The notes below the pieces were generated by a model that was given only the letters and a program-made list of their open reading frames with translations, searched no databases and was not told the DNA's origin. A DNA stretch of 63,618 nt, the filler included, from Globobulimina sp. (Eukaryota), in NCBI GenBank assembly GCA_003354225.1. It is 26 parts of 26 records of this genome, joined end to end, with 100 filler letters (N's around TTAATTAATTAA, not from the genome) between each part and the next. Parts side by side here need not be neighbours in the genome. Positions count along the whole stretch, not along the records: positions 51,931 to 54,301 come from PIVH01007092.1; 25 more parts are not named here. The stretch is one strand, 5' to 3'. Shown one piece after another: positions 1 through 63,618 of this stretch. Numbering within the stretch: the stretch's first letter is position 1; the number at the start of each line of letters is the position of its first letter. The position numbers and the translations under genes were made by a program.

Positions 1-2
1 GT

Positions 3-1676
3 CATCGCCAATAAAAACATACTCAAATAATAACAGAAGCCAATAATAAATGGAAATGAGGTGATTGCCAAATGAGGAGCAGTCATCATGACAATCAACG
101 GAAATATGACATTAATAATTCGAGATACAAAATATAACGGAGTGGAAATCCATAGCGTAAAATATAAAACTGCACCAAACACAAAACTGCAACATGTCTC
201 AATACTACTCCGATGCAGCACATTTCCGAAATTAAAGAGTTGGATATAATCCGCCATATACTGTACAATATCAATTATATCATACCTGCTTTGATTATGC
301 CCTCTGAAATAATGCGCAATTTGCTCATTGACAATCATCTCAAAAATAGCTTTATAACTGTCAGAAATATTTGTTTCTGAATAGTTATTAAAATCACCTG
401 TATGTATTTCATAACTCTCGTAATAATATGTATAAAATACATATTTATAAACATCATCCATCCATTGCATCAGTGGAACATCTTTGAATTTTTCAATGTA
501 AGAACATAAGTTAAAATTGACAGAAAATAGCCGAAGTACTTTATCCTGAGTGGTCTGCAGCGGATATCTGTGAGTTTTCGCATCTTTTTTCAACATCCAT
601 TCGATTATTCGCCGCCAGAAATTATTATTGCCATCCCAGTAAGAAAAGCGTTGGTTGAATAACCTATGAATGAGCAGCGAAAGCCAGCAAAAATTAAAAC
701 ATATTTCAAAGGGAACAGCGGCCAGCATTGCTGCACAAATTATTAACGCAAATACCAAAGGAATCTGCAATATAAATAGCAATGTATTGCCGTTACGATG
801 ACGGTTAAAAGCAAATGCCCGAAACACAAACAACCAGCTCAAAGCAAGAGAAAATGGCAAAGTGATTAACGCAAATTTTAAATAGAAAATATACACTATA
901 CCACCGATGATATGATGTGTGTGATGCAAAGATGTCGCACAAATGTAATATAAGCAAGACACCATCGCAAAACTACCAAATATATCAGTTATAATGCATA
1001 AGAAGCGAGCACCTAAAATGGAATAATGAATGTTATTGCTGGTTGCCAGCAAATTGAATATTTGACAGGATATACATAACAGAGACAATAATATGGATGC
1101 TGTGTACAATGGATTGTTAATTCCAAGATATGTGATATAAATGAATAGCAATACACATTGCGGCAAACTTTCAAACAGTTCATGAGCGGCAAAATCTGGC
1201 ATTGGATATCGAGGAGCACCAAAATCTTCGATATATACTCTTGCCAATATACTGACGTTCAAATATCCGAAATTCTTGGTGGCATTCGTGCTTCTTCGTT
1301 TTTTGAAGAAACGTTGGACAATGTCATGATATCTATGGAATAATTGAATTAATCGAAATCGCGAAAATGCACAATATTTGCTCTTGGAATTATTGATGAG
1401 GAAATAAAATGGATTCAAAGAACCAAAGGAACTCCATTTCAAAATAATTGAAGCCATATTCAACATAACAGATGCGACAATAAATGGTAATTCGGTGTGG
1501 TTTTGCCATCGCGATATGGAGACAACAGTAATCCATAAATGAACTATACAATCTAATGATTCTGCGATTTGTGTGAATACATTGAAAAGCCAATATGCGT
1601 TTGATGTTAAAGTGAAAGTACGCAATAATGCTTTGTCTTCTGGCGCATTTTTATTCGGTTTCACAACTGTCGACAT
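3..1676 (-). CDS. Multi-pass membrane protein, XK-related (Xkr)-like, 3'-truncated, >550 aa; absent from the ORF track
   Basis: Manual translation from ATG 1676 (MSTVVKPNKN...) stays open to the window edge. It has many hydrophobic helices and the segment LFESLPQCVLLF, which resembles the XK-family ExxPQ motif. Confidence 0.6.
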   Translation of the reverse strand, partial: MSTVVKPNKNAPEDKALLRTFTLTSNAYWLFNVFTQIAESLDCIVHLWITVVSISRWQNHTELPFIVASVMLNMASIILKWSSFGSLNPFYFLINNSKSKYCAFSRFRLIQLFHRYHDIVQRFFKKRRSTNATKNFGYLNVSILARVYIEDFGAPRYPMPDFAAHELFESLPQCVLLFIYITYLGINNPLYTASILLSLLCISCQIFNLLATSNNIHYSILGARFLCIITDIFGSFAMVSCLYYICATSLHHTHHIIGGIVYIFYLKFALITLPFSLALSWLFVFRAFAFNRHRNGNTLLFILQIPLVFALIICAAMLAAVPFEICFNFCWLSLLIHRLFNQRFSYWDGNNNFWRRIIEWMLKKDAKTHRYPLQTTQDKVLRLFSVNFNLCSYIEKFKDVPLMQWMDDVYKYVFYTYYYESYEIHTGDFNNYSETNISDSYKAIFEMIVNEQIAHYFRGHNQSRYDIIDIVQYMADYIQLFNFGNVLHRSSIETCCSFVFGAVLYFTLWISTPLYFVSRIINVIFPLIVMMTAPHLAITSFPFIIGFCYYLSMFLLAM

Positions 1677-1956
1677 GATGACCACTGTATTAACGTTTTC
1701 TGCTGACTAGCTTACTTCGTGAAAATCTTAAAATCAGTGTGATCACCTCAAGAACGACAGATTTTAATGGTTTTTGGAAACAATTATTGTATGGTATCTG
1801 TACTCTGACACAGACAGCACAGTGCAAAGATGCACGCCATCATTGAATGAAATCCTGAAACTAGCTACCAATCATAACTTGTTATTTTTATCAATTTAAT
1901 TATACCAAAGTTTAAACATAGAACGTACATAAAATCACTAAATAAGATCTTGGGTA

Positions 1957-2374
1957 TTAAGGGCCGGCTGTATTATGAACGGCTTCTTGTTTATTACCTT
2001 CCAGAGGACTGCCTGACGTTGGAGTCCTTGCATCATCATTTCCTTCCGGTTGCAAATACAAGTCTTCATCTTCATCATTTTCACTTTCGCTCTGCTTCTT
2101 CTTTACAGCAACATCACACACTTTGACGAGATTCGCCTGTTCTGGCTGTGTAATTAGTGTTTTTTTGAATGTTGCCACTGTCACCATCACATCATTTGGT
2201 GTCTCTGTCGTTGTTTTTTCTGTGTTAGCTATCTCCGCATCATCGGATATTACACTTTGCGTTGAGTGCAATCGTTCAATTTGTAGTGCCAATTTCCTCT
2301 TTCTTTTGTTATGAACAAAACAGCCTAAAATCAATAAAATCGCAGACTATAAAACAATAAATCCAATCAGCACA
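1957..2374 (-). CDS. C-terminal fragment of a single-pass membrane protein (TM, basic stop-transfer, acidic tail)
   Basis: Hydrophobic stretch at the contig edge followed by HNKRKRK and a low-complexity tail. Confidence 0.55.
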
Positions 2375-2474
2375 NNNNNNNNNNNNNNNNNNNNNNNNNN
2401 NNNNNNNNNNNNNNNNNNTTAATTAATTAANNNNNNNNNNNNNNNNNNNNNNNNNNNNNNNNNNNNNNNNNNNN
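2375..2474. other. Artificial contig-joining spacer N44-TTAATTAATTAA-N44 (first of 25; others start at 4849, 7323, 9797, 12271, 14745, 17219, 19693, 22166, 24639, 27112, 29585, 32057, 34529, 37001, 39473, 41945, 44417, 46889, 49360, 51831, 54302, 56773, 59244, 61715)
   Basis: Identical 100-nt block with stops in all six frames. The segments between blocks shrink monotonically from 2374 to 2371 bp, as expected for size-sorted contigs. Confidence 0.98.
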
Positions 2475-2476
2475 AT

Positions 2477-4848
2477 TCAAATCAAGAAACAACCAATGAC
2501 CCCACCGAACAAGCTACATTAATCCATCAACACATATGTAACCCGCCTAAACCTCCGTTTAATGCAAACCACACTAATTATCATCAAACAATTGACCATT
2601 CAGCTAATTTCATAATCAATGATGTACATAAAAACACTCCGAACCTCACAGACAATCCAGACGATGTACTAAACTCTGAGATCTATTTCTATGAAGTCAG
2701 AAACTGTGCTGCAGAGTTGGATACGGACAAAGCAATTGGCACCGATGATATTCATAATAAAATGTTGATCTTTGGGTTTGCCCCGTTATATAACATTTTG
2801 ACCCAGTTATTCAATCTTTGTTTGAAATACCATATCTTCCCGAAGATGTGGAATGAAGCCAACATTGTCCCCATCCCTAAGCCAGGAAAAGACCATAGAT
2901 ATTCAACCAACTACAGACCAATAGCTATCTCGTCGTGTCTAGGCAGAATGTTTGAACGTATTTTATCAAAACGATTACAATCTTTCTGTTTTATCAATAA
3001 TATTTTCAACAATAATCAATGTGGATTCCAAATAAATAGAGCTACAGAGGATATGCTCTCATATTTTTTGCAGGATGCATATGAATGTCTTGACCATACC
3101 AGTGATTTGGATGCGATCTTCACTGATTTCTCCAAAGCATATGACACGGTCTGGCACAATGGATTGATACACAAACTACAACACCTATATAATATCAATG
3201 GTAATATGTTGTCAATAATTATCGCTTTTCTCCATGGCAGATTCACCAGAGTTATTTTGAAAGGAGGCAATTCGAGCTGGCACCACCAAACAGTTGGACT
3301 GCCGCAAGGATCCTCCCTCTCCCCGATACTATATATCCTATATACAAATGATTATAAAATCCCCGCACAATATGCCAAATTCATCGATTCTGGATTATTT
3401 GCAGACGACACGATCTTCTGGACGGTTCCTGGTCCGAAAGACGTTATTCGCTATAAAATGCTCCAAACAGTAATCGATCATTTCGCAGACTGGTGCAAAT
3501 ATTGGCAACTGACCCTCAATCCAGATAAATGCTATACATTAAAGATAACCCGATCGAAAGAAAGGAAGTATGCGGTTGAAGTTCCATGTCATATATGTCA
3601 TTCATCACTGGAAAACCCAGGATGCTTCAACCATTCCGGACGAATCGATTTTGTGTCTTCGTATAGGGATTATTATATTGATAGAAAAAAATTGAAAAGG
3701 AAATACGAAATCAAATACCTTGGCCTATGGATAGATCAGGAATTGGATTTTCAATTCCATTTAAATAAAATTATAGCGAGGGTCCAGAAATTCTATCACC
3801 AAATTTCATATCTAATCCATACAGGAATCCCTCTGACACCTAAATCAATATCATTGTTATATAAATCGAAAGCGAGATCATCAATTGAGTATGCAGCGCC
3901 CTTTTATTATTACCGTGCTGGTACCAATTTGCAAATCTGGCAGAATAAATTTGCCAGACTTGCTGCTCCGTCAAAAACAACGACTCCCATCGACCAACTC
4001 CAACTCATATTGAAAATAGAGCCATTGATTGAAAGAGTGCAAAAAAGCCAATGCCGACTATGGCTACGTAGCGTATATTCAGATAAAAACCACCCATTAC
4101 AACAAACGAGATGTAAATTAAACACCCATATTACCAAAGTAAATAATAATACATTTATCAAACGGACTAAATACTACTTATATATTTCTCCATTATATCG
4201 AGCAATGTTAACCTTTGATAAATTCCTGGCCCGTTCCAAATACAAATTACCGAATAACCCGCGACGCAAACCAATTACAGCACTGCCAACATACAACATT
4301 CCAAAAATGCCCACAAATTATAATGTAATTACAGCTGAATCAGATCCAATGAATTTCACTGAAATGTTTCAATTTTATACCGATGGCTCCTGCCACCCGA
4401 ACCCTGGGGTTGGCGCGTTCGGATGGTATTCCCCGTATATCCGCCCACCGAACATAAACCATGAAGTAAGAACAATTACTTATTTAACAAATTCGGCTAA
4501 ATGTGAATTAAAAGCATTGGTACTCTTAATTGAACATTTAATAAAAATCAATCTTGACTCGAACCATTATAATCATTTTGGAATATTCGTGGACAATTTA
4601 ACGGCGTTGAAATACCTCAAATTCTCCGCATACCCGAAATATCAAGATACCAAAATAATAATTGATCAAATATTTCAGGGCTTGGCAACGCTACAGAACA
4701 AATGGGACAATAAACGGTTTACATTTCTAAAAATAAAGGCCCATGAAGATTTCTTCGGTAATAATCAAATTGATAAATTTGTCCATGATGCTGTAATGGA
4801 TTTGGAATTAGACCAATCCCTGGCCCATGAAACGGAATATCCAATGGC
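2477..4848 (+). mobile_element. Non-LTR retrotransposon ORF2 fragment: reverse transcriptase + RNase H (I/Ingi/Tad-like architecture), uninterrupted frame
   Basis: RT motifs KAIGTDDI, PIPKPGK..YRPIA, QCGF, DFSKAYDTV, GLPQGSSLSP, FADD, KYLGL; RNase H motifs YTDGS, CELKAL, VDN, KIKAH, NNQID. Confidence 0.93.
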
Positions 4849-4948
4849 NNNNNNNNNNNNNNNNNNNNNNNNNNNNNNNNNNNNNNNNNNNNTTAATTAA
4901 TTAANNNNNNNNNNNNNNNNNNNNNNNNNNNNNNNNNNNNNNNNNNNN

Positions 4949-6148
4949 AAACAATTAAACAAAGATTACATAAATGATATGATGGTTAACAATTATCGTG
5001 AGCTATTTTATAATTTCAACAAAAACAAAGTTGATAATTATTGTAACATTTGCAATCGAAGTATAAACACCCCAATTGAACATCATACGATCATTGATTG
5101 TCAGGCCCTAGACAACTTCAGAATGACATATTGGAATATGGCAAGATTCAATTTTGCAAAAATTGGTTCAAAATATAACACTGTTCACCAACAATTATTT
5201 ATGCAATATGTAATATATATTTGCCGCAACATTAACCTCTATAAAAATGAATTTTGGAAATTAATTTGTGGTGCAAATAGGTATGAAAAAAAGAAAGCAA
5301 CATTCGTCTTCAAAAGAATTAAATTTGATATTAATTTAGAAAGATATGAATTCATCAGAGACTTCACAGCACAAGCCATAAGATGGATCCATTTTGTGAA
5401 TAGAATAAAAAATAAAGAAATTTCAATAGACTATCTCCTTAGACAACACAACACAATTCCAACAAGCAGTTTAATGTTTCATATCAGATGTGACACTCTT
5501 AGAAACTATATAATACATGAAGATAAGCTCAGAAATACCGACATAATAATTGCAACTGACTCCTCACACGAAAAAAGAACAAGCCTTACTGGAATTGGTA
5601 TATTCATTAAAGATCATAACAAATTTCATCGTTATGCCGAACCAATTGGAAGTGTTGAAAATAATTATGGCGAATTATTTGCAATTGGAAAATCAGAACA
5701 TTTATTAAAAGTTTGTAAAATAAATACAAATAATAGAAGAATAATTTGCATGACTGATTCCCTTTGTGCATTCTGCCCCTTAATTACACCACCTAAAAAT
5801 ATCAATAAACAAATAACTTATCCAAGTCTATTCAAAAAAACACAAAAATACCTCAAAAACCTCAATGTAATTCTATGGAAAATTAAATCTCACACAGACA
5901 AAATTAACCTTTTACAGAATAGATACGATGGTAAATTAGAAGTCCAACCTTACAATGGAGAAGCAGACAGACTTGCAGACAAAGGTAGACTTCATCCCAA
6001 AAACAAACCGGGCCTCCCTATAAGTTCTAACTCTATTAATAACCCTTATTATTACACTGCAACCAAGTGCCTTAATGGCGCTAACAATTTTCACATCGTC
6101 CGGCAGTTTTGGCTACGGAGGATTTCTGAGTCTGCCTGGCCAGACTGA
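4949..6148 (+). mobile_element. 3' part of a retroelement ORF: CxxC...H...C zinc finger followed by C-terminal RNase H
   Basis: CNIC..EHHTIIDC; RNase H motifs IATDSS, NNYGELFAI, TDS, KIKSH, NGEADRLA. The frame is open from the contig start. Confidence 0.8.
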
Positions 6149-6252
6149 ACTCTGGAACACACAATTGCTACTATTTTGACAGATATAGGCTTTCCTATCC
6201 TGTACATGTGGTGTATGAGTACTTTAACATTGTCAAAAACACAATGTATTGA

Positions 6253-7152
6253 TCAGTAAAAAATTGATTTAAACATACTGCCAATTACATTTATGAAAGA
6301 AAATACGAAATGAATATCATTTGACGGATATTGGAGTTTATTGTTGAGAATTATTTTCGTTTCATTGTCTAATTTGTTTGGATACAGTTGAGGATAACAT
6401 GGAGAATGCAGCGATTGGCCATCTTTTAAATTATGTTTGCAAACATTTTTTTTTGCAATTATCTCATTTTTGAATGTTTTATTAAAATATGCATTCTCGC
6501 CATCAATAAACCTTGCAACATATGCAAATCTCATCAAATTTTTATTCTTTAATGGTTGAGACTTATGAATTGTAAATTTATCAAATAACAAAATATCCCC
6601 AATGTTAAAATATTCAATTAATACAATATTTGATGTATTAATATTATCATTTATATTGTTTATAAATTTATTGATTTTATTTGAATTATTAACAATAAAT
6701 AGTGAGCCACCATTTTTCTTTGAATCAATATTAATTAAAGGCAGCCAAAGAGATATCGCATTTGAACCAATATCAATCATATTAAACGATTGAATATCTT
6801 GATGAAATTCACCTAATCGTAATGGTTTTAATTTTATTCCAATCAAAATGTCTGTTAATAATCGGATTGATTTATTTTGATTATTCTCATCCATTATTGG
6901 TGCAATATAATATTTAATTAACGGTGTAAAATACCAAAAATCACGATATTCATCAATGTGAGACCATAAACAATCAAACATAAAATGATTATTGGTCAGT
7001 GATAATATTAATTCTTCAACAAAATACAAATATTTACCTAACGAATGTAATGGTTTTTTAAAATATAACGTTTCAATTATTTTTATTGGGATTGCATTAC
7101 GAATTATCAAATATCCATCACGTTTGTATTGCAAAACTTCTTCATCTGTCAA
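6253..7152 (-). CDS. Phytanoyl-CoA dioxygenase (PhyH)-family 2OG/Fe(II) oxygenase, lacking an ATG start
   Basis: LTDEEV.QYKRDGYLII, FHQD, SLWLPL..NGGSL, GDILLFD..TIHKS..N...R. Confidence 0.85.
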   Translation of the reverse strand: MTDEEVLQYKRDGYLIIRNAIPIKIIETLYFKKPLHSLGKYLYFVEELILSLTNNHFMFDCLWSHIDEYRDFWYFTPLIKYYIAPIMDENNQNKSIRLLTDILIGIKLKPLRLGEFHQDIQSFNMIDIGSNAISLWLPLINIDSKKNGGSLFIVNNSNKINKFINNINDNINTSNIVLIEYFNIGDILLFDKFTIHKSQPLKNKNLMRFAYVARFIDGENAYFNKTFKNEIIAKKNVCKHNLKDGQSLHSPCYPQLYPNKLDNETKIILNNKLQYPSNDIHFVFSFINVIGSMFKSIFY

Positions 7153-7203
7153 TCAACATTATAAACCATTCAACATTATAAACCATTCCAAACATTTGAA
7201 ACC

Positions 7204-7322
7204 AAACAATTAAACAAAGATTACATAAATGATATGATGGTTAACAATTATCGTGAGCTATTTTATAATTTCAACAAAAACAAAGTTGATAATTATTGTA
7301 ACATTTGCAATCGAAGTATAAA
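7204..7322 (+). repeat. 119-bp exact direct repeat of the contig start (4949-5067)
   Basis: Base-by-base identity, AAACAATTAAACAAAG...CGAAGTATAAA. Confidence 0.95.
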
Positions 7323-7422
7323 NNNNNNNNNNNNNNNNNNNNNNNNNNNNNNNNNNNNNNNNNNNNTTAATTAATTAANNNNNNNNNNNNNNNNNNNNNN
7401 NNNNNNNNNNNNNNNNNNNNNN

Positions 7423-7845
7423 GCGAAATATCGGGATGTAAAGAAGTATATTCCACCGCAGTATGCATTGGATAGCAAAATGTATAAATATCCGCCAAAG
7501 TTAGTAATCAGGGCATGTTTAGAGGGAGCAGCGAAAGTTGGTATTATTACGTTATACGATATAAAACACGATGGACATAATACACATTGGTCGTGTAAAG
7601 TGAGTTTTAAATTGTTATTTGCGGTGTGGAATAGTTCAACACCACCGCAAAGACGAAATATGTTTGCATTTATTTATGCAAATTCAACGAAAAATGGTGG
7701 ATTTGTGCGATGGGAGGAATATCTCAAACGTGGCAAAGAAGCCAAAGTTTGCAGTATCTTTTTGGAAGCACATGAACCTGATTATAGCGCGGCATTGGTT
7801 GATGATGGAAGACATTTTTTAGATGATCATAATTATATTTATTGA
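7423..7845 (+). CDS. Hypothetical protein, 5'-truncated
   Basis: Open frame from the contig edge to a stop; no recognisable motif. Confidence 0.45.
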   Translation, partial: AKYRDVKKYIPPQYALDSKMYKYPPKLVIRACLEGAAKVGIITLYDIKHDGHNTHWSCKVSFKLLFAVWNSSTPPQRRNMFAFIYANSTKNGGFVRWEEYLKRGKEAKVCSIFLEAHEPDYSAALVDDGRHFLDDHNYIY

Positions 7846-7919
7846 TGACTGCTTGCTTTTGCTTTGAGTTTTGTATTTGTTTTTGTTTTTGGTTTTGGTT
7901 TTTGTAGCAACTAACTTAA

Positions 7920-8022
7920 TTTTTGAGAAATTTGACAAATTTGAGAAATTTGATACAATTTGAGAAATTTGAATACAATTTGGAAATTTGAATAATTTCT
8001 CAAATCGCAGATTTGAGAAATT
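7920..8022 (+). repeat. Degenerate 9-10 bp tandem repeat (TTTGAGAAA-like)
   Basis: tttgagaaa tttgacaaa tttgagaaa tttgatacaa tttgagaaa... Confidence 0.75.
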
Positions 8023-8023
8023 C

Positions 8024-8740
8024 ATGGTAGATTTAACAGATTTAAATCGATATCAAATTTGTCAAATCTGGGAAAAGCCCTTAAATATTGATTTATTTTC
8101 CAAACAGCCTTCTGTTTTAACATTTTTTGCTGATAATTTGTCGTTTATAGCTGCTGATATCAAAGAGATTGCATTTTCTTGCATTTTATTAACCATTAAA
8201 TTTAAGGCAAGTTTCCAATTGCCACATTTGAAAGAAAGTTTAATTATTTTGTATCCTGCACTAATTAAAGAAATGTTGGATAATTCCTGTGATTGTACTA
8301 TGATTCGACAAATATTGGATTGTTTTTATCTATGTTTCGCTGGGAATTCAGCAATAACATATATAGTCAATCACGGTCTTATTGAGGTGTTATGCTTAGT
8401 TTTGGCTAATAAAAGCAAATCGAAATTACATAAAAATGTGATTTCTTTAGTTTTAGATTTATTGGAATTTGGGGAAACACATACAATTTATGGAGACAAT
8501 AAGTTTGCTTTATATTTGAAAGCAGCAACTATTTCGAGTTCGAAATTTATTTTGGAAATGAAAGAGATAAATAACTATGTTAAGTCAGTGAAACATAATA
8601 ATTTGAATGGCAGGGAATGCGCGTGGTGTCACACTGAAGCTATCTTAAAGCGTTGTAGTAGATGTCAAAAGTATTGGTATTGTAGTAAATCACACCAAAA
8701 ATTGCATTGGAATAATATTCATCGATATCATTGTGTTTAG
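8024..8740 (+). CDS. MYND zinc-finger protein with helical (ARM-like) N-terminus
   Basis: C-terminal CAWC...RCSRC...YCSKSHQKLHW..HRYHC matches the MYND pattern. Confidence 0.85.
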   Translation: MVDLTDLNRYQICQIWEKPLNIDLFSKQPSVLTFFADNLSFIAADIKEIAFSCILLTIKFKASFQLPHLKESLIILYPALIKEMLDNSCDCTMIRQILDCFYLCFAGNSAITYIVNHGLIEVLCLVLANKSKSKLHKNVISLVLDLLEFGETHTIYGDNKFALYLKAATISSSKFILEMKEINNYVKSVKHNNLNGRECAWCHTEAILKRCSRCQKYWYCSKSHQKLHWNNIHRYHCV

Positions 8741-8802
8741 AATTTTAGCCAACTGTATAGTAAGTTTGACGTAGTTATCCTTGCACATAAAATCTTGTCA
8801 AG

Positions 8803-9507
8803 TCAATCGAAATCATACAGAACAGACAAGGCAGCCATAGCATCATCATCCCATGGTTTAATCCCTTGACATAACAATTCGTCACACATATGCTGTGGAA
8901 TTCCATTATATCCGTATTCGATTTCATCACAATAGATTTCACTTTCATCATCTTCATCTTCGTCAGTCCAAACATTTGAATTTTCAATTGCATGATCACT
9001 TTTATTATAATTATATTGTGTTTTTAATTGCAATGGACATTGCATGATCCAATGATGTCCCTGCTTTTGACACTTAAAACAGATATACTTGTTTGGAACC
9101 GGAGCATGTTGTTCATGTTCATTGACATGCATCTTATAACAATGTTTTTTCTCTTCATACCATGAACCTGACCAAAATCCACGGCAAATCTCGGTCCAAC
9201 GGTGATCCAGACACCATCCAATATCTTTAATTTCAGAGTCACCATCAGGTCGAAGAAAAATTACATACAAAGTAACGTGCAGTGCCTTTAATTTATTATT
9301 TTTTCTTTGGTCTTTAATAATAGTGAAACGAACACTAGCTCCTGGCTGTAAATATTGTAATATGTCCGTTTCATGTTCCTCTAATATCGATATGTCCGAT
9401 TGATGGAAGAAAATATCTTTATTATTTTTACCCAATATAAATCCATATCTTTTTGTTACATCAAACCATTTTATAGTTCCGGTTTGTTTATTCCAATCCT
9501 TTGCCAT
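8803..9507 (-). CDS. Cold-shock domain + zinc-knuckle RNA-binding protein
   Basis: GTIKWFD..KRYGFI...DIFFHQSDI (CSD RNP1/RNP2); YICFKCQKQGHHWIMQCP knuckle. Confidence 0.85.
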   Translation of the reverse strand: MAKDWNKQTGTIKWFDVTKRYGFILGKNNKDIFFHQSDISILEEHETDILQYLQPGASVRFTIIKDQRKNNKLKALHVTLYVIFLRPDGDSEIKDIGWCLDHRWTEICRGFWSGSWYEEKKHCYKMHVNEHEQHAPVPNKYICFKCQKQGHHWIMQCPLQLKTQYNYNKSDHAIENSNVWTDEDEDDESEIYCDEIEYGYNGIPQHMCDELLCQGIKPWDDDAMAALSVLYDFD

Positions 9508-10353
9508 GCTGTTCTAAAGTTTTCTGCTGTGGTTATGTCAAAGTAGAGCTTTTGCTTATTTTTAATTGAACATTCATCAAAAACATAAATATCGGTTTTG
9601 CAAAAAGCAACATTTATTAATACGACAATGCCAGTTTACTACAACACATATATAAAAATATAGCTTTACTGTTTGCAAAAACACATATTAATTCCAGATA
9701 GATTTAAAACAGTATATAATCTCTTTGTAGGTTTCTTTTAAAATCTTAATATTGCCAAAAGGATTTTTGTTGAGTTTTTTGGTTCCTTTTTGAACANNNN
9801 NNNNNNNNNNNNNNNNNNNNNNNNNNNNNNNNNNNNNNNNTTAATTAATTAANNNNNNNNNNNNNNNNNNNNNNNNNNNNNNNNNNNNNNNNNNNNAAAT
9901 TAATTGTTATATAAAAAGTTTTGACTTAATTATTTCCCTGCTTTGTTTCCTCTTTACTAATACATTTTGGTATGGACAAATCGCTGCAAAACACTTGAAT
10001 TTTCAAATCAATTCAAATTATTCCACTGTGTGCTATATACGCAGCAATAAAATATCAACACAAAATACACAAATATAATACACGCAAAAAAAGAAAAAAA
10101 AAAGCAATCAACAAAAAGCCTGCTAGTTTATTTAAACAAAACAGTGAAACAACAAAATTCAGACAAAATATATTTCATAAACCGCTGCAAAAGTACGCAA
10201 ATGCCATATGTGCATTGATTAACATTGACCCTATATCGGTCTGCTGGAACCAAGACATATTAGCATTCCACAAAAGAAAAACACAGCAAAACAAATCAGA
10301 GATATATATTTCAAAAAATACAAAACTTGTCATGCAAGAATACAAGTTTCATG

Positions 10354-12043
10354 TTATTTATTTAATTTGCTATTATCATTCACATCAACTGCAGCACAAT
10401 ACGCCTCATGTTTAAATTCAAAAGTTTCCGATTCTTTGATTGATGGAGATCGTGATACTCTCTTTGCAGTATCACATTTGCTATGTATTATTTTGGGTTT
10501 CTGCCGAAAATATGACTGTATCCACGGATGTTTCATAACATCACCAACTGCAAATCTTTCTTCTTCATTAATATTTAACATTTTCATCAACAAATCTGTT
10601 ATACAATAAACAAAAAAAAGTCAGTACATTTAATGTGGACAGCATACCATATTGGTTTTTGCCAATATAATTTAAGCGCGACCAATTCTGCAATAAAACA
10701 AGTATTTGCCCATCCTTTAGAATACGGAAAACTTGATCTCGTGCTATCGGCATTTTATATAACGGCACACCAATCGACATCATCCATAAACAAACTGCCA
10801 AGCTCCAAATATCGGCCTTATTTGCACAAAATTGTTGCTTCAAAAACACTTTGGGTGCCTTGTAACTGGTCTTTCCAACAAATTTATCACACATAAAACC
10901 GGTATCGCTTTGATCGAACCTTTCCGTTACTCCAAAGTCTATAAATCTGATGTCTAAATTCTGTATTTTGCCTGTTTTGTGTACATAAAAATAAGTTATT
11001 GTCTCAACACATGTGCTTTTTCGAACAATTCAACGTTAAAATACCTGTTTGATCAATGTACGTATCTTTGCACATAACCACGTTTTCCAGCGACACGTCC
11101 AAATTGCAACAATGCGCAACATTATGCATCCAATTTAGAGTAGAAACCATTTTCGCAAATATAAATCGAACGGCTTTCTTCCAGTCTTTGAGCGCCAACT
11201 TTCCAGTTCCAATCAGACGATGACATTCCACCACAAATTCAAACAGTCCCTGACCTCCACGCTCCATAACCAAGTAATAATTGTCCGCATCTTCAAAGAA
11301 ATCGTGATATTCTATAATCGAACGGGGCGCTTTATGTCTTTTAAACATTTTCATCAAACTGGCTTCTTTGACGATGTCTTCCTTGACTCTGCACTTTGTG
11401 CTGCTAATCCGTTGGCGATGCAATTTTTTGCAGGCACTCTTAATGACAACAGTGTGATGTCGCAGATAACCATAGCAAATCTGAAATATATTCGATATCT
11501 CCATGTCAGGTAAGGTCTGTCGAACATATCCATAAACTAACAAAGAGTCGGCATGCCGTGCGGTCTTAAATGCGGTGAAAACTTCGCCTTGAAGTGAGGG
11601 TGAGAGTGTTTTCTGTTTTTTGTAACCAAGCAACGATAACATATCAATTTGCTGTGTAATGTTTATTCAGATGTTTGTGCTTTGGAATGTCGGTGGAAAG
11701 CATGGATAACTCAAATAACTGATTTTTTGACTGGATGAGTGCTTTGAGTGCGGTGTCGTTTATTTTGTTTTTGTGGGGTCTTAAAATTGCTGCTTTTTGA
11801 AGGGGTGTTGTGTGTTGTTGGATATATAAATTTCTTGTGTTGTTGGGGTGATGGCGTAGTGTTTACATGAATGGCTTTCTGTGTTTTAATATGAGATATA
11901 GTGGGTTTAGGACTACTCATTGTATTTGAACTTGTTAATGTGACGGATGGCCGCTCGCGTATTGCTGATGGTGATGCAAAGAATGTATGATATGAGATAC
12001 TTTTAGTTCTTGGGGAGCGATTTTTAATTTGAACGGACGACAT
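10354..12043 (-). CDS. Ser/Thr protein kinase (CAMK-like), 4 exons: 12043-11720, 11651-11045, 10971-10648, 10595-10354 (~498 aa)
   Basis: VVIK, KEA, LDVSLENV, IDFG, GKTSYKAPK, ADIWSL, ERF..HPW. GT-AG introns of 68, 73 and 52 nt restore a single frame; exon 1 is less certain. Confidence 0.85.
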
Positions 12044-12577
12044 GGTTGAAGATGTTTTTTAATTTAAATAAACAATTAAGCTGCAGTGACTCGTACTTCT
12101 TCCATATCTGACAAACAAGCACGTAAAACATGGGAAACAAAATTAATGTACGTTTAAGATTAATTACAATTAAATACATACGACCTAACACAAATACATT
12201 CTATACAGAAAGCAACAGACAAAGAAGATGAATCAAAGCAATTACCATTCGCATTAAACAACGATTTAATNNNNNNNNNNNNNNNNNNNNNNNNNNNNNN
12301 NNNNNNNNNNNNNNTTAATTAATTAANNNNNNNNNNNNNNNNNNNNNNNNNNNNNNNNNNNNNNNNNNNNTTCACAATAGAATAATCACAACGTCTAAAT
12401 GTAGACAAACACAAAAGTCTACAAAATCTATAACATTCTTACACATAAACAAAAATAATTAAGTAATACGATGAGAAACTTACAACGAATATACATCAAC
12501 AAAAATGACAATCATTGTAAGTGGAATTAATCAAAAATATATTAATACAATAAAATTATTGATTTCCTGACCATGAT

Positions 12578-14744
12578 TCATGACTTCTTTTTTTTCTTTT
12601 TTCTCCCTTTCTTTTTTTTGCCTTTTTTGCTGTTGCCATTATTATTATTACTAAATGACGGCGTGAACGTCGGTTTATTAGATGCGTTATTTACTAATTG
12701 TGCCAGCACATTATTTGAATGATATTCTTTCAGATTCAGGTTCCCTGTTTGCTGCATTTGCGTGGCCAGCAACAAATTGGTCATTGATTTAGCCGCGGTT
12801 TGGTTTTGTATAAATGCGGATTGCAGATCACTTACATCAACACTCTGATCGCCACTGTTATATTTTGCATGCAAATGGGCAGATTTGTGGGCCACATGGC
12901 GCGAACTCTTATTATTTTTATCATTCTCCGCATGGCGCCGCGATGATTTCCACCGTTTCTGTCTATCATTGTCATCCATGATATTATTTTTCGTGGATGC
13001 TCTCTTTAACTTTTCCTTGGCTTTATCTCTCTTATCCAATTTGCCAAAAAGTAAGTTCATGTCTTGGTAATCCTGCGGTGCAATGGGATTCATCTCCTCA
13101 TCTTCCTCAAACTCCATATCATCGTCAAATGCTCTCCGAGTACTCTTCACAGCGCGCCTCGAGGTCGCCGCTCGCGGCCGCTGCTCATCGACAATTATCG
13201 ACAAAGCAAAGCGCGGAGTGCTCACTTTATCATTTCGCACATCCTCATCATCGGAGGAACTGCCATTAACTGCGAGATTATTGTAATGATACTCACTTTT
13301 ATTATTCGTCGTGGAGACCGCTTTGGGTGTTTCAGATTTCTTCTTTACTTTTTTTTTATTATTTTTCTTCAAGGCACCACCGTACGATTTGGCTTTTTTA
13401 TGTCGCGTTCGTGGATGGCGCGCAGTTTCCGATTCTGCCGCTTTATCCACAGAATCATTGAACGAGTCATCGGTTTTCAGCTCGTCCGTCTCCTCCTCGT
13501 CCTCATAGGCGTCTTCCTCGTTGAATGCCTTTATATCATTGTCCAGCAACTTGAGGGAAAACTTTTTGATCGGCTGCACGCCGGGAAATTCTGCAGGCGT
13601 TGGCTGCCGGGAATGGTGCGATTGGGACTTAATGGGTGTCGGCATCTCGATGTCCGGCTTAAATAACGCTTCATTCATATTCGGTTGCGGTGTGTCATAA
13701 TTCTCCGCATCCGACTCTGCCGATTCTTGCTCGGAGTTCGAGTTCGAGTTCGAATTAAATTGCGGCGCATTGCCATAACCACTCAACGTCTCCGATTCTT
13801 CCATGGACGGTGTACTGATAACTCTCAAATTTAACTTTAGTTTGTTTTTGGCCGCAGCTTCATTTTCATGCTCGTCTCCATGTCCAACGGTATGCGGGAA
13901 TGTCGATAACAAGTTTAACGTATTTATATCACTGTATTTCTTATGTTTATTGTCAGATAAATCGATGGGAGACTCCATCTGCGCTCCGATGGGTTCCTCC
14001 GCAATGGGGTCGACCGAAACCACTCTCTCATTCTTCAACAGATTGAGGTGCTTATTATCGTACACATGCATATGCGACTGGTCATGGCTCAATTTACTGA
14101 TCGATGCGTCGCCATCCACAGTGCCCACAGTCTCTGTTGACCGCACTGCAGTGATTGCGCTCATATTGCGATTAAAAGCATGTGCTTCGACCGCAGCGCC
14201 CATCAATAACTGCGGGTCAATGGACGGATATTGACTCATTTGATGTGCGTCAATGACGGACGGCGTGGCATACGCGGATCCAAATGGATTGCCCGCTGCG
14301 TGCATGCTGCCCGGCTGCGAGTTCAGAAATGGAATGTTTGGGTTATTGTGGTTACGCACCATTTCCTGAAACACCTCCAACATTCCATTGTCAGCGCCTT
14401 CCTTTGCATCCAACATCAACGACAACAATGCGTTCTGTTCATTGGTCACAAACTCGGCCAACGCGGCTGCGATGTCAGGGAACCATTCCTGTACTTGATC
14501 CGGCGTCAAAACTGGATGGAAGCAGTGCATGCACGATATGGGCATCTCTTGTGTACCAATGGTCCATCGAGGACCTGCGCAGTTTGCGCAATAACCGAGA
14601 AAAGACTCGGGCCCTTCTTCGGAATCGTAGTCAGACTCGGCATCCGCGCGCAAATCGTCTAAGTCGATCGCATCCATTATAGATAATTCACTCTCTTGGT
14701 CTGCAAATTTGCACTCCAATTCGGCAAAAACCGAAGCTCGATAT
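12578..14744 (-). CDS. Large low-complexity protein, 5'-truncated; CxxC..CxxC zinc ribbon, acidic tracts, poly-Lys C-terminus
   Basis: >710-codon open frame; CANC...CMHC; KKGKKKKGRKKKKKKS end. Confidence 0.75.
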
Positions 14745-15304
14745 NNNNNNNNNNNNNNNNNNNNNNNNNNNNNNNNNNNNNNNNNNNNTTAATTAATTAA
14801 NNNNNNNNNNNNNNNNNNNNNNNNNNNNNNNNNNNNNNNNNNNNAATTGCAATAACTCGAGACTTGTCTGTGATCCATATTGTTGTGCTAAATAAGCTTG
14901 CGTTAAAAGCCCACAACTCAGGTCTAAATTGCAATAAATTGCAATAACCATATACCTAGGTCCAAATTGATATTGCGCAATATAAGAACAACCCTTGTGC
15001 TTTTTAAATCTTATTGGCGATATCCGAAAATCTTCATTTTAAAAACTCTGAAAAAGAAAACAAAATGAGAAAGTTTTTGGAGAAATTAATCTTATCGCCG
15101 ACTTGGACAAAGACCATAAACAGCCTGTATTATATTAAAACACATATTTAGATACAATTGCTTATATTAAAACACATAATATAAATAATATATGTATACA
15201 AAAAAAAACATAATATTTACTATACAAATATGTTATACAGACTGTATACTTACTATACATAAATAAATATACGCGAAACCGATGTTGTTTTCTAATACTA
15301 ATAG

Positions 15305-16276
15305 TTATACCGATACCTGTTCATTTTGTTGCATTTCAGTCTGTTCCAATTCATTTGATTTCGCCAATTGCCTTATTTTACAATTCTCGCATGCTGCATG
15401 TAACCGACTACATAACTTACCATAAATATCTTTATTCACACAAAACAACAAAGAAATACACAATGATGTGATAAAACAGTTCACTGTCATCCAAAAATTA
15501 CTAAAAGAACGTGATTTTGTTCCCAAACCAAAAAAGGCAGCGCCAAACGATAGCGTATAGCATGCAAAAGAGGCGCAAAATGCAAATGAAACCAATAATC
15601 CATGTTTAATAACAATAAAAAATAATTCATCATTCATTATTATTTTCTCTTTGTCTGCGCCGCAATTTAAAGTCGTTGCATCTGATGAGTTAGATATCGA
15701 TCTCGAGCACAATCTCAATGTTGTTTTATGGCGTTCAATCAGGACTTGCTCAATTTTGCGAGTAAATAATACACATAATATAATGGAGAGTATTATAAAT
15801 AATAGAAACAACATAAATGTTTCTGCTAAGACCAAATTCGAAACTCCCTTAGAAAAATAAAGGGTAATTATGGGTGCAAAACATAGCAAAACGAAAAACA
15901 TTGTAAAACAATATAACGAATGTATGACCCATCTGGAATATGATATTGGTGTTCCTTTGAATGTTTTATCGAGTCGCAACACGCAAACAAACAACATTGA
16001 TATTTGTGCGAACGTATAAGTTAAACCACCGCGTATATCTGGTTGTGTATTGTATAAATACGTCAGCAGACCATATACAAAATACATTATTGATGCACTG
16101 GTAAATAATAATATGGCGACATTGCTAAAGACGAAAATACGATATTGCGGTGTTTTGCGACCTCTGATAAGTAAGTTAATCTGAATAATCGACAACATGA
16201 CGGACATAATACCCATCCCAATAACACAGAATATATCAATTACACCATCAGCATCCACTTGATCAGCATCCATCAC
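15305..16276 (-). CDS. 7-TM GPCR-like membrane protein
   Basis: Seven hydrophobic segments, LRL after TM3, long loop before TM6, YGKLC..LH..C tail. Confidence 0.7.
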   Translation of the reverse strand: MMDADQVDADGVIDIFCVIGMGIMSVMLSIIQINLLIRGRKTPQYRIFVFSNVAILLFTSASIMYFVYGLLTYLYNTQPDIRGGLTYTFAQISMLFVCVLRLDKTFKGTPISYSRWVIHSLYCFTMFFVLLCFAPIITLYFSKGVSNLVLAETFMLFLLFIILSIILCVLFTRKIEQVLIERHKTTLRLCSRSISNSSDATTLNCGADKEKIIMNDELFFIVIKHGLLVSFAFCASFACYTLSFGAAFFGLGTKSRSFSNFWMTVNCFITSLCISLLFCVNKDIYGKLCSRLHAACENCKIRQLAKSNELEQTEMQQNEQVSV

Positions 16277-16387
16277 AACAATTTACAATTTCTAATTATA
16301 AGCGGTGATGATATTAAAATATTTAGTATGTGTACCAGAATGGTTTTTTATTTAAGCTGTTTTTTTGAAAGTGAACCACTTGAAACA

Positions 16388-17008
16388 ATGACAAAGGATG
16401 TGGAACACACACCGATTTGTGACGCATTATACCATTCCGCAATCACGAATGAACCACACGCTCTGAGATCATACGTTATTCTGTGGATCCTCTGCGTGAT
16501 CGGAGCATTGATAGTTTTATTTTTCTGGTTATGGCTACGCCGAAGAGAGCAACAATTCGAATCAGGATACGTCGACAAAGCGAATAGATCATTTCTATAC
16601 ATTTACAAATTTCTAATTTATATTTATATCACCTTAGTAGCGATACAAGCATTCTTCTTATCATTGGAAGTCATATTGGTCGAATACTTTAACATCGAAT
16701 ATAACAATTTCTTCGTTTCTTTAATCCAAGCAGTCATATTAACAATACCTCATTTCCAAATGTCTTTGATAGCCTTCCTATTTACAAAAAATACATTATC
16801 TGCCAAAGCTTTTACACGCGCGCTTAAAATATCCATTCCCTATGCTTTGTTAACTTTTATCGTCGCATTGTTAGACCAACGAGCATGGCTTACCTCGGTG
16901 TCTGGCAATAATATCTCCACCACCGCTGTGTTCAGAGTCATCACAGATTTAATGTTTGAGTGTGCCTGCATGTTTATTATATGCAGACAATGCCAATATT
17001 CATGGAAG
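16388..17008 (+). CDS. Multi-pass membrane protein, first exon (divergent from the 7TM gene)
   Basis: Five hydrophobic segments; probable splice donor AAG|GTATGC at 17009. Confidence 0.6.
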
Positions 17009-17318
17009 GTATGCACTGTGCATATGTATACAACTATATGTATACAATATATATAAATCCGAGAGTATACATACAAAATATGATATAAAAACACATTGTA
17101 TACAACAATAACAGTATACAATAAGTCCGCAATAGGAGCACTTATCCTCGCACACAATGACATAGATAGAGAAAGAACGTAATCGTCAGATATTGATTCA
17201 TCGTTATGTGGATAAACGNNNNNNNNNNNNNNNNNNNNNNNNNNNNNNNNNNNNNNNNNNNNTTAATTAATTAANNNNNNNNNNNNNNNNNNNNNNNNNN
17301 NNNNNNNNNNNNNNNNNN

Positions 17319-17480
17319 TTCTTTCTCGTCATCATCATCAGCATCATTACAATTTGTTACATTTGTATCATTTTCTTCTGTTTCAACCACTTCATTTTTT
17401 TTCTTAGCTTCATTGTTTTTCTTTGCAGCACCATCCGATGTACCAAGCAATCCATCGATTGGCGGAACTAAAATTGACAT
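17319..17480 (-). CDS. N-terminal fragment of a hypothetical protein
   Basis: ATG with an open frame running into the spacer. Confidence 0.4.
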
Positions 17481-17617
17481 GATTTCTTATTTCCTGTTAA
17501 AAATTAAAGTGTGCAGAAATGATGAAATAAAAATTAAATGACGAGAATCTCGGCTTCGCTTCTTTCTTAAATTGTAGATTAAGAAAAAACACAAACTCTT
17601 ACATAGAAAACTGTCTT

Positions 17618-19048
17618 TTATCTAAAACTTGAAAAGGTGGCGTGTCTGGCAGCATAATTACAAGCGTCAATGTATAACTTTGAGTTTGTTTTACTTGGTT
17701 TACCAGAATGATGGTACCAATTCCATACATTTCTATTATTTTCATCATCAAATAACAATTCAAATGAATTTAATCTTTGCAAAAATAGTTTTGTAGCACA
17801 ATACGTATTCCTCCACATAGTCACATTGTAATGATACAAAGCTGCACATAAATCCACAGCATGTTTCACTCCAATCACCTTTCTTGTGTCTGTATTGATT
17901 GAATGCATGCTTTGCAACGAAGTCACAAATTTGAATACTTTTTGATAATTAAATTTTGTAATCATATTTCTTGAAATTGATAGAGAAGCATTCAAATTAA
18001 TTGTTGCATGATACCATTTTGGTGGCGCATATACTATGTCTCCTTTATGTTGCATGCATTGATAATACGGCCTATTTTCTGCACTCTTTACATCAATATT
18101 GTGATCCAATAATATTTGATCAATATATGGATATATTTGCACCCAAAATTGCCACACCGGCATAGATATCACATCATGCAAATCCTGTTCACTTTGAAAC
18201 AGATATTTTTCAACAACATCTGAATTAGAAACAGTAACCATTCAATGTTCAGACAGTGCAACATTGCAATTATTAATATTGAAATGTAATTATATGCAGT
18301 GCGCATTCGAGGGTTTAATACCTGGCTTAGCTAAAAACCAATACTTTGAGCCTTGAACGACCATATTCCAAAATGATGTCAAATAATAATCAAAATGGAA
18401 TGCTGCACCGGACCCCGCAGTGCCGTACACGATCCATTTATTACCCAATAAAGGACCATCGGTAGACTTGAGATATCCAATTAGATCATTAAAGAAATCT
18501 AACTCTTGCAAGATTAATGGGATTTGCTTTGTTGAGTTGATAATTGCTTCGTAAATGTCTTTGTTCCGATCATTTAATGGATGAATATCGCATGTTTCCG
18601 CTCTCTCTGATGGTGTACCGTTTTGTTCCAATGGTTTATAAATATTTTTGTAATCATTTGGACGAACTATTGAGATAATTTTATTCCATTCCCATATTTT
18701 AGTCGAATTATCCACAATTGCTGATAAGTCGCATTCTTTATTCTTGTGTGTATCTGGACACATTTGTATGATTACAGGGCGTTGCTTAATGACATAATTA
18801 TTCACAAAATTGTCATAGGTTAAGGATGATAATGGTATCTTGGGTAAGTTACATTTATCAATGGGTATGTCACAAATGCCCGGATATACACAGTGTCCGT
18901 TATCATAACGATCCAGAATACTTGCTGAGGAAGCATTTTTTTCCAAATTTGCACCAATATGGTATGCTTCAATCACATCAGATGAACAGTAGTTGATAGA
19001 GAAGAAAATAATGATCAGCAATCTGCAACAAAGTGAACAAACAGTCAT
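17618..19048 (-). CDS. JmjC-domain 2OG/Fe(II) hydroxylase with signal peptide; 2 exons (intron 18220-18321)
   Basis: YVIKQRPVII, GSGAAFHFD (HxD), WNMVVQGSKYW, QHKGDIVYAPPKWYHATINL; hydrophobic N-terminus. Confidence 0.88.
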
Positions 19049-19450
19049 TCTGTTTTTTTGTAAAGTTTTTAGTTCGAAAGTTTCCAGTTCACTGACTTAG
19101 ACCCACATATAATTCAGTTACAAAATGTGTGGAAACGAATGCAAGAATTTTATATTAAATTTCAACGTGAAAATTCTGGAAAATAACTACGTTGTGATTA
19201 TATCAGGAAGACATGAGAATAAATTAAAAATTTAAGTTAAACCGCAAATTTAATTCGAAATAAAAAAAAAAAGAAAAGGCGGATAAAAAAAACAACAGAA
19301 TTCTAATCCTGAATAAAAATAACCGTTTAATCCAAATATGAAAATAAATGAACCGATTATTATATTCCAAAAAACAATTAAACAGTTTTTTGACGGATTG
19401 AATCAACTTTGAAGCAGGACAACCTAATGACAAATGAGAAAATAATTAAT

Positions 19451-19647
<197 letters not shown>

Positions 19648-19909
19648 TTAGAGATATTAAAATATATAAATATTTAATACAAAGTGCAAACANNNNNNNN
19701 NNNNNNNNNNNNNNNNNNNNNNNNNNNNNNNNNNNNTTAATTAATTAANNNNNNNNNNNNNNNNNNNNNNNNNNNNNNNNNNNNNNNNNNNNTTGTATCT
19801 GTACATAGATATGTAATAAAAATATAGTTTGGAGAAACACACAGTTCATCCAATCACAAAGACAAACACAAAGATAAATAATGTTTTTTAGATCGACAGA
19901 ATATATTGT

Positions 19910-22164
19910 TTAAAATCGGATATTTTTTAAATTTAATGTTTGTATAATATCATAAACTTTACTTAATCTCATACAACACTTCTTTACATATTGATTGGCT
20001 ATTAATAAATCTATTCGGTCTTCATTGTTTCTAAAATGAATATATACACACAAATTATTCAATAAATGTTCATTCCAATGCTCAACGATTCTCTTTTTAC
20101 ATAATATACATTGATTTTTATTATTTTCATCCCACGATATTTTATGATTGCCGGTTATAAATCTCATTATTTGTATTAATGTTTTATTTTCAATTTGAAA
20201 TATTTCAATGAATAAATCAATAATTTTCACATAATAATTTGGATATGGTTTAATTTTTTGCCACTGAATATTTTATCTTTATTTAAATCAAATATATACT
20301 GAATTGTATTATTTTTATCGTCCAGTACATGGTTAATATCTCTCAAATAATATGTCGTGTCAATTATTGTTTTATAATCATTACATTGAGGCGATTTATT
20401 CGATATATGTTGTTTTTTTAAATTATATATCTCAAAAATATCGTTAATTTGATAATGATATACCTGGTTATCATAAATTACATCAAATTTATTTATCCTC
20501 CTATTGTTTACTAATCGCCTTCTTATTTTTCTTTGTCTTAATTTATTTTTTAGTAACCATGATTGTGTAATGATCATATTTTTCAATGATATATCAAATC
20601 CATTGTATATTTTCTTATATTCTTTAATCATTGCTTTATAATTCATATTCTTTATTCGATTAATCCCAAATAGTATATGAATTATGGCTCCTTTGGTTGT
20701 TGTATATATTCCTATCATTTTTCTTAATGCGTAGGATAGCCATTTTTCATATTTGCTAATTTGTACTTCATTCATTTTTATGATTGCGAGACCATAAATA
20801 TTCATTCGGGACATAATAATTGATATTTTTGTTCTTATGCTTGCAATTTGCGTAATACTGTGCGGTAATGATAAAATGCCACCATACGATGCGGATATTA
20901 CTCTATTTATGTGTGGTTCCCATACAAATTGCTTTTTTTTCTCATTAAATTGGATATCAAATCCTAAATATTTGAATTTTTCTTGTTTTGGTAGCACTTT
21001 TAATTTTTCTCCATCGATTGTTATCTCAATTTTGTTGTTTTCGTATAATTCGTATTCATTTTGTTTTAAATACATGGCATTCATCACAATTATTACTGAT
21101 TTGGCAATTTTTATTCTGGCACCAATAGGTCTTAGTTCTTCAACTAAATGATTGATATTTATATTTAAATGATATAATGATACTGCCATTAATAGTGCAT
21201 CGTCGACATATATATATGCGAATATTGTTGAAATTATTTTAATATTTGTTTGCAAATTCTCATGGTCCAAATTCAGATTCTTTTGCACTTCTTTGACATA
21301 TTCATGTGGTATATGCGATATGTTATATGTCTTGTTATCAATTATATTCTCACCTAATTTCAATAAGATTATGGCACCGCTTAATTTATTTTCACCATTC
21401 TTCAATGTTTGACTTGTTTGTATTGAGTAATCAGGCATTGATAGCGTAGCTCCTTGGCTTATTCCACATTTTTGTTGGATACATCCGACTTTTTTCTTGT
21501 TAACGTGGACCAGTAATAAATTATTATTTTCAACATCTTTTTTTATTCGATATATTCTTCTATCTATACCTGGCTGTTCATGGTATGATTGTGTCCTTAA
21601 TACGACAGGCATCGCTCTGTCAAATGCTTTATCAAAATCAATTAATCCAATCACAATGGGATTGTGCAGTTCTACATTGATTTCAATCGTTAATCTAAAT
21701 GATAATAATTGTGTTAATGTACCTTTTTCGCAATGTTGTATTTGGGGTACATTCTTTCCTTCATTTATTATATCGGTTATGAATGCTTCTAATAACGCAT
21801 GGTCCTTTGCTACAGCTCTTATACATCGATATTCATATTTTTTCTTTTTCAATGTCACCAATTTTGATATTTTCATTTTATTTGGAATTGATCCGTGGTT
21901 TAATACCAAATATAACATTGTTGCGTCACATTCGTCATCTAGTAATTTGGCTAAATCCCATTTTATCAAATCTAGTCCACTGGATTTGTTTCCTTTTTTC
22001 TTTTTTTTGTAATTTTCAGTGAATATTCTGCATTCATCAAATGTAAATTTATTATTATCGCCATACTTCATCATATCCAATGCATCGATTCGTTCATCTT
22101 CATTTTCATAGAACTCTTTAAGGCGTGGATCAATTATTGTGTTTTTTTCATATAATATTCCAAT
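19910..22164 (-). mobile_element. Divergent non-LTR retrotransposon RT with C-terminal zinc finger; frameshift near 20230
   Basis: KSSGLDLI, YRCI, IDFDKAFD, GISQGATLS, YVDD, KYLGF, WEPHIN; CILC..EHL...C lies in the next frame. Confidence 0.85.
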
Positions 22165-22847
22165 TNNNNNNNNNNNNNNNNNNNNNNNNNNNNNNNNNNN
22201 NNNNNNNNNTTAATTAATTAANNNNNNNNNNNNNNNNNNNNNNNNNNNNNNNNNNNNNNNNNNNNAATAATCTGATTGTTTTTTGTTTATAAACGTCATC
22301 ATCAAATACTAAAATATCAGCATAATTTCCTTTCCTGTCCAAAAGATCCAGACAAACCAAATTGATCAACAAACTACTTTGAATAGGACCTATTTGAAAC
22401 ACAGAATGTTTATATCCTATGGACGTATGAACCTCACGAATTTAAAACATGATTAGTTTCTACTAAATAGTTATGATGTAACTAATCAGGTAGCCCAGCC
22501 TCTATACTGATTGTGAACGACAGAATTATATCTATTTCATCAACACCTATGTAAATAAAATTGATCCAAAAACGCTTATGAATATCATATGCATTCAAAT
22601 CTTGCATTAATTATCTGAATGAATATTTTTCAGTGTACATTGATGATATTCTTTGCAGGATTTTTCATTTAAGACTTAAGGATTTTTCTTATCCTTGCAC
22701 AAAACGTTGAAGAACATACTTTGAAACTGGTCGAAATAAACTTATTAAGTAGACAAAACCCATGGGAAGCTACTCGATGTTCGCTTTTCCCAGGGGATAA
22801 AAACGTATCAAAAGTCGTTAAATTAGTATATATAAAAATCGATTCAT

Positions 22848-23376
22848 TTATTCATCCGGCTGATTATTGACACATTCCGCCGGTAATTGTATTGTTTTTC
22901 CGTCAAATGCTTTATCGACAGTCATCTGACATCCTAAACGTGACGTATCCTTCACTGCAATTGCTAAATCCAACATATCTAATTCATCCTCATCCGGTGG
23001 CTCAAGATTGTCAAATAAGTCCTGTGGTAAATAAACATGGCAGGTACTACAACAACATTCGCCGCCACACGCTCCTTCAACATCTAATTCATTATCTAAA
23101 CAAACATCCAATAACGTGGCACCAATCTTTGCTGTTACAGTCACTTCCTCATTAGTTTGAGTAAGAAATGTTATATTCACACTTTCATCCGTTTTAGTTT
23201 GTGAGTAATTATTGTTGCTCACATTTGACAGCAATGGACGCTGGCAATACACCAATGAATGAAAACCAATGTTTTTTGCGCTTAGCAATGATCTACTGAC
23301 TGAATGCAATTGTTATTTTATAATTTGTTATTGATTAATGAGACTACACTCAACTGATTCTTTTAATAGCAGCCAT
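22848..23376 (-). CDS. Mitochondrial adrenodoxin-type 2Fe-2S ferredoxin (FDX2/Yah1-like); probable intron 23300-23354
   Basis: EGACGGECCCSTCHV, EDELDMLDLA, SRLGCQ. The spliced N-terminus MAAIKRIISRSLL resembles a transit peptide. Confidence 0.92.
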
Positions 23377-24046
23377 TATAAGTTTCTGTGAAAACAGTCT
23401 GACGTTTTCTAAGGTTGTTGGAAAAAAGTGCAAAAAGAGAGGAATCAGATTTACAGTTTTAAACAAATGAATTGTGATGAAAACAAATATTGGCAATCTG
23501 CAAAAATAAACATATATGATATATATATTGGCAACCTGCAAAAATAAACATATCAATTCGTGTAATTTGTGTATACTAAATCTAATTTATAAGCAGAAAC
23601 AATTCGAAAATAACAATATTTGGTTCATAGACACACAAATCGCAGGGATTGGTCGGTTTATTTTTGATCATTAGCGCTAATCACAATTATCAAATGATTT
23701 TAAGGGAGAATATGACAAAAATACAAAATCATTTAGATACAAACAATTTAATCACAAAAAAGAAACATAGTTGTATATATATATGGAAAATGTTTATTAT
23801 TAGTTGACAATTGAGCATTTTCCATATTTTCCCGGATTTTCTTGATTTTTAGAAATATATATATTATATCTCCTATACAGCGAAAACATAATAACAACAT
23901 AAAAAAAACAGAACAAGTTAACAAAAAAAAGCACAAAACATTGTTAGAACACAACACAAATATAATTATAAAGTAAAGTAGCAATAAATGCATGCATGCA
24001 TAAAAAAACTGTATAGAAATATATAGACAATATCTAAAAATAAATA

Positions 24047-24638
24047 CTAAGGCCGGTCCCTTACATAATTATTCCACGAATCAACAGTCATCGGGAGATG
24101 CTGCGGCTGTGACTGCGACGCTGTCTGTGGCTGTGTTGTGGCTGCGGTGTTATGGGGCCGTGTCGCTTGCGGCCGGGGCTGAACATGCATATGTCTCTGA
24201 TATTGAGTACGATGCTGTTTCTCCTTCACCAATGGGCTCGGCAACGATAATTCTTTGATGGATTGTTTTCCCATCGAATTGTAGCAACAGATCCGTCCCT
24301 TCTTTGTATTTTCATCAAAATTCAATATCAATCCATGTCTCCATTTCATACTTTTGGGAGAATACACATAAACTTGTGTACCACCACCGAATGCAGTCAA
24401 TGCACGCTCTGAATTGGTATGAATGTTTGGTATATTTATATTGTTAACGTTAACGTTAACATTTTGACTCTGTAACTTCGGCGTATGATGAATATGGTTT
24501 TGGCCGTGATTATGATTAAGATTTTTATGACCAATATGATGAATATTGAGCATAGACTCAAAAGCAGAGTGACCAAACTCATACTTTTCACTCAGTAACA
24601 ACTCTTTTCGTGTGTTGCTATCATCCGTTTTATTACAC
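24047..24638 (-). CDS. C-terminal fragment, His/Asn/Gln-rich, with a small beta-barrel-like module (VYVYS..KWRHGLI)
   Basis: Open frame from the contig edge. Confidence 0.55.
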
Positions 24639-24739
24639 NNNNNNNNNNNNNNNNNNNNNNNNNNNNNNNNNNNNNNNNNNNNTTAATTAATTAANNNNNN
24701 NNNNNNNNNNNNNNNNNNNNNNNNNNNNNNNNNNNNNNT

Positions 24740-26401
24740 TTTGTACAAATCGAATGGGTATTATGTACCAACATAAATGATGATGGGGAGATATGCCGCA
24801 AAGAGAATTATTATGATGGGCTTAGCGACCATATATTTAATTTGAATTCGAACTACTTATTTCATCATTCATTATTAAATTTAAAAACAGATTCCGTCCA
24901 CGAATCAGGCGTCACTGGCTACGGTTTCCTTCAGCAAATGAAAAAATTATATATTAATTGTGGTTCACCAAATGATTTCCCAACGCAACACACCATTATT
25001 AATGCATGGTTAGCTTTTGTTAAATTACAAGCATGGCGGCACACGTTCATTGATCCTTTTTGTGATCGAGGGCTACGATTACCCGGACAGGAAGGGGAGG
25101 TTGACATGGTTGTAGGTGACGGTGTTTTTGTTGCTTTTCCCAAAAAGTTTTCTGACAATATTACATCACCAGCCACTGTTTTTGACGAAACGTTTTTTGT
25201 AAAGAACAAAGTGTCTGAAACGAATCGATATATTTCAAATTTACAAAATAGATGTCTATTGCACAGACTTTATCAAACAATATTTACAAAAATGAGGCGC
25301 GAAACTAAATTAGATAAGATTAACGAAACAGACACAGAGATTTTATTTAATTGGTTGGTTAATAATAATTACAATAATGTAAAAGAGTATGCAGTATATA
25401 TACAAGACAACATGGAAGAAATTAAAATAACACAATTAAAGGAACGATATAAAACACATGGATATAAAACAACATATCGCGAATCAACAAAAGATTTTTT
25501 CAGAGCTGTCATATCAAATGAACCTGTTTTTCAACTGTTTCAAAACAATATTTGTCAATATTTTATTGATGGCCAACATTCCGTGATGTCCAACAAACTA
25601 TTAATCCGCAAATGGTCTCCAGTATTATTCAATATTATATTTTTATTTGATGTATCACTTCCTGATTGTTTTTGGTTATTATGTCGTGATATTGCGACAA
25701 AAGCTAAGCGTATCTATGGGAAATATCTGCGAAAAAGAGCTAATTTTGAGATTGAAAGGCCTCCATCGGCAGAAGCATTGGCAACATATGAAGAGTGGAT
25801 GGAGTCTGGTTCGTATTATGCAGCCAAATTGAAACGGATTCGTCCACGATATCAATTAGATGATGAAAAGGATGTGGATCCGGATGATAGCTTATCTTGT
25901 TCGAAAAACTGGGTTTCATTTAAAGGCTTGACCGGATGTATATGGATTCTCAGGTGTGCAGTACATGGTATTTGTATCGGCTTTCATGTGGTAAAACATT
26001 CCGAAGGTTTGAATGATCCGTTTTCTGCCACCTTTTGCCACTTCAAAACTGCTCCCAAACTCCAAATTGCAGATTTTAATTGCCGATATTCATCATATGC
26101 CACGCAAAGAGAACCTGAATATTTTAAAGATACAGTTATTTCAAATGATGAATGCCATGGTGGCGGTTGCCACAAAGCATGCAGTAATACCTATAACGTA
26201 CGTGTTTTTAAAGATTCGTCAGATCCGCATTATTGTACTATCAATGATTCAGCGGCAGAACAGCGAAATAGACCCATTAATAAAATAAAAGAGAGCGCGC
26301 GTTATTTTAGAAAACAGTTATTTATGATTGTGGTCAGACAAATATTAGGAATGGATAATAGAAAGTTAATTCGGCGTGTTCATAAAATTAAAAATGTTTG
26401 A
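24740..26401 (+). mobile_element. KDZ (Kyakuja-Dileera-Zisupton)/HMGXB3-like transposase, 5'-truncated, uninterrupted frame
   Basis: Cys cluster C..C..YDG..IFNLN..LFHH; VGDGV; CSKNW..LTGCIW..CAVHGIC.GFH..SEG.ND.F; P..IADFNC..Y..REPEYF..D.CH..H..C; INDSAAEQ.N. Confidence 0.78.
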
Positions 26402-26769
26402 TCGAAATTGATAAAATTACCTTGTTCTTGTGTTATTTAATGTGATTGGATGGTTCTTGATTTCTTGGAGTCTGTTTCTTGCGAATTTGCGTAATCGAAT
26501 AAATCGTACTGGTTCAAATCCATATATATATATATATCGCCGCTTAAATACAATACTGCATCGCTTAAATACATCACAGCATCGATTTTCAGCATGTTAC
26601 AAATACCAACGATGATCAACATCACTGCTATTGATAGCCAATCGGTGCAGACGCCATGGTCCCAGCGCAACTAAAGAGTAGAGTTTATTTTAAGTAACAA
26701 GATTAAATAAAATTTATTTAAGTAACAAGGTAATTAATTATACAATGAATACAATACATATTCAATACA

Positions 26770-27111
26770 TTATCGTCGTCGAAATTGCCTGGCGGTATTC
26801 CGTATTTGTGTCACAATGGTTCCGTTCTGTTGTTGTACAGCTGCCATCAAATAATTATGCTGGTTTTTCCAAACTCGTGCATTGCTTTCCATCCTCGCAT
26901 ACTCCCGTGACATCTTAACCATTGCCCTCTTCGCAACCCCGACTTCATCCCACTGCCCCCAATTAACATCGTCATTGTCGGAATCATTGTCGAATTCGAT
27001 ATCTTCGGCGAGTCTCTTTGCTCCCTCTGCGGTGCTACGACCAGGTGCCTCTTCTCCATCCTCTTCTTCATCCTCTTCTCCATCCGCTTCTCCCTCAGCG
27101 ATTCGTTGAAC
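26770..27111 (-). CDS. Acidic hypothetical protein C-terminus, convergent with the transposase; this frame is absent from the ORF track
   Basis: Manual translation VQRIAEGEADGEEDEEE...ARQFRRR*, open from the contig edge. Confidence 0.5.
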   Translation of the reverse strand, partial: VQRIAEGEADGEEDEEEDGEEAPGRSTAEGAKRLAEDIEFDNDSDNDDVNWGQWDEVGVAKRAMVKMSREYARMESNARVWKNQHNYLMAAVQQQNGTIVTQIRNTARQFRRR

Positions 27112-27229
27112 NNNNNNNNNNNNNNNNNNNNNNNNNNNNNNNNNNNNNNNNNNNNTTAATTAATTAANNNNNNNNNNNNNNNNNNNNNNNNNNNNNNNNN
27201 NNNNNNNNNNNAATATTTTAACAAATAAT

Positions 27230-28524
27230 GTGCATAAATTTAATTATAATCAGTCGTTTGCCATTTGGGGGGATAATGTTTTAACTTTTGAACAATTTAA
27301 ATTGTTTCAAACATTTATTATTTGCTTAGAAATTGAAATTAAGGAAAACAATGAATGTAAAACGAACGGGGATAACATGCATATTAATGAGTTATTGAGT
27401 GCACCGCCATATCATCCACAAATTGTGAGTAACGAACCGGTGAAAGCAGTAAAATATCACGGTGTGTTAGTAAAATTTAATGAGATTTTAAATTTTGGAT
27501 TCATTGAATGTGACGACGATAACATTGAGCCGCATTTATATGTTCATTTTACAGAATTTCGATTCAATAAACGTTTGTTATATAAAGGCATGAGATTACA
27601 ATTTGACATTGAAATATCTCGCAATTATAATATTAATGAGAGAGACAAGAAAAGGGCAATTAATGTTGAATTGGAAGCGCAGCAAATACAAATAATTGAT
27701 ATTGATAATGAATCAAACATATCACACATAACTAGCACTGCCTCGGCCACTGCAAAAATGCAAGAACTTGTCGACAATTTAGGTATGTTTATATATATAA
27801 TTTTAATGTTTATTATCTGTTTTCATAAATGAAAGGATGTCTGATGCAGTCTGTAAATAGTATGGATTTTCGAGTCAATGAAATGCAAAATAATATGACA
27901 GATAAATTTAATATTTTACAGGCGAAACAATCCAATGATATGGCTAAGATTGAAAAGAAAATGAATGCAATGATTGCGCATTTTAGCGAACAATTACAAA
28001 ATGTGCGGTTTTCATTGAATATTAATCAAAAGATTTTAGATAAAAAAATATCAATTTTACAAGAAAAGAGTATTTGTAAACACACAGAAATTAAAAATAT
28101 GAAAACAAGTATTAAATATTTAAAACAATGCATGGATGGTATCAAGAAAGAAAATAATCGGAATAACAATGGTGATGATAATGAAACGGATGAAAAAGAA
28201 ATGTCTCAGTTCGAGAAAATAAGAAATTGGTTCACTGAGAAAGTTAATTTGCCGCAATATTTTCAATTATTTATAAACAATGGATACGATGATATGGGCA
28301 TTATTTTGGATATAAATGATGAGGATTTAATGCAAATTGGCATTAATAAAATTGGTCATAGGAAACAAATACTTAAATGTATAAATATATTACAAAATAA
28401 TGAGGAAGATACTGATATAGAATCTATATTTAATTCCTCTGAAATGCAGCAAGAATCTTCATTAATATTATCATCCCAAGGATTGCAACAAACAATCAAT
28501 GATCATATTTGCTCCAAGTGTTAA
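27230..28524 (+). CDS. Cold-shock domain + coiled coil + SAM domain protein (intron 27783-27835)
   Basis: HGVLVKFN..NFGFI..LYVHFTE..RAINV; SAM pattern W..VNLPQY..LF..NGYD..DL.QIGI.KIGHR.QIL. The GT-AG intron joins the two frames. Confidence 0.85.
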
Positions 28525-28774
28525 TTTTTCTGTGCCCAAGTCATAATTTGTAATCATTATTTTTTTACTTAATTTTACTTAATTTTACTTTCTTAATGTT
28601 TTTGTTTGATTCACATCATGTCATTAAATCCGAATGCATTTTTGCAAACAATTATGGATGCACCACACACCAATCATATGATCTGGCTGCGATTATGTAA
28701 TTATGTAATTATAATTATTATGCTAAGTTAGTATCAATTATGAGTTCATATTTGGCGTTGAATTAAACGCAAAT

Positions 28775-29584
28775 ATGAAACCAACCAAACTATCACATAA
28801 AGAGAAAAGAAATATGCTCCGAGAACTCTTAGAGGATAAACTTAAATGTGGTGACTCTTCAAACAATACGATATCCGTTACACACAACATCCATCACGAG
28901 AACAATGATAACGATAACTCTGTTTCATCCGATGATGACTGGAATGTATTAAATTGTCCCGCTGAGCACAAACAAGTCACTGTGAATCAACTTAACCCAA
29001 AACACAACAATACACCGTCAGACAATCCAATCAACGAAAGTGTACCAATGCAAAATCCCGAAAGTGCAGCATCAAAAAAGTCACAACATTCATTATCTCC
29101 AATAAAACAAGAAAAGCTCGAGCAAGCACCGATCATTGATTCAAATGAAACAAAATCGATTTCTGTCAATGTCCAAGACATCAAAACTGCAGAAATCAAA
29201 AAAAACGAAAACGTTTTCGCATCTGCGGAATACGCATTGTCTCCGAAAGCGCTGCATGTCCAATCATCAATAAATAGCAGTGTTCTATCCTCAATCAGGA
29301 ACTCTATGCAACAGTCCTTTCCTGGCTACCAACCAGCGGCAAACAACCTGAATTTCCCTGGAATGACTGGCAACATCTTAGCTGGGACGTTAATGCCTGT
29401 AATCCCAACTTATAACAGCATCAATAATCAACCACAAGCTCCATTTTTACCACCATACCAAGGATACAATGATTACGTTCCAATGATACCACATTTACAC
29501 TATGATGAAGCGGCTCAATCTGAACCAAAATACAATCATATTGAAAGTGCATATGATTTGCCACCATCAACCTTGGCGGATTAT
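28775..29584 (+). CDS. Low-complexity hypothetical protein, 3'-truncated
   Basis: 270-codon open frame rich in N/S/P/Q. Confidence 0.55.
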
Positions 29585-29684
29585 NNNNNNNNNNNNNNNN
29601 NNNNNNNNNNNNNNNNNNNNNNNNNNNNTTAATTAATTAANNNNNNNNNNNNNNNNNNNNNNNNNNNNNNNNNNNNNNNNNNNN

Positions 29685-29944
29685 TGTTCCCGATAAGAGG
29701 TACGCATATTAGTACTAATATATATATTAGTTGTACTAATATATTTATAGAATGGAGCACATGTCACGCATTTTTTTACTAATATATAATATATATATTA
29801 TTAGCTAATATATATTATTAACTAATATATATATTATATATTGGTAAAAAAACGCGTGACATGTGCTCCATTCTATAAATATATTAGTACAACTAATATA
29901 TATATTAGTACTAATATGCGTACCTCTTATCGGGAACACTACTG
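29685..29944. mobile_element. Palindromic MITE, Tc1/mariner-like (left end cut by the contig edge)
   Basis: Arms of ~120 bp, TGTTCCCGATAAGAGG.../...CCTCTTATCGGGAACA. The right end reads ...GAACACTACTG|TA, i.e. a CAGT- terminus with a TA flank. Confidence 0.7.
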
Positions 29945-30098
29945 TATACAAATTGCTATGTACAGTTTCAAGTACCATGAAACTTGTTACGTAGTTCAAA
30001 TACCATGAACATGCATAACTACCTACAACACATAGAGCAGACAGAAACAAAAGTCGTTCAACACAACTCAGTCAACAAACTGAAGTTGCAAAGTTTTC

Positions 30099-31464
30099 TT
30101 AAAATGTAAAAATACGCGCTCTGAGGGTGACGCTCTCTCTGTGAGGCAATGGCAAAACAACAACCACAGAAAAACAACAACAGACATACTGATAATTCTG
30201 AGCGATAACCGGCGGAGTATTCGCCCTCGACCTCGCGCGAAAAGCTCCATTAGTCAGATGATTGCCACGGAGCCATTTATTCGCTTTCCGCGTTCTGTTA
30301 ATTTGCTTATGTAGCATCCGCGGACAGTTACGCTTAAAATGCGGGCCCTGACACTCATAACAACGCAAAGCGGTAACAGCCGGACGGGCTGCCACCTTAT
30401 TTGCCATTGCGGGGACAGCACCCGATACGTTCGACGATGCCGCAATACTGACGTAAGCCTGAAGACATTCATCGGGCAAATTCTGCCATGGTCTGACGCT
30501 CCCGACATTGCTTATTCAATTTCTTCAACAACGCCAACATGTGCTTGGCTTCTTCCGGCTGCAAACCCTCAGTAAGATTATCCATCTCTGTCTTGGTTTC
30601 GGTGTCAACATCCATGGCATCAGTTTGCTTGCGGTCAGATTGGTCAGTTTGCGAATGGTCAGATTGGTTTGCTGTCGTTCCTGAATTCGCCGTTGCCGAA
30701 GTACCTGTGGCCGAAGTACCAGTGTTCTGAGGACGTACCGGTGGCTGTAAAAGACCAGCTTGTCGATGGATGGCGGATTAAATGGCCTGAAAGGCAGTGG
30801 CGATCTGTTGTGCTGCTTCCAATGATAACAAAGCCGAGACCTGGGGCTGTAAAATGGTATCAGCCGCAGCCTTCACAGCATCAACAGTCGATAGATGAAT
30901 ACTAATACGATCATAAACATTGCTAAACGTCGCCCTCAGCTCCATTAAGGTAGCCACACCATCCGTGTCCAGGCCCCAATCGGCTAATTTCTTATAATCT
31001 ACATTCGCCAAAGTAGCGGCACGCCGATTGGCATTGTTATTGTCGGATGCATTGGACGCAGCAATGTGCGATTTAAGAGACGCTTTGATATCTTTCAGCA
31101 AACGTTTAATCATCAAAATGGTATCCAACTTCAAACAGGACATGACATCCCCCAACAAAATGGATAACATGGAGACCATCCTCTGGTCACGGACATAATC
31201 AGAACCCTGCAATCGAACAAAGAAAGGCTTCAATCGATTACGAATAGCAAGGCGCGCCTCGGGAGTGGTTAATACTAAATGTCGTTTGCGAGACGGTCGC
31301 TCGTCATCAACTGCATCACCCCAATCACAAATATTGTAACATGTAGGAAAAAAGAGAACGCCATTGGCAATCCACTGAGATGCAACAATACCCGCAGCAG
31401 AACGCGCCATGTCTTTATATCCTTGCTGTGTCAAACGCGATATGGTCTTCAACGCTCCTGACAT
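30099..31464 (-). pseudogene. Decayed gag-like ORF with CCHC zinc knuckle
   Basis: The frame continues past an in-frame TAA at 30778-30780 (..AI*SAIHRQ..AMDVD..), then frameshifts near 30480 into CYECQGPHFKRNC. Confidence 0.55.
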
Positions 31465-31819
31465 TGTACTTACTTATTCTACGTCGAATCACTTTTACTT
31501 GTATTTATTTTTCTTACTTTTACTTGTATTTAATCGATAAATGTAAAAAGTGTGTGTGTGTGTACTCCCTTGTTGTCAGGAGTAAAGAAAAATTTTTGAA
31601 AGTTTCGAAGAGAACGAGATGATTGCTTGCATCTTGTCCATAATTCAAATATGTTTTTTTTGTTTTGTTTCTTGTCAGATATTTATCATTCACTTTCTTT
31701 ATTGTATTTTTCCACTTAAATTCACTGTATTTTGATTGCGAGCGACAGAACTCGGAAGATAGTTAATGCCCAAGATTTGCTGTGAATTTTATTTCTTTTT
31801 TTACGCGCGGTATACAGTC

Positions 31820-32056
31820 AAAATTACCAGTGGTGACCATGTCGCATTTTAACGTTGCTGTTGCTAGTCACATGAATGAAGTACTTTCATTGCTAAAGGT
31901 GAATAATAAAGGATGGAATAGCCAATTATTTGAAGATGAGATAAGAATCGAAGAATATTTATGTGCTGATTGTGGCTCAGTTTGTTGTGATGCGGTGGAA
32001 TTAGGCTGCAATCATAATGATGAAGAAATATGTTTATATTGCAAGCAATGTTTAAA
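31820..32056 (+). CDS. RING/TRAF-type zinc-finger protein, N-terminal fragment
   Basis: YLCADC..VCCDAVELGCNH...LYCKQCL. Confidence 0.65.
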
Positions 32057-32292
32057 NNNNNNNNNNNNNNNNNNNNNNNNNNNNNNNNNNNNNNNNNNNN
32101 TTAATTAATTAANNNNNNNNNNNNNNNNNNNNNNNNNNNNNNNNNNNNNNNNNNNNCCAATAATGTACAATATTTTACCAATCACGTACAAGATTTCTAT
32201 TTTACTGTCACTAGGTCAGTAAACGGGTCAAAAGGAGTGGAGTAATTCCACTTTTACTGCGTTTTTTTGGGTAAATTATTATAACAAAATAT

Positions 32293-33636
32293 TTCAGACC
32301 CATTGGTATATCCGGTATGTTGGCAAAATTGGCTGAGTCTGAGGCGTGTAATATTAATAAAACGGCCTTAAACAGTAACATTGACCCAGCCCAGATAGGC
32401 ATTGGTGTTAAGCACGGAGCTGAAGGCATGATCGAAATGCACCGCCGAGCTGCTTATTTCATGCAACATTCGCATGGATACGAAACGGATTCAGACGACG
32501 ACGAAGACATTAAATCTGAGGAAAAGTCCGAATTCTACAGCTTGCTTCAAACGGACATTGAGAATTGTTTCAACTCTATGAACAACGAAGAAGTATTAAA
32601 ATTATACGCGAAATACATCCCCAATCTATATCCTTTGATGTATAGTATGTACAAGAACCCGTTCAAGATATTTTTAGCTGACGGTACAATTTTGAATCAT
32701 CGTAATGGCGGCGTCCAAGGTCGCATCACATCCGGTTATAGTTTAGCTTTGGTACAGCACGAAATTGAACAAAATGTGAAAAATAAATGCATTTCGATTA
32801 TGCGCCGGTATAAAACTGAAGGAAGATCGTATTACATCGATGATAATGGACAATTGGCGAAGAATGTTTTTAATTTACTTTATTTGCGCATTTATAATCA
32901 ACAAGCTTTGATTTATGGATTGAATCTGAAAGACAATAAAACGCAATTAATTATTGGTAAAACATTGGACGAATTATATGATGCATTACTATCGGATATT
33001 GACTTTATAAATGCACTACACACACCCGGTGCGGATAAAATTGATTTTACGAATTTGAAAGTATTAGAAAACGCATCCTTTGAGGTTATGGGAGTCCGCA
33101 TCGGCAACCAAGAGGATGTGGACACATTTATGTACGATAAAATCACAAAGTGGCTCAAGAACATTAAAATGATATTGAAACTTAAGTCGATTCAACATCA
33201 ATACGTATTATTATCAAATTTTTATAACATAAATAAAATAAATTACCTGGCACGCAACCTATCGTACAACGGCATAAATAAATGGCAGATTAAATTTGAT
33301 GAGATATTCATTGGTATACACAACAAAATAATTGGACAAACTATGTCAGATATCACTGTAAAACATGCAAGTATTTCGTGCAAACGATGTGGTCTAAGCA
33401 TGCGCACAATTACCCAACTTAACAGCGCGGCATTCATATCCTCCAATTCGAGTACAGGCGATGTATAAAAGTTGTTATTGGACAGAAATGTGATCAGTTA
33501 TACCGACAAATTTATGTACAACATGAGGGAGTTAGCATATAATAACTTCAATTCCAAAGTCTTACCCCAGTTTAGAATCAATCAAGAGCACAATTTAAGA
33601 TATTTGCAATCGGATTTATTGGATCGATCGCATTGA
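32293..33636 (+). mobile_element. CRE-clade-like non-LTR retrotransposon RT fragment, degenerate
   Basis: FRPIGI, QIGIGVKHGAE, DIENCFNS, GGVQG, YIDD, GLNL..NKT, VMGVRIG, INYLAR, GLSMR..AAFISS. There is an internal TAA at 33466, and the frame continues beyond it. Confidence 0.75.
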
Positions 33637-33679
33637 TAAGTCATATCTGAGTGAGTTATATAATATATATGGTGATTAA

Positions 33680-34528
33680 CGTTTGACTCAATGGCATGCG
33701 TAAAATACGAGGAATCTATAATTAATACATTATTCATATAAATTAGGAAGAAATCCCAGATTTGAAAGGAAGAGTCCATATAATTTGTGCCAATGTACTC
33801 AATAAACGACGCAAATCCTTCATTGAGCCACAAATCATTCCACCACGTCATAGTGACAATATTCCCGAACCATTGGTGTGCAAATTCGTGCGCTATCACC
33901 ACGACAACCCGTTGCAATGCGGACTGGGCTGAACTCGCCACATCGACCAATAACGCAGTTCGTCGATAGGTTACAAGGCCCCAATTCTCCATGGCTCCCG
34001 CGGCAAAATCAGATAATGCCAAACAGTCCATTTTGGGCAACGGGAATGTTACACCAAATAAGCTCTCATAATATGGCAATATGATATCTTAACTGCAGCG
34101 GATAACGCATATTTTGCATGATTTATGTCGGAATCTATGGGGAAATATTTTAAAATGTGATTTGAAGGAAGGTGCTTTCAAACTGTGTCACTGCATTATA
34201 TATTGTTGTGTTTAAGTATTTATAATAGCTGCACGAAATGATGCCATTTGAGATGATAATAATACGTCAAATATGAATGATATTATTTGTGTGTCATTAT
34301 TGTATGTTTGTAGTGTGGATTTAATATGTTTGTTATTTTCATATCCGACAATAATTAATGAGACATTTGTTTTTTTCATGTCTGGTCCAATGTGCATGTC
34401 GATACTTAGTGGTTTATTGCCGGCATTGTTAATGTTTAAATCATCTGTCGATATGTTGATGGATATTGATTCATATCCAGTAAACGTAAAATTTCTAAAA
34501 TTTGGTGCTAATGTTAGGTTGTATTGGA
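33680..34528 (-). pseudogene. Aminopeptidase N (peptidase M1) pseudogene with internal deletions
   Basis: YNLTLAPNF..FTFTG, AVTQFES, FAAGAMENWGL, HEFAHQWFGN..WLNEGFA. Intervening conserved segments are missing and frames are broken. Confidence 0.8.
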
Positions 34529-34629
34529 NNNNNNNNNNNNNNNNNNNNNNNNNNNNNNNNNNNNNNNNNNNNTTAATTAATTAANNNNNNNNNNNNNNNN
34601 NNNNNNNNNNNNNNNNNNNNNNNNNNNNG

Positions 34630-37000
34630 GATGAAATACTAAACCATGATGAGTTTGATTTTAAAGATATACAGTTTTATTCTGATAAAAGGTTGGATGA
34701 TATTCGATCTGTTCATTTTTTACGGTGCGAGCCTGATTATGTTTGTTGTATATGTAATCAACGTAAATGGGAAAATAAAATTTACTTTATGAAAAGTAAC
34801 GAAGTATATTTTTTACCAAAATATGATGATATAACAGAGACCAAAATTCATTATTCACGGGAATCAATAATAGGACAAATTTGCATGTATGATTATAACA
34901 ATTATATTAAAAAACAAATTGCAATCGATCGTCTATTTTATGGTTTTTATGGAGAGATTCCTAAGTCTGTTGAAGAGTTATCTATACATGGTAGATCATG
35001 TTGCACCAACTTATCTACAGTTATGAATTTACAACGTGCACGTCTTAAAACAGGAAGGTCATCGTTTTTAAAAAAAAAAGGACAATCAGGATATTCTTTT
35101 CAAATTAAACATGGGTTACACGACTCTATGACTGGATTACGCGTTGCAAGAATTCAAAGCAAGCAAATAATTAGAATAAAATTTACAGAAGAAAAACAAA
35201 AAATAAAAAAAAATATTGCAGAAAGTTCTAAACCAGTTGAATTACGTTGTGGAATCTGTAAAATGAAAATGGGAATATGTTCAGACATTAAAACAGCAAT
35301 CTTTAGTGAATTTATTAATCATTTAAATATTTGTATTGAACGCAGTGAAGAAATTAAACAAATTGAATGTGCAGTAAAAGATTTAGCGAAATATGGTCAT
35401 GTTTCTGATAAAATTAATTTTACAGACGTTCAGAAACAGTTAAAAACACAATGGTTAAGAGATAAAGATAATAAAAACACTCAACCAATTTATTGTGGTG
35501 ATTTTGTACGTCGAAATTATTTAAAAGCAAATGTTTATCTTTTATTAAAAAAACAATATCCTCATTATTGTAAGGTATCTTTTGATAGAACTGAAGCATT
35601 TGAACAAAATCTCACCAAATGGATTATTCAAAATAGTCACAACTTATTAAATCAAAGGAAATGTTATCCGACAAGATTACAATACCAAGATTTATCAAAC
35701 ATGTTACAAACTGACATAAAAACTGTTCAAGTATGGTTTTATAATAATTGTAAAACAATATTGTTAGCTCATAATAAAATAAATGCTGACACAATACATA
35801 AACATTATGTACCGATTATAAAACATTACATTCGAGCAAATTGTGGTGTGTTATGGCTAAATGGTTATAAACTCAATGATAAAATGAAACAGAACTTATC
35901 AGAAAACGCTAAAATATCACTATCAAAAGTTGAAAAAATAGTTACTGTTGAATACATATCTGATATTTTAAAAAACATTTATAATAAACCAGGATTATTA
36001 CAACGTATTATATTGGATCTTATTCAAATACATTCAAATATATCAGATGTTGTTTTGACTCGAATGCAACATGATTTTAATGTTACTCATACTAACCTAC
36101 AAATGATATATAATCATCTTTTTGACAAAGTTATTGAATATAATACTAATCAAACTGTTAATATGTGTCGTTTTAAATGTAAACACTGTAATTGGACAAA
36201 TTTATCACAACTATCAGTTAAAATACATGAAGAGCTACCTCATGGTTATTTTTGTGTTTTTTGTCCTTTGAAATTTACCAATTTATTCACATTAGATAAA
36301 CATCATCATTTAAATCATGAAAAAGTTTGTAATTTTATATTTTTTTAAAAATAAACATATTTTCTTTATATTTGAAAAAAAAAAAAAAAAAAACAAAGAA
36401 ATTTGTCCGTTATGTAATTTAATGAAAGCATGCAATGTTGATGTGTGGACAAAACATCTTGTTCTTAAACATTCAGTGCCTTGCAATTTTTATCCAAATT
36501 GCAGATCTTCATTTGTAAGAGAAAGAGATTTGCAAAAACATTTATCGAATCATTGTATATTTGTTAAAGACAAAAGAATATCATTAACTGTTAATAATAT
36601 TGAGATTATAGATAACGAATTAAAACAATCTCTTTCAACTAACGATGATCTTTACGTTTCAAACTCTAATGAGAATAAATTATCTCTTGTAGGTAAAACA
36701 AACATAACTGTTGATCAAAAAAATGATTTTAATGATTTAATATTTAATATTGTTAAAAAATATCAATTTATAAATATTAACTTAAATAAAGCAGAATGTG
36801 ATATTAATAAAATAAGCAGCTTTTTATTGGAATTATCAAAAAATGCATTTATTAATAAAATACATTTGATTAAAACAAATTGGATTCTTAAAAATTTTGT
36901 CACTTCATTAACATTTAATGAATTAAAACTATTGTTTGTAGGATGTGAAATTGATATTAAAAAATCAGTGTTTAATTTTATTGATGGAATAAAAGAAACA
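34630..37000 (+). mobile_element. Possible Helitron-like (DUF6570-type) large ORF with homeodomain-like segment and C2H2 fingers; frame break near 36320-36395
   Basis: VCCIC...GEIPKSVEELS...FVRR..K..LLLKKQYPHY..V.FD resembles Helitron N-terminal regions; YPT..L...L..DIKTVQVWFYN; several CxxC...H...H motifs. Confidence 0.45.
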
Positions 37001-37572
37001 NNNNNNNNNNNNNNNNNNNNNNNNNNNNNNNNNNNNNNNNNNNNTTAATTAATTAANNNNNNNNNNNNNNNNNNNNNNNNNNNNNNNNNNNNNNNNNNNN
37101 GTCCAGATATTGTTGTTTGTTTTCTTCCATTTGTAGAATTTCAGCAAGGATCCAATCAATATTATAGTTTGAACCATGAACGTTCTGTATAAATTGAACA
37201 TTTGTAGTTACTATCCGCAAATTCGCAATTCATTTTGGTGGCAGATGGACATTTAAAAAAAAGGAAAGTATATTAATTTTAGCATGATGAATGCATTAAA
37301 ACCTCGTAATCAGTTAATGCACTTTCTATATCATTGTCTGGAAATCCCATCAAAGTCAGAGTTGATTTAATATCTTGCTTTGTCGCCCTATGTTATTAAT
37401 ATTCTTCAATTAAATACAGAAAAAAAGTAAATATGAGCAGCACATACATTTTAGTTTCGAGAGAGAGTAAAAAGATTTTTAAGCAAGGAAGTTCAGTAAT
37501 CTTGTTTATACGATACAAATTTAGTCAATTATACAGTCATTATTGTCAATTATATACACATTTCATTTGCGT

Positions 37573-39472
37573 TCAATCACCAGTTGTCTCTCCGTAATCA
37601 TTTTCATCATTTCCAATAACAATTGGATCCAACGCAGCATCATTTATTGTCTGTGATTGCATTCTATTTGGTGGTGGTGGTGGTGGCAAAACAGTTTCAT
37701 GATCACCAATAACTTCACCATCATTTATATCATCATCATCAGTGCTCGTCCCTTCAATTTGTTGATTACCAATACAATCATCATCATCTCTACCAAGTGT
37801 TTCCGTAATCATAACAACATCGAGATCTGCGTGATCATGATTTGTTTCTGTTTCCTCACTTTCATCATAAATTAATATTTGTCCTCCAATGGTAATACCA
37901 TCATTAATAATATCATCATCTACTTTATCATCATCTGTTTCATTGCTCTCATTATCCATTAATAATATATTACCGGCTGTATTAAAATTATGTTGACTCC
38001 CAATATTTATATCATCCATAACATTATTATATGCGTTGTATGCAGGAATATTAACACTATGACTTGCCACTGGTGGTAGTAATATAGTACTGTTTCTCAT
38101 CACGTTTGGCATCATAAAAGTATTCGGATGTGACTGAGGTTTATTGTTACCAATAATGCTCATTGCAATTTGTGACGTGCGTTTTTGTGCATGTTTCAAT
38201 TCATTTATCAATCGCTCTCTCTTTCGCTGTCGTAATTTTACTATACAGAAAATACAAAGACATAAACATAAAATAGTAAGGATTCCAAGCACAATATAAA
38301 TCAATGTGTATGATATAAAAGATTCAAATCGCTGATTATTAACTATAGTTTCTACAATAATATCATCAATGGTTGTTGTGATATCTATAGCTTCTGCATT
38401 TCCTTCATCTGTTGCATTTGAGATATTTTTTTTAGATAATAATACATGTACATATACATACTTTCGGTTGTGACAACAAATTGGGTTGGATTTACTGTTA
38501 CGGAAGCTGATTATATACAGTGCATATAAATCAAAATGCATGTACAAAAACACACATCGTCAAAGCTCAAAATAATGGAATATAATACATACATTCAGTA
38601 ATTTCAGTTGTAACAGAGTTTGTTGGGTTTGCAGAGAGTGGATAAAAAAATGTAGGTTTAAATGTTGTAGGAACATTGGTTGTAGGCGTATTAGTTGTGG
38701 GTGTATTAGTTGTAGGAATATTAGTTGTAGCAATTTGCGTTGTCGGAACAAGCGTTGTTGGGAAATATGTGCTTGGATTAGATGTTGTTGGTGCTGCAGT
38801 GGTTGGAGTACGTGTTGTTGGCGTAAGTGTTGTTGGGGTAAGGGTTGTTGGAGCACCTGTTGTTGGGAAAGAGGTAGTAGGATTTGCTGTTGTTGGTTCT
38901 ACAGTGATCGGACTAGTACTTGGTGCTGATGTTGTAGGCAAAGCACAATTTATCGCAATATCATACAACACAACATAATCAGTAATAACTTCCGTAACTT
39001 TAATATGAAATAATACCTTAAATATCTGTCCTGCAGTAATGTTATTCACTGTATAACTTTTTTTCGATCCATCCCATGCACTGCAAAATGATTGCAATCT
39101 TGTATCAGTATTAGAGAAAATCCCAACATTCAAAACTGTCTGAGCTTCAAAACCAGCAAACATTATATCAATCCAATCTGTAGTGCCTGTGTTGCAATGA
39201 TTCTCTGTAAAATTTAATACAACCTGCGAATCATGCAAACATTCAAATTCTCGTTCGATATAATAATCCTGCAAACTACTGTTAGTCTCAGTAAATGGAC
39301 CATAATACGTTGTGTCAGTGATGATCGGTGTTGACATATTCCAGCCTAAAATTAATACATCATCAATCATTTTAAAATCATCATACCAAACTCCATCAAT
39401 TACAGTATGTAACCTTTTAATGGTTGGAGTTGATGCTGGAGTTGGTGTTGGACGTGCAGATGTTGGATATGC
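37573..39472 (-). CDS. Mucin-like type I membrane protein with PT(T) repeats, multi-exon, 5'-truncated
   Basis: PTTxx repeats at 38670-38940; TM LIYIVLGILTILCLCLCIFCIV followed by KLRQRKR; acidic tail. Confidence 0.75.
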
Positions 39473-39572
39473 NNNNNNNNNNNNNNNNNNNNNNNNNNNN
39501 NNNNNNNNNNNNNNNNTTAATTAATTAANNNNNNNNNNNNNNNNNNNNNNNNNNNNNNNNNNNNNNNNNNNN

Positions 39573-40863
39573 GCCTTGATGCAATATTCTACCTCGTTCT
39601 GAATGTGTTTTTGCGGCATTTCTGCACAATTTTGCAAGAATCCTTGCAAGTTATTCCCAGTAAATTGCGCGTCTGTCACTGCGTTAAGTCTATGTTTTGT
39701 AGCTATGCCCAAACCGCATCTGCCGTTCATGAAAGGCCCTCTGCTCCACCGCTTTCCCCATAATTGCATGGTAAAACATTCGTTATTCTGCGAGTATTGA
39801 CACAAATCATAATGAACAGCAACCACATATTCAATGCCATGGTCAGTAATACTTTGATCTGATTGTAATTCGATACATATTGTTTTATTGCTGCCGCTTT
39901 CCAATACGTATTGCAATGATAAATTGTATTGATATCCAGTGTAAGATAAAGGTAAATCGATAAAGGATTGATTAAAATGGCGAATTAATACACGATCGAA
40001 ACCATTTTCTAACTCGAATCGACTGAATGTTATGTCAATCATTGCATGTTCAAACATGGAGGTTTGGTTAAGTTGGAATGAAAAACATGTTCTGCGTATT
40101 TCATTGGTCGCATATGTCAGTATCGGATTGTTTGGATATTTATAATAAATCATCACTGCGCCATACGCAGGTTTTAATCGTTGCACATCCATTCCGCTGT
40201 GTTCATTGACGATAATTAGTTCGAAATTCGTTTCTAATTTGGAGAGTTCTTCATTTTCTAACTGCGTTTCAAGCGGATGTAATGATGCAAAAGCAATGGC
40301 TTCTTGCGGTGGAATGGGTGCTTTTGTAGAACTGGTAGTTGATGTAGAACTGGTGCTAGTTGTGGTTGAGCGGCTTGTTGGTTGACTACTGGTGGTTGTG
40401 GTAGGTTTATTTGTGGGTTTTTGTGTAGTGCTGGTACTTGTGGTGGTGGTGGAGGTCGTGGTCGTGGTGGATGTGGTGGTCGTGGTAGGTGATGGTGTTT
40501 GGATATGTATGTTTTTGTTTATATGCTGTGGTTGGGGTTTGGTTGGCGATTTAGTGCTAAATTCTGAATGTTCAATGTTTATGCATGATATTTAGTATTT
40601 ACAGTTAATTAATAATTCAATATTAAAATACCTAAAGATAGTGTTTGTGTGAGGTGTTGAGGTGAAATATTTGAGGCAATAATGAATCCAACAAAAATCG
40701 CAATAATAAAGGTCATAATACATAGTAGACATCCTTTGAATGCTGGTGAGTCTGTGAATGACTGTTTAGTGTAGTTTCGTGTTAAAAATGGATGTTCATC
40801 TTCTTCATCGTCATTTATATCGTGTTGGTCCGCATGAAGTAAATTTACACTTTCCATTGTCAT
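39573..40863 (-). CDS. Type II membrane protein: TM, Thr-rich stalk, CUB-like domain (intron 40564-40631), 3'-truncated
   Basis: ITFSRFELENGFDRV, YTG, LQSDQSITDHG resemble CUB motifs; the splice restores the frame. Confidence 0.7.
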
Positions 40864-40907
40864 GGTTTAGTAAGGCTGTTTTTCACCGAATTACTTATTT
40901 ATATATT

Positions 40908-41291
40908 ATGGCAATATCACCATTATTTATTATAGGGGGAGTCGTTTTATTTGGAATAGTGTTTATTTGCTGTGGTTATGCAATATGGAAAGGGTACTGT
41001 GATAACGTTTGCGTTGACTGCTGCGACTGCTGCGAACCAACAAATAATAATTTTCAACAGAATGCTGCATTGTTGATGCCACCAAAAAGAATTTGCCCCA
41101 CTTGCATTGGAAAAGGATTTTTAACTTGTGATGTATGTGCAGGAGATGGTCGTGAAACGATTACTAATACGCACTTAAATTACCAATCAGAGGGAGGTGG
41201 AGTGGGTGTAAGTGTCATTTCAGAAAAATGTAAAGCATGCAATGGACAAGGCAGGAATCTATGTGTGGATTGTGGTGGAGTTGTTGTGTAG
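40908..41291 (+). CDS. Small membrane-anchored protein with DnaJ-type CxxCxGxG zinc finger
   Basis: N-terminal TM; CPTCIGKG, CDVCAGDG, CKACNGQG, CVDCGG. Confidence 0.75.
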   Translation: MAISPLFIIGGVVLFGIVFICCGYAIWKGYCDNVCVDCCDCCEPTNNNFQQNAALLMPPKRICPTCIGKGFLTCDVCAGDGRETITNTHLNYQSEGGGVGVSVISEKCKACNGQGRNLCVDCGGVVV

Positions 41292-41481
41292 GTTGCAAAT
41301 AAATTTATATTTGAAATTAAATTAAATAAAATAAATTGTACGAAAAAGACATCGTTTTTGCAATATATCGGACTTGTGGATGATTATATTAAATTTTTAC
41401 TGAAGTGAACTACTTATTAAATCACCGCGTCAACGATATTTATATCAAACAATAATATATTGTAAACCATAACTATACCAA

Positions 41482-41944
41482 ATGTGCAAAACCGGATCTA
41501 TGGCGAATAGGTTTTGTGGTGTTACGATTGCAATAATAAATACAGCAATAATGGTAGGATATTTTATGGGTGTTGCAATATTAGAGGTGAACTGCAAAGA
41601 TGGTTGCTACGATGGACTAACATTATTAGTGGCTGTATTAGCAGGTCCAATAATACTTTATATCATCGGTTATTTCTTAGCATGGTTAGCATATTCAAAA
41701 GGAAAAGGTGATTCAAAGGGATGTAATTTTTGTTGTGTAGTATTGTTTAGTATAATATTGATAGCTTTATTGGGTGTAATGTGCTTTCATGCCTTTGAAA
41801 TGATTCTACATAAAACATACGAAAATTCGGATATTTATGGGGGAATGGTCTGTGCCAATGTGGCTTATGCTGCTATCTTATGTTTGATGTTATGTAATAT
41901 TATGCCAACGCGCGGTAGAGCTGATTTAAATTATGGACGGGAAG
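41482..41944 (+). CDS. Four-TM membrane protein, 3'-truncated
   Basis: Four hydrophobic segments. Confidence 0.6.
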
Positions 41945-42044
41945 NNNNNNNNNNNNNNNNNNNNNNNNNNNNNNNNNNNNNNNNNNNNTTAATTAATTAA
42001 NNNNNNNNNNNNNNNNNNNNNNNNNNNNNNNNNNNNNNNNNNNN

Positions 42045-42694
42045 GTAAAATGTATTGGTTTTAATGGGAAGATCACTGAAATCACGACTTTAATATGGAA
42101 TTATATGCGCATTACGCAGCCATTGACGCGGTGCGAATTACCCAACAGATTTAAACAAAACGTATTGAAAATATTTACCAGTTTATACAAGTTGTTGTGT
42201 AAAATTGATGGTATTTTATTAACACATAATTATATTCCAAGCACAGAATATGAAAATTGCATAAAAAAGATTGCCAGAGATATCTATGAAACCATTCAAC
42301 GGTTTATTGATGAGCTACATTATGAGGATTCGAATGGAAATAATGATGATAGGAATGATAGGAAAACGAGTGCAAAAATAAGAATTATGCTGCGACAATC
42401 GAGGGAAATGGCTGGTTGTCGTTTTATATGGAAAAACATAATAATATTCTCAGCAAAATTGCGAGCAATAAGAAAATACCATCGTTGAAAAGAGCGAGTA
42501 AAATAAAGTTCAAAGCGCGGGCTTTTGTAATCACAGAGGAGGAAGGAAATGGCAGTTATAAAATAAAAGAGAATAATACTAATGAGACGAGTGATAATAA
42601 TGCAGGAGTGTTACGAGTGCAATATATGATGGAAAAGATATTTGGTGCATCTCCAAAATATTGTCAGATGCATGTATACAAATGGAAAGAGTAA
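42045..42694 (+). CDS. Helical protein C-terminus resembling FANCI solenoid 4; frameshift near 42420
   Basis: LK..LY..L...FI..L...AKI..LRQSR..F.MEK..L.K.A...AR.F.I recalls the FANCI C-terminus; recognised by eye only. Confidence 0.4.
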
Positions 42695-42963
42695 TAAATA
42701 AATTAGTTTCTTGTCAAGAACCGCGAAAATATGATTAAAGTGTGTAAATATTCGTTGTTAATCGATCTATAACATAATATTTGATATTTCCTTTTTTTTG
42801 TCGTGTAATGTAGTATAAACGCATTGCTAGTCAGTTCAAAGTACTTCAAAGTAGATGGTCAAATTACGCTGTTTTCACAACTGTGTGACAGAGTTTTTTA
42901 AAATTCAGTACATATCGGAGACCCCTAATGATGCTTTGAAAAACTTAACGCGACTCATCGATC

Positions 42964-44139
42964 ATGTTTGAAAAAGGAGATATTGTGGAAATACTTGGAC
43001 TGAAATCAAAACCAGAATGGAATGGTAAACCCGCAAAAATAAGTAACAATTTCAATTGGGATAAAGGCAGATACCCCATTTCTATCATAATAAATGATTC
43101 AGCAAACGAAGCATTGTTAAAACCATCAAACATGAAACTTATCTCCAAAAATTTAAATACAGACCAACCATTTCCAGAAAGCAAAGAGCAAAAAGATGAT
43201 GAAAGAATATTGTTTGACTTAATATTAACGAAACAAAAAGGAATTGGAATGTTTGCACGATGTGATATCAAATCAGGAACAATAATTTTGAATGACAAAC
43301 CGTTATTGCATTTAGCTAGGAATACATTTGAAAGCAAAGATGATAAAATGAAAAAAGAGTGCATTATGGATCAATATAAGTTATTATCAAAAGCAAACAA
43401 ACAAAAGGTATTGGATTATCATAATAATATTCAAATCAATGAGAATGATATCGATGTATTGGGTATATATTTTACAAATGCGTACACAATCATTGATGAT
43501 GAAGCCGACATTGAATCTGCTTTCTTCCCAAACATTGCCCGAATGAATCATTCGTGTTTCTCAAATTGTGAAGTATTAAAGTTTGACATTCACACAAAAT
43601 CCCGATCAATTATAGCTTTGTTTGATATTAAAAAAGGTGATGAATTAACTATTTATTATATTGGCAATACATATTATACATTGGGTATGATTCAAAAAGT
43701 TAGAAAAGAATACATTTTGAGCCAGTTTAATTTTGAATGTGCATGTAATTGTTGTGTCAATTATGATCGACAAATTGAAAATTATAGGAAACAATACGGT
43801 AAATTACAAGATATTATTGATGAGAATGTTAATAGTTTTGCTAAAAAATCATTTAAAGCCGTGTTATCTGCAAGTGAACAAATGATAAAAGTTGTAAAAG
43901 ATGGATTTAATAAATATCCAACAATTTTAAGTCAATGTTATATAAATGCTGCACATGCTTTATTATTTTTGAATGAATACGACAAATGTATCAAATATGT
44001 GAAAAAATCAGTGGAAATTGATCAAAAATATTATAAAAACAAAGCAATATTTGATGATGTCGAAGAGATTCTTGCTAAATTACCAAATAAATATTATCAA
44101 AAATACCCTTGGCATCATGTGTTGAACTTACACATATAA
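42964..44139 (+). CDS. SET-domain lysine methyltransferase (SMYD/Set5-like) with C-terminal TPR-like helices
   Basis: KGIGMFA..DIKSG, RMNHSC..NC, DIKKGDELTIYY, FECACNCC. Confidence 0.9.
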   Translation: MFEKGDIVEILGLKSKPEWNGKPAKISNNFNWDKGRYPISIIINDSANEALLKPSNMKLISKNLNTDQPFPESKEQKDDERILFDLILTKQKGIGMFARCDIKSGTIILNDKPLLHLARNTFESKDDKMKKECIMDQYKLLSKANKQKVLDYHNNIQINENDIDVLGIYFTNAYTIIDDEADIESAFFPNIARMNHSCFSNCEVLKFDIHTKSRSIIALFDIKKGDELTIYYIGNTYYTLGMIQKVRKEYILSQFNFECACNCCVNYDRQIENYRKQYGKLQDIIDENVNSFAKKSFKAVLSASEQMIKVVKDGFNKYPTILSQCYINAAHALLFLNEYDKCIKYVKKSVEIDQKYYKNKAIFDDVEEILAKLPNKYYQKYPWHHVLNLHI

Positions 44140-44557
44140 TTCAATTCATTCCATTTAAACTTTATATATTGCAGAGCACTTTTTGCAAACTCAACACAAA
44201 GTTATAAAAGATGAGAGGTGATGTACTGCAAATATTATGCAATAAAAAATCGTATCAAAAAATGTGAAAAAAAAAGATAAACTATGACTTGTGTATAATA
44301 ATAATAAAAAAACCATTGATACAAAATGAATTCAACAAACAATGCAGATCGTATAAACTCAAGAACTAAAAAGAAAATTGCATCCAGGCATGCCAAAAAA
44401 AAACAAAATAAAATAANNNNNNNNNNNNNNNNNNNNNNNNNNNNNNNNNNNNNNNNNNNNTTAATTAATTAANNNNNNNNNNNNNNNNNNNNNNNNNNNN
44501 NNNNNNNNNNNNNNNNGTGTTGAATTTTTTTTATTTTTTTTTTATGTTTTTATATTA

Positions 44558-44690
44558 TTTTTTTTTTCGAAAAAAGAAACGCGTTTCCGACAACACAGGT
44601 TTTGTACGAGGGGGGCCGGGGGGGGGGGGGAGCCCGCGAGGTCAAAAACTGTGTTTTCGGAAACACGTTTCTTGTCTCGAAAAAACAAAT
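44558..44690. repeat. Inverted repeat (~45-bp arms) around a poly-G core, MITE-like
   Basis: TTTTCGAAAAAAGAAACGCGTTTCCGACAACACAG...CTGTGTTTTCGGAAACACGTTTCTTGTCTCGAAAA. Confidence 0.7.
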
Positions 44691-44899
44691 TGAATAATAT
44701 ACTATAATAATAATAAAAAAACTTCCACAGCTCAACGATGCAAGTTTCTACAATTCATCAAATAATTAATAGCGTTAGGCTGTTTCCGGCAATATATACC
44801 ACTTTTGTATGCATCAATAATTATTTTCCTGTGTAAAAAACGTTTATTTTATACAGCGCAGACTACATTCGTTTCTGAGGTAAGATGAGAGGATTTCTT

Positions 44900-46339
44900 T
44901 CATTCAATCAAATATTTTGAATGTTTTGAATGAGTGAGTGTTATACAATGATCATTATGTTGATCTAAATCAAGAGACCAATTTAAATGTTGAAAATCTA
45001 AAAGTTTTTGCAATAACACATGTTGATTTTTTTCATTCATATTGCATTTGATGATATAATCTCCATTCTCGAATTGCAATAAGTATAAAACGAGTGACAT
45101 TTTCATCTCAATTGTTTCCACATCTTTTAAATCAACAATTTTGAACATATTTACATCATCAATATTAACAAAATGTGTGTCATTATAAAATAATTGTGAG
45201 CATAAATCATTTATTATCTCACTACAAACATTAATCTCCGGCTTATGTATTGATATCCAACTTAATCCATCAAATTTTACCATTTTCAGATCATTATCAC
45301 TATCAACTTCCATGTTCATTATATCTTGAATGTGTTCTTTGTTTGTAATGTTTGTTGGTTGCAATTGCATTAATTTAATGCACGATTTATAATAAATAAC
45401 AGCTAAATATTGATCATTGATGATGTTTTTAATGGTTTTATAAATATCAATGCATTTTTGATATTGCTTATTATTAAAATAGCAATTTAAACAACAAAAT
45501 GCAATCACTGCATCATTCATTAATTCATTGTATTGAATAATATCATTATTTTTATAAATTTCTGCCATTTCATCCATTACATTCTCTAATTTATCAACTG
45601 CAGCTGCCTCCGCAGTATTGCTTGTATTCGAGTATTGATAAATACATTCAATTAATACTTTAATGGTCTCAACATTTGGAATATATTGAAAATCATGAAT
45701 AGCAATTTCAAAATAATTAATAGCATCTTCCAAACTTTGTGCTTTGCAACATCCAGTAATCAGACATTCAAATGTGTCATGTGATGGGTGGACTGCTAAC
45801 TTATTAATAAATAATTCATACAAATTATTTAAATTTGAAAGTGAAATTGCTGCATTCTTTTGATATTGAACCAATTTTAATACTGAATTTATATGAATAA
45901 CACATAAATCTATATTATCACTCGTCATTTGCTTGAGAATGTTATGTATTAAATCAAGATCAACATTTAAATCATGATTAGGCGCAGGTTCACTGCATAA
46001 TATATTAAATAAGTAATCATAAAATTCCTTTGAGCGCGGTATATAATTATTTAATAAATATTGATAAATTTTTATTGCAATGGCATTGTCATTAAATGAA
46101 TTATTTATTGTGGACAAAGCAATGGATGGGATAAAATTATTATTTTTTAAATATGGAACAGATAATGATGTTGTAAAATAGTCATATAACTGTTGCGCGG
46201 AATTACTTGTTTCTATTGTTTCAATAACATCTGTGATAGCAGTTGATGATGAATAACATCTATACATCTTCAAAATATCTACCCTCAATAACTTCGAGCT
46301 AGAGCGAAGAGAATGCGACAGACTGAAAAGCCGCATCAT
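44900..46339 (-). CDS. PPR-repeat protein with mitochondrial-type presequence
   Basis: TFECLITGCCKAQSLEDAINYF..YIPNVET; N-terminus rich in R/S/L. Confidence 0.75.
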   Translation of the reverse strand: MMRLFSLSHSLRSSSKLLRVDILKMYRCYSSSTAITDVIETIETSNSAQQLYDYFTTSLSVPYLKNNNFIPSIALSTINNSFNDNAIAIKIYQYLLNNYIPRSKEFYDYLFNILCSEPAPNHDLNVDLDLIHNILKQMTSDNIDLCVIHINSVLKLVQYQKNAAISLSNLNNLYELFINKLAVHPSHDTFECLITGCCKAQSLEDAINYFEIAIHDFQYIPNVETIKVLIECIYQYSNTSNTAEAAAVDKLENVMDEMAEIYKNNDIIQYNELMNDAVIAFCCLNCYFNNKQYQKCIDIYKTIKNIINDQYLAVIYYKSCIKLMQLQPTNITNKEHIQDIMNMEVDSDNDLKMVKFDGLSWISIHKPEINVCSEIINDLCSQLFYNDTHFVNIDDVNMFKIVDLKDVETIEMKMSLVLYLLQFENGDYIIKCNMNEKNQHVLLQKLLDFQHLNWSLDLDQHNDHCITLTHSKHSKYLIE

Positions 46340-47245
46340 TAGGGGTCTCCGATAAGTACCGTTTTTTTCAAAAACTTATCAAACAGTTCTCAAAAATGCA
46401 ATCAGTTTGATAAGTATTTTCATTTTTTTTATATTATAGAATCTTAACAAGAATGAGTCAATGAGTAACATGACTTATATATAAGCACCCATAGCAGATA
46501 TTACAAAAAACAAATAAACATTCACAAAAAATATCACATATATCCTTGCACTTTCACATTTATCTTGGTGCGCATGCTGCTGATTTAATTTTTTGTAATC
46601 AAAATTGAAACTAAAATGGTTAAAATAAACACAGACACATATTATATACCGAAACAATATCATAATCGCAATGAAACACAAAAAACCATAAACAAAAACA
46701 CATAAACGTGTGATCCGTAACAAATACATAAAATTTGCCAAAAGTAGCAAAAAAAAGCATTACAAAACAATATCGCTTCAGAGACAACAAAAAATAAAAT
46801 GTATAACAACGAATAAAATGACAAATTTGTTAATAAATCAATTGGAAATTTAACAATCTCCGCAGTATTCGTCAAAACGATCGAATAANNNNNNNNNNNN
46901 NNNNNNNNNNNNNNNNNNNNNNNNNNNNNNNNTTAATTAATTAANNNNNNNNNNNNNNNNNNNNNNNNNNNNNNNNNNNNNNNNNNNNGTTTTTTTTGTT
47001 ATTTTGCATGCATGTACGAGTTTGAAAACGAGAAATGTTTGTAAATTACTAGTACGTACCAGATCCATTGTCGATTACTATCGAATGTCCTTCTTCATCA
47101 TATTCAGAATCTGACATATTATAAATGAGGGGTTTATTGTTGATCGAAGGAGTAGAAAGTACAAGAAATTAGTAGTTGAAAGGGGAAAGTTTAGTTGGTT
47201 TTTGTATGTAAAAAACAGTGAAAAACTCTAATTATCCAATAAAAC

Positions 47246-49359
47246 ATGGCTCCCACGTTGGTTTACTATTTATCACTGTTGCTCATTCTGAGCTGCAATG
47301 CCCAATCAAACGGGTGGATATATGATTTATCCCCTCGCGAAGCAGCAGATTTGGTGAAATCAGAATTCCGCCATGGATACGAAGCCTATAAAAATTATTC
47401 CTGGGGATTCGATGAACTAAAACCAATCACCTTTAACGGAATTAATTGGAGCGAGAATTCAATGATGATAACACCCATCGATAGTTTAGGAACAATGGCA
47501 ATTATGGGTTTGCAAGATTTAATTGATATGACTCTGGATGAATTATTATGTGATGGCAGTGAACCAAAATTCTCATTTATGATGGACCAAAGAATAAATA
47601 TGTTTGAAATAGTAATCCGAGATTTAGGCGGTTTAGTCTCTGCATATCATTTCTTACAAAACAATGCTCATAAACAATGCGTCAAGAAATTAGCAATCGA
47701 GTTAGGAGACGGTATCTATGAAACTACCTTCAACGGCAAAAACAATGTAGCAAATATCGCAGATTTACCATGGATCGATATCAATATTGTCACACAAAAA
47801 GTAAATAGGAATTGGACACATTTTGCGCCAGCGGGCTTAGCATCGAATATCATTGAATTTGGAGCGTTGAGCTACATTGCAGACGATGCTAAATATTATA
47901 TTGCAGCCAAGAAAACCATGCGGAAAATCTATGATTTACGTTCTCGCGAAACGGGTCTGATTGGCGCAGCATTAAATGTTATGACCAGAGATGTGAATAA
48001 TTTTACTGAATTGTGGCCGGATAACAGTGCTCATCTCGACGCTCAAATTGATTCCTATTATGAATATATGATTAAATGTTATTTATTGTTTAAAGATGAA
48101 GAATGTTTGAGATGGTGGAATGAGGCAATTGATTCGATCTATGAATATCTACAATATCGCGGTTTGATAAATATATATTTATCTTTTCATTTATATATTT
48201 TCTAAGTGTCAACATATATCTTTTTTTCCTCATACAAGATGAAGCTGATAATGTTTGGTTTCAACGTGTTGATTGGAACAATGGTACTGTTTTTGGAAAC
48301 GACTCCCGCCATTTCTCATATCGTTATTCATTGCATGCACATTTTATGGCTGCTACGTTGGCGTTGGACGAGGACTTAGACATTGAACTGGCAATAAAAA
48401 ACCAAGAGGCAAATCATTTAATGTGGAGCATTGAAGGCATCACACCATTTATGTATGACTTTGCTGAAGAAGTTATAATATCGCCTCAATATGACTTGAA
48501 TCCGGAAATATTTGAAAGTAATTATTATTTATACGTCAAAACAAAGGATATATTATATTTAAACCGGACCTATGAATATTTGGATGCACTCCTAACATAC
48601 ACAAAATGTGTAGACAATATCGAATGTGCCGGATATTCCTCCATTGAGGATGTGACCACAAAGGAAAGAAAGAATACATGTCCGTCGTTTTGGTTTGCAG
48701 AGAGTTTGAAATTTTTATATTTAACATTCATGTTTGCTGCACCTGATAACACATTTAATTTTGATGAATATATATTTACAACAGAAGCCCATCCAATTCC
48801 TCGTGGTTGGGGCCAGAATGCATATTTATGGACGGAAGCAGGTGACGTCACAGCGGAGGATATCTGGGCCTTTATTAACCTGTACATATTTTCTGTGATT
48901 ACAATGATAATCTGTTTGTATATGACAGTATTGATATTTTGTACTAAATTGACAAAACGATCGCGATATGTGGTGGACTTCCAACAATTGGACGGAACGG
49001 AGGTGGACAATTTTGAAAATGATAAAATTGATGACACTGAATTTAAAGCAAGTTATTATTCTGCCTTATATTCATTTTTTGCAATGCTTTTTTTATTCCT
49101 ATCAACCGGCGTAATAGTATTCATCCAAACGAATGCTGTCATTGATTGGAGTTTTGATAGATATGGCAATGAGGAATTGGATTATTTGAAATGGAGTTGG
49201 TTTATGATGGTATCCTTGTATCTGTTGGGCAAAGTGTTTATTTTTTTTACATTTTCCTTTTTAGTAACTTCGAGAACATCGAATAAATTCCTATTAAGAT
49301 GGTCGCGCATATTTATTGTTGCCGAAGTGATTACAGCATTGATTGTTCAGATTATATTA
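47246..49359 (+). CDS. GH47 alpha-1,2-mannosidase (EDEM/Mns1-like) fused to a multi-TM C-terminus (intron 48162-48238), 3'-truncated
   Basis: Signal peptide; Y..YSWGFDELKP, IDSLGT, FE..IR.LGGL.SAY, DSYYEY..K, PE.FES, SFWFAESLKFLYL, FTTEAHP; then at least 4 TM helices in the same exon. Confidence 0.9.
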
Positions 49360-50399
49360 NNNNNNNNNNNNNNNNNNNNNNNNNNNNNNNNNNNNNNNNN
49401 NNNTTAATTAATTAANNNNNNNNNNNNNNNNNNNNNNNNNNNNNNNNNNNNNNNNNNNNTTTCGGTGCGAGGCTCAGTATTTTCTCATATAATTCTATTA
49501 ACCGATTATCATTTGATGTAATTATCATTTTGTAACATTGTGCCAATAAATTAGTATAATCGTCCAATATCTGACTGGGTATCTTATCGATTACATTCGT
49601 AATTTAATGTTGACATGAAAAAAGCTTTGTGGATTTATTTTTTTTGCTCCACACTACTGTTTCACAAGTAAGAAAACTCCACAATACTGTTCCGCAAAAA
49701 ATGTGCCAAAATTCGCTTGTTTTACTTTGTTGCGAATGTGCGTATTCGCCAAAATATTATTATTCAAAATAGCTAAATTCTGCGTCTTCGATATCGTGCG
49801 ATTGGTATCTATCAATGTACGCATTCCATTCTGCTTTGAATTGTTCATCGCTTTCAACCCAATCTGTCCACATGGAACACCATCCTTCTTCTTCGCTATT
49901 ATATGTTGTTGGATTTGCGTATTTAAATATATCTTCTTCATGTTCTAAGACTGCTGGATTGCAATCAGATAAATATGAATATATATATTAATTGCTACAC
50001 TCTTTGGTATCTTTCCAATGTCGATTAATATCGAGATTTCGTGCGAATAAAAATGTAAATAATACTCGCTTTGTGAATAAGTCAAAGTGTTTAACAGTGC
50101 CAGTTTGTGTCGCTAAAAAAAATGCGAGAGTATGGCTTTCGTGAAAAGTTAGTGAAAAGTGTCGAGTATTTATAAGAATGTTGTGATAGTAATTTGGATG
50201 AGAATATATTTCAACAATTTAGGGAAAAGGCGGGAAATAAACACCAAGAGTTGCGAATGTTTTTGGAATGGATTAACAAAGCAAATGATACGTAATATGA
50301 TATGTTATATTATATATAGTATATAGTTATTTATGTTTTTTTTTATATAATTATGTTTGTATGTTTGTAATGCAAGATTTGTGTGATTTACGCGCTTCT

Positions 50400-50475
50400 T
50401 AGAGTTTTTGACAAAAATAGAGTTTTTCCACAAAAATAGAGTTTTTTCACAAAAATAGAGTTTTTAACAAAAACT
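50400..50475 (+). repeat. 19-bp tandem repeat x4 just upstream of the sulfotransferase start
   Basis: TAGAGTTTTT(T/C/G)..ACAAAAA units. Confidence 0.75.
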
Positions 50476-50510
50476 AGCTTTCTAATTTAGCAAACACAGC
50501 CAGAAGGAAC

Positions 50511-51470
50511 ATGGACATCAGCGAACCCATAATCGGTACCCACGTCTCGACAGATATAACCGGACAAACCAATAGCAAGAATCAATTGAAATTGTTCCTA
50601 ATCGGTAGCAGAAGGACAGGAACAGTGACAATAACATCATTTCTAGAAAACGTTGGTTATGGTAAAAAATATCATGGCTGGACCTTATGGTATTATAGAA
50701 ATCGCGATCTTAAATTTTGGGAAGATGTCAAGCAGCAAAATGGCGAAGATGTTGAATGGGATGAATTATTTGAAGAAAATAATTATGAAATCACCTCTGA
50801 TCAACCTTCCATTTTATTTTGGAAATCTTTGGTCAAATATTATCCACAAATGAAAGGTAAGTAAATTATATATATATACATTACATACAAATCTATTATA
50901 ATATAAATAGTTGTATTAACAATGCGAAACGATAACAAATGGTTTGAATCGTACAAAAATTCGATCGCGAAAATATATTTAAACCCAACCATTAGTTTTG
51001 TGATTACAATATCAAAGTATTTGGTACCCGGCGCTGTAAAATATTTTAAGCTTTTCGACCATGGCTTCTTTCAAACGTTCAAGTATGAAAATGACGGATC
51101 GCGGGTTTTTGACAGAGAATATGCAATAAACCAATATAATTCGAGGAATGAAGAAATTATTCGCTATTTTCAAGATAAGCAGGAGAAGGACAGATTTTTT
51201 ATAATGGACTGGGATCGAGAGGATAAAAACGAGTTATTTTTGGAAGTAATGCAATTTTTAGAGATTAAATTCACGCCTCAACAATTAGCCCAATTGAAGC
51301 GACAAAACGGTGGATATTTCTTTCCACATAAAAATAATACAAGAACAATGAGACGCGATATTGTGTTGAATTTGGTGGGATATGTGCTTGGATATAATGC
51401 CATTCCTATACTACTTGTTATTGTTGCTATGATTGTAATTTTTTTTTTATTTTTTATTTTTTTTTTGTAA
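50511..51470 (+). CDS. Sulfotransferase-like P-loop protein, tail-anchored (intron 50857-50910)
   Basis: IGSRRTGT, SDQP..FWK.L..YYP..KVVLT.R..KWFES, FPHKN; C-terminal TM. Confidence 0.82.
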
Positions 51471-51930
51471 ATAGAGCAATGCTTTGCGCTCCAATTTTAA
51501 TTTAAATACATCACACGATTTTTATCCAATATTTGTATAACATTTGTATATATCAAAAACCTGAAAGAAAGCGTTTTTGATATATCACACAACATAAAAC
51601 AAAAATAAACATCAAAAGAGATACAAACAAAATGTTACATACAAATAGGAATTATTATGCTTATTGCATTAATGTGCAAAACAAATGATACTTGGTGATA
51701 TAAGATAACTTTTAGCCACCATTCACGTGGTAAACTTTATTTTTGCTCATTCCTTCAGGATGTTGTGATACAAAGTTTTTTAGTCTCAGTCAACTAGAAA
51801 ATCTAAATGCTAGCATGGCGATTATGGCAANNNNNNNNNNNNNNNNNNNNNNNNNNNNNNNNNNNNNNNNNNNNTTAATTAATTAANNNNNNNNNNNNNN
51901 NNNNNNNNNNNNNNNNNNNNNNNNNNNNNN

Positions 51931-52785
51931 TTCATGCAAACTGTTAAACTCACTGTAATATAACATATAATTAGATATCTATCAAATTGTTATGTAACTC
52001 AACTGTATTAATTTACAATATGACTTGATATCATTTACGGATTTGAAGTGTTGATTTACGGATTCAACGTTAATATGAAGTTGTTTTACATTACAATATC
52101 TGGATTGTAATTGATTGAGATAATATTTATTGTTTAAATATTTATTAACAAACAATTTAAAATTAATTGAGGTAGAAAATGAATATGAAGAAGATATGGA
52201 TGACGGTATACATTGTAAAGGAGTTATTATTTTTTGATCTAAATTCATCGGAGTAAATGATAAATGCATTTGTGGATTAACATCATACATATTATCCATT
52301 CGAAATGCATAGCAACTCAATGGATTGCGAGCAATGGATACAAAAAAACGACATGTTTTCTCCATATTTAATACACTGAAGATATCCAAAAATTGACAGG
52401 AATAAATCAATACATCATCAGCTGTTTTTATATTAGGATTTGAATAAAAATAAAAAACATATAATATACGCAAACCTAAATCGAATATGGAGAAATTTGG
52501 AATTTCAACAGAGTCTGTATTTGGTGATAGTGGATCCGGAATATCTGCGTTTGTTTCATTAACCATTTGATTAATGTTATTCTTTAATGTTTGCATGTTT
52601 TCTGATGTTATTTTTGGTAAAAGAGAATGTAATCCGCAAAATAGAATACTTTGCACAATTTCAAGATCAATGATGTTAGGCAACAATGATAATACGGCAG
52701 ATAACTCATTTCTGTCACACTTTGAAATACACTTTCTTATCTCTACCAAATTTACGAATTTGTCATTTAACTCTACTGAGTCCAT
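51931..52785 (-). CDS. F-box-like protein, 3'-truncated, probable intron ~52423-52474
   Basis: Spliced IFDLADDVLIYSCQFLD..S..NMEKTCRFF. Confidence 0.6.
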
Positions 52786-52870
52786 GGCATGGATTAAGAA
52801 GATGAGAAAAATTTTGCTTTAAAGAAGGGAAAAAGTAAAACATTTAATTACTAATTTTGTTTTGAAATTT

Positions 52871-54301
52871 TCACGGTAAATCACTTTGTTTTTCTTTTAC
52901 ATTATTATCATAATTTTCATCTTTTTGCTCACTCATTGCATCAGCTTTAGTCGACTGTGCATACTGACAACAATCACATTCATGCTTTGATTTATCACAG
53001 ATATCCTTCATCGTAAACACTGCAGAAATCGGTAAATGGTCAGACACAATTTTCTCACTCGGTAAACTCCAAATATTTGTAGGTATTCCTTGCTCCATTT
53101 GTATATCACTCTTATTATTCTGCATAGCTTTCCTATTCCTATCAATCTCCACCTTCAACTTCTCCATCACCTCAGTGACCTCACCATTATCCTCATCCTC
53201 ATTCACTGTCCGCGTGATACCGCCCAACACCATATTATTGGCCGTAAAATATATAAAATCCATCGCCGCAACAATGCGGCCATCGGAAAAAGTGGGAAAA
53301 TGTTGCAAGCGATCAAAATATTCATCCATTTTATAACATTTTTTATTTTTATGTTCAACCGGAACAGCAACACTGTCCCGGCTCAAATAGGAAAGCAATC
53401 CGTCATTATAACTGTCCCGAAACTCATAACAATGTCGAAATATATTATGTTCCTTGGTCACCGCCTCCGGCACATACTGCATTCGCGTAATTACATACGA
53501 TTTGGTCTCAAACAATTGTTTTACAATAATTTTCATCGTCGAGTAAATGGCTTTTTTGCTGCCAGAAATATCGATGGTTTTCTCCGTGGAATTATACAAT
53601 CTCTCCGCAGAAATATGCATTTTCGCCCAGCCCATTTTATAAATCTGTGCTATATTTAAACATTTGATGTTTTCCTCATCGATGCACATCAACAACGAAG
53701 TGGTTTTGATGCGCGTATTGATCATAGAAATGGCTTTCAAGACTTGCAAATACGTCCCGATCAAAATCACGATGCGATTGCGCATCTTATAGTTCCTCTT
53801 ATAATTGTTGGAAGTGGGGATTATCACTTTGGCTTTGGACACATTCTTCAATTTGCGGATAAAAAACCCTTTGTGGCCTATCAAATAGCCGACGTCGGTG
53901 GCGGTGAATATAAAACGAAGCGGCCGGACAACGATGCGGTCACTGTCCAGGCATTGCAGTCCTTGCTTGGAGACATTATTTATTTTGATTTTGTCGTAAT
54001 TAATGTGTTGATTCACCAATAATTTGTCACATAGACTTGTTTTCGGTGCATTGAAATCGCCACAAATTATAATCCGCATATTGTGTGTTTCTCCGTTGAT
54101 GTTTGAAGTAAATCCGATGTTTGCAATTTCGTTTTGTTTCTTGTCATGTTTGTGTTTATATGCATTTGCAAACTGATCCAGTCTTTGGACGATTTTCTTA
54201 ATTTGGTGCAATCGTTGCATGTGTTTTTGAGGGTGGCCGGTTAAATGGACATTTACTACGAAAAAGGAGTGATAGACACAGGTTATATTATTATTTGTGA
54301 G
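52871..54301 (-). CDS. CCR4/nocturnin/Angel-like EEP nuclease-phosphatase with inserted KH domains, 5'-truncated
   Basis: VVNVHL..HP, R..QI, IICGDFNA, PTF..MDFIYF, SDHLPI.A.F; KH motif VGYLIGHKG..I..L...SKAKV.I. Confidence 0.85.
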   Translation of the reverse strand, partial: LTNNNITCVYHSFFVVNVHLTGHPQKHMQRLHQIKKIVQRLDQFANAYKHKHDKKQNEIANIGFTSNINGETHNMRIIICGDFNAPKTSLCDKLLVNQHINYDKIKINNVSKQGLQCLDSDRIVVRPLRFIFTATDVGYLIGHKGFFIRKLKNVSKAKVIIPTSNNYKRNYKMRNRIVILIGTYLQVLKAISMINTRIKTTSLLMCIDEENIKCLNIAQIYKMGWAKMHISAERLYNSTEKTIDISGSKKAIYSTMKIIVKQLFETKSYVITRMQYVPEAVTKEHNIFRHCYEFRDSYNDGLLSYLSRDSVAVPVEHKNKKCYKMDEYFDRLQHFPTFSDGRIVAAMDFIYFTANNMVLGGITRTVNEDEDNGEVTEVMEKLKVEIDRNRKAMQNNKSDIQMEQGIPTNIWSLPSEKIVSDHLPISAVFTMKDICDKSKHECDCCQYAQSTKADAMSEQKDENYDNNVKEKQSDLP

Positions 54302-54401
54302 NNNNNNNNNNNNNNNNNNNNNNNNNNNNNNNNNNNNNNNNNNNNTTAATTAATTAANNNNNNNNNNNNNNNNNNNNNNNNNNNNNNNNNNNNNNNNNNN
54401 N

Positions 54402-55891
54402 TATGATTTTCTGGGTCATGATCCTCAGAATAATCATGTTGAAAATACGCCCATTCATTCAAATCTAATTCATTGCCGCCATTTTCTGAATAGACTTGAA
54501 TATATTCGTTGTTGTATGCTTTTAAAATCGTATTTTTAATTTTAGAATGCACAATTTTAATATCATCAAAATCTTTAAAATTATGAACCACTACGATAGA
54601 CTTTCTTGAATGGCCACGCATCAAACTACTCGCCGTCTTAATAATATCATCCACATATTTTCGTTTATATGAAGTTAAACCATCGATCACAATCAATACT
54701 AAATCACATAATGTCAATGCAACTTCCTGATGAAACCTATCCGTAGCTCTTCGCAATTTGCTTCTTTCATACTCATCCACACGATGCTCGCCTTCTGTAT
54801 CGATGCACAACAAATCACCGTTAAACACGACGGATATACCCACTGTTTTCACCAAATGGCCATCGGGGATATTTTTATTGCATAACTGTTTTAATAACCA
54901 TGTTTTGCCGGATTTAAATGGGCCGACGGCACAGACTCTGCTGCCTTTTCTTTTTTTATTGACTTCTAAAATTTGTGTATTATTTACATATGATATTAAA
55001 CCATACTCTGTTATGTCAGAAATAAATTGTTCGTTACCATTATAGATTGCGTCATATACTTTGAATCTTTCAGTTGTCAATATTTCTTCAGGTATAATGG
55101 GACCATCGTGTTTCAGAGGCGCTGGCTCAATATATTTACCATCGATTTTGTGGATAAACTTGCCTTCTTTGTTTATATTGCTGGTAAAGCCAATATTAGC
55201 AATATTCTGTGAGCCTGAACCTGGCACTTTTTTATAAGTGGTACCATCACCTTTATTAAAGCCAGCGTGAGCGTGTTTTCCTTGTGATGCGTCACCGTAT
55301 GTCCAGGTAATGCCGTCAGTGCCTGTTAAATAATTAAATATGACAAATGAGGATTCCTTATCCACTACAATTATTAATTGGAATGTGTTAAATTTATCAT
55401 TGTGTTTACTGTAATACCCCACATGATCCCAGGTGACAATATATACCATTTCAGCTGAAAAGGTATGTCGAAATGATGGGAATACTTTAACAATTTCATT
55501 TGTTCCTTTTCTGAGATCAATATCGTTGGTCGATTCTCGATAATAAACATAACCTAACGCCGACACACAACGTTAACGTTTTTAATATGTTTTTATATAT
55601 AGATATAAAAAAAATATACCTGAGTTATGTTGTCGTGTGTCAACATCTGCCCAATATATCGCTAAAAATAACTCATTTTGCAATGGAAAGGCCTTTGGAA
55701 TGTATTCTGAAACGCCACGATTTATGAATATGATCAAAATATTTAATACTATGCTGCAATGTGATTGGACCTAAATAATTATCATCACCTAATTCTAATT
55801 TATTGTCACCATTTGATGTTCCAAAATTAAAAAATTCATCAAATTCAACACTGTTAACAATACCAAAAAACAAAAAAACGAAGAAATGCAT
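54402..55891 (-). CDS. Signal peptide + NIDO domain + P-loop GTPase; intron 55554-55619; frameshifting deletion near 55717; 3'-truncated
   Basis: YWADVDTR..G.VYYRES, VTW..V, NTFQL, F.IFNY..ITW..G..AHAGFN.GDG (NIDO); GPFKSGKT, T.G, DTEG, VVHN (GTPase). Confidence 0.8.
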
Positions 55892-57197
55892 CTCTATTAA
55901 AAGCACGTACGACGCGTCGCGACCTATTAAAAGAAGTAAAATTGAAAAATCAAGTGGAGTTTTGAGTTAGATCATGTCGCTATCGTTACGGTGTTAAATT
56001 GAAATCCCAATAACAGTTGGAGCCCAATAAACCGATTATTTCGAAATTAAAGGAAAAACAGTTGGAATTGAAGTAATTACAAATGAAATGATCCGCATTT
56101 TACAGTTAATACAGAATATATTATATTTGGCACCATCGCAAATAAAAAATAAATTTGTTTTGAATAATTTGGGAGAAATATTAATAAAAATGTATCCATC
56201 GACGATTTGCATGATAGGTTGTTATCGGTTTGTGTTAATTTGATTGCGCATTCTCAAAATGCAAAATATGTGATATGTTTTGGCGAAATGAAAGAGAAAA
56301 TTAATAAAAAAAAAGAATTTATTATCGGAAATGCAAATAACAATAATTGTGATTTTTTATTGAATATATTATCGGAAGTATTTAAATTACTGATTGGAAG
56401 TATTTAAATTTTAACAAACAATTTGATAAAATTTGTCTCATATTACATTTACTTGCGCATTCATTGTATTGTTGTTTGTGTTTCTTATTTTGGTTATTTA
56501 AAAAGAAATAATTGGTTTTTTACAATCTTAATACATTTTGCCTTTTCAATATTAAGCATCGTGTTTAAGAGTTGTCATTAGACACTAATAATACGTATAC
56601 GGGAACAAGCAGAATGAATTCAAATTCATCAGTTAATTCTAGAATGGAATGCCAAACAACGTTTGATTTCTATAAAATACTGGTTTCTATTATTTCATGT
56701 GGTTATGCAGTTGTTACAAAAGGTTTGGATATTATATCCTTGCACTTTACTATCATAAATGTATAAATGTATNNNNNNNNNNNNNNNNNNNNNNNNNNNN
56801 NNNNNNNNNNNNNNNNTTAATTAATTAANNNNNNNNNNNNNNNNNNNNNNNNNNNNNNNNNNNNNNNNNNNNAATAAACAATATGCCTTATAATTAACAT
56901 TTCATATTTAATCATGCGTCAAAAAAATGTTTTTAACATTATTAATAAAATGTTATCTTTTAACATTTTATTTATAACCTATTTTCCTTCCTTTCTGTTT
57001 CGTCGTCGAGACTCTTAGCCGAAATTCATTAATGGAAATCATATTTAGGATCGCCAATCTAAAAGACATTGAAGTAACGTCTTAAGAAAACACTTAGTTG
57101 GACGCCTAAATTTTCCAGTTTCAAGTTAATGTCAACGTGAAAAGGTTTCAAGAATATATCCAACCTGAAATTGACGCTACTCAACTAACTCAAGACC

Positions 57198-58911
57198 ATG
57201 GCTGACGCAAAAGCAAAGGAAGAGGATAATACTCTGCTCAATCGATTTTCCCGCGCGGTGAGTGGTGCTCCCGACGCAGCCAAAAATTATCCCAAATGGC
57301 CAAGCGATCATCCATACGCCTACACAATTGGCGATGTCGAGTATCGGGAAGTTGTCGACCACAAAACCGGTAAAACCGTAAAATTATTATTCGGCTTAAA
57401 TACATGGCCGGAACGCTCATTAAAAGTACCAGGCCTCGCTTTAGATGCTCTCGACGCAAACCCAGAGAAAAAAGAAAAATCCAAAGACAAAAAAAAGAAA
57501 GATAAGAAAAAAAAAGAGCCGCCACCAATCCGTAAAGTCTTTGTCTCGTTCAAAGTAAAACGAGTGTCGGATATCGACAATGTCGAAGAACAATTTCGTA
57601 TCAAATTTCATTTATATTTCAATTGGCTGCCAACCTACGAAGAATATATAAGTTTCAGCACGACCGAAGCTGAACAAATCTACAAATGGGAGCCTCGCTG
57701 GTATCCCCATTTGGAATTTATGAATCAAATCGAGCCCATCGACCCCTTTCCGCGTTGGGAGGAGTATCCCGATGAAGGCAGGTTTCGCCTACAAAAATTA
57801 AAAGGTTTCTTCGGCACTTTGTGCGACGACCGATCCATATATCACACGGACGATCGGAGTGTGCCATTGGCGGAGCGTAGCCCCATCGGCGTGTTTGACA
57901 GCAATGATTGCTATTTCATCCGCGCCAAATACGATGTTGAGATGCTCCTTTCTGAGGAGTTGGAATTGCAGTCCTTCCCTTTCGACTGTCAGGATTTGTC
58001 CATCATTATGCGCGAGAACACGCGCGGTGTAAATATCTCCTTTTTGCCGGAAATGAGGAAGACTACGTTCGGCAGCATTGACCCCCGCTACTCTGTGATT
58101 GATGAATGGGATATGGAGTCCGCGCGGATCGAGTTTGGTTCCACCAATGCTGTTAAGTTTATATCTGAGATTTGTATATACGCAAATTCGCATTGTATGC
58201 ATATACACTGTCCAGGGCTCGTCGCGATCGTCGACTACTTATCCGGCGATTATATTGCGCTTAAAAATGAAGAGAAGATGGGAGGTCTTTATGTGGAACA
58301 TCGTGTTGTTGGTGCTATGCATCGAATGTTTGGCGATCACCGCCTTTGCACTCGATTTGGCGGAGGAAACCAGTGACCGTTTGGGGTTAAGTATAACTTT
58401 GGTGCTTACTGCGGTTGCTTTTTTGCATATTGTTAAATCGGGCTTGCCCAATGTGCCATATTTAACCTTTTTAGATTTTTATGTGTTGTCAAGTTATGTG
58501 TTTTTGATGTCGATCATGCTCGAAACTGCCATTTTATCTGGATTTGATGTGCCGGAAATCTGGGATTATAGGTTTATGATTTGCTGCATTACGTATCAGA
58601 TATTGTATCATTTGATATTCTTTTTTTATTCAATGTATGTTCGAAGACAAGAATTGTTGAAGTTGGTGATGGACAGTGACTCGATTGAGGAGGACGTGAA
58701 CCAATCGCGTCCGGCGTTGGCCTTTGATTATAGGAAAGGTTCGAGACAGGGCGATCCCGTCAACCCCGACGACAAAAACTCGCAGCCTCGCTTGCTGTAT
58801 TTTAGAGCATACAAAAAAGAACCGAAAAAAGCGGAGGAGGTGAAAGGAAAAGATAAAAAAAAGGATGAGGCACCGAAAAAAGACGTGGAAAAGCCATTGA
58901 TAAACAATTGA
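57198..58911 (+). CDS. Pentameric ligand-gated ion channel subunit, Cys-less type (intron 58152-58215)
   Basis: DIDNVEEQF...W, W.P.LEF.N, LQSFPFDCQDL, RLGLSITLVLTAVAF, LPNVPYLTFLD.Y, four TMs. Confidence 0.9.
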
Positions 58912-59451
58912 TGATATTCAAGTGAATTTGTAACTTTATCTGTTGTGTAAATCTTATCATTCCCATTTGATTTGTCTTATGGTTTCATATGATTATATAT
59001 GTGGTGTTTGTTTTTTGTTTGGTCATTTTGTGTGTATTATTCACCATGTTTTTGATGTTTAGCTTGTTGCTTCTCCGCAATATATGTGCATTAGGCTGCG
59101 ATAGCGTTTTTGTTGTCAGTGATTCTTGATTCGAAAACTTTGATTTTCGATTTTCTAGAGTTGATTCTGTCTCTACGAAAGTTGATTCTCCACGGAACAG
59201 TCTATCTATATCTCTCGTAACTGCCCATAGTAACTAATATCATNNNNNNNNNNNNNNNNNNNNNNNNNNNNNNNNNNNNNNNNNNNNTTAATTAATTAAN
59301 NNNNNNNNNNNNNNNNNNNNNNNNNNNNNNNNNNNNNNNNNNNAGAGAGCACAAATATGTACGCATGGCGCACCAAAAACAAACAGATTTGATCCAAGTA
59401 AATGTAGAAAACGATCGGAAAAAAAAAAGAATGCAAGAATACCATGGAAAA

Positions 59452-59530
59452 ATATTGAGGCAACAATCAAAGTGACATTAATGCAACAATCAATATTGAG
59501 GCAACAATCAATATTGAGGCAACAATCAAT
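59452..59530 (+). repeat. Short tandem repeat (ATATTGAGGCAACAATCA units)
   Basis: Three exact-like copies plus one degenerate copy. Confidence 0.65.
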
Positions 59531-59869
59531 TCCCACTACCAATGCAACAATTAACTGAAGCAATGAATGCAATCACAGCAATTGATTCATATATACATCC
59601 ATCTCACATTGCAATTGTGAAGCAATATAACGATATGGTAAAAAAAAGAAACAAGTTGCTTGTTCTGGGAAAAAGAAAACTAAAAAGAAAACGAAAAAAT
59701 CTCAATCAGGAAACGAATCATCTAAGAGGCCACGTAAAAAACGCAAAACATCAACAAAAAAGAAATTGAATGTTGGAAATATTCATAGGAAAAAGTCTAT
59801 TTAAATGTGATTGACAATCTATTTAATCTTTTTCAATAGGGTTTTTGCTTTTAGTTCATTTCTTCAATT

Positions 59870-60062
59870 AAGCATATTGGCAGCATATTGGAAGCATATT
59901 GGGAGAATATTGGGATCATAATAAGCATATTGTGAGCATATTGGGGTCATATTAAGCATATTGGAAACATATTGGGGTCATATTAAGCATATTGGGAGCA
60001 TATTGGGATCATATTAAGCATATTGGTAACATATTGAGAGCATATTGTGACATATTGGGAGC
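59870..60062 (+). repeat. ~10-bp minisatellite (GCATATTGGGA-like)
   Basis: About 18 CATATT cores in tandem. Confidence 0.85.
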
Positions 60063-60484
60063 AGAGTGTTGTTTCTGTATATTTGTTTAAACATATTCAG
60101 GCAGACAAGGTTCAAATACTAATTTAACAACATTCCCTAACATACACACAGCAATGACTACATAATTATAATATGTTGATAGATAAAACAAAACAAGACA
60201 TAGTGATTTATTATTTGTAGGTAATAAGATAGGCCGGATATGTTGCTTCATTTTTATAAACATTTAATATTTTATTATTTCGTATATATTTTACATAGAC
60301 AATCTTTAAATAATTCACTTTAATAGCAGCTGTACAGAAATATTAAATTACTGCCAAACCGATTATGCTATAAAAATAGAAATAATTATAAACTCCGCAT
60401 AGAAATAATTACACAAAAAACAATCCACTAAATCCCACATTTTTAATTCAAAGGCAGTTAAGAATAATAAACAAATAATTATCA

Positions 60485-61036
60485 ATGAAAAAAGCCATGA
60501 CATTAATTATTTTATTATTGATTGGTGTTGCTACGTCGTTCGACTTCGATATATTTGAAAAAGCAAAGAGTTATGCCAGAAAAGCAAAGAGTTATGCACA
60601 AAGAGTAAAAGAGAATAAAGTCAAGCCTACATTTAACACATTTGGAGAAAAAGGGGTCAAGCGTACAGTAAGCCATCCGCGTGGAAACCATAAGACTTCA
60701 TCAATCCGTGAGGCTGCATCAGGAGGCCAGCGCACAGCAAATCGTGTTGCACCTGGAATCATTGATGCCAGAAAAGCAAAGAGTTATGCACAAAGAGTAC
60801 AAGAGAAAAAAGAGGCATCACCAACCACTGCTTCAACAGTCACCTGTCGACCAACAGATAAATGGAGCGGAAAAATACCAAACAATTGGTGTGCTATCAA
60901 TTGTTATGTTCCTGGTACAGCTGTTTTACACCCAACATGTCAGAAAAAAGCTTGTTTTGTGCCAGCTGATTACCCCAACCATGTGCACATGCCAGCTGAT
61001 CCAAGAACACAGCTGATTTTGTGCACATGCCAGTAA
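60485..61036 (+). CDS. Small secreted basic protein with KAKSYA repeats and a Cys-rich C-terminal module
   Basis: Signal peptide; (AR)KAKSYA x3; CRPTDKW..WCAINC..HPTC..C..CTC. Confidence 0.75.
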   Translation: MKKAMTLIILLLIGVATSFDFDIFEKAKSYARKAKSYAQRVKENKVKPTFNTFGEKGVKRTVSHPRGNHKTSSIREAASGGQRTANRVAPGIIDARKAKSYAQRVQEKKEASPTTASTVTCRPTDKWSGKIPNNWCAINCYVPGTAVLHPTCQKKACFVPADYPNHVHMPADPRTQLILCTCQ

Positions 61037-61289
61037 AACTGAGGATACAGTGAGGATATATGACGATTGTTCTCTGGTGTTTTTAATTTTAATTGTCCTT
61101 AATATAACAGATTATATTATACGAACTGCATAACCAATTACATTAGAGTTTTCCTATTTAACCTTGATTTTGCTCATGATCAACTTTTTTAATCATTTGT
61201 GAATTGTTAGAGAAAAAGCTTAAGTAAATATTCGTCTCATAGTCTCGTCTTGATTACAAGAGTGTGGACACTTTCTCACTGTTTTTCAA

Positions 61290-61714
61290 TCTATACTATC
61301 CTATACTATCCTATACTATCCTATACTATCCTATACTATCCTATACTATACTAAATCCCTGCTCACACGAGTGGGTAGTCTAGCTAGTATCCCGGGGAAT
61401 ATTTATATCCTGGAGCACCTAGAAGCTAGCTCACACGAGTGGGTAGTCTAGTCAGTGTCCCGGGGAATATATGATAGACGGGTACCTAGAGTTCAGCTCA
61501 CACGAGTGTCACCCCAAGACGTACTGAGCACCTTCAGAAATATTGCATCGGTGGCTCAGCACTATACTAACGCGAGAATCGAACCCGCGATAGTGGCGTA
61601 TCACTACGCCACTACAAGGCCACCTCTAGTAATTTATACAGAGTACTGAGCTAAATCCCTGCTCACACGAGTGGGTAGTCTAGCTAGTATCCCGGGGAAT
61701 ATTTATATCCTGGA
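61290..61714 (+). mobile_element. Putative non-autonomous Helitron-like 5' end: (CTATACTATC)n followed by a 300-bp tandem unit with ~68-bp subrepeats
   Basis: A|TCTATACTA start; 61351-61414 recurs at 61651-61714; GCTCACACGAGTG at 61361, 61429, 61496 and 61661. Confidence 0.5.
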
Positions 61715-62446
61715 NNNNNNNNNNNNNNNNNNNNNNNNNNNNNNNNNNNNNNNNNNNNTTAATTAATTAANNNNNNNNNNNNNNNNNNNNNNNNNNNNNN
61801 NNNNNNNNNNNNNNTTGGGAATAAAAGACAACTAAAATATTCCATTTCTCATATTGTTTTGCATTGTGAACATAATACAAAATAAATATAGGTTGTGGTT
61901 ATTTATATAGTTATAATATTTTCTTTCACCTTAACATTTTCTTGCATAATTTTGCATAAACCTATAGGTGCACAAAAGGCCACCATCGAGTATCTTGAGT
62001 TGGGTTGTGTTTGTTTCTTAAATCGTCAGAACTGTTGACATGACGGCAAGGCTGCAGCGTTTTCAAATTCTGACTTATAAAAAGATTTACTGACTTTTTA
62101 TGATTCTTTCCTATGTTTTATGATCATTTTCAAATAGTATTTGTTAATATCAGAAAAATAGCAGAAATATCATCATTAAAGAATCAAATCTCATGTATAA
62201 TAGAATTAGATTGGAAAAATATGTATATATAATATTCGGGCATATTAAATGCCAATGATTCACAATAAATTCAAAATACAATTGAAATGTAAAGAGGATG
62301 AGGAACTTTGTCCATAAGTGTGAGGATACAAAAAATAGAACACTTATGGACAAAGGTCCTCATGCTCATTGCGAAAACTATATTTATATTCTTATTAACT
62401 ATATAGATATAATACAGAGTCAATGTAAGCAAATAAATCTAGAGCT

Positions 62447-63560
62447 CTATTTTTTTTGTCTTGCAAATAAAGCTAACTTTGGAAAACCTTGAACTAACAA
62501 ATATCCAGCAATTCGAATAAGAGCCCACACGAATAAAATAGTCGAAGCAAATCCACCCATAAACAAATACGCGTTTAATATATCATGGCTTGACACGATT
62601 TCACAACAACCATATTCTTCCTCAAAACATAAATGTTCACTCGATGTAGATATATCGTCTCTACATTTCAGATCAAATTTCTCCTCTAAATAATAATTAG
62701 CAAGAAATCCAATGACCGCAGCTGGCAATAAACTCGCTAATGATGGAAATATAAATATTATACCAAACATCTCAAACAAATTCGTATTCTCTTCTAATTC
62801 TCGCACAATATCAAAATAGCCAAAGTCAACACCCATAATCAGCAAAACTGCATTATCGAGAATTCGAATGTCTCTATGAAAATAAATCAATACAAAATGT
62901 GAAATAGAAGCTATTAACGATACAACCCCCCAAATTATATACGCTATCATCCACGATTGAATTTCATCCCACATATTCATCTCAGTTAATCCTGCAAACA
63001 CATTTATGATTGGTGTTATGGCCATTCCTGAATAAAATAAAAAAATAAAAACTATATACGCAAAACGAGACATATGCTCTGTGCTAAAACAATGAACGCA
63101 GCAATAACCTAAGAATGCAATTGTCGATAAAATTAAGGTTGGAATGCAATGTAAAATAATATTAATAGTCAGCGCGACTGCGATAAGTTTGCCTAACATT
63201 CGCGATTGTGTGAATAAAGCTAACTTTGGAAAACCTTGAATTAACAAATATCCAGCAATTCGAATAAGAGCCCACACGAATAAAATACTCGAACCAAATC
63301 CACCCATAAACACATACGCGTTTAATATTTCATGGCTTCAAAAAATTGGCTTGATACGATTTAACAACAACCATATTGTTCCTCAAAACATAAATATTCA
63401 CATTTCAGATCAAATTTCTCCTCTAAATAATAATTAGCAATAAATCCAATGACAGCAGCGGCAATAAACTCGCTAATGATGGAAATATAAATATTATACC
63501 AAACATCTCAAACAGATTCGTATTCTCTTCTAATTCTCGCACAATATCAAAATAACATTT
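62447..63560 (-). CDS. Multi-pass membrane protein with an internal ~750-bp tandem duplication; upstream copy degenerate
   Basis: FMGGF.S.ILFVWALIRIAGYLL.QGFPKLALF occurs at both ends of the 288-aa ORF; 62467-62590 matches 63214-63338. Confidence 0.65.
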
Positions 63561-63618
63561 TGGAGAGTTTTTCCGGTGATTTTGGTTTCATCATACGATT
63601 CTTTTAATGGATTTTCTG

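What the first reader, a model, noticed from the sequence alone, without database searches (positions are those of the whole stretch)
52871..54301. KH RNA-binding domains nested inside the catalytic core of a CCR4-like EEP nuclease
Seen: one uninterrupted frame carries the EEP motifs NVHL and GDFN, then a KH domain with a GxxG loop (IGHKG) and a second degenerate KH (LYNSTEKTIDISG, PCBP/hnRNP-K-like; ~53920-53510), then the remaining EEP motifs DFIYF and SDH. Known: CCR4, nocturnin, Angel and PDE12 tolerate a variable insert after GDFN, but are normally recruited to RNA through partner proteins. Inference: a self-targeting deadenylase or RNA phosphatase with built-in sequence recognition. I do not know this architecture from model organisms.
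Basis: partly seen in the sequence, partly recalled or inferred. Interest (0 to 1): 0.8.

Follow-up and report, generated by a model that had tools for sequence, protein, structure and literature searches.

The report
KH RNA-binding pair inside CCR4-like nuclease
A gene fragment, most likely from a foraminifer, encodes a CCR4-type RNA-trimming enzyme with a pair of KH RNA-binding domains spliced into the middle of its catalytic domain, an arrangement shared by related foraminiferal genes and not found described in print.

Summary
ORF 52871..54301 (-) carries NVHL and GDFN, then a roughly 186-residue insert, then DFIYF and SDH.

- **KH domains.** The insert holds a Pfam-significant KH_1 (38.5 bits, cut-off 21.5) with the GXXG loop IGHKG. 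A second KH follows that has lost GXXG; its own profile finds PCBP2 KH1-KH2 at E 2e-8.
- **Conservation.** Ten proteins from four sources, including polyA transcriptomes of two foraminifers, share the insert. Their closest paralogues have 3-6 residues at that point.
- **Fold.** In a model of a full-length homologue the two EEP halves form one domain (CNOT6L Z 31.8, 303 of 335 residues aligned). The insert matches solved KH1-KH2 tandems.
- **Assembly and splicing.** Contigs from four public runs of four coded studies bridge both insert junctions. Two of those runs show spliced introns in the neighbouring gene but none in the insert.
- **Likely donor.** The insert is 33% identical to KH1-KH2 of free-standing foraminiferal three-KH proteins.

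- The window is 26 unrelated ~2.37 kb contigs joined by linkers.
- This gene is cut at a contig end and lacks about 175 N-terminal residues, including two catalytic residues.
- Its TGA stop sits on a conserved Trp nine codons before the family's end.

Deadenylase activity and RNA targeting by KH1 are inferred, not shown. I rate it a new variant of a known kind.

The parts
51931..54301 (.). The contig that holds the finding (2371 bp), flanked by artificial N/TTAATTAATTAA/N linkers
52871..54301 (-). 3' part of the gene (476 codons plus TGA). The 5' end is cut by the contig end.
   Evidence: homologues align from their residue ~174-185 onward
54242..54253 (-). NVHL, EEP motif with the catalytic His
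   Evidence: His present in every family member that covers the column
54050..54061 (-). GDFN, EEP motif with the catalytic Asp and Asn
   Evidence: invariant
53444..54007 (-). Insert relative to KH-less paralogues (residues ~99-286). P0001 has 186 residues in these alignment columns.
53708..53926 (-). KH1 (residues 126-198), type I beta-alpha-alpha-beta-beta-alpha
   Evidence: Pfam KH_1 38.5 bits; secondary structure and pLDDT 73-91; Foldseek tandem-KH hits
53867..53881 (-). IGHKG, the GXXG nucleic-acid-binding loop of KH1
   Evidence: GXXG kept in 8 of 10 family members
53498..53704 (-). KH2 (residues 200-268): KH fold and KH homology, but the GXXG loop is deleted
53246..53260 (-). DFIYF, EEP motif with the catalytic Asp
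53036..53044 (-). SDH, EEP motif with the catalytic Asp and His
52844..52873 (-). TGA stop (52871-52873) at the position of a conserved Trp. It is followed by KFQNKISN and TAA, the same length as the family tail W-x-F-x-x-M-x-S-F-stop.

Best explanation
This is the 3' two-thirds of a real, expressed protist gene, most likely foraminiferal. It encodes a CCR4-like Mg-dependent EEP phosphodiesterase.

**How the architecture arose (shown or nearly shown).** A KH1-KH2 didomain, taken from a PCBP-like three-KH protein of the same lineage, was inserted into the loop that follows the GDFN strand and its helix. The two EEP halves still fold into one catalytic domain with all catalytic residues.

**How it probably works (inferred).** KH1 keeps its GXXG loop and holds a short single-stranded RNA stretch. 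KH2 has lost GXXG and serves as the structural partner in the KH1-KH2 pseudodimer. The enzyme would thus tether its own substrate and trim or dephosphorylate the RNA 3' end. It would not need recruitment through CCR4-NOT, since it has no LRR.

My confidence is about 0.9 in the architecture and its conservation, and about 0.4 in the RNA-tethered 3'-end mechanism.
For: **Domains.**
- KH_1 scores above Pfam's cut-off in the window protein.
- It does so too in all 4 insert-bearing homologues scanned; two KH-less ones scanned alongside had no KH hit.
- A KH2-only profile hits PCBP2 KH1-KH2 at E 2.1e-8.

**Conservation.**
- 7 of 14 hits carry both PF00013 and PF03372, at 30-56% identity.
- Named sources are Nonionella stella and Bolivina argentea. 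Both were sequenced as polyA mRNA with Trinity assembly (PMC8153729, passages).
- The insert columns hold 179-222 residues in 10 proteins, 3-6 in the 9 nearest KH-less paralogues, and 4-25 in 17 other CCR4-like proteins.

**Fold.**
- The AF2 model of the full-length homologue P0002 has pLDDT 74.3.
- VIA-align against that model:

| Target | Z | Aligned residues |
|---|---|---|
| CNOT6L | 31.8 | 303 of 335, model range 11..579 |
| PDE12 | 30.3 | 288 |
| ANGEL2 | 29.0 | 304 |
| Nocturnin | 28.0 | 264 |
| Other EEP enzymes | 23.4 or less | |

- In the window protein's own model the KH didomain matches IMP1, IMP3, Nova-1 and PCBP2 KH1-KH2 tandems at TMt 0.70-0.78.

**Sequence class.** The KH-less paralogue P0009 finds CNOT6L at 2e-12, then Ccr4, CNOT6, ANGEL2, PDE12 and Nocturnin.

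**Catalytic residues.** N, E, H, D, N, D, D and H are present wherever a sequence covers them in all 10 insert-bearing proteins. The window fragment has 6 of the 6 it covers.

**Donor.** Free three-KH proteins P0036 (B. argentea) and P0028 are 33% identical to the insert over 181 and 169 columns. The match includes the post-KH2 linker TRMxYxP. Their KH2 has GKKG where the nested copy has a 6-residue gap.

**Not a chimera, not spliced out.**
- Both insert junctions are bridged by contigs of runs X1, X2, X6 and X7, which belong to four coded studies.
- X2 and X7 skip a 54-nt GT..AG intron in the neighbouring gene. X2 also skips a 51-nt one.
- Neither run shows a canonical joint in the insert.

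**Constraint.** Among the 38 differences shown inside the ORF, the insert has 13 synonymous to 1 non-synonymous. The rest of the ORF has 16 to 8.
Against: - No activity or RNA binding was measured.
- The window copy is incomplete: Asn and Glu lie off the contig. It also ends at a TGA on a conserved Trp, nine codons before the family's end.
- GXXG of KH1 is lost in 2 of 10 members, P0004 and P0019. RNA binding is therefore not universally kept.
- CCR4-like enzymes have diverse substrates: ANGEL2 is titled a 2',3'-cyclic phosphatase and Nocturnin was solved with NADPH (entry titles). Fold therefore does not fix the substrate.
- The tools gave no model coordinates, so I could not check whether the KH1 groove faces the active site.
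- X2's record does not state RNA or DNA. I infer RNA from the spliced joints.
- The EEP part of the window's own model is unreliable, with pLDDT under 50.
Confidence: 0.6

Rival explanations
1. The architecture is real, but the KH pair is not an RNA-targeting device. It would act instead as a protein-docking, localisation or autoregulatory module, with substrate choice made elsewhere.
For: - KH2 lacks GXXG in 10 of 10 members and KH1 lacks it in 2 of 10.
- Tandem KH domains of another nuclease-family protein, N4BP1, are reported to bind EDC4 and decapping factors (PMC13586276; I saw only the title and abstract start in the listing).
- KH-less and KH-bearing paralogues share a conserved C-terminal tail that could be the real docking element.
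Against: - KH1 keeps GXXG in 8 of 10 members.
- It scores above Pfam's KH_1 cut-off.
- The closest structures are RNA- or ssDNA-bound KH tandems.
- The insert is under strong purifying selection, 13 synonymous to 1 non-synonymous. This fits either role.
Confidence: 0.2
2. The window copy itself is a decaying or non-functional paralogue (pseudogene), even though the family is functional.
For: A TGA replaces the conserved Trp nine codons before the family's stop. The codons after it still resemble the family tail in length and at K, F and S, as after a recent TGG-to-TGA change. The 5' end cannot be examined.
Against: - There is no other stop or frameshift in 476 codons.
- All six covered catalytic residues are intact.
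- Listed differences from related contigs are 29 synonymous to 9 non-synonymous.
- Spliced-RNA-like runs hold the gene.
- Losing nine C-terminal residues need not inactivate the enzyme.
Confidence: 0.1
3. Artefact: either a chimeric assembly of a nuclease gene and a KH gene, or a retained intron that happens to stay in frame.
For: - The contig is short and comes from a fragmented assembly.
- In-frame, stop-free mini-introns do exist in this organism: 54 nt in the neighbouring gene.
- One X7 contig joins 53273 to 54039, skipping 765 nt, which is a multiple of three.
Against: - Ten homologues from four sources share the same nested order.
- Both junctions are bridged by contigs of four runs from four coded studies.
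- The insert encodes two well-folded KH domains under purifying selection.
- The X7 joint has non-canonical ends (AT..TT), only 29 letters on its shorter side, unknown letters between, and comes from a ~92%-identical organism. The tool itself warns that such joints often come from other genes. It fits a KH-less paralogue such as P0009.
Confidence: 0.02

Closest known systems
CNOT6L / CNOT6 / yeast Ccr4 nuclease domain (EEP deadenylases of CCR4-NOT)
   Same: - Best sequence match of the family: P0009 against CNOT6L at 2e-12.
- Best fold match: Z 31.8, 303 of 335 residues aligned.
- Same catalytic N, E, H, D, N, D, D, H.
   Different: - No LRR for CAF1 docking. Homologues have only ~25-45 residues before the EEP domain and no LRR hit.
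- A KH1-KH2 didomain of 179-222 residues sits where canonical enzymes have a loop of about 19-20 residues (P0090 and P0158).
ANGEL2, Nocturnin and PDE12 (CCR4-like EEP enzymes that work outside CCR4-NOT)
   Same: Stand-alone CCR4-like EEP domain without LRR. Fold matches are nearly as good as CNOT6L: Z 29.0, 28.0 and 30.3.
   Different: None has an RNA-binding domain nested in the catalytic domain. Going by the entry titles, their substrates differ: 2',3'-cyclic phosphate for ANGEL2 and NADPH for Nocturnin. That PDE12 acts on 2',5'-oligoadenylate is my recollection. The substrate of the foraminiferal enzyme therefore cannot be read from the fold.
PARN (DEDD / CAF1-type deadenylase with an inserted R3H domain)
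   Same: A deadenylase with a single-stranded nucleic-acid-binding domain inserted into its nuclease domain (PMC3985635, passage read). This is the same design logic.
   Different: Unrelated nuclease superfamily (RNase H-like DEDD, not EEP) and an unrelated binding domain (R3H, not KH). It is an analogue, not a relative.
PCBP / hnRNP K-type KH1-KH2 didomain (PCBP2 2JZX; also IMP1/3 KH1-2 and Nova-1 KH1/2)
   Same: - The insert aligns as one unit to tandem KH1-KH2.
- It is 33% identical to free foraminiferal three-KH proteins, including the linker after KH2.
   Different: The nested copy has lost the GXXG loop of KH2, a 6-residue deletion relative to P0028 and P0036. It has no third KH and sits inside an enzyme domain.

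Membership tests
CCR4-like clade of the EEP superfamily | EEP fold formed by one continuous domain | tested here: met
   The model of full-length homologue P0002 aligns 303 of 335 CNOT6L residues across both sides of the insert, at Z 31.8 and rmsd 3.2. The window fragment alone models poorly in its EEP parts.
CCR4-like clade of the EEP superfamily | Catalytic residues N, E, H, D/N (GDxN), D, D/H (SDH) | tested here: met
   All are present in every insert-bearing sequence that covers them. The window fragment has H, D, N, D, D and H; N and E lie beyond the contig end.
CCR4-like clade of the EEP superfamily | Closer to CCR4, Angel, Nocturnin and PDE12 than to other EEP enzymes | tested here: met
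   Using phmmer with paralogue P0009, the first 11 of 12 PDB hits are CNOT6L, Ccr4, CNOT6, ANGEL2, PDE12 and Nocturnin. Z is 28-32 for these against 23.4 or less for TDP2, ExoIII, APE1 and others.
Canonical CCR4 (CNOT6/6L, Ccr4p) | N-terminal leucine-rich repeat that binds CAF1 | tested here: not met
   Pfam finds no LRR in full-length homologues P0002, P0004, P0005 and P0007. A true LRR+EEP protein, P0090, is detected by the same scan and lies outside the family in the tree. The window copy's own N-terminus is not available.
Deadenylase (functional class) | Mg-dependent 3'-5' poly(A)-specific exonuclease activity | not testable with these tools
   This needs an enzyme assay.
KH domain, type I (Pfam KH_1) | Profile match above the curated cut-off | tested here: met
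   KH1 scores 38.5 bits against 21.5. KH2 is not reported by Pfam on its own, but its family profile finds PCBP2 at 2.1e-8.
KH domain, type I (Pfam KH_1) | beta-alpha-alpha-beta-beta-alpha topology | tested here: met
   Both KH1 and KH2 show it in the two AF2 models. Tandem-KH structures match at TMt 0.70-0.78.
KH domain, type I (Pfam KH_1) | GXXG loop between the first two helices (the nucleic-acid clamp) | tested here: met
   KH1 has GHKG in the window protein, and 8 of 10 family members keep GXXG. KH2 does not meet this feature: 0 of 10 members have it.

The most novel reading that the evidence does not exclude
Foraminifera evolved an autonomous, sequence-directed 3'-end RNA nuclease. They did so by inserting the KH1-KH2 module of their own PCBP-like protein into the variable loop after GDFN in a CCR4-like enzyme.

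I recall that the equivalent region forms the DNA-binding grasp in TDP2; I did not check this on the model.

The result would be the first EEP deadenylase that reads its target sequence itself rather than through CCR4-NOT adaptor proteins. Two ancient paralogue groups may carry different KH1 specificities.
Probability: 0.3. Interest if true: 0.7.

Novelty: new variant of a known kind. Interest (0 to 1): 0.55.

Why it matters
EEP deadenylases are thought to gain mRNA specificity from separate RNA-binding adaptors that recruit CCR4-NOT. A CCR4-like enzyme with a sequence-reading KH module built into its catalytic domain would be a natural one-polypeptide solution.

- It would be the EEP counterpart of PARN's inserted R3H domain.
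- It is a clean case of domain insertion with an identifiable likely donor and KH-less sister paralogues for comparison.
- It gives a compact system for asking how tethering geometry sets 3'-end trimming.
- It adds to the little that is known of RNA decay in foraminifera.

Tried and rejected
- **Own genome.** None is held for this window (error). I could not look for the missing 5' half, and tblastn of homologues against the other 25 contigs of the window found only this locus.
- **Earlier findings.** Searches by place, sequence and words returned nothing.
- **RNA runs.** No RNA holder is listed. I inferred the RNA nature of X2 and X7 from spliced GT..AG joints only. I did not use contig depths to rank genes.
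- **X7 joint 53273 to 54039.** It skips 765 nt, has 29 letters on its shorter side and non-canonical ends. I rejected it as a splice; it is probably a KH-less paralogue of a related organism.
- **ESM Atlas.** The four rows shown (the best three plus one further family set of 30 hits), all scoring under 0.9, carry PF03372 without PF00013. Only large clusters are searched, so this says little.
- **Literature.**
  - "KH domain" + CCR4 + deadenylase + Reticulomyxa: 162 papers held at least 3 of the 4 terms. None of the 15 listed held the term Reticulomyxa, and none, by title or abstract start, describes this architecture.
  - foraminifera + "KH domain" + exonuclease: 0 papers.
  - Exo_endo_phos + KH_1: 0 papers.
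  - Searches failed on term format.
  - Supplements are closed. The expression tables of PMC8153729 might list these transcripts.
- **Trees.**
  - EEP tree with insert columns removed: 36 rows and 392 columns. The rows were my own pick of EEP-type hits. The 10 insert-bearing proteins plus KH-less P0009 form one clade with SH-aLRT 99. The order inside is unresolved, so one insertion is allowed but not shown.
  - KH tree: 10 nested didomains plus 52 free tandems. I left out the listed hits whose best stretch covered only one KH. Nested and foraminiferal free KH proteins fall in one 24-row clade at SH-aLRT 80. Nested monophyly is neither recovered nor excluded.
- **Geometry.** The orientation of KH1 relative to the active site is not obtainable, because model coordinates are not exposed.
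- **Code change.** I do not propose a TGA=Trp code. TGG encodes both Trp residues in the ORF, and no in-frame TGA occurs in the 476 codons.
Full report
**What the window is.** The pattern TTAATTAATTAA, flanked by runs of N, occurs 25 times at a regular spacing of about 2.47 kb. The window therefore consists of 26 separate stretches of 2370-2374 bp, the last cut by the window end, joined by 100-base linkers. The finding lies on the stretch 51931..54301. Everything beyond 54302, including the NIDO/GTPase-like ORF at 54403..55572, belongs to another contig and is not genomic context.

**The observation.** A stop-free frame of 476 codons runs on the minus strand from 54301 down to a TGA at 52871-52873. 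GC content is 38%, so a frame this long is not chance. I estimate about 1e-14 from the base composition.

| Motif | Residues | Window coordinates |
|---|---|---|
| NVHL | 17-20 | 54242-54253 |
| GDFN | 81-84 | 54050-54061 |
| IGHKG | 141-145 | 53867-53881 |
| LYNSTEKTIDISG | 235-247 | 53561-53599 |
| DFIYF | 348-352 | 53246-53260 |
| SDH | 420-422 | 53036-53044 |

The frame runs straight into the linker, so the gene is truncated at its 5' end. Homologues align to it only from their residues 174-185 onward.

**KH domains.**
- Pfam KH_1 matches residues 134-195 at 38.5 bits, against a cut-off of 21.5.
- phmmer of the whole protein against PDB sequences finds PCBP2 KH1-KH2 (2jzx) across residues 126-265.
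- I built a profile of the second KH alone from eight family members (A3). It finds PCBP2 KH1-KH2 at E 2.1e-8, and 12 of its 14 hits are KH proteins. The match covers only the part after the GXXG position.
- GXXG is present in KH1 in 8 of 10 family members; P0004 and P0019 lack it. It is present in KH2 in 0 of 10.
- The AF2 model of the window protein is poor overall (mean pLDDT 50.7), as expected for a truncated EEP domain. Residues about 121-270 nevertheless have block means of 48-94, most above 80. They show two beta-alpha-alpha-beta-beta-alpha units.
- Foldseek with that model returns KH1-KH2 tandems of IMP1, IMP3, Nova-1 and PCBP2 at TMt 0.70-0.78 over 154-167 columns.

**The nuclease.** On the fragment, Pfam's EEP models score below their cut-offs. 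On full-length homologues Exo_endo_phos is significant at 35-48 bits, together with KH_1.

- The KH-less paralogue P0009 finds CNOT6L (2e-12), yeast Ccr4, CNOT6, ANGEL2, PDE12 and Nocturnin, which are the first 11 of its 12 PDB hits.
- The AF2 model of the full-length homologue P0002 (51% identical to the window protein) has mean pLDDT 74.3 and pTM 0.69.
- Foldseek's best hits are CNOT6L, CCR4-CAF1, ANGEL2, Nocturnin and PDE12. Their alignments span 560-610 columns, so they reach across the insert. Nova-1 and IMP KH1-2 tandems match the insert.
- VIA-align puts CNOT6L at Z 31.8, with rmsd 3.2 and 303 of 335 residues aligned over model range 11..579. PDE12 scores 30.3, ANGEL2 29.0 and Nocturnin 28.0. 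TDP2, ExoIII, APE1 and other EEP enzymes score 23.4 or less.
- The two halves therefore form one CCR4-like domain.
- All eight catalytic positions are occupied as expected in every insert-bearing sequence that covers them. The window fragment has the six it covers.
- No LRR is found in the full-length homologues, so this is not a canonical CCR4 subunit.

**Conservation and range.**
- Of 14 proteins found by the word-indexed search, 7 carry both PF00013 and PF03372, at 30-56% identity over 63-96% of the query. The other 7 carry PF03372 only and match only the flanks.
- An exhaustive profile search of 1.84 billion representatives gave 22 proteins at E of 1e-30 or better. Among the 150 listed, the nested type is represented by P0005, P0003 and P0008, and by the fragments P0019, P0022 and P0027. 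The other listed hits are KH-less EEP proteins or free KH proteins.
- Named sources are the foraminifers Nonionella stella and Bolivina argentea. KH-less paralogues occur in the same two species and in Reticulomyxa filosa.
- Both species were sequenced as polyA-selected mRNA and assembled with Trinity (PMC8153729, passages read). That the EukProt sets derive from those data is my recollection.
- In a 36-protein alignment the insert columns hold 179-222 residues in the 10 insert-bearing proteins, 3-6 in the 9 nearest KH-less paralogues, and 4-25 in the 17 others.
- On a tree built without the insert columns, the 10 insert-bearing proteins plus KH-less P0009 form a clade with SH-aLRT 99. It contains two supported subgroups (98 and 97), and the window protein sits next to B. 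argentea P0003. The position of P0009 is unresolved, so a single insertion is compatible but not demonstrated.

**Where the insert came from.**
- Many free tandem-KH proteins match profile positions of about 282-440 as one stretch.
- The best four are P0028 (unnamed), P0032 (Ammonia sp.), P0033 (N. stella) and P0036 (B. argentea).
- P0036 and P0028 are 33% identical to the window insert over 181 and 169 columns. The match includes the linker after KH2 (TRMQYVPE against TRMLYDPQ and TRLVYDPL).
- Exactly where these proteins have IGKKG in KH2, the nested copy has a 6-residue gap.
- In a tree of 62 KH didomains, nested and named foraminiferal free copies share a 24-row clade with SH-aLRT 80.
- The simplest reading is that a PCBP-like KH1-KH2 unit of the same lineage was inserted, and the KH2 GXXG loop was lost afterwards.

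**Is it an assembly or splicing artefact?** Eight public runs from four coded studies hold the stretch or a part of it. I laid four of them.

- X1 is at least 99% identical in 4 of its 5 laid contigs and low in depth. It is possibly the source sample, and it is collinear.
- X2 belongs to another study and is at least 99% identical in 6 of its 7 laid contigs. Its pieces cover 53001-53320, 53291-53854, 53856-54101 and 54072-54301, and the last runs 458 nt beyond the contig end.
- X6 and X7 carry a version roughly 90-99% identical (most contigs 90-95%), with pieces at 53230-53488, 53520-54033, 52938-53488 and 53877-54301.
- The insert/EEP junctions at 54007 and 53444 are each bridged, with at least 31 letters on both sides, by contigs from at least three runs.
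- X2 and X7 both skip 52422-52475 in the downstream gene, and X2 also skips 51953-52003. Both skipped pieces begin GT and end AG on the gene's strand, while X1 reads through. I take X2 and X7 to be spliced RNA; their records do not say so.
- Neither run shows a canonical joint inside 52871-54301.
- The single X7 joint (53273 to 54039) has non-canonical ends and a 29-letter side. It probably comes from a KH-less paralogue.
- Table 3 showed 40 differences, and 48 more were not shown. Of the 38 that lie in the ORF, 29 are synonymous and 9 are not. Within the insert the count is 13 to 1.
- The insert is therefore coding, constrained, and present in RNA-like assemblies.

**How it most likely works.**
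- *Shown:* a CCR4-like catalytic domain with intact catalytic residues; a nested KH1-KH2 didomain; KH1 with a nucleic-acid clamp; KH2 without one; no LRR.
- *Inferred from what is known of these families:* KH1 binds about four nucleotides of single-stranded RNA or DNA. KH2 packs against KH1 as in PCBP2 or IMP tandems. The enzyme holds its substrate in cis and acts on the 3' end.
- *Open:* whether it removes poly(A), a 2',3'-cyclic phosphate (as ANGEL2 does) or something else. Fold matches to CNOT6L, PDE12, ANGEL2 and Nocturnin lie within about 4 Z units of each other.
- The lysine-rich stretch and conserved C-terminal tail, shared with KH-less paralogues, hint at a common localisation or docking signal. 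I did not test this.

**Comparison with known systems and novelty.**
- The closest relatives are CCR4-like EEP enzymes. The closest analogue in design is PARN, whose R3H domain is inserted in a DEDD nuclease domain (PMC3985635, passage).
- Three literature searches found no description of a KH domain nested in an EEP nuclease. Subscription journals and supplements were not searchable.
- I rate it a new variant of a known kind. The domains are known, the nesting is new, and so far it is confined to foraminifera.

**Caveats for the window copy.**
- It lacks its 5' third.
- Its TGA lies on the Trp of the family's terminal W-x-F-x-x-M-x-S-F motif. It is followed by KFQNKISN and TAA, the same length as that tail.
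- This could be a recent nonsense change, a sequencing error or read-through. I could not tell which.

Noticed in passing
window 1..63618: The window is not one genomic region. It is 26 contigs of 2370-2374 bp, sorted by length with the last cut by the window end. They are joined by 100-base linkers of N, TTAATTAATTAA, N, which put stops in all frames. Neighbouring ORFs across a linker are unrelated loci.
   Followed up: yes
window 52844..52873 (-): The gene's TGA stop replaces the conserved Trp of the family's C-terminal W-x-F-x-x-M-x-S-F. The following KFQNKISN plus TAA has exactly the length of that tail. This could be a nonsense mutation, a sequencing error or read-through.
   Followed up: partly
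window 54115..54147 (-) and 55172..55204 (-), coordinates counted by eye: The 11-residue peptide IANIGFTSNIN occurs in the variable loop before GDFN of this protein. It also occurs at the C-terminal end of the NIDO domain of the unrelated ORF on the next contig. Most third-codon positions differ (23 of 33 bases identical, counted by eye). The cause is unexplained: it could be chance in N/I-rich sequence or an old shared piece.
   Followed up: no
window 51985..52818 (-): A downstream gene on the same contig and strand has no Pfam hit. It contains two tiny GT..AG introns, at 52422-52475 (54 nt, in frame and stop-free) and 51953-52003 (51 nt, containing the apparent stop). Contigs of X2 remove both, and a contig of X7 removes the first. 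Long ORFs in this organism can therefore hide mini-introns.
   Followed up: partly
homologues P0002, P0005-P0007, P0009, P0011-P0014 (alignment A1, columns ~690-754): KH-bearing and KH-less foraminiferal paralogues share a C-terminal tail: a Cys cluster (C-x-C-C), a lysine-rich run and a terminal W-x-F-x-x-M-x-S-F. I know of no family it belongs to. It might be a localisation or docking signal.
   Followed up: no
window 54403..55572 (-): The ORF on the adjacent contig combines a NIDO domain (121 bits) with a P-loop GTPase-like region (MMR_HSR1, below cut-off). This is an unusual pairing.
   Followed up: no
proteins P0008 and P0016: A B. argentea fragment and an N. stella protein fall in the same 90%-identity cluster, and their tree branches are near zero. 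This could be cross-contamination between the two transcriptome sets, or a very conserved paralogue.
   Followed up: no
window 53273..54039: One X7 contig joins these two points, skipping 765 nt (255 codons). Its ends are non-canonical and its shorter side has 29 letters. It is probably a KH-less paralogue of a related organism rather than a splice.
   Followed up: partly
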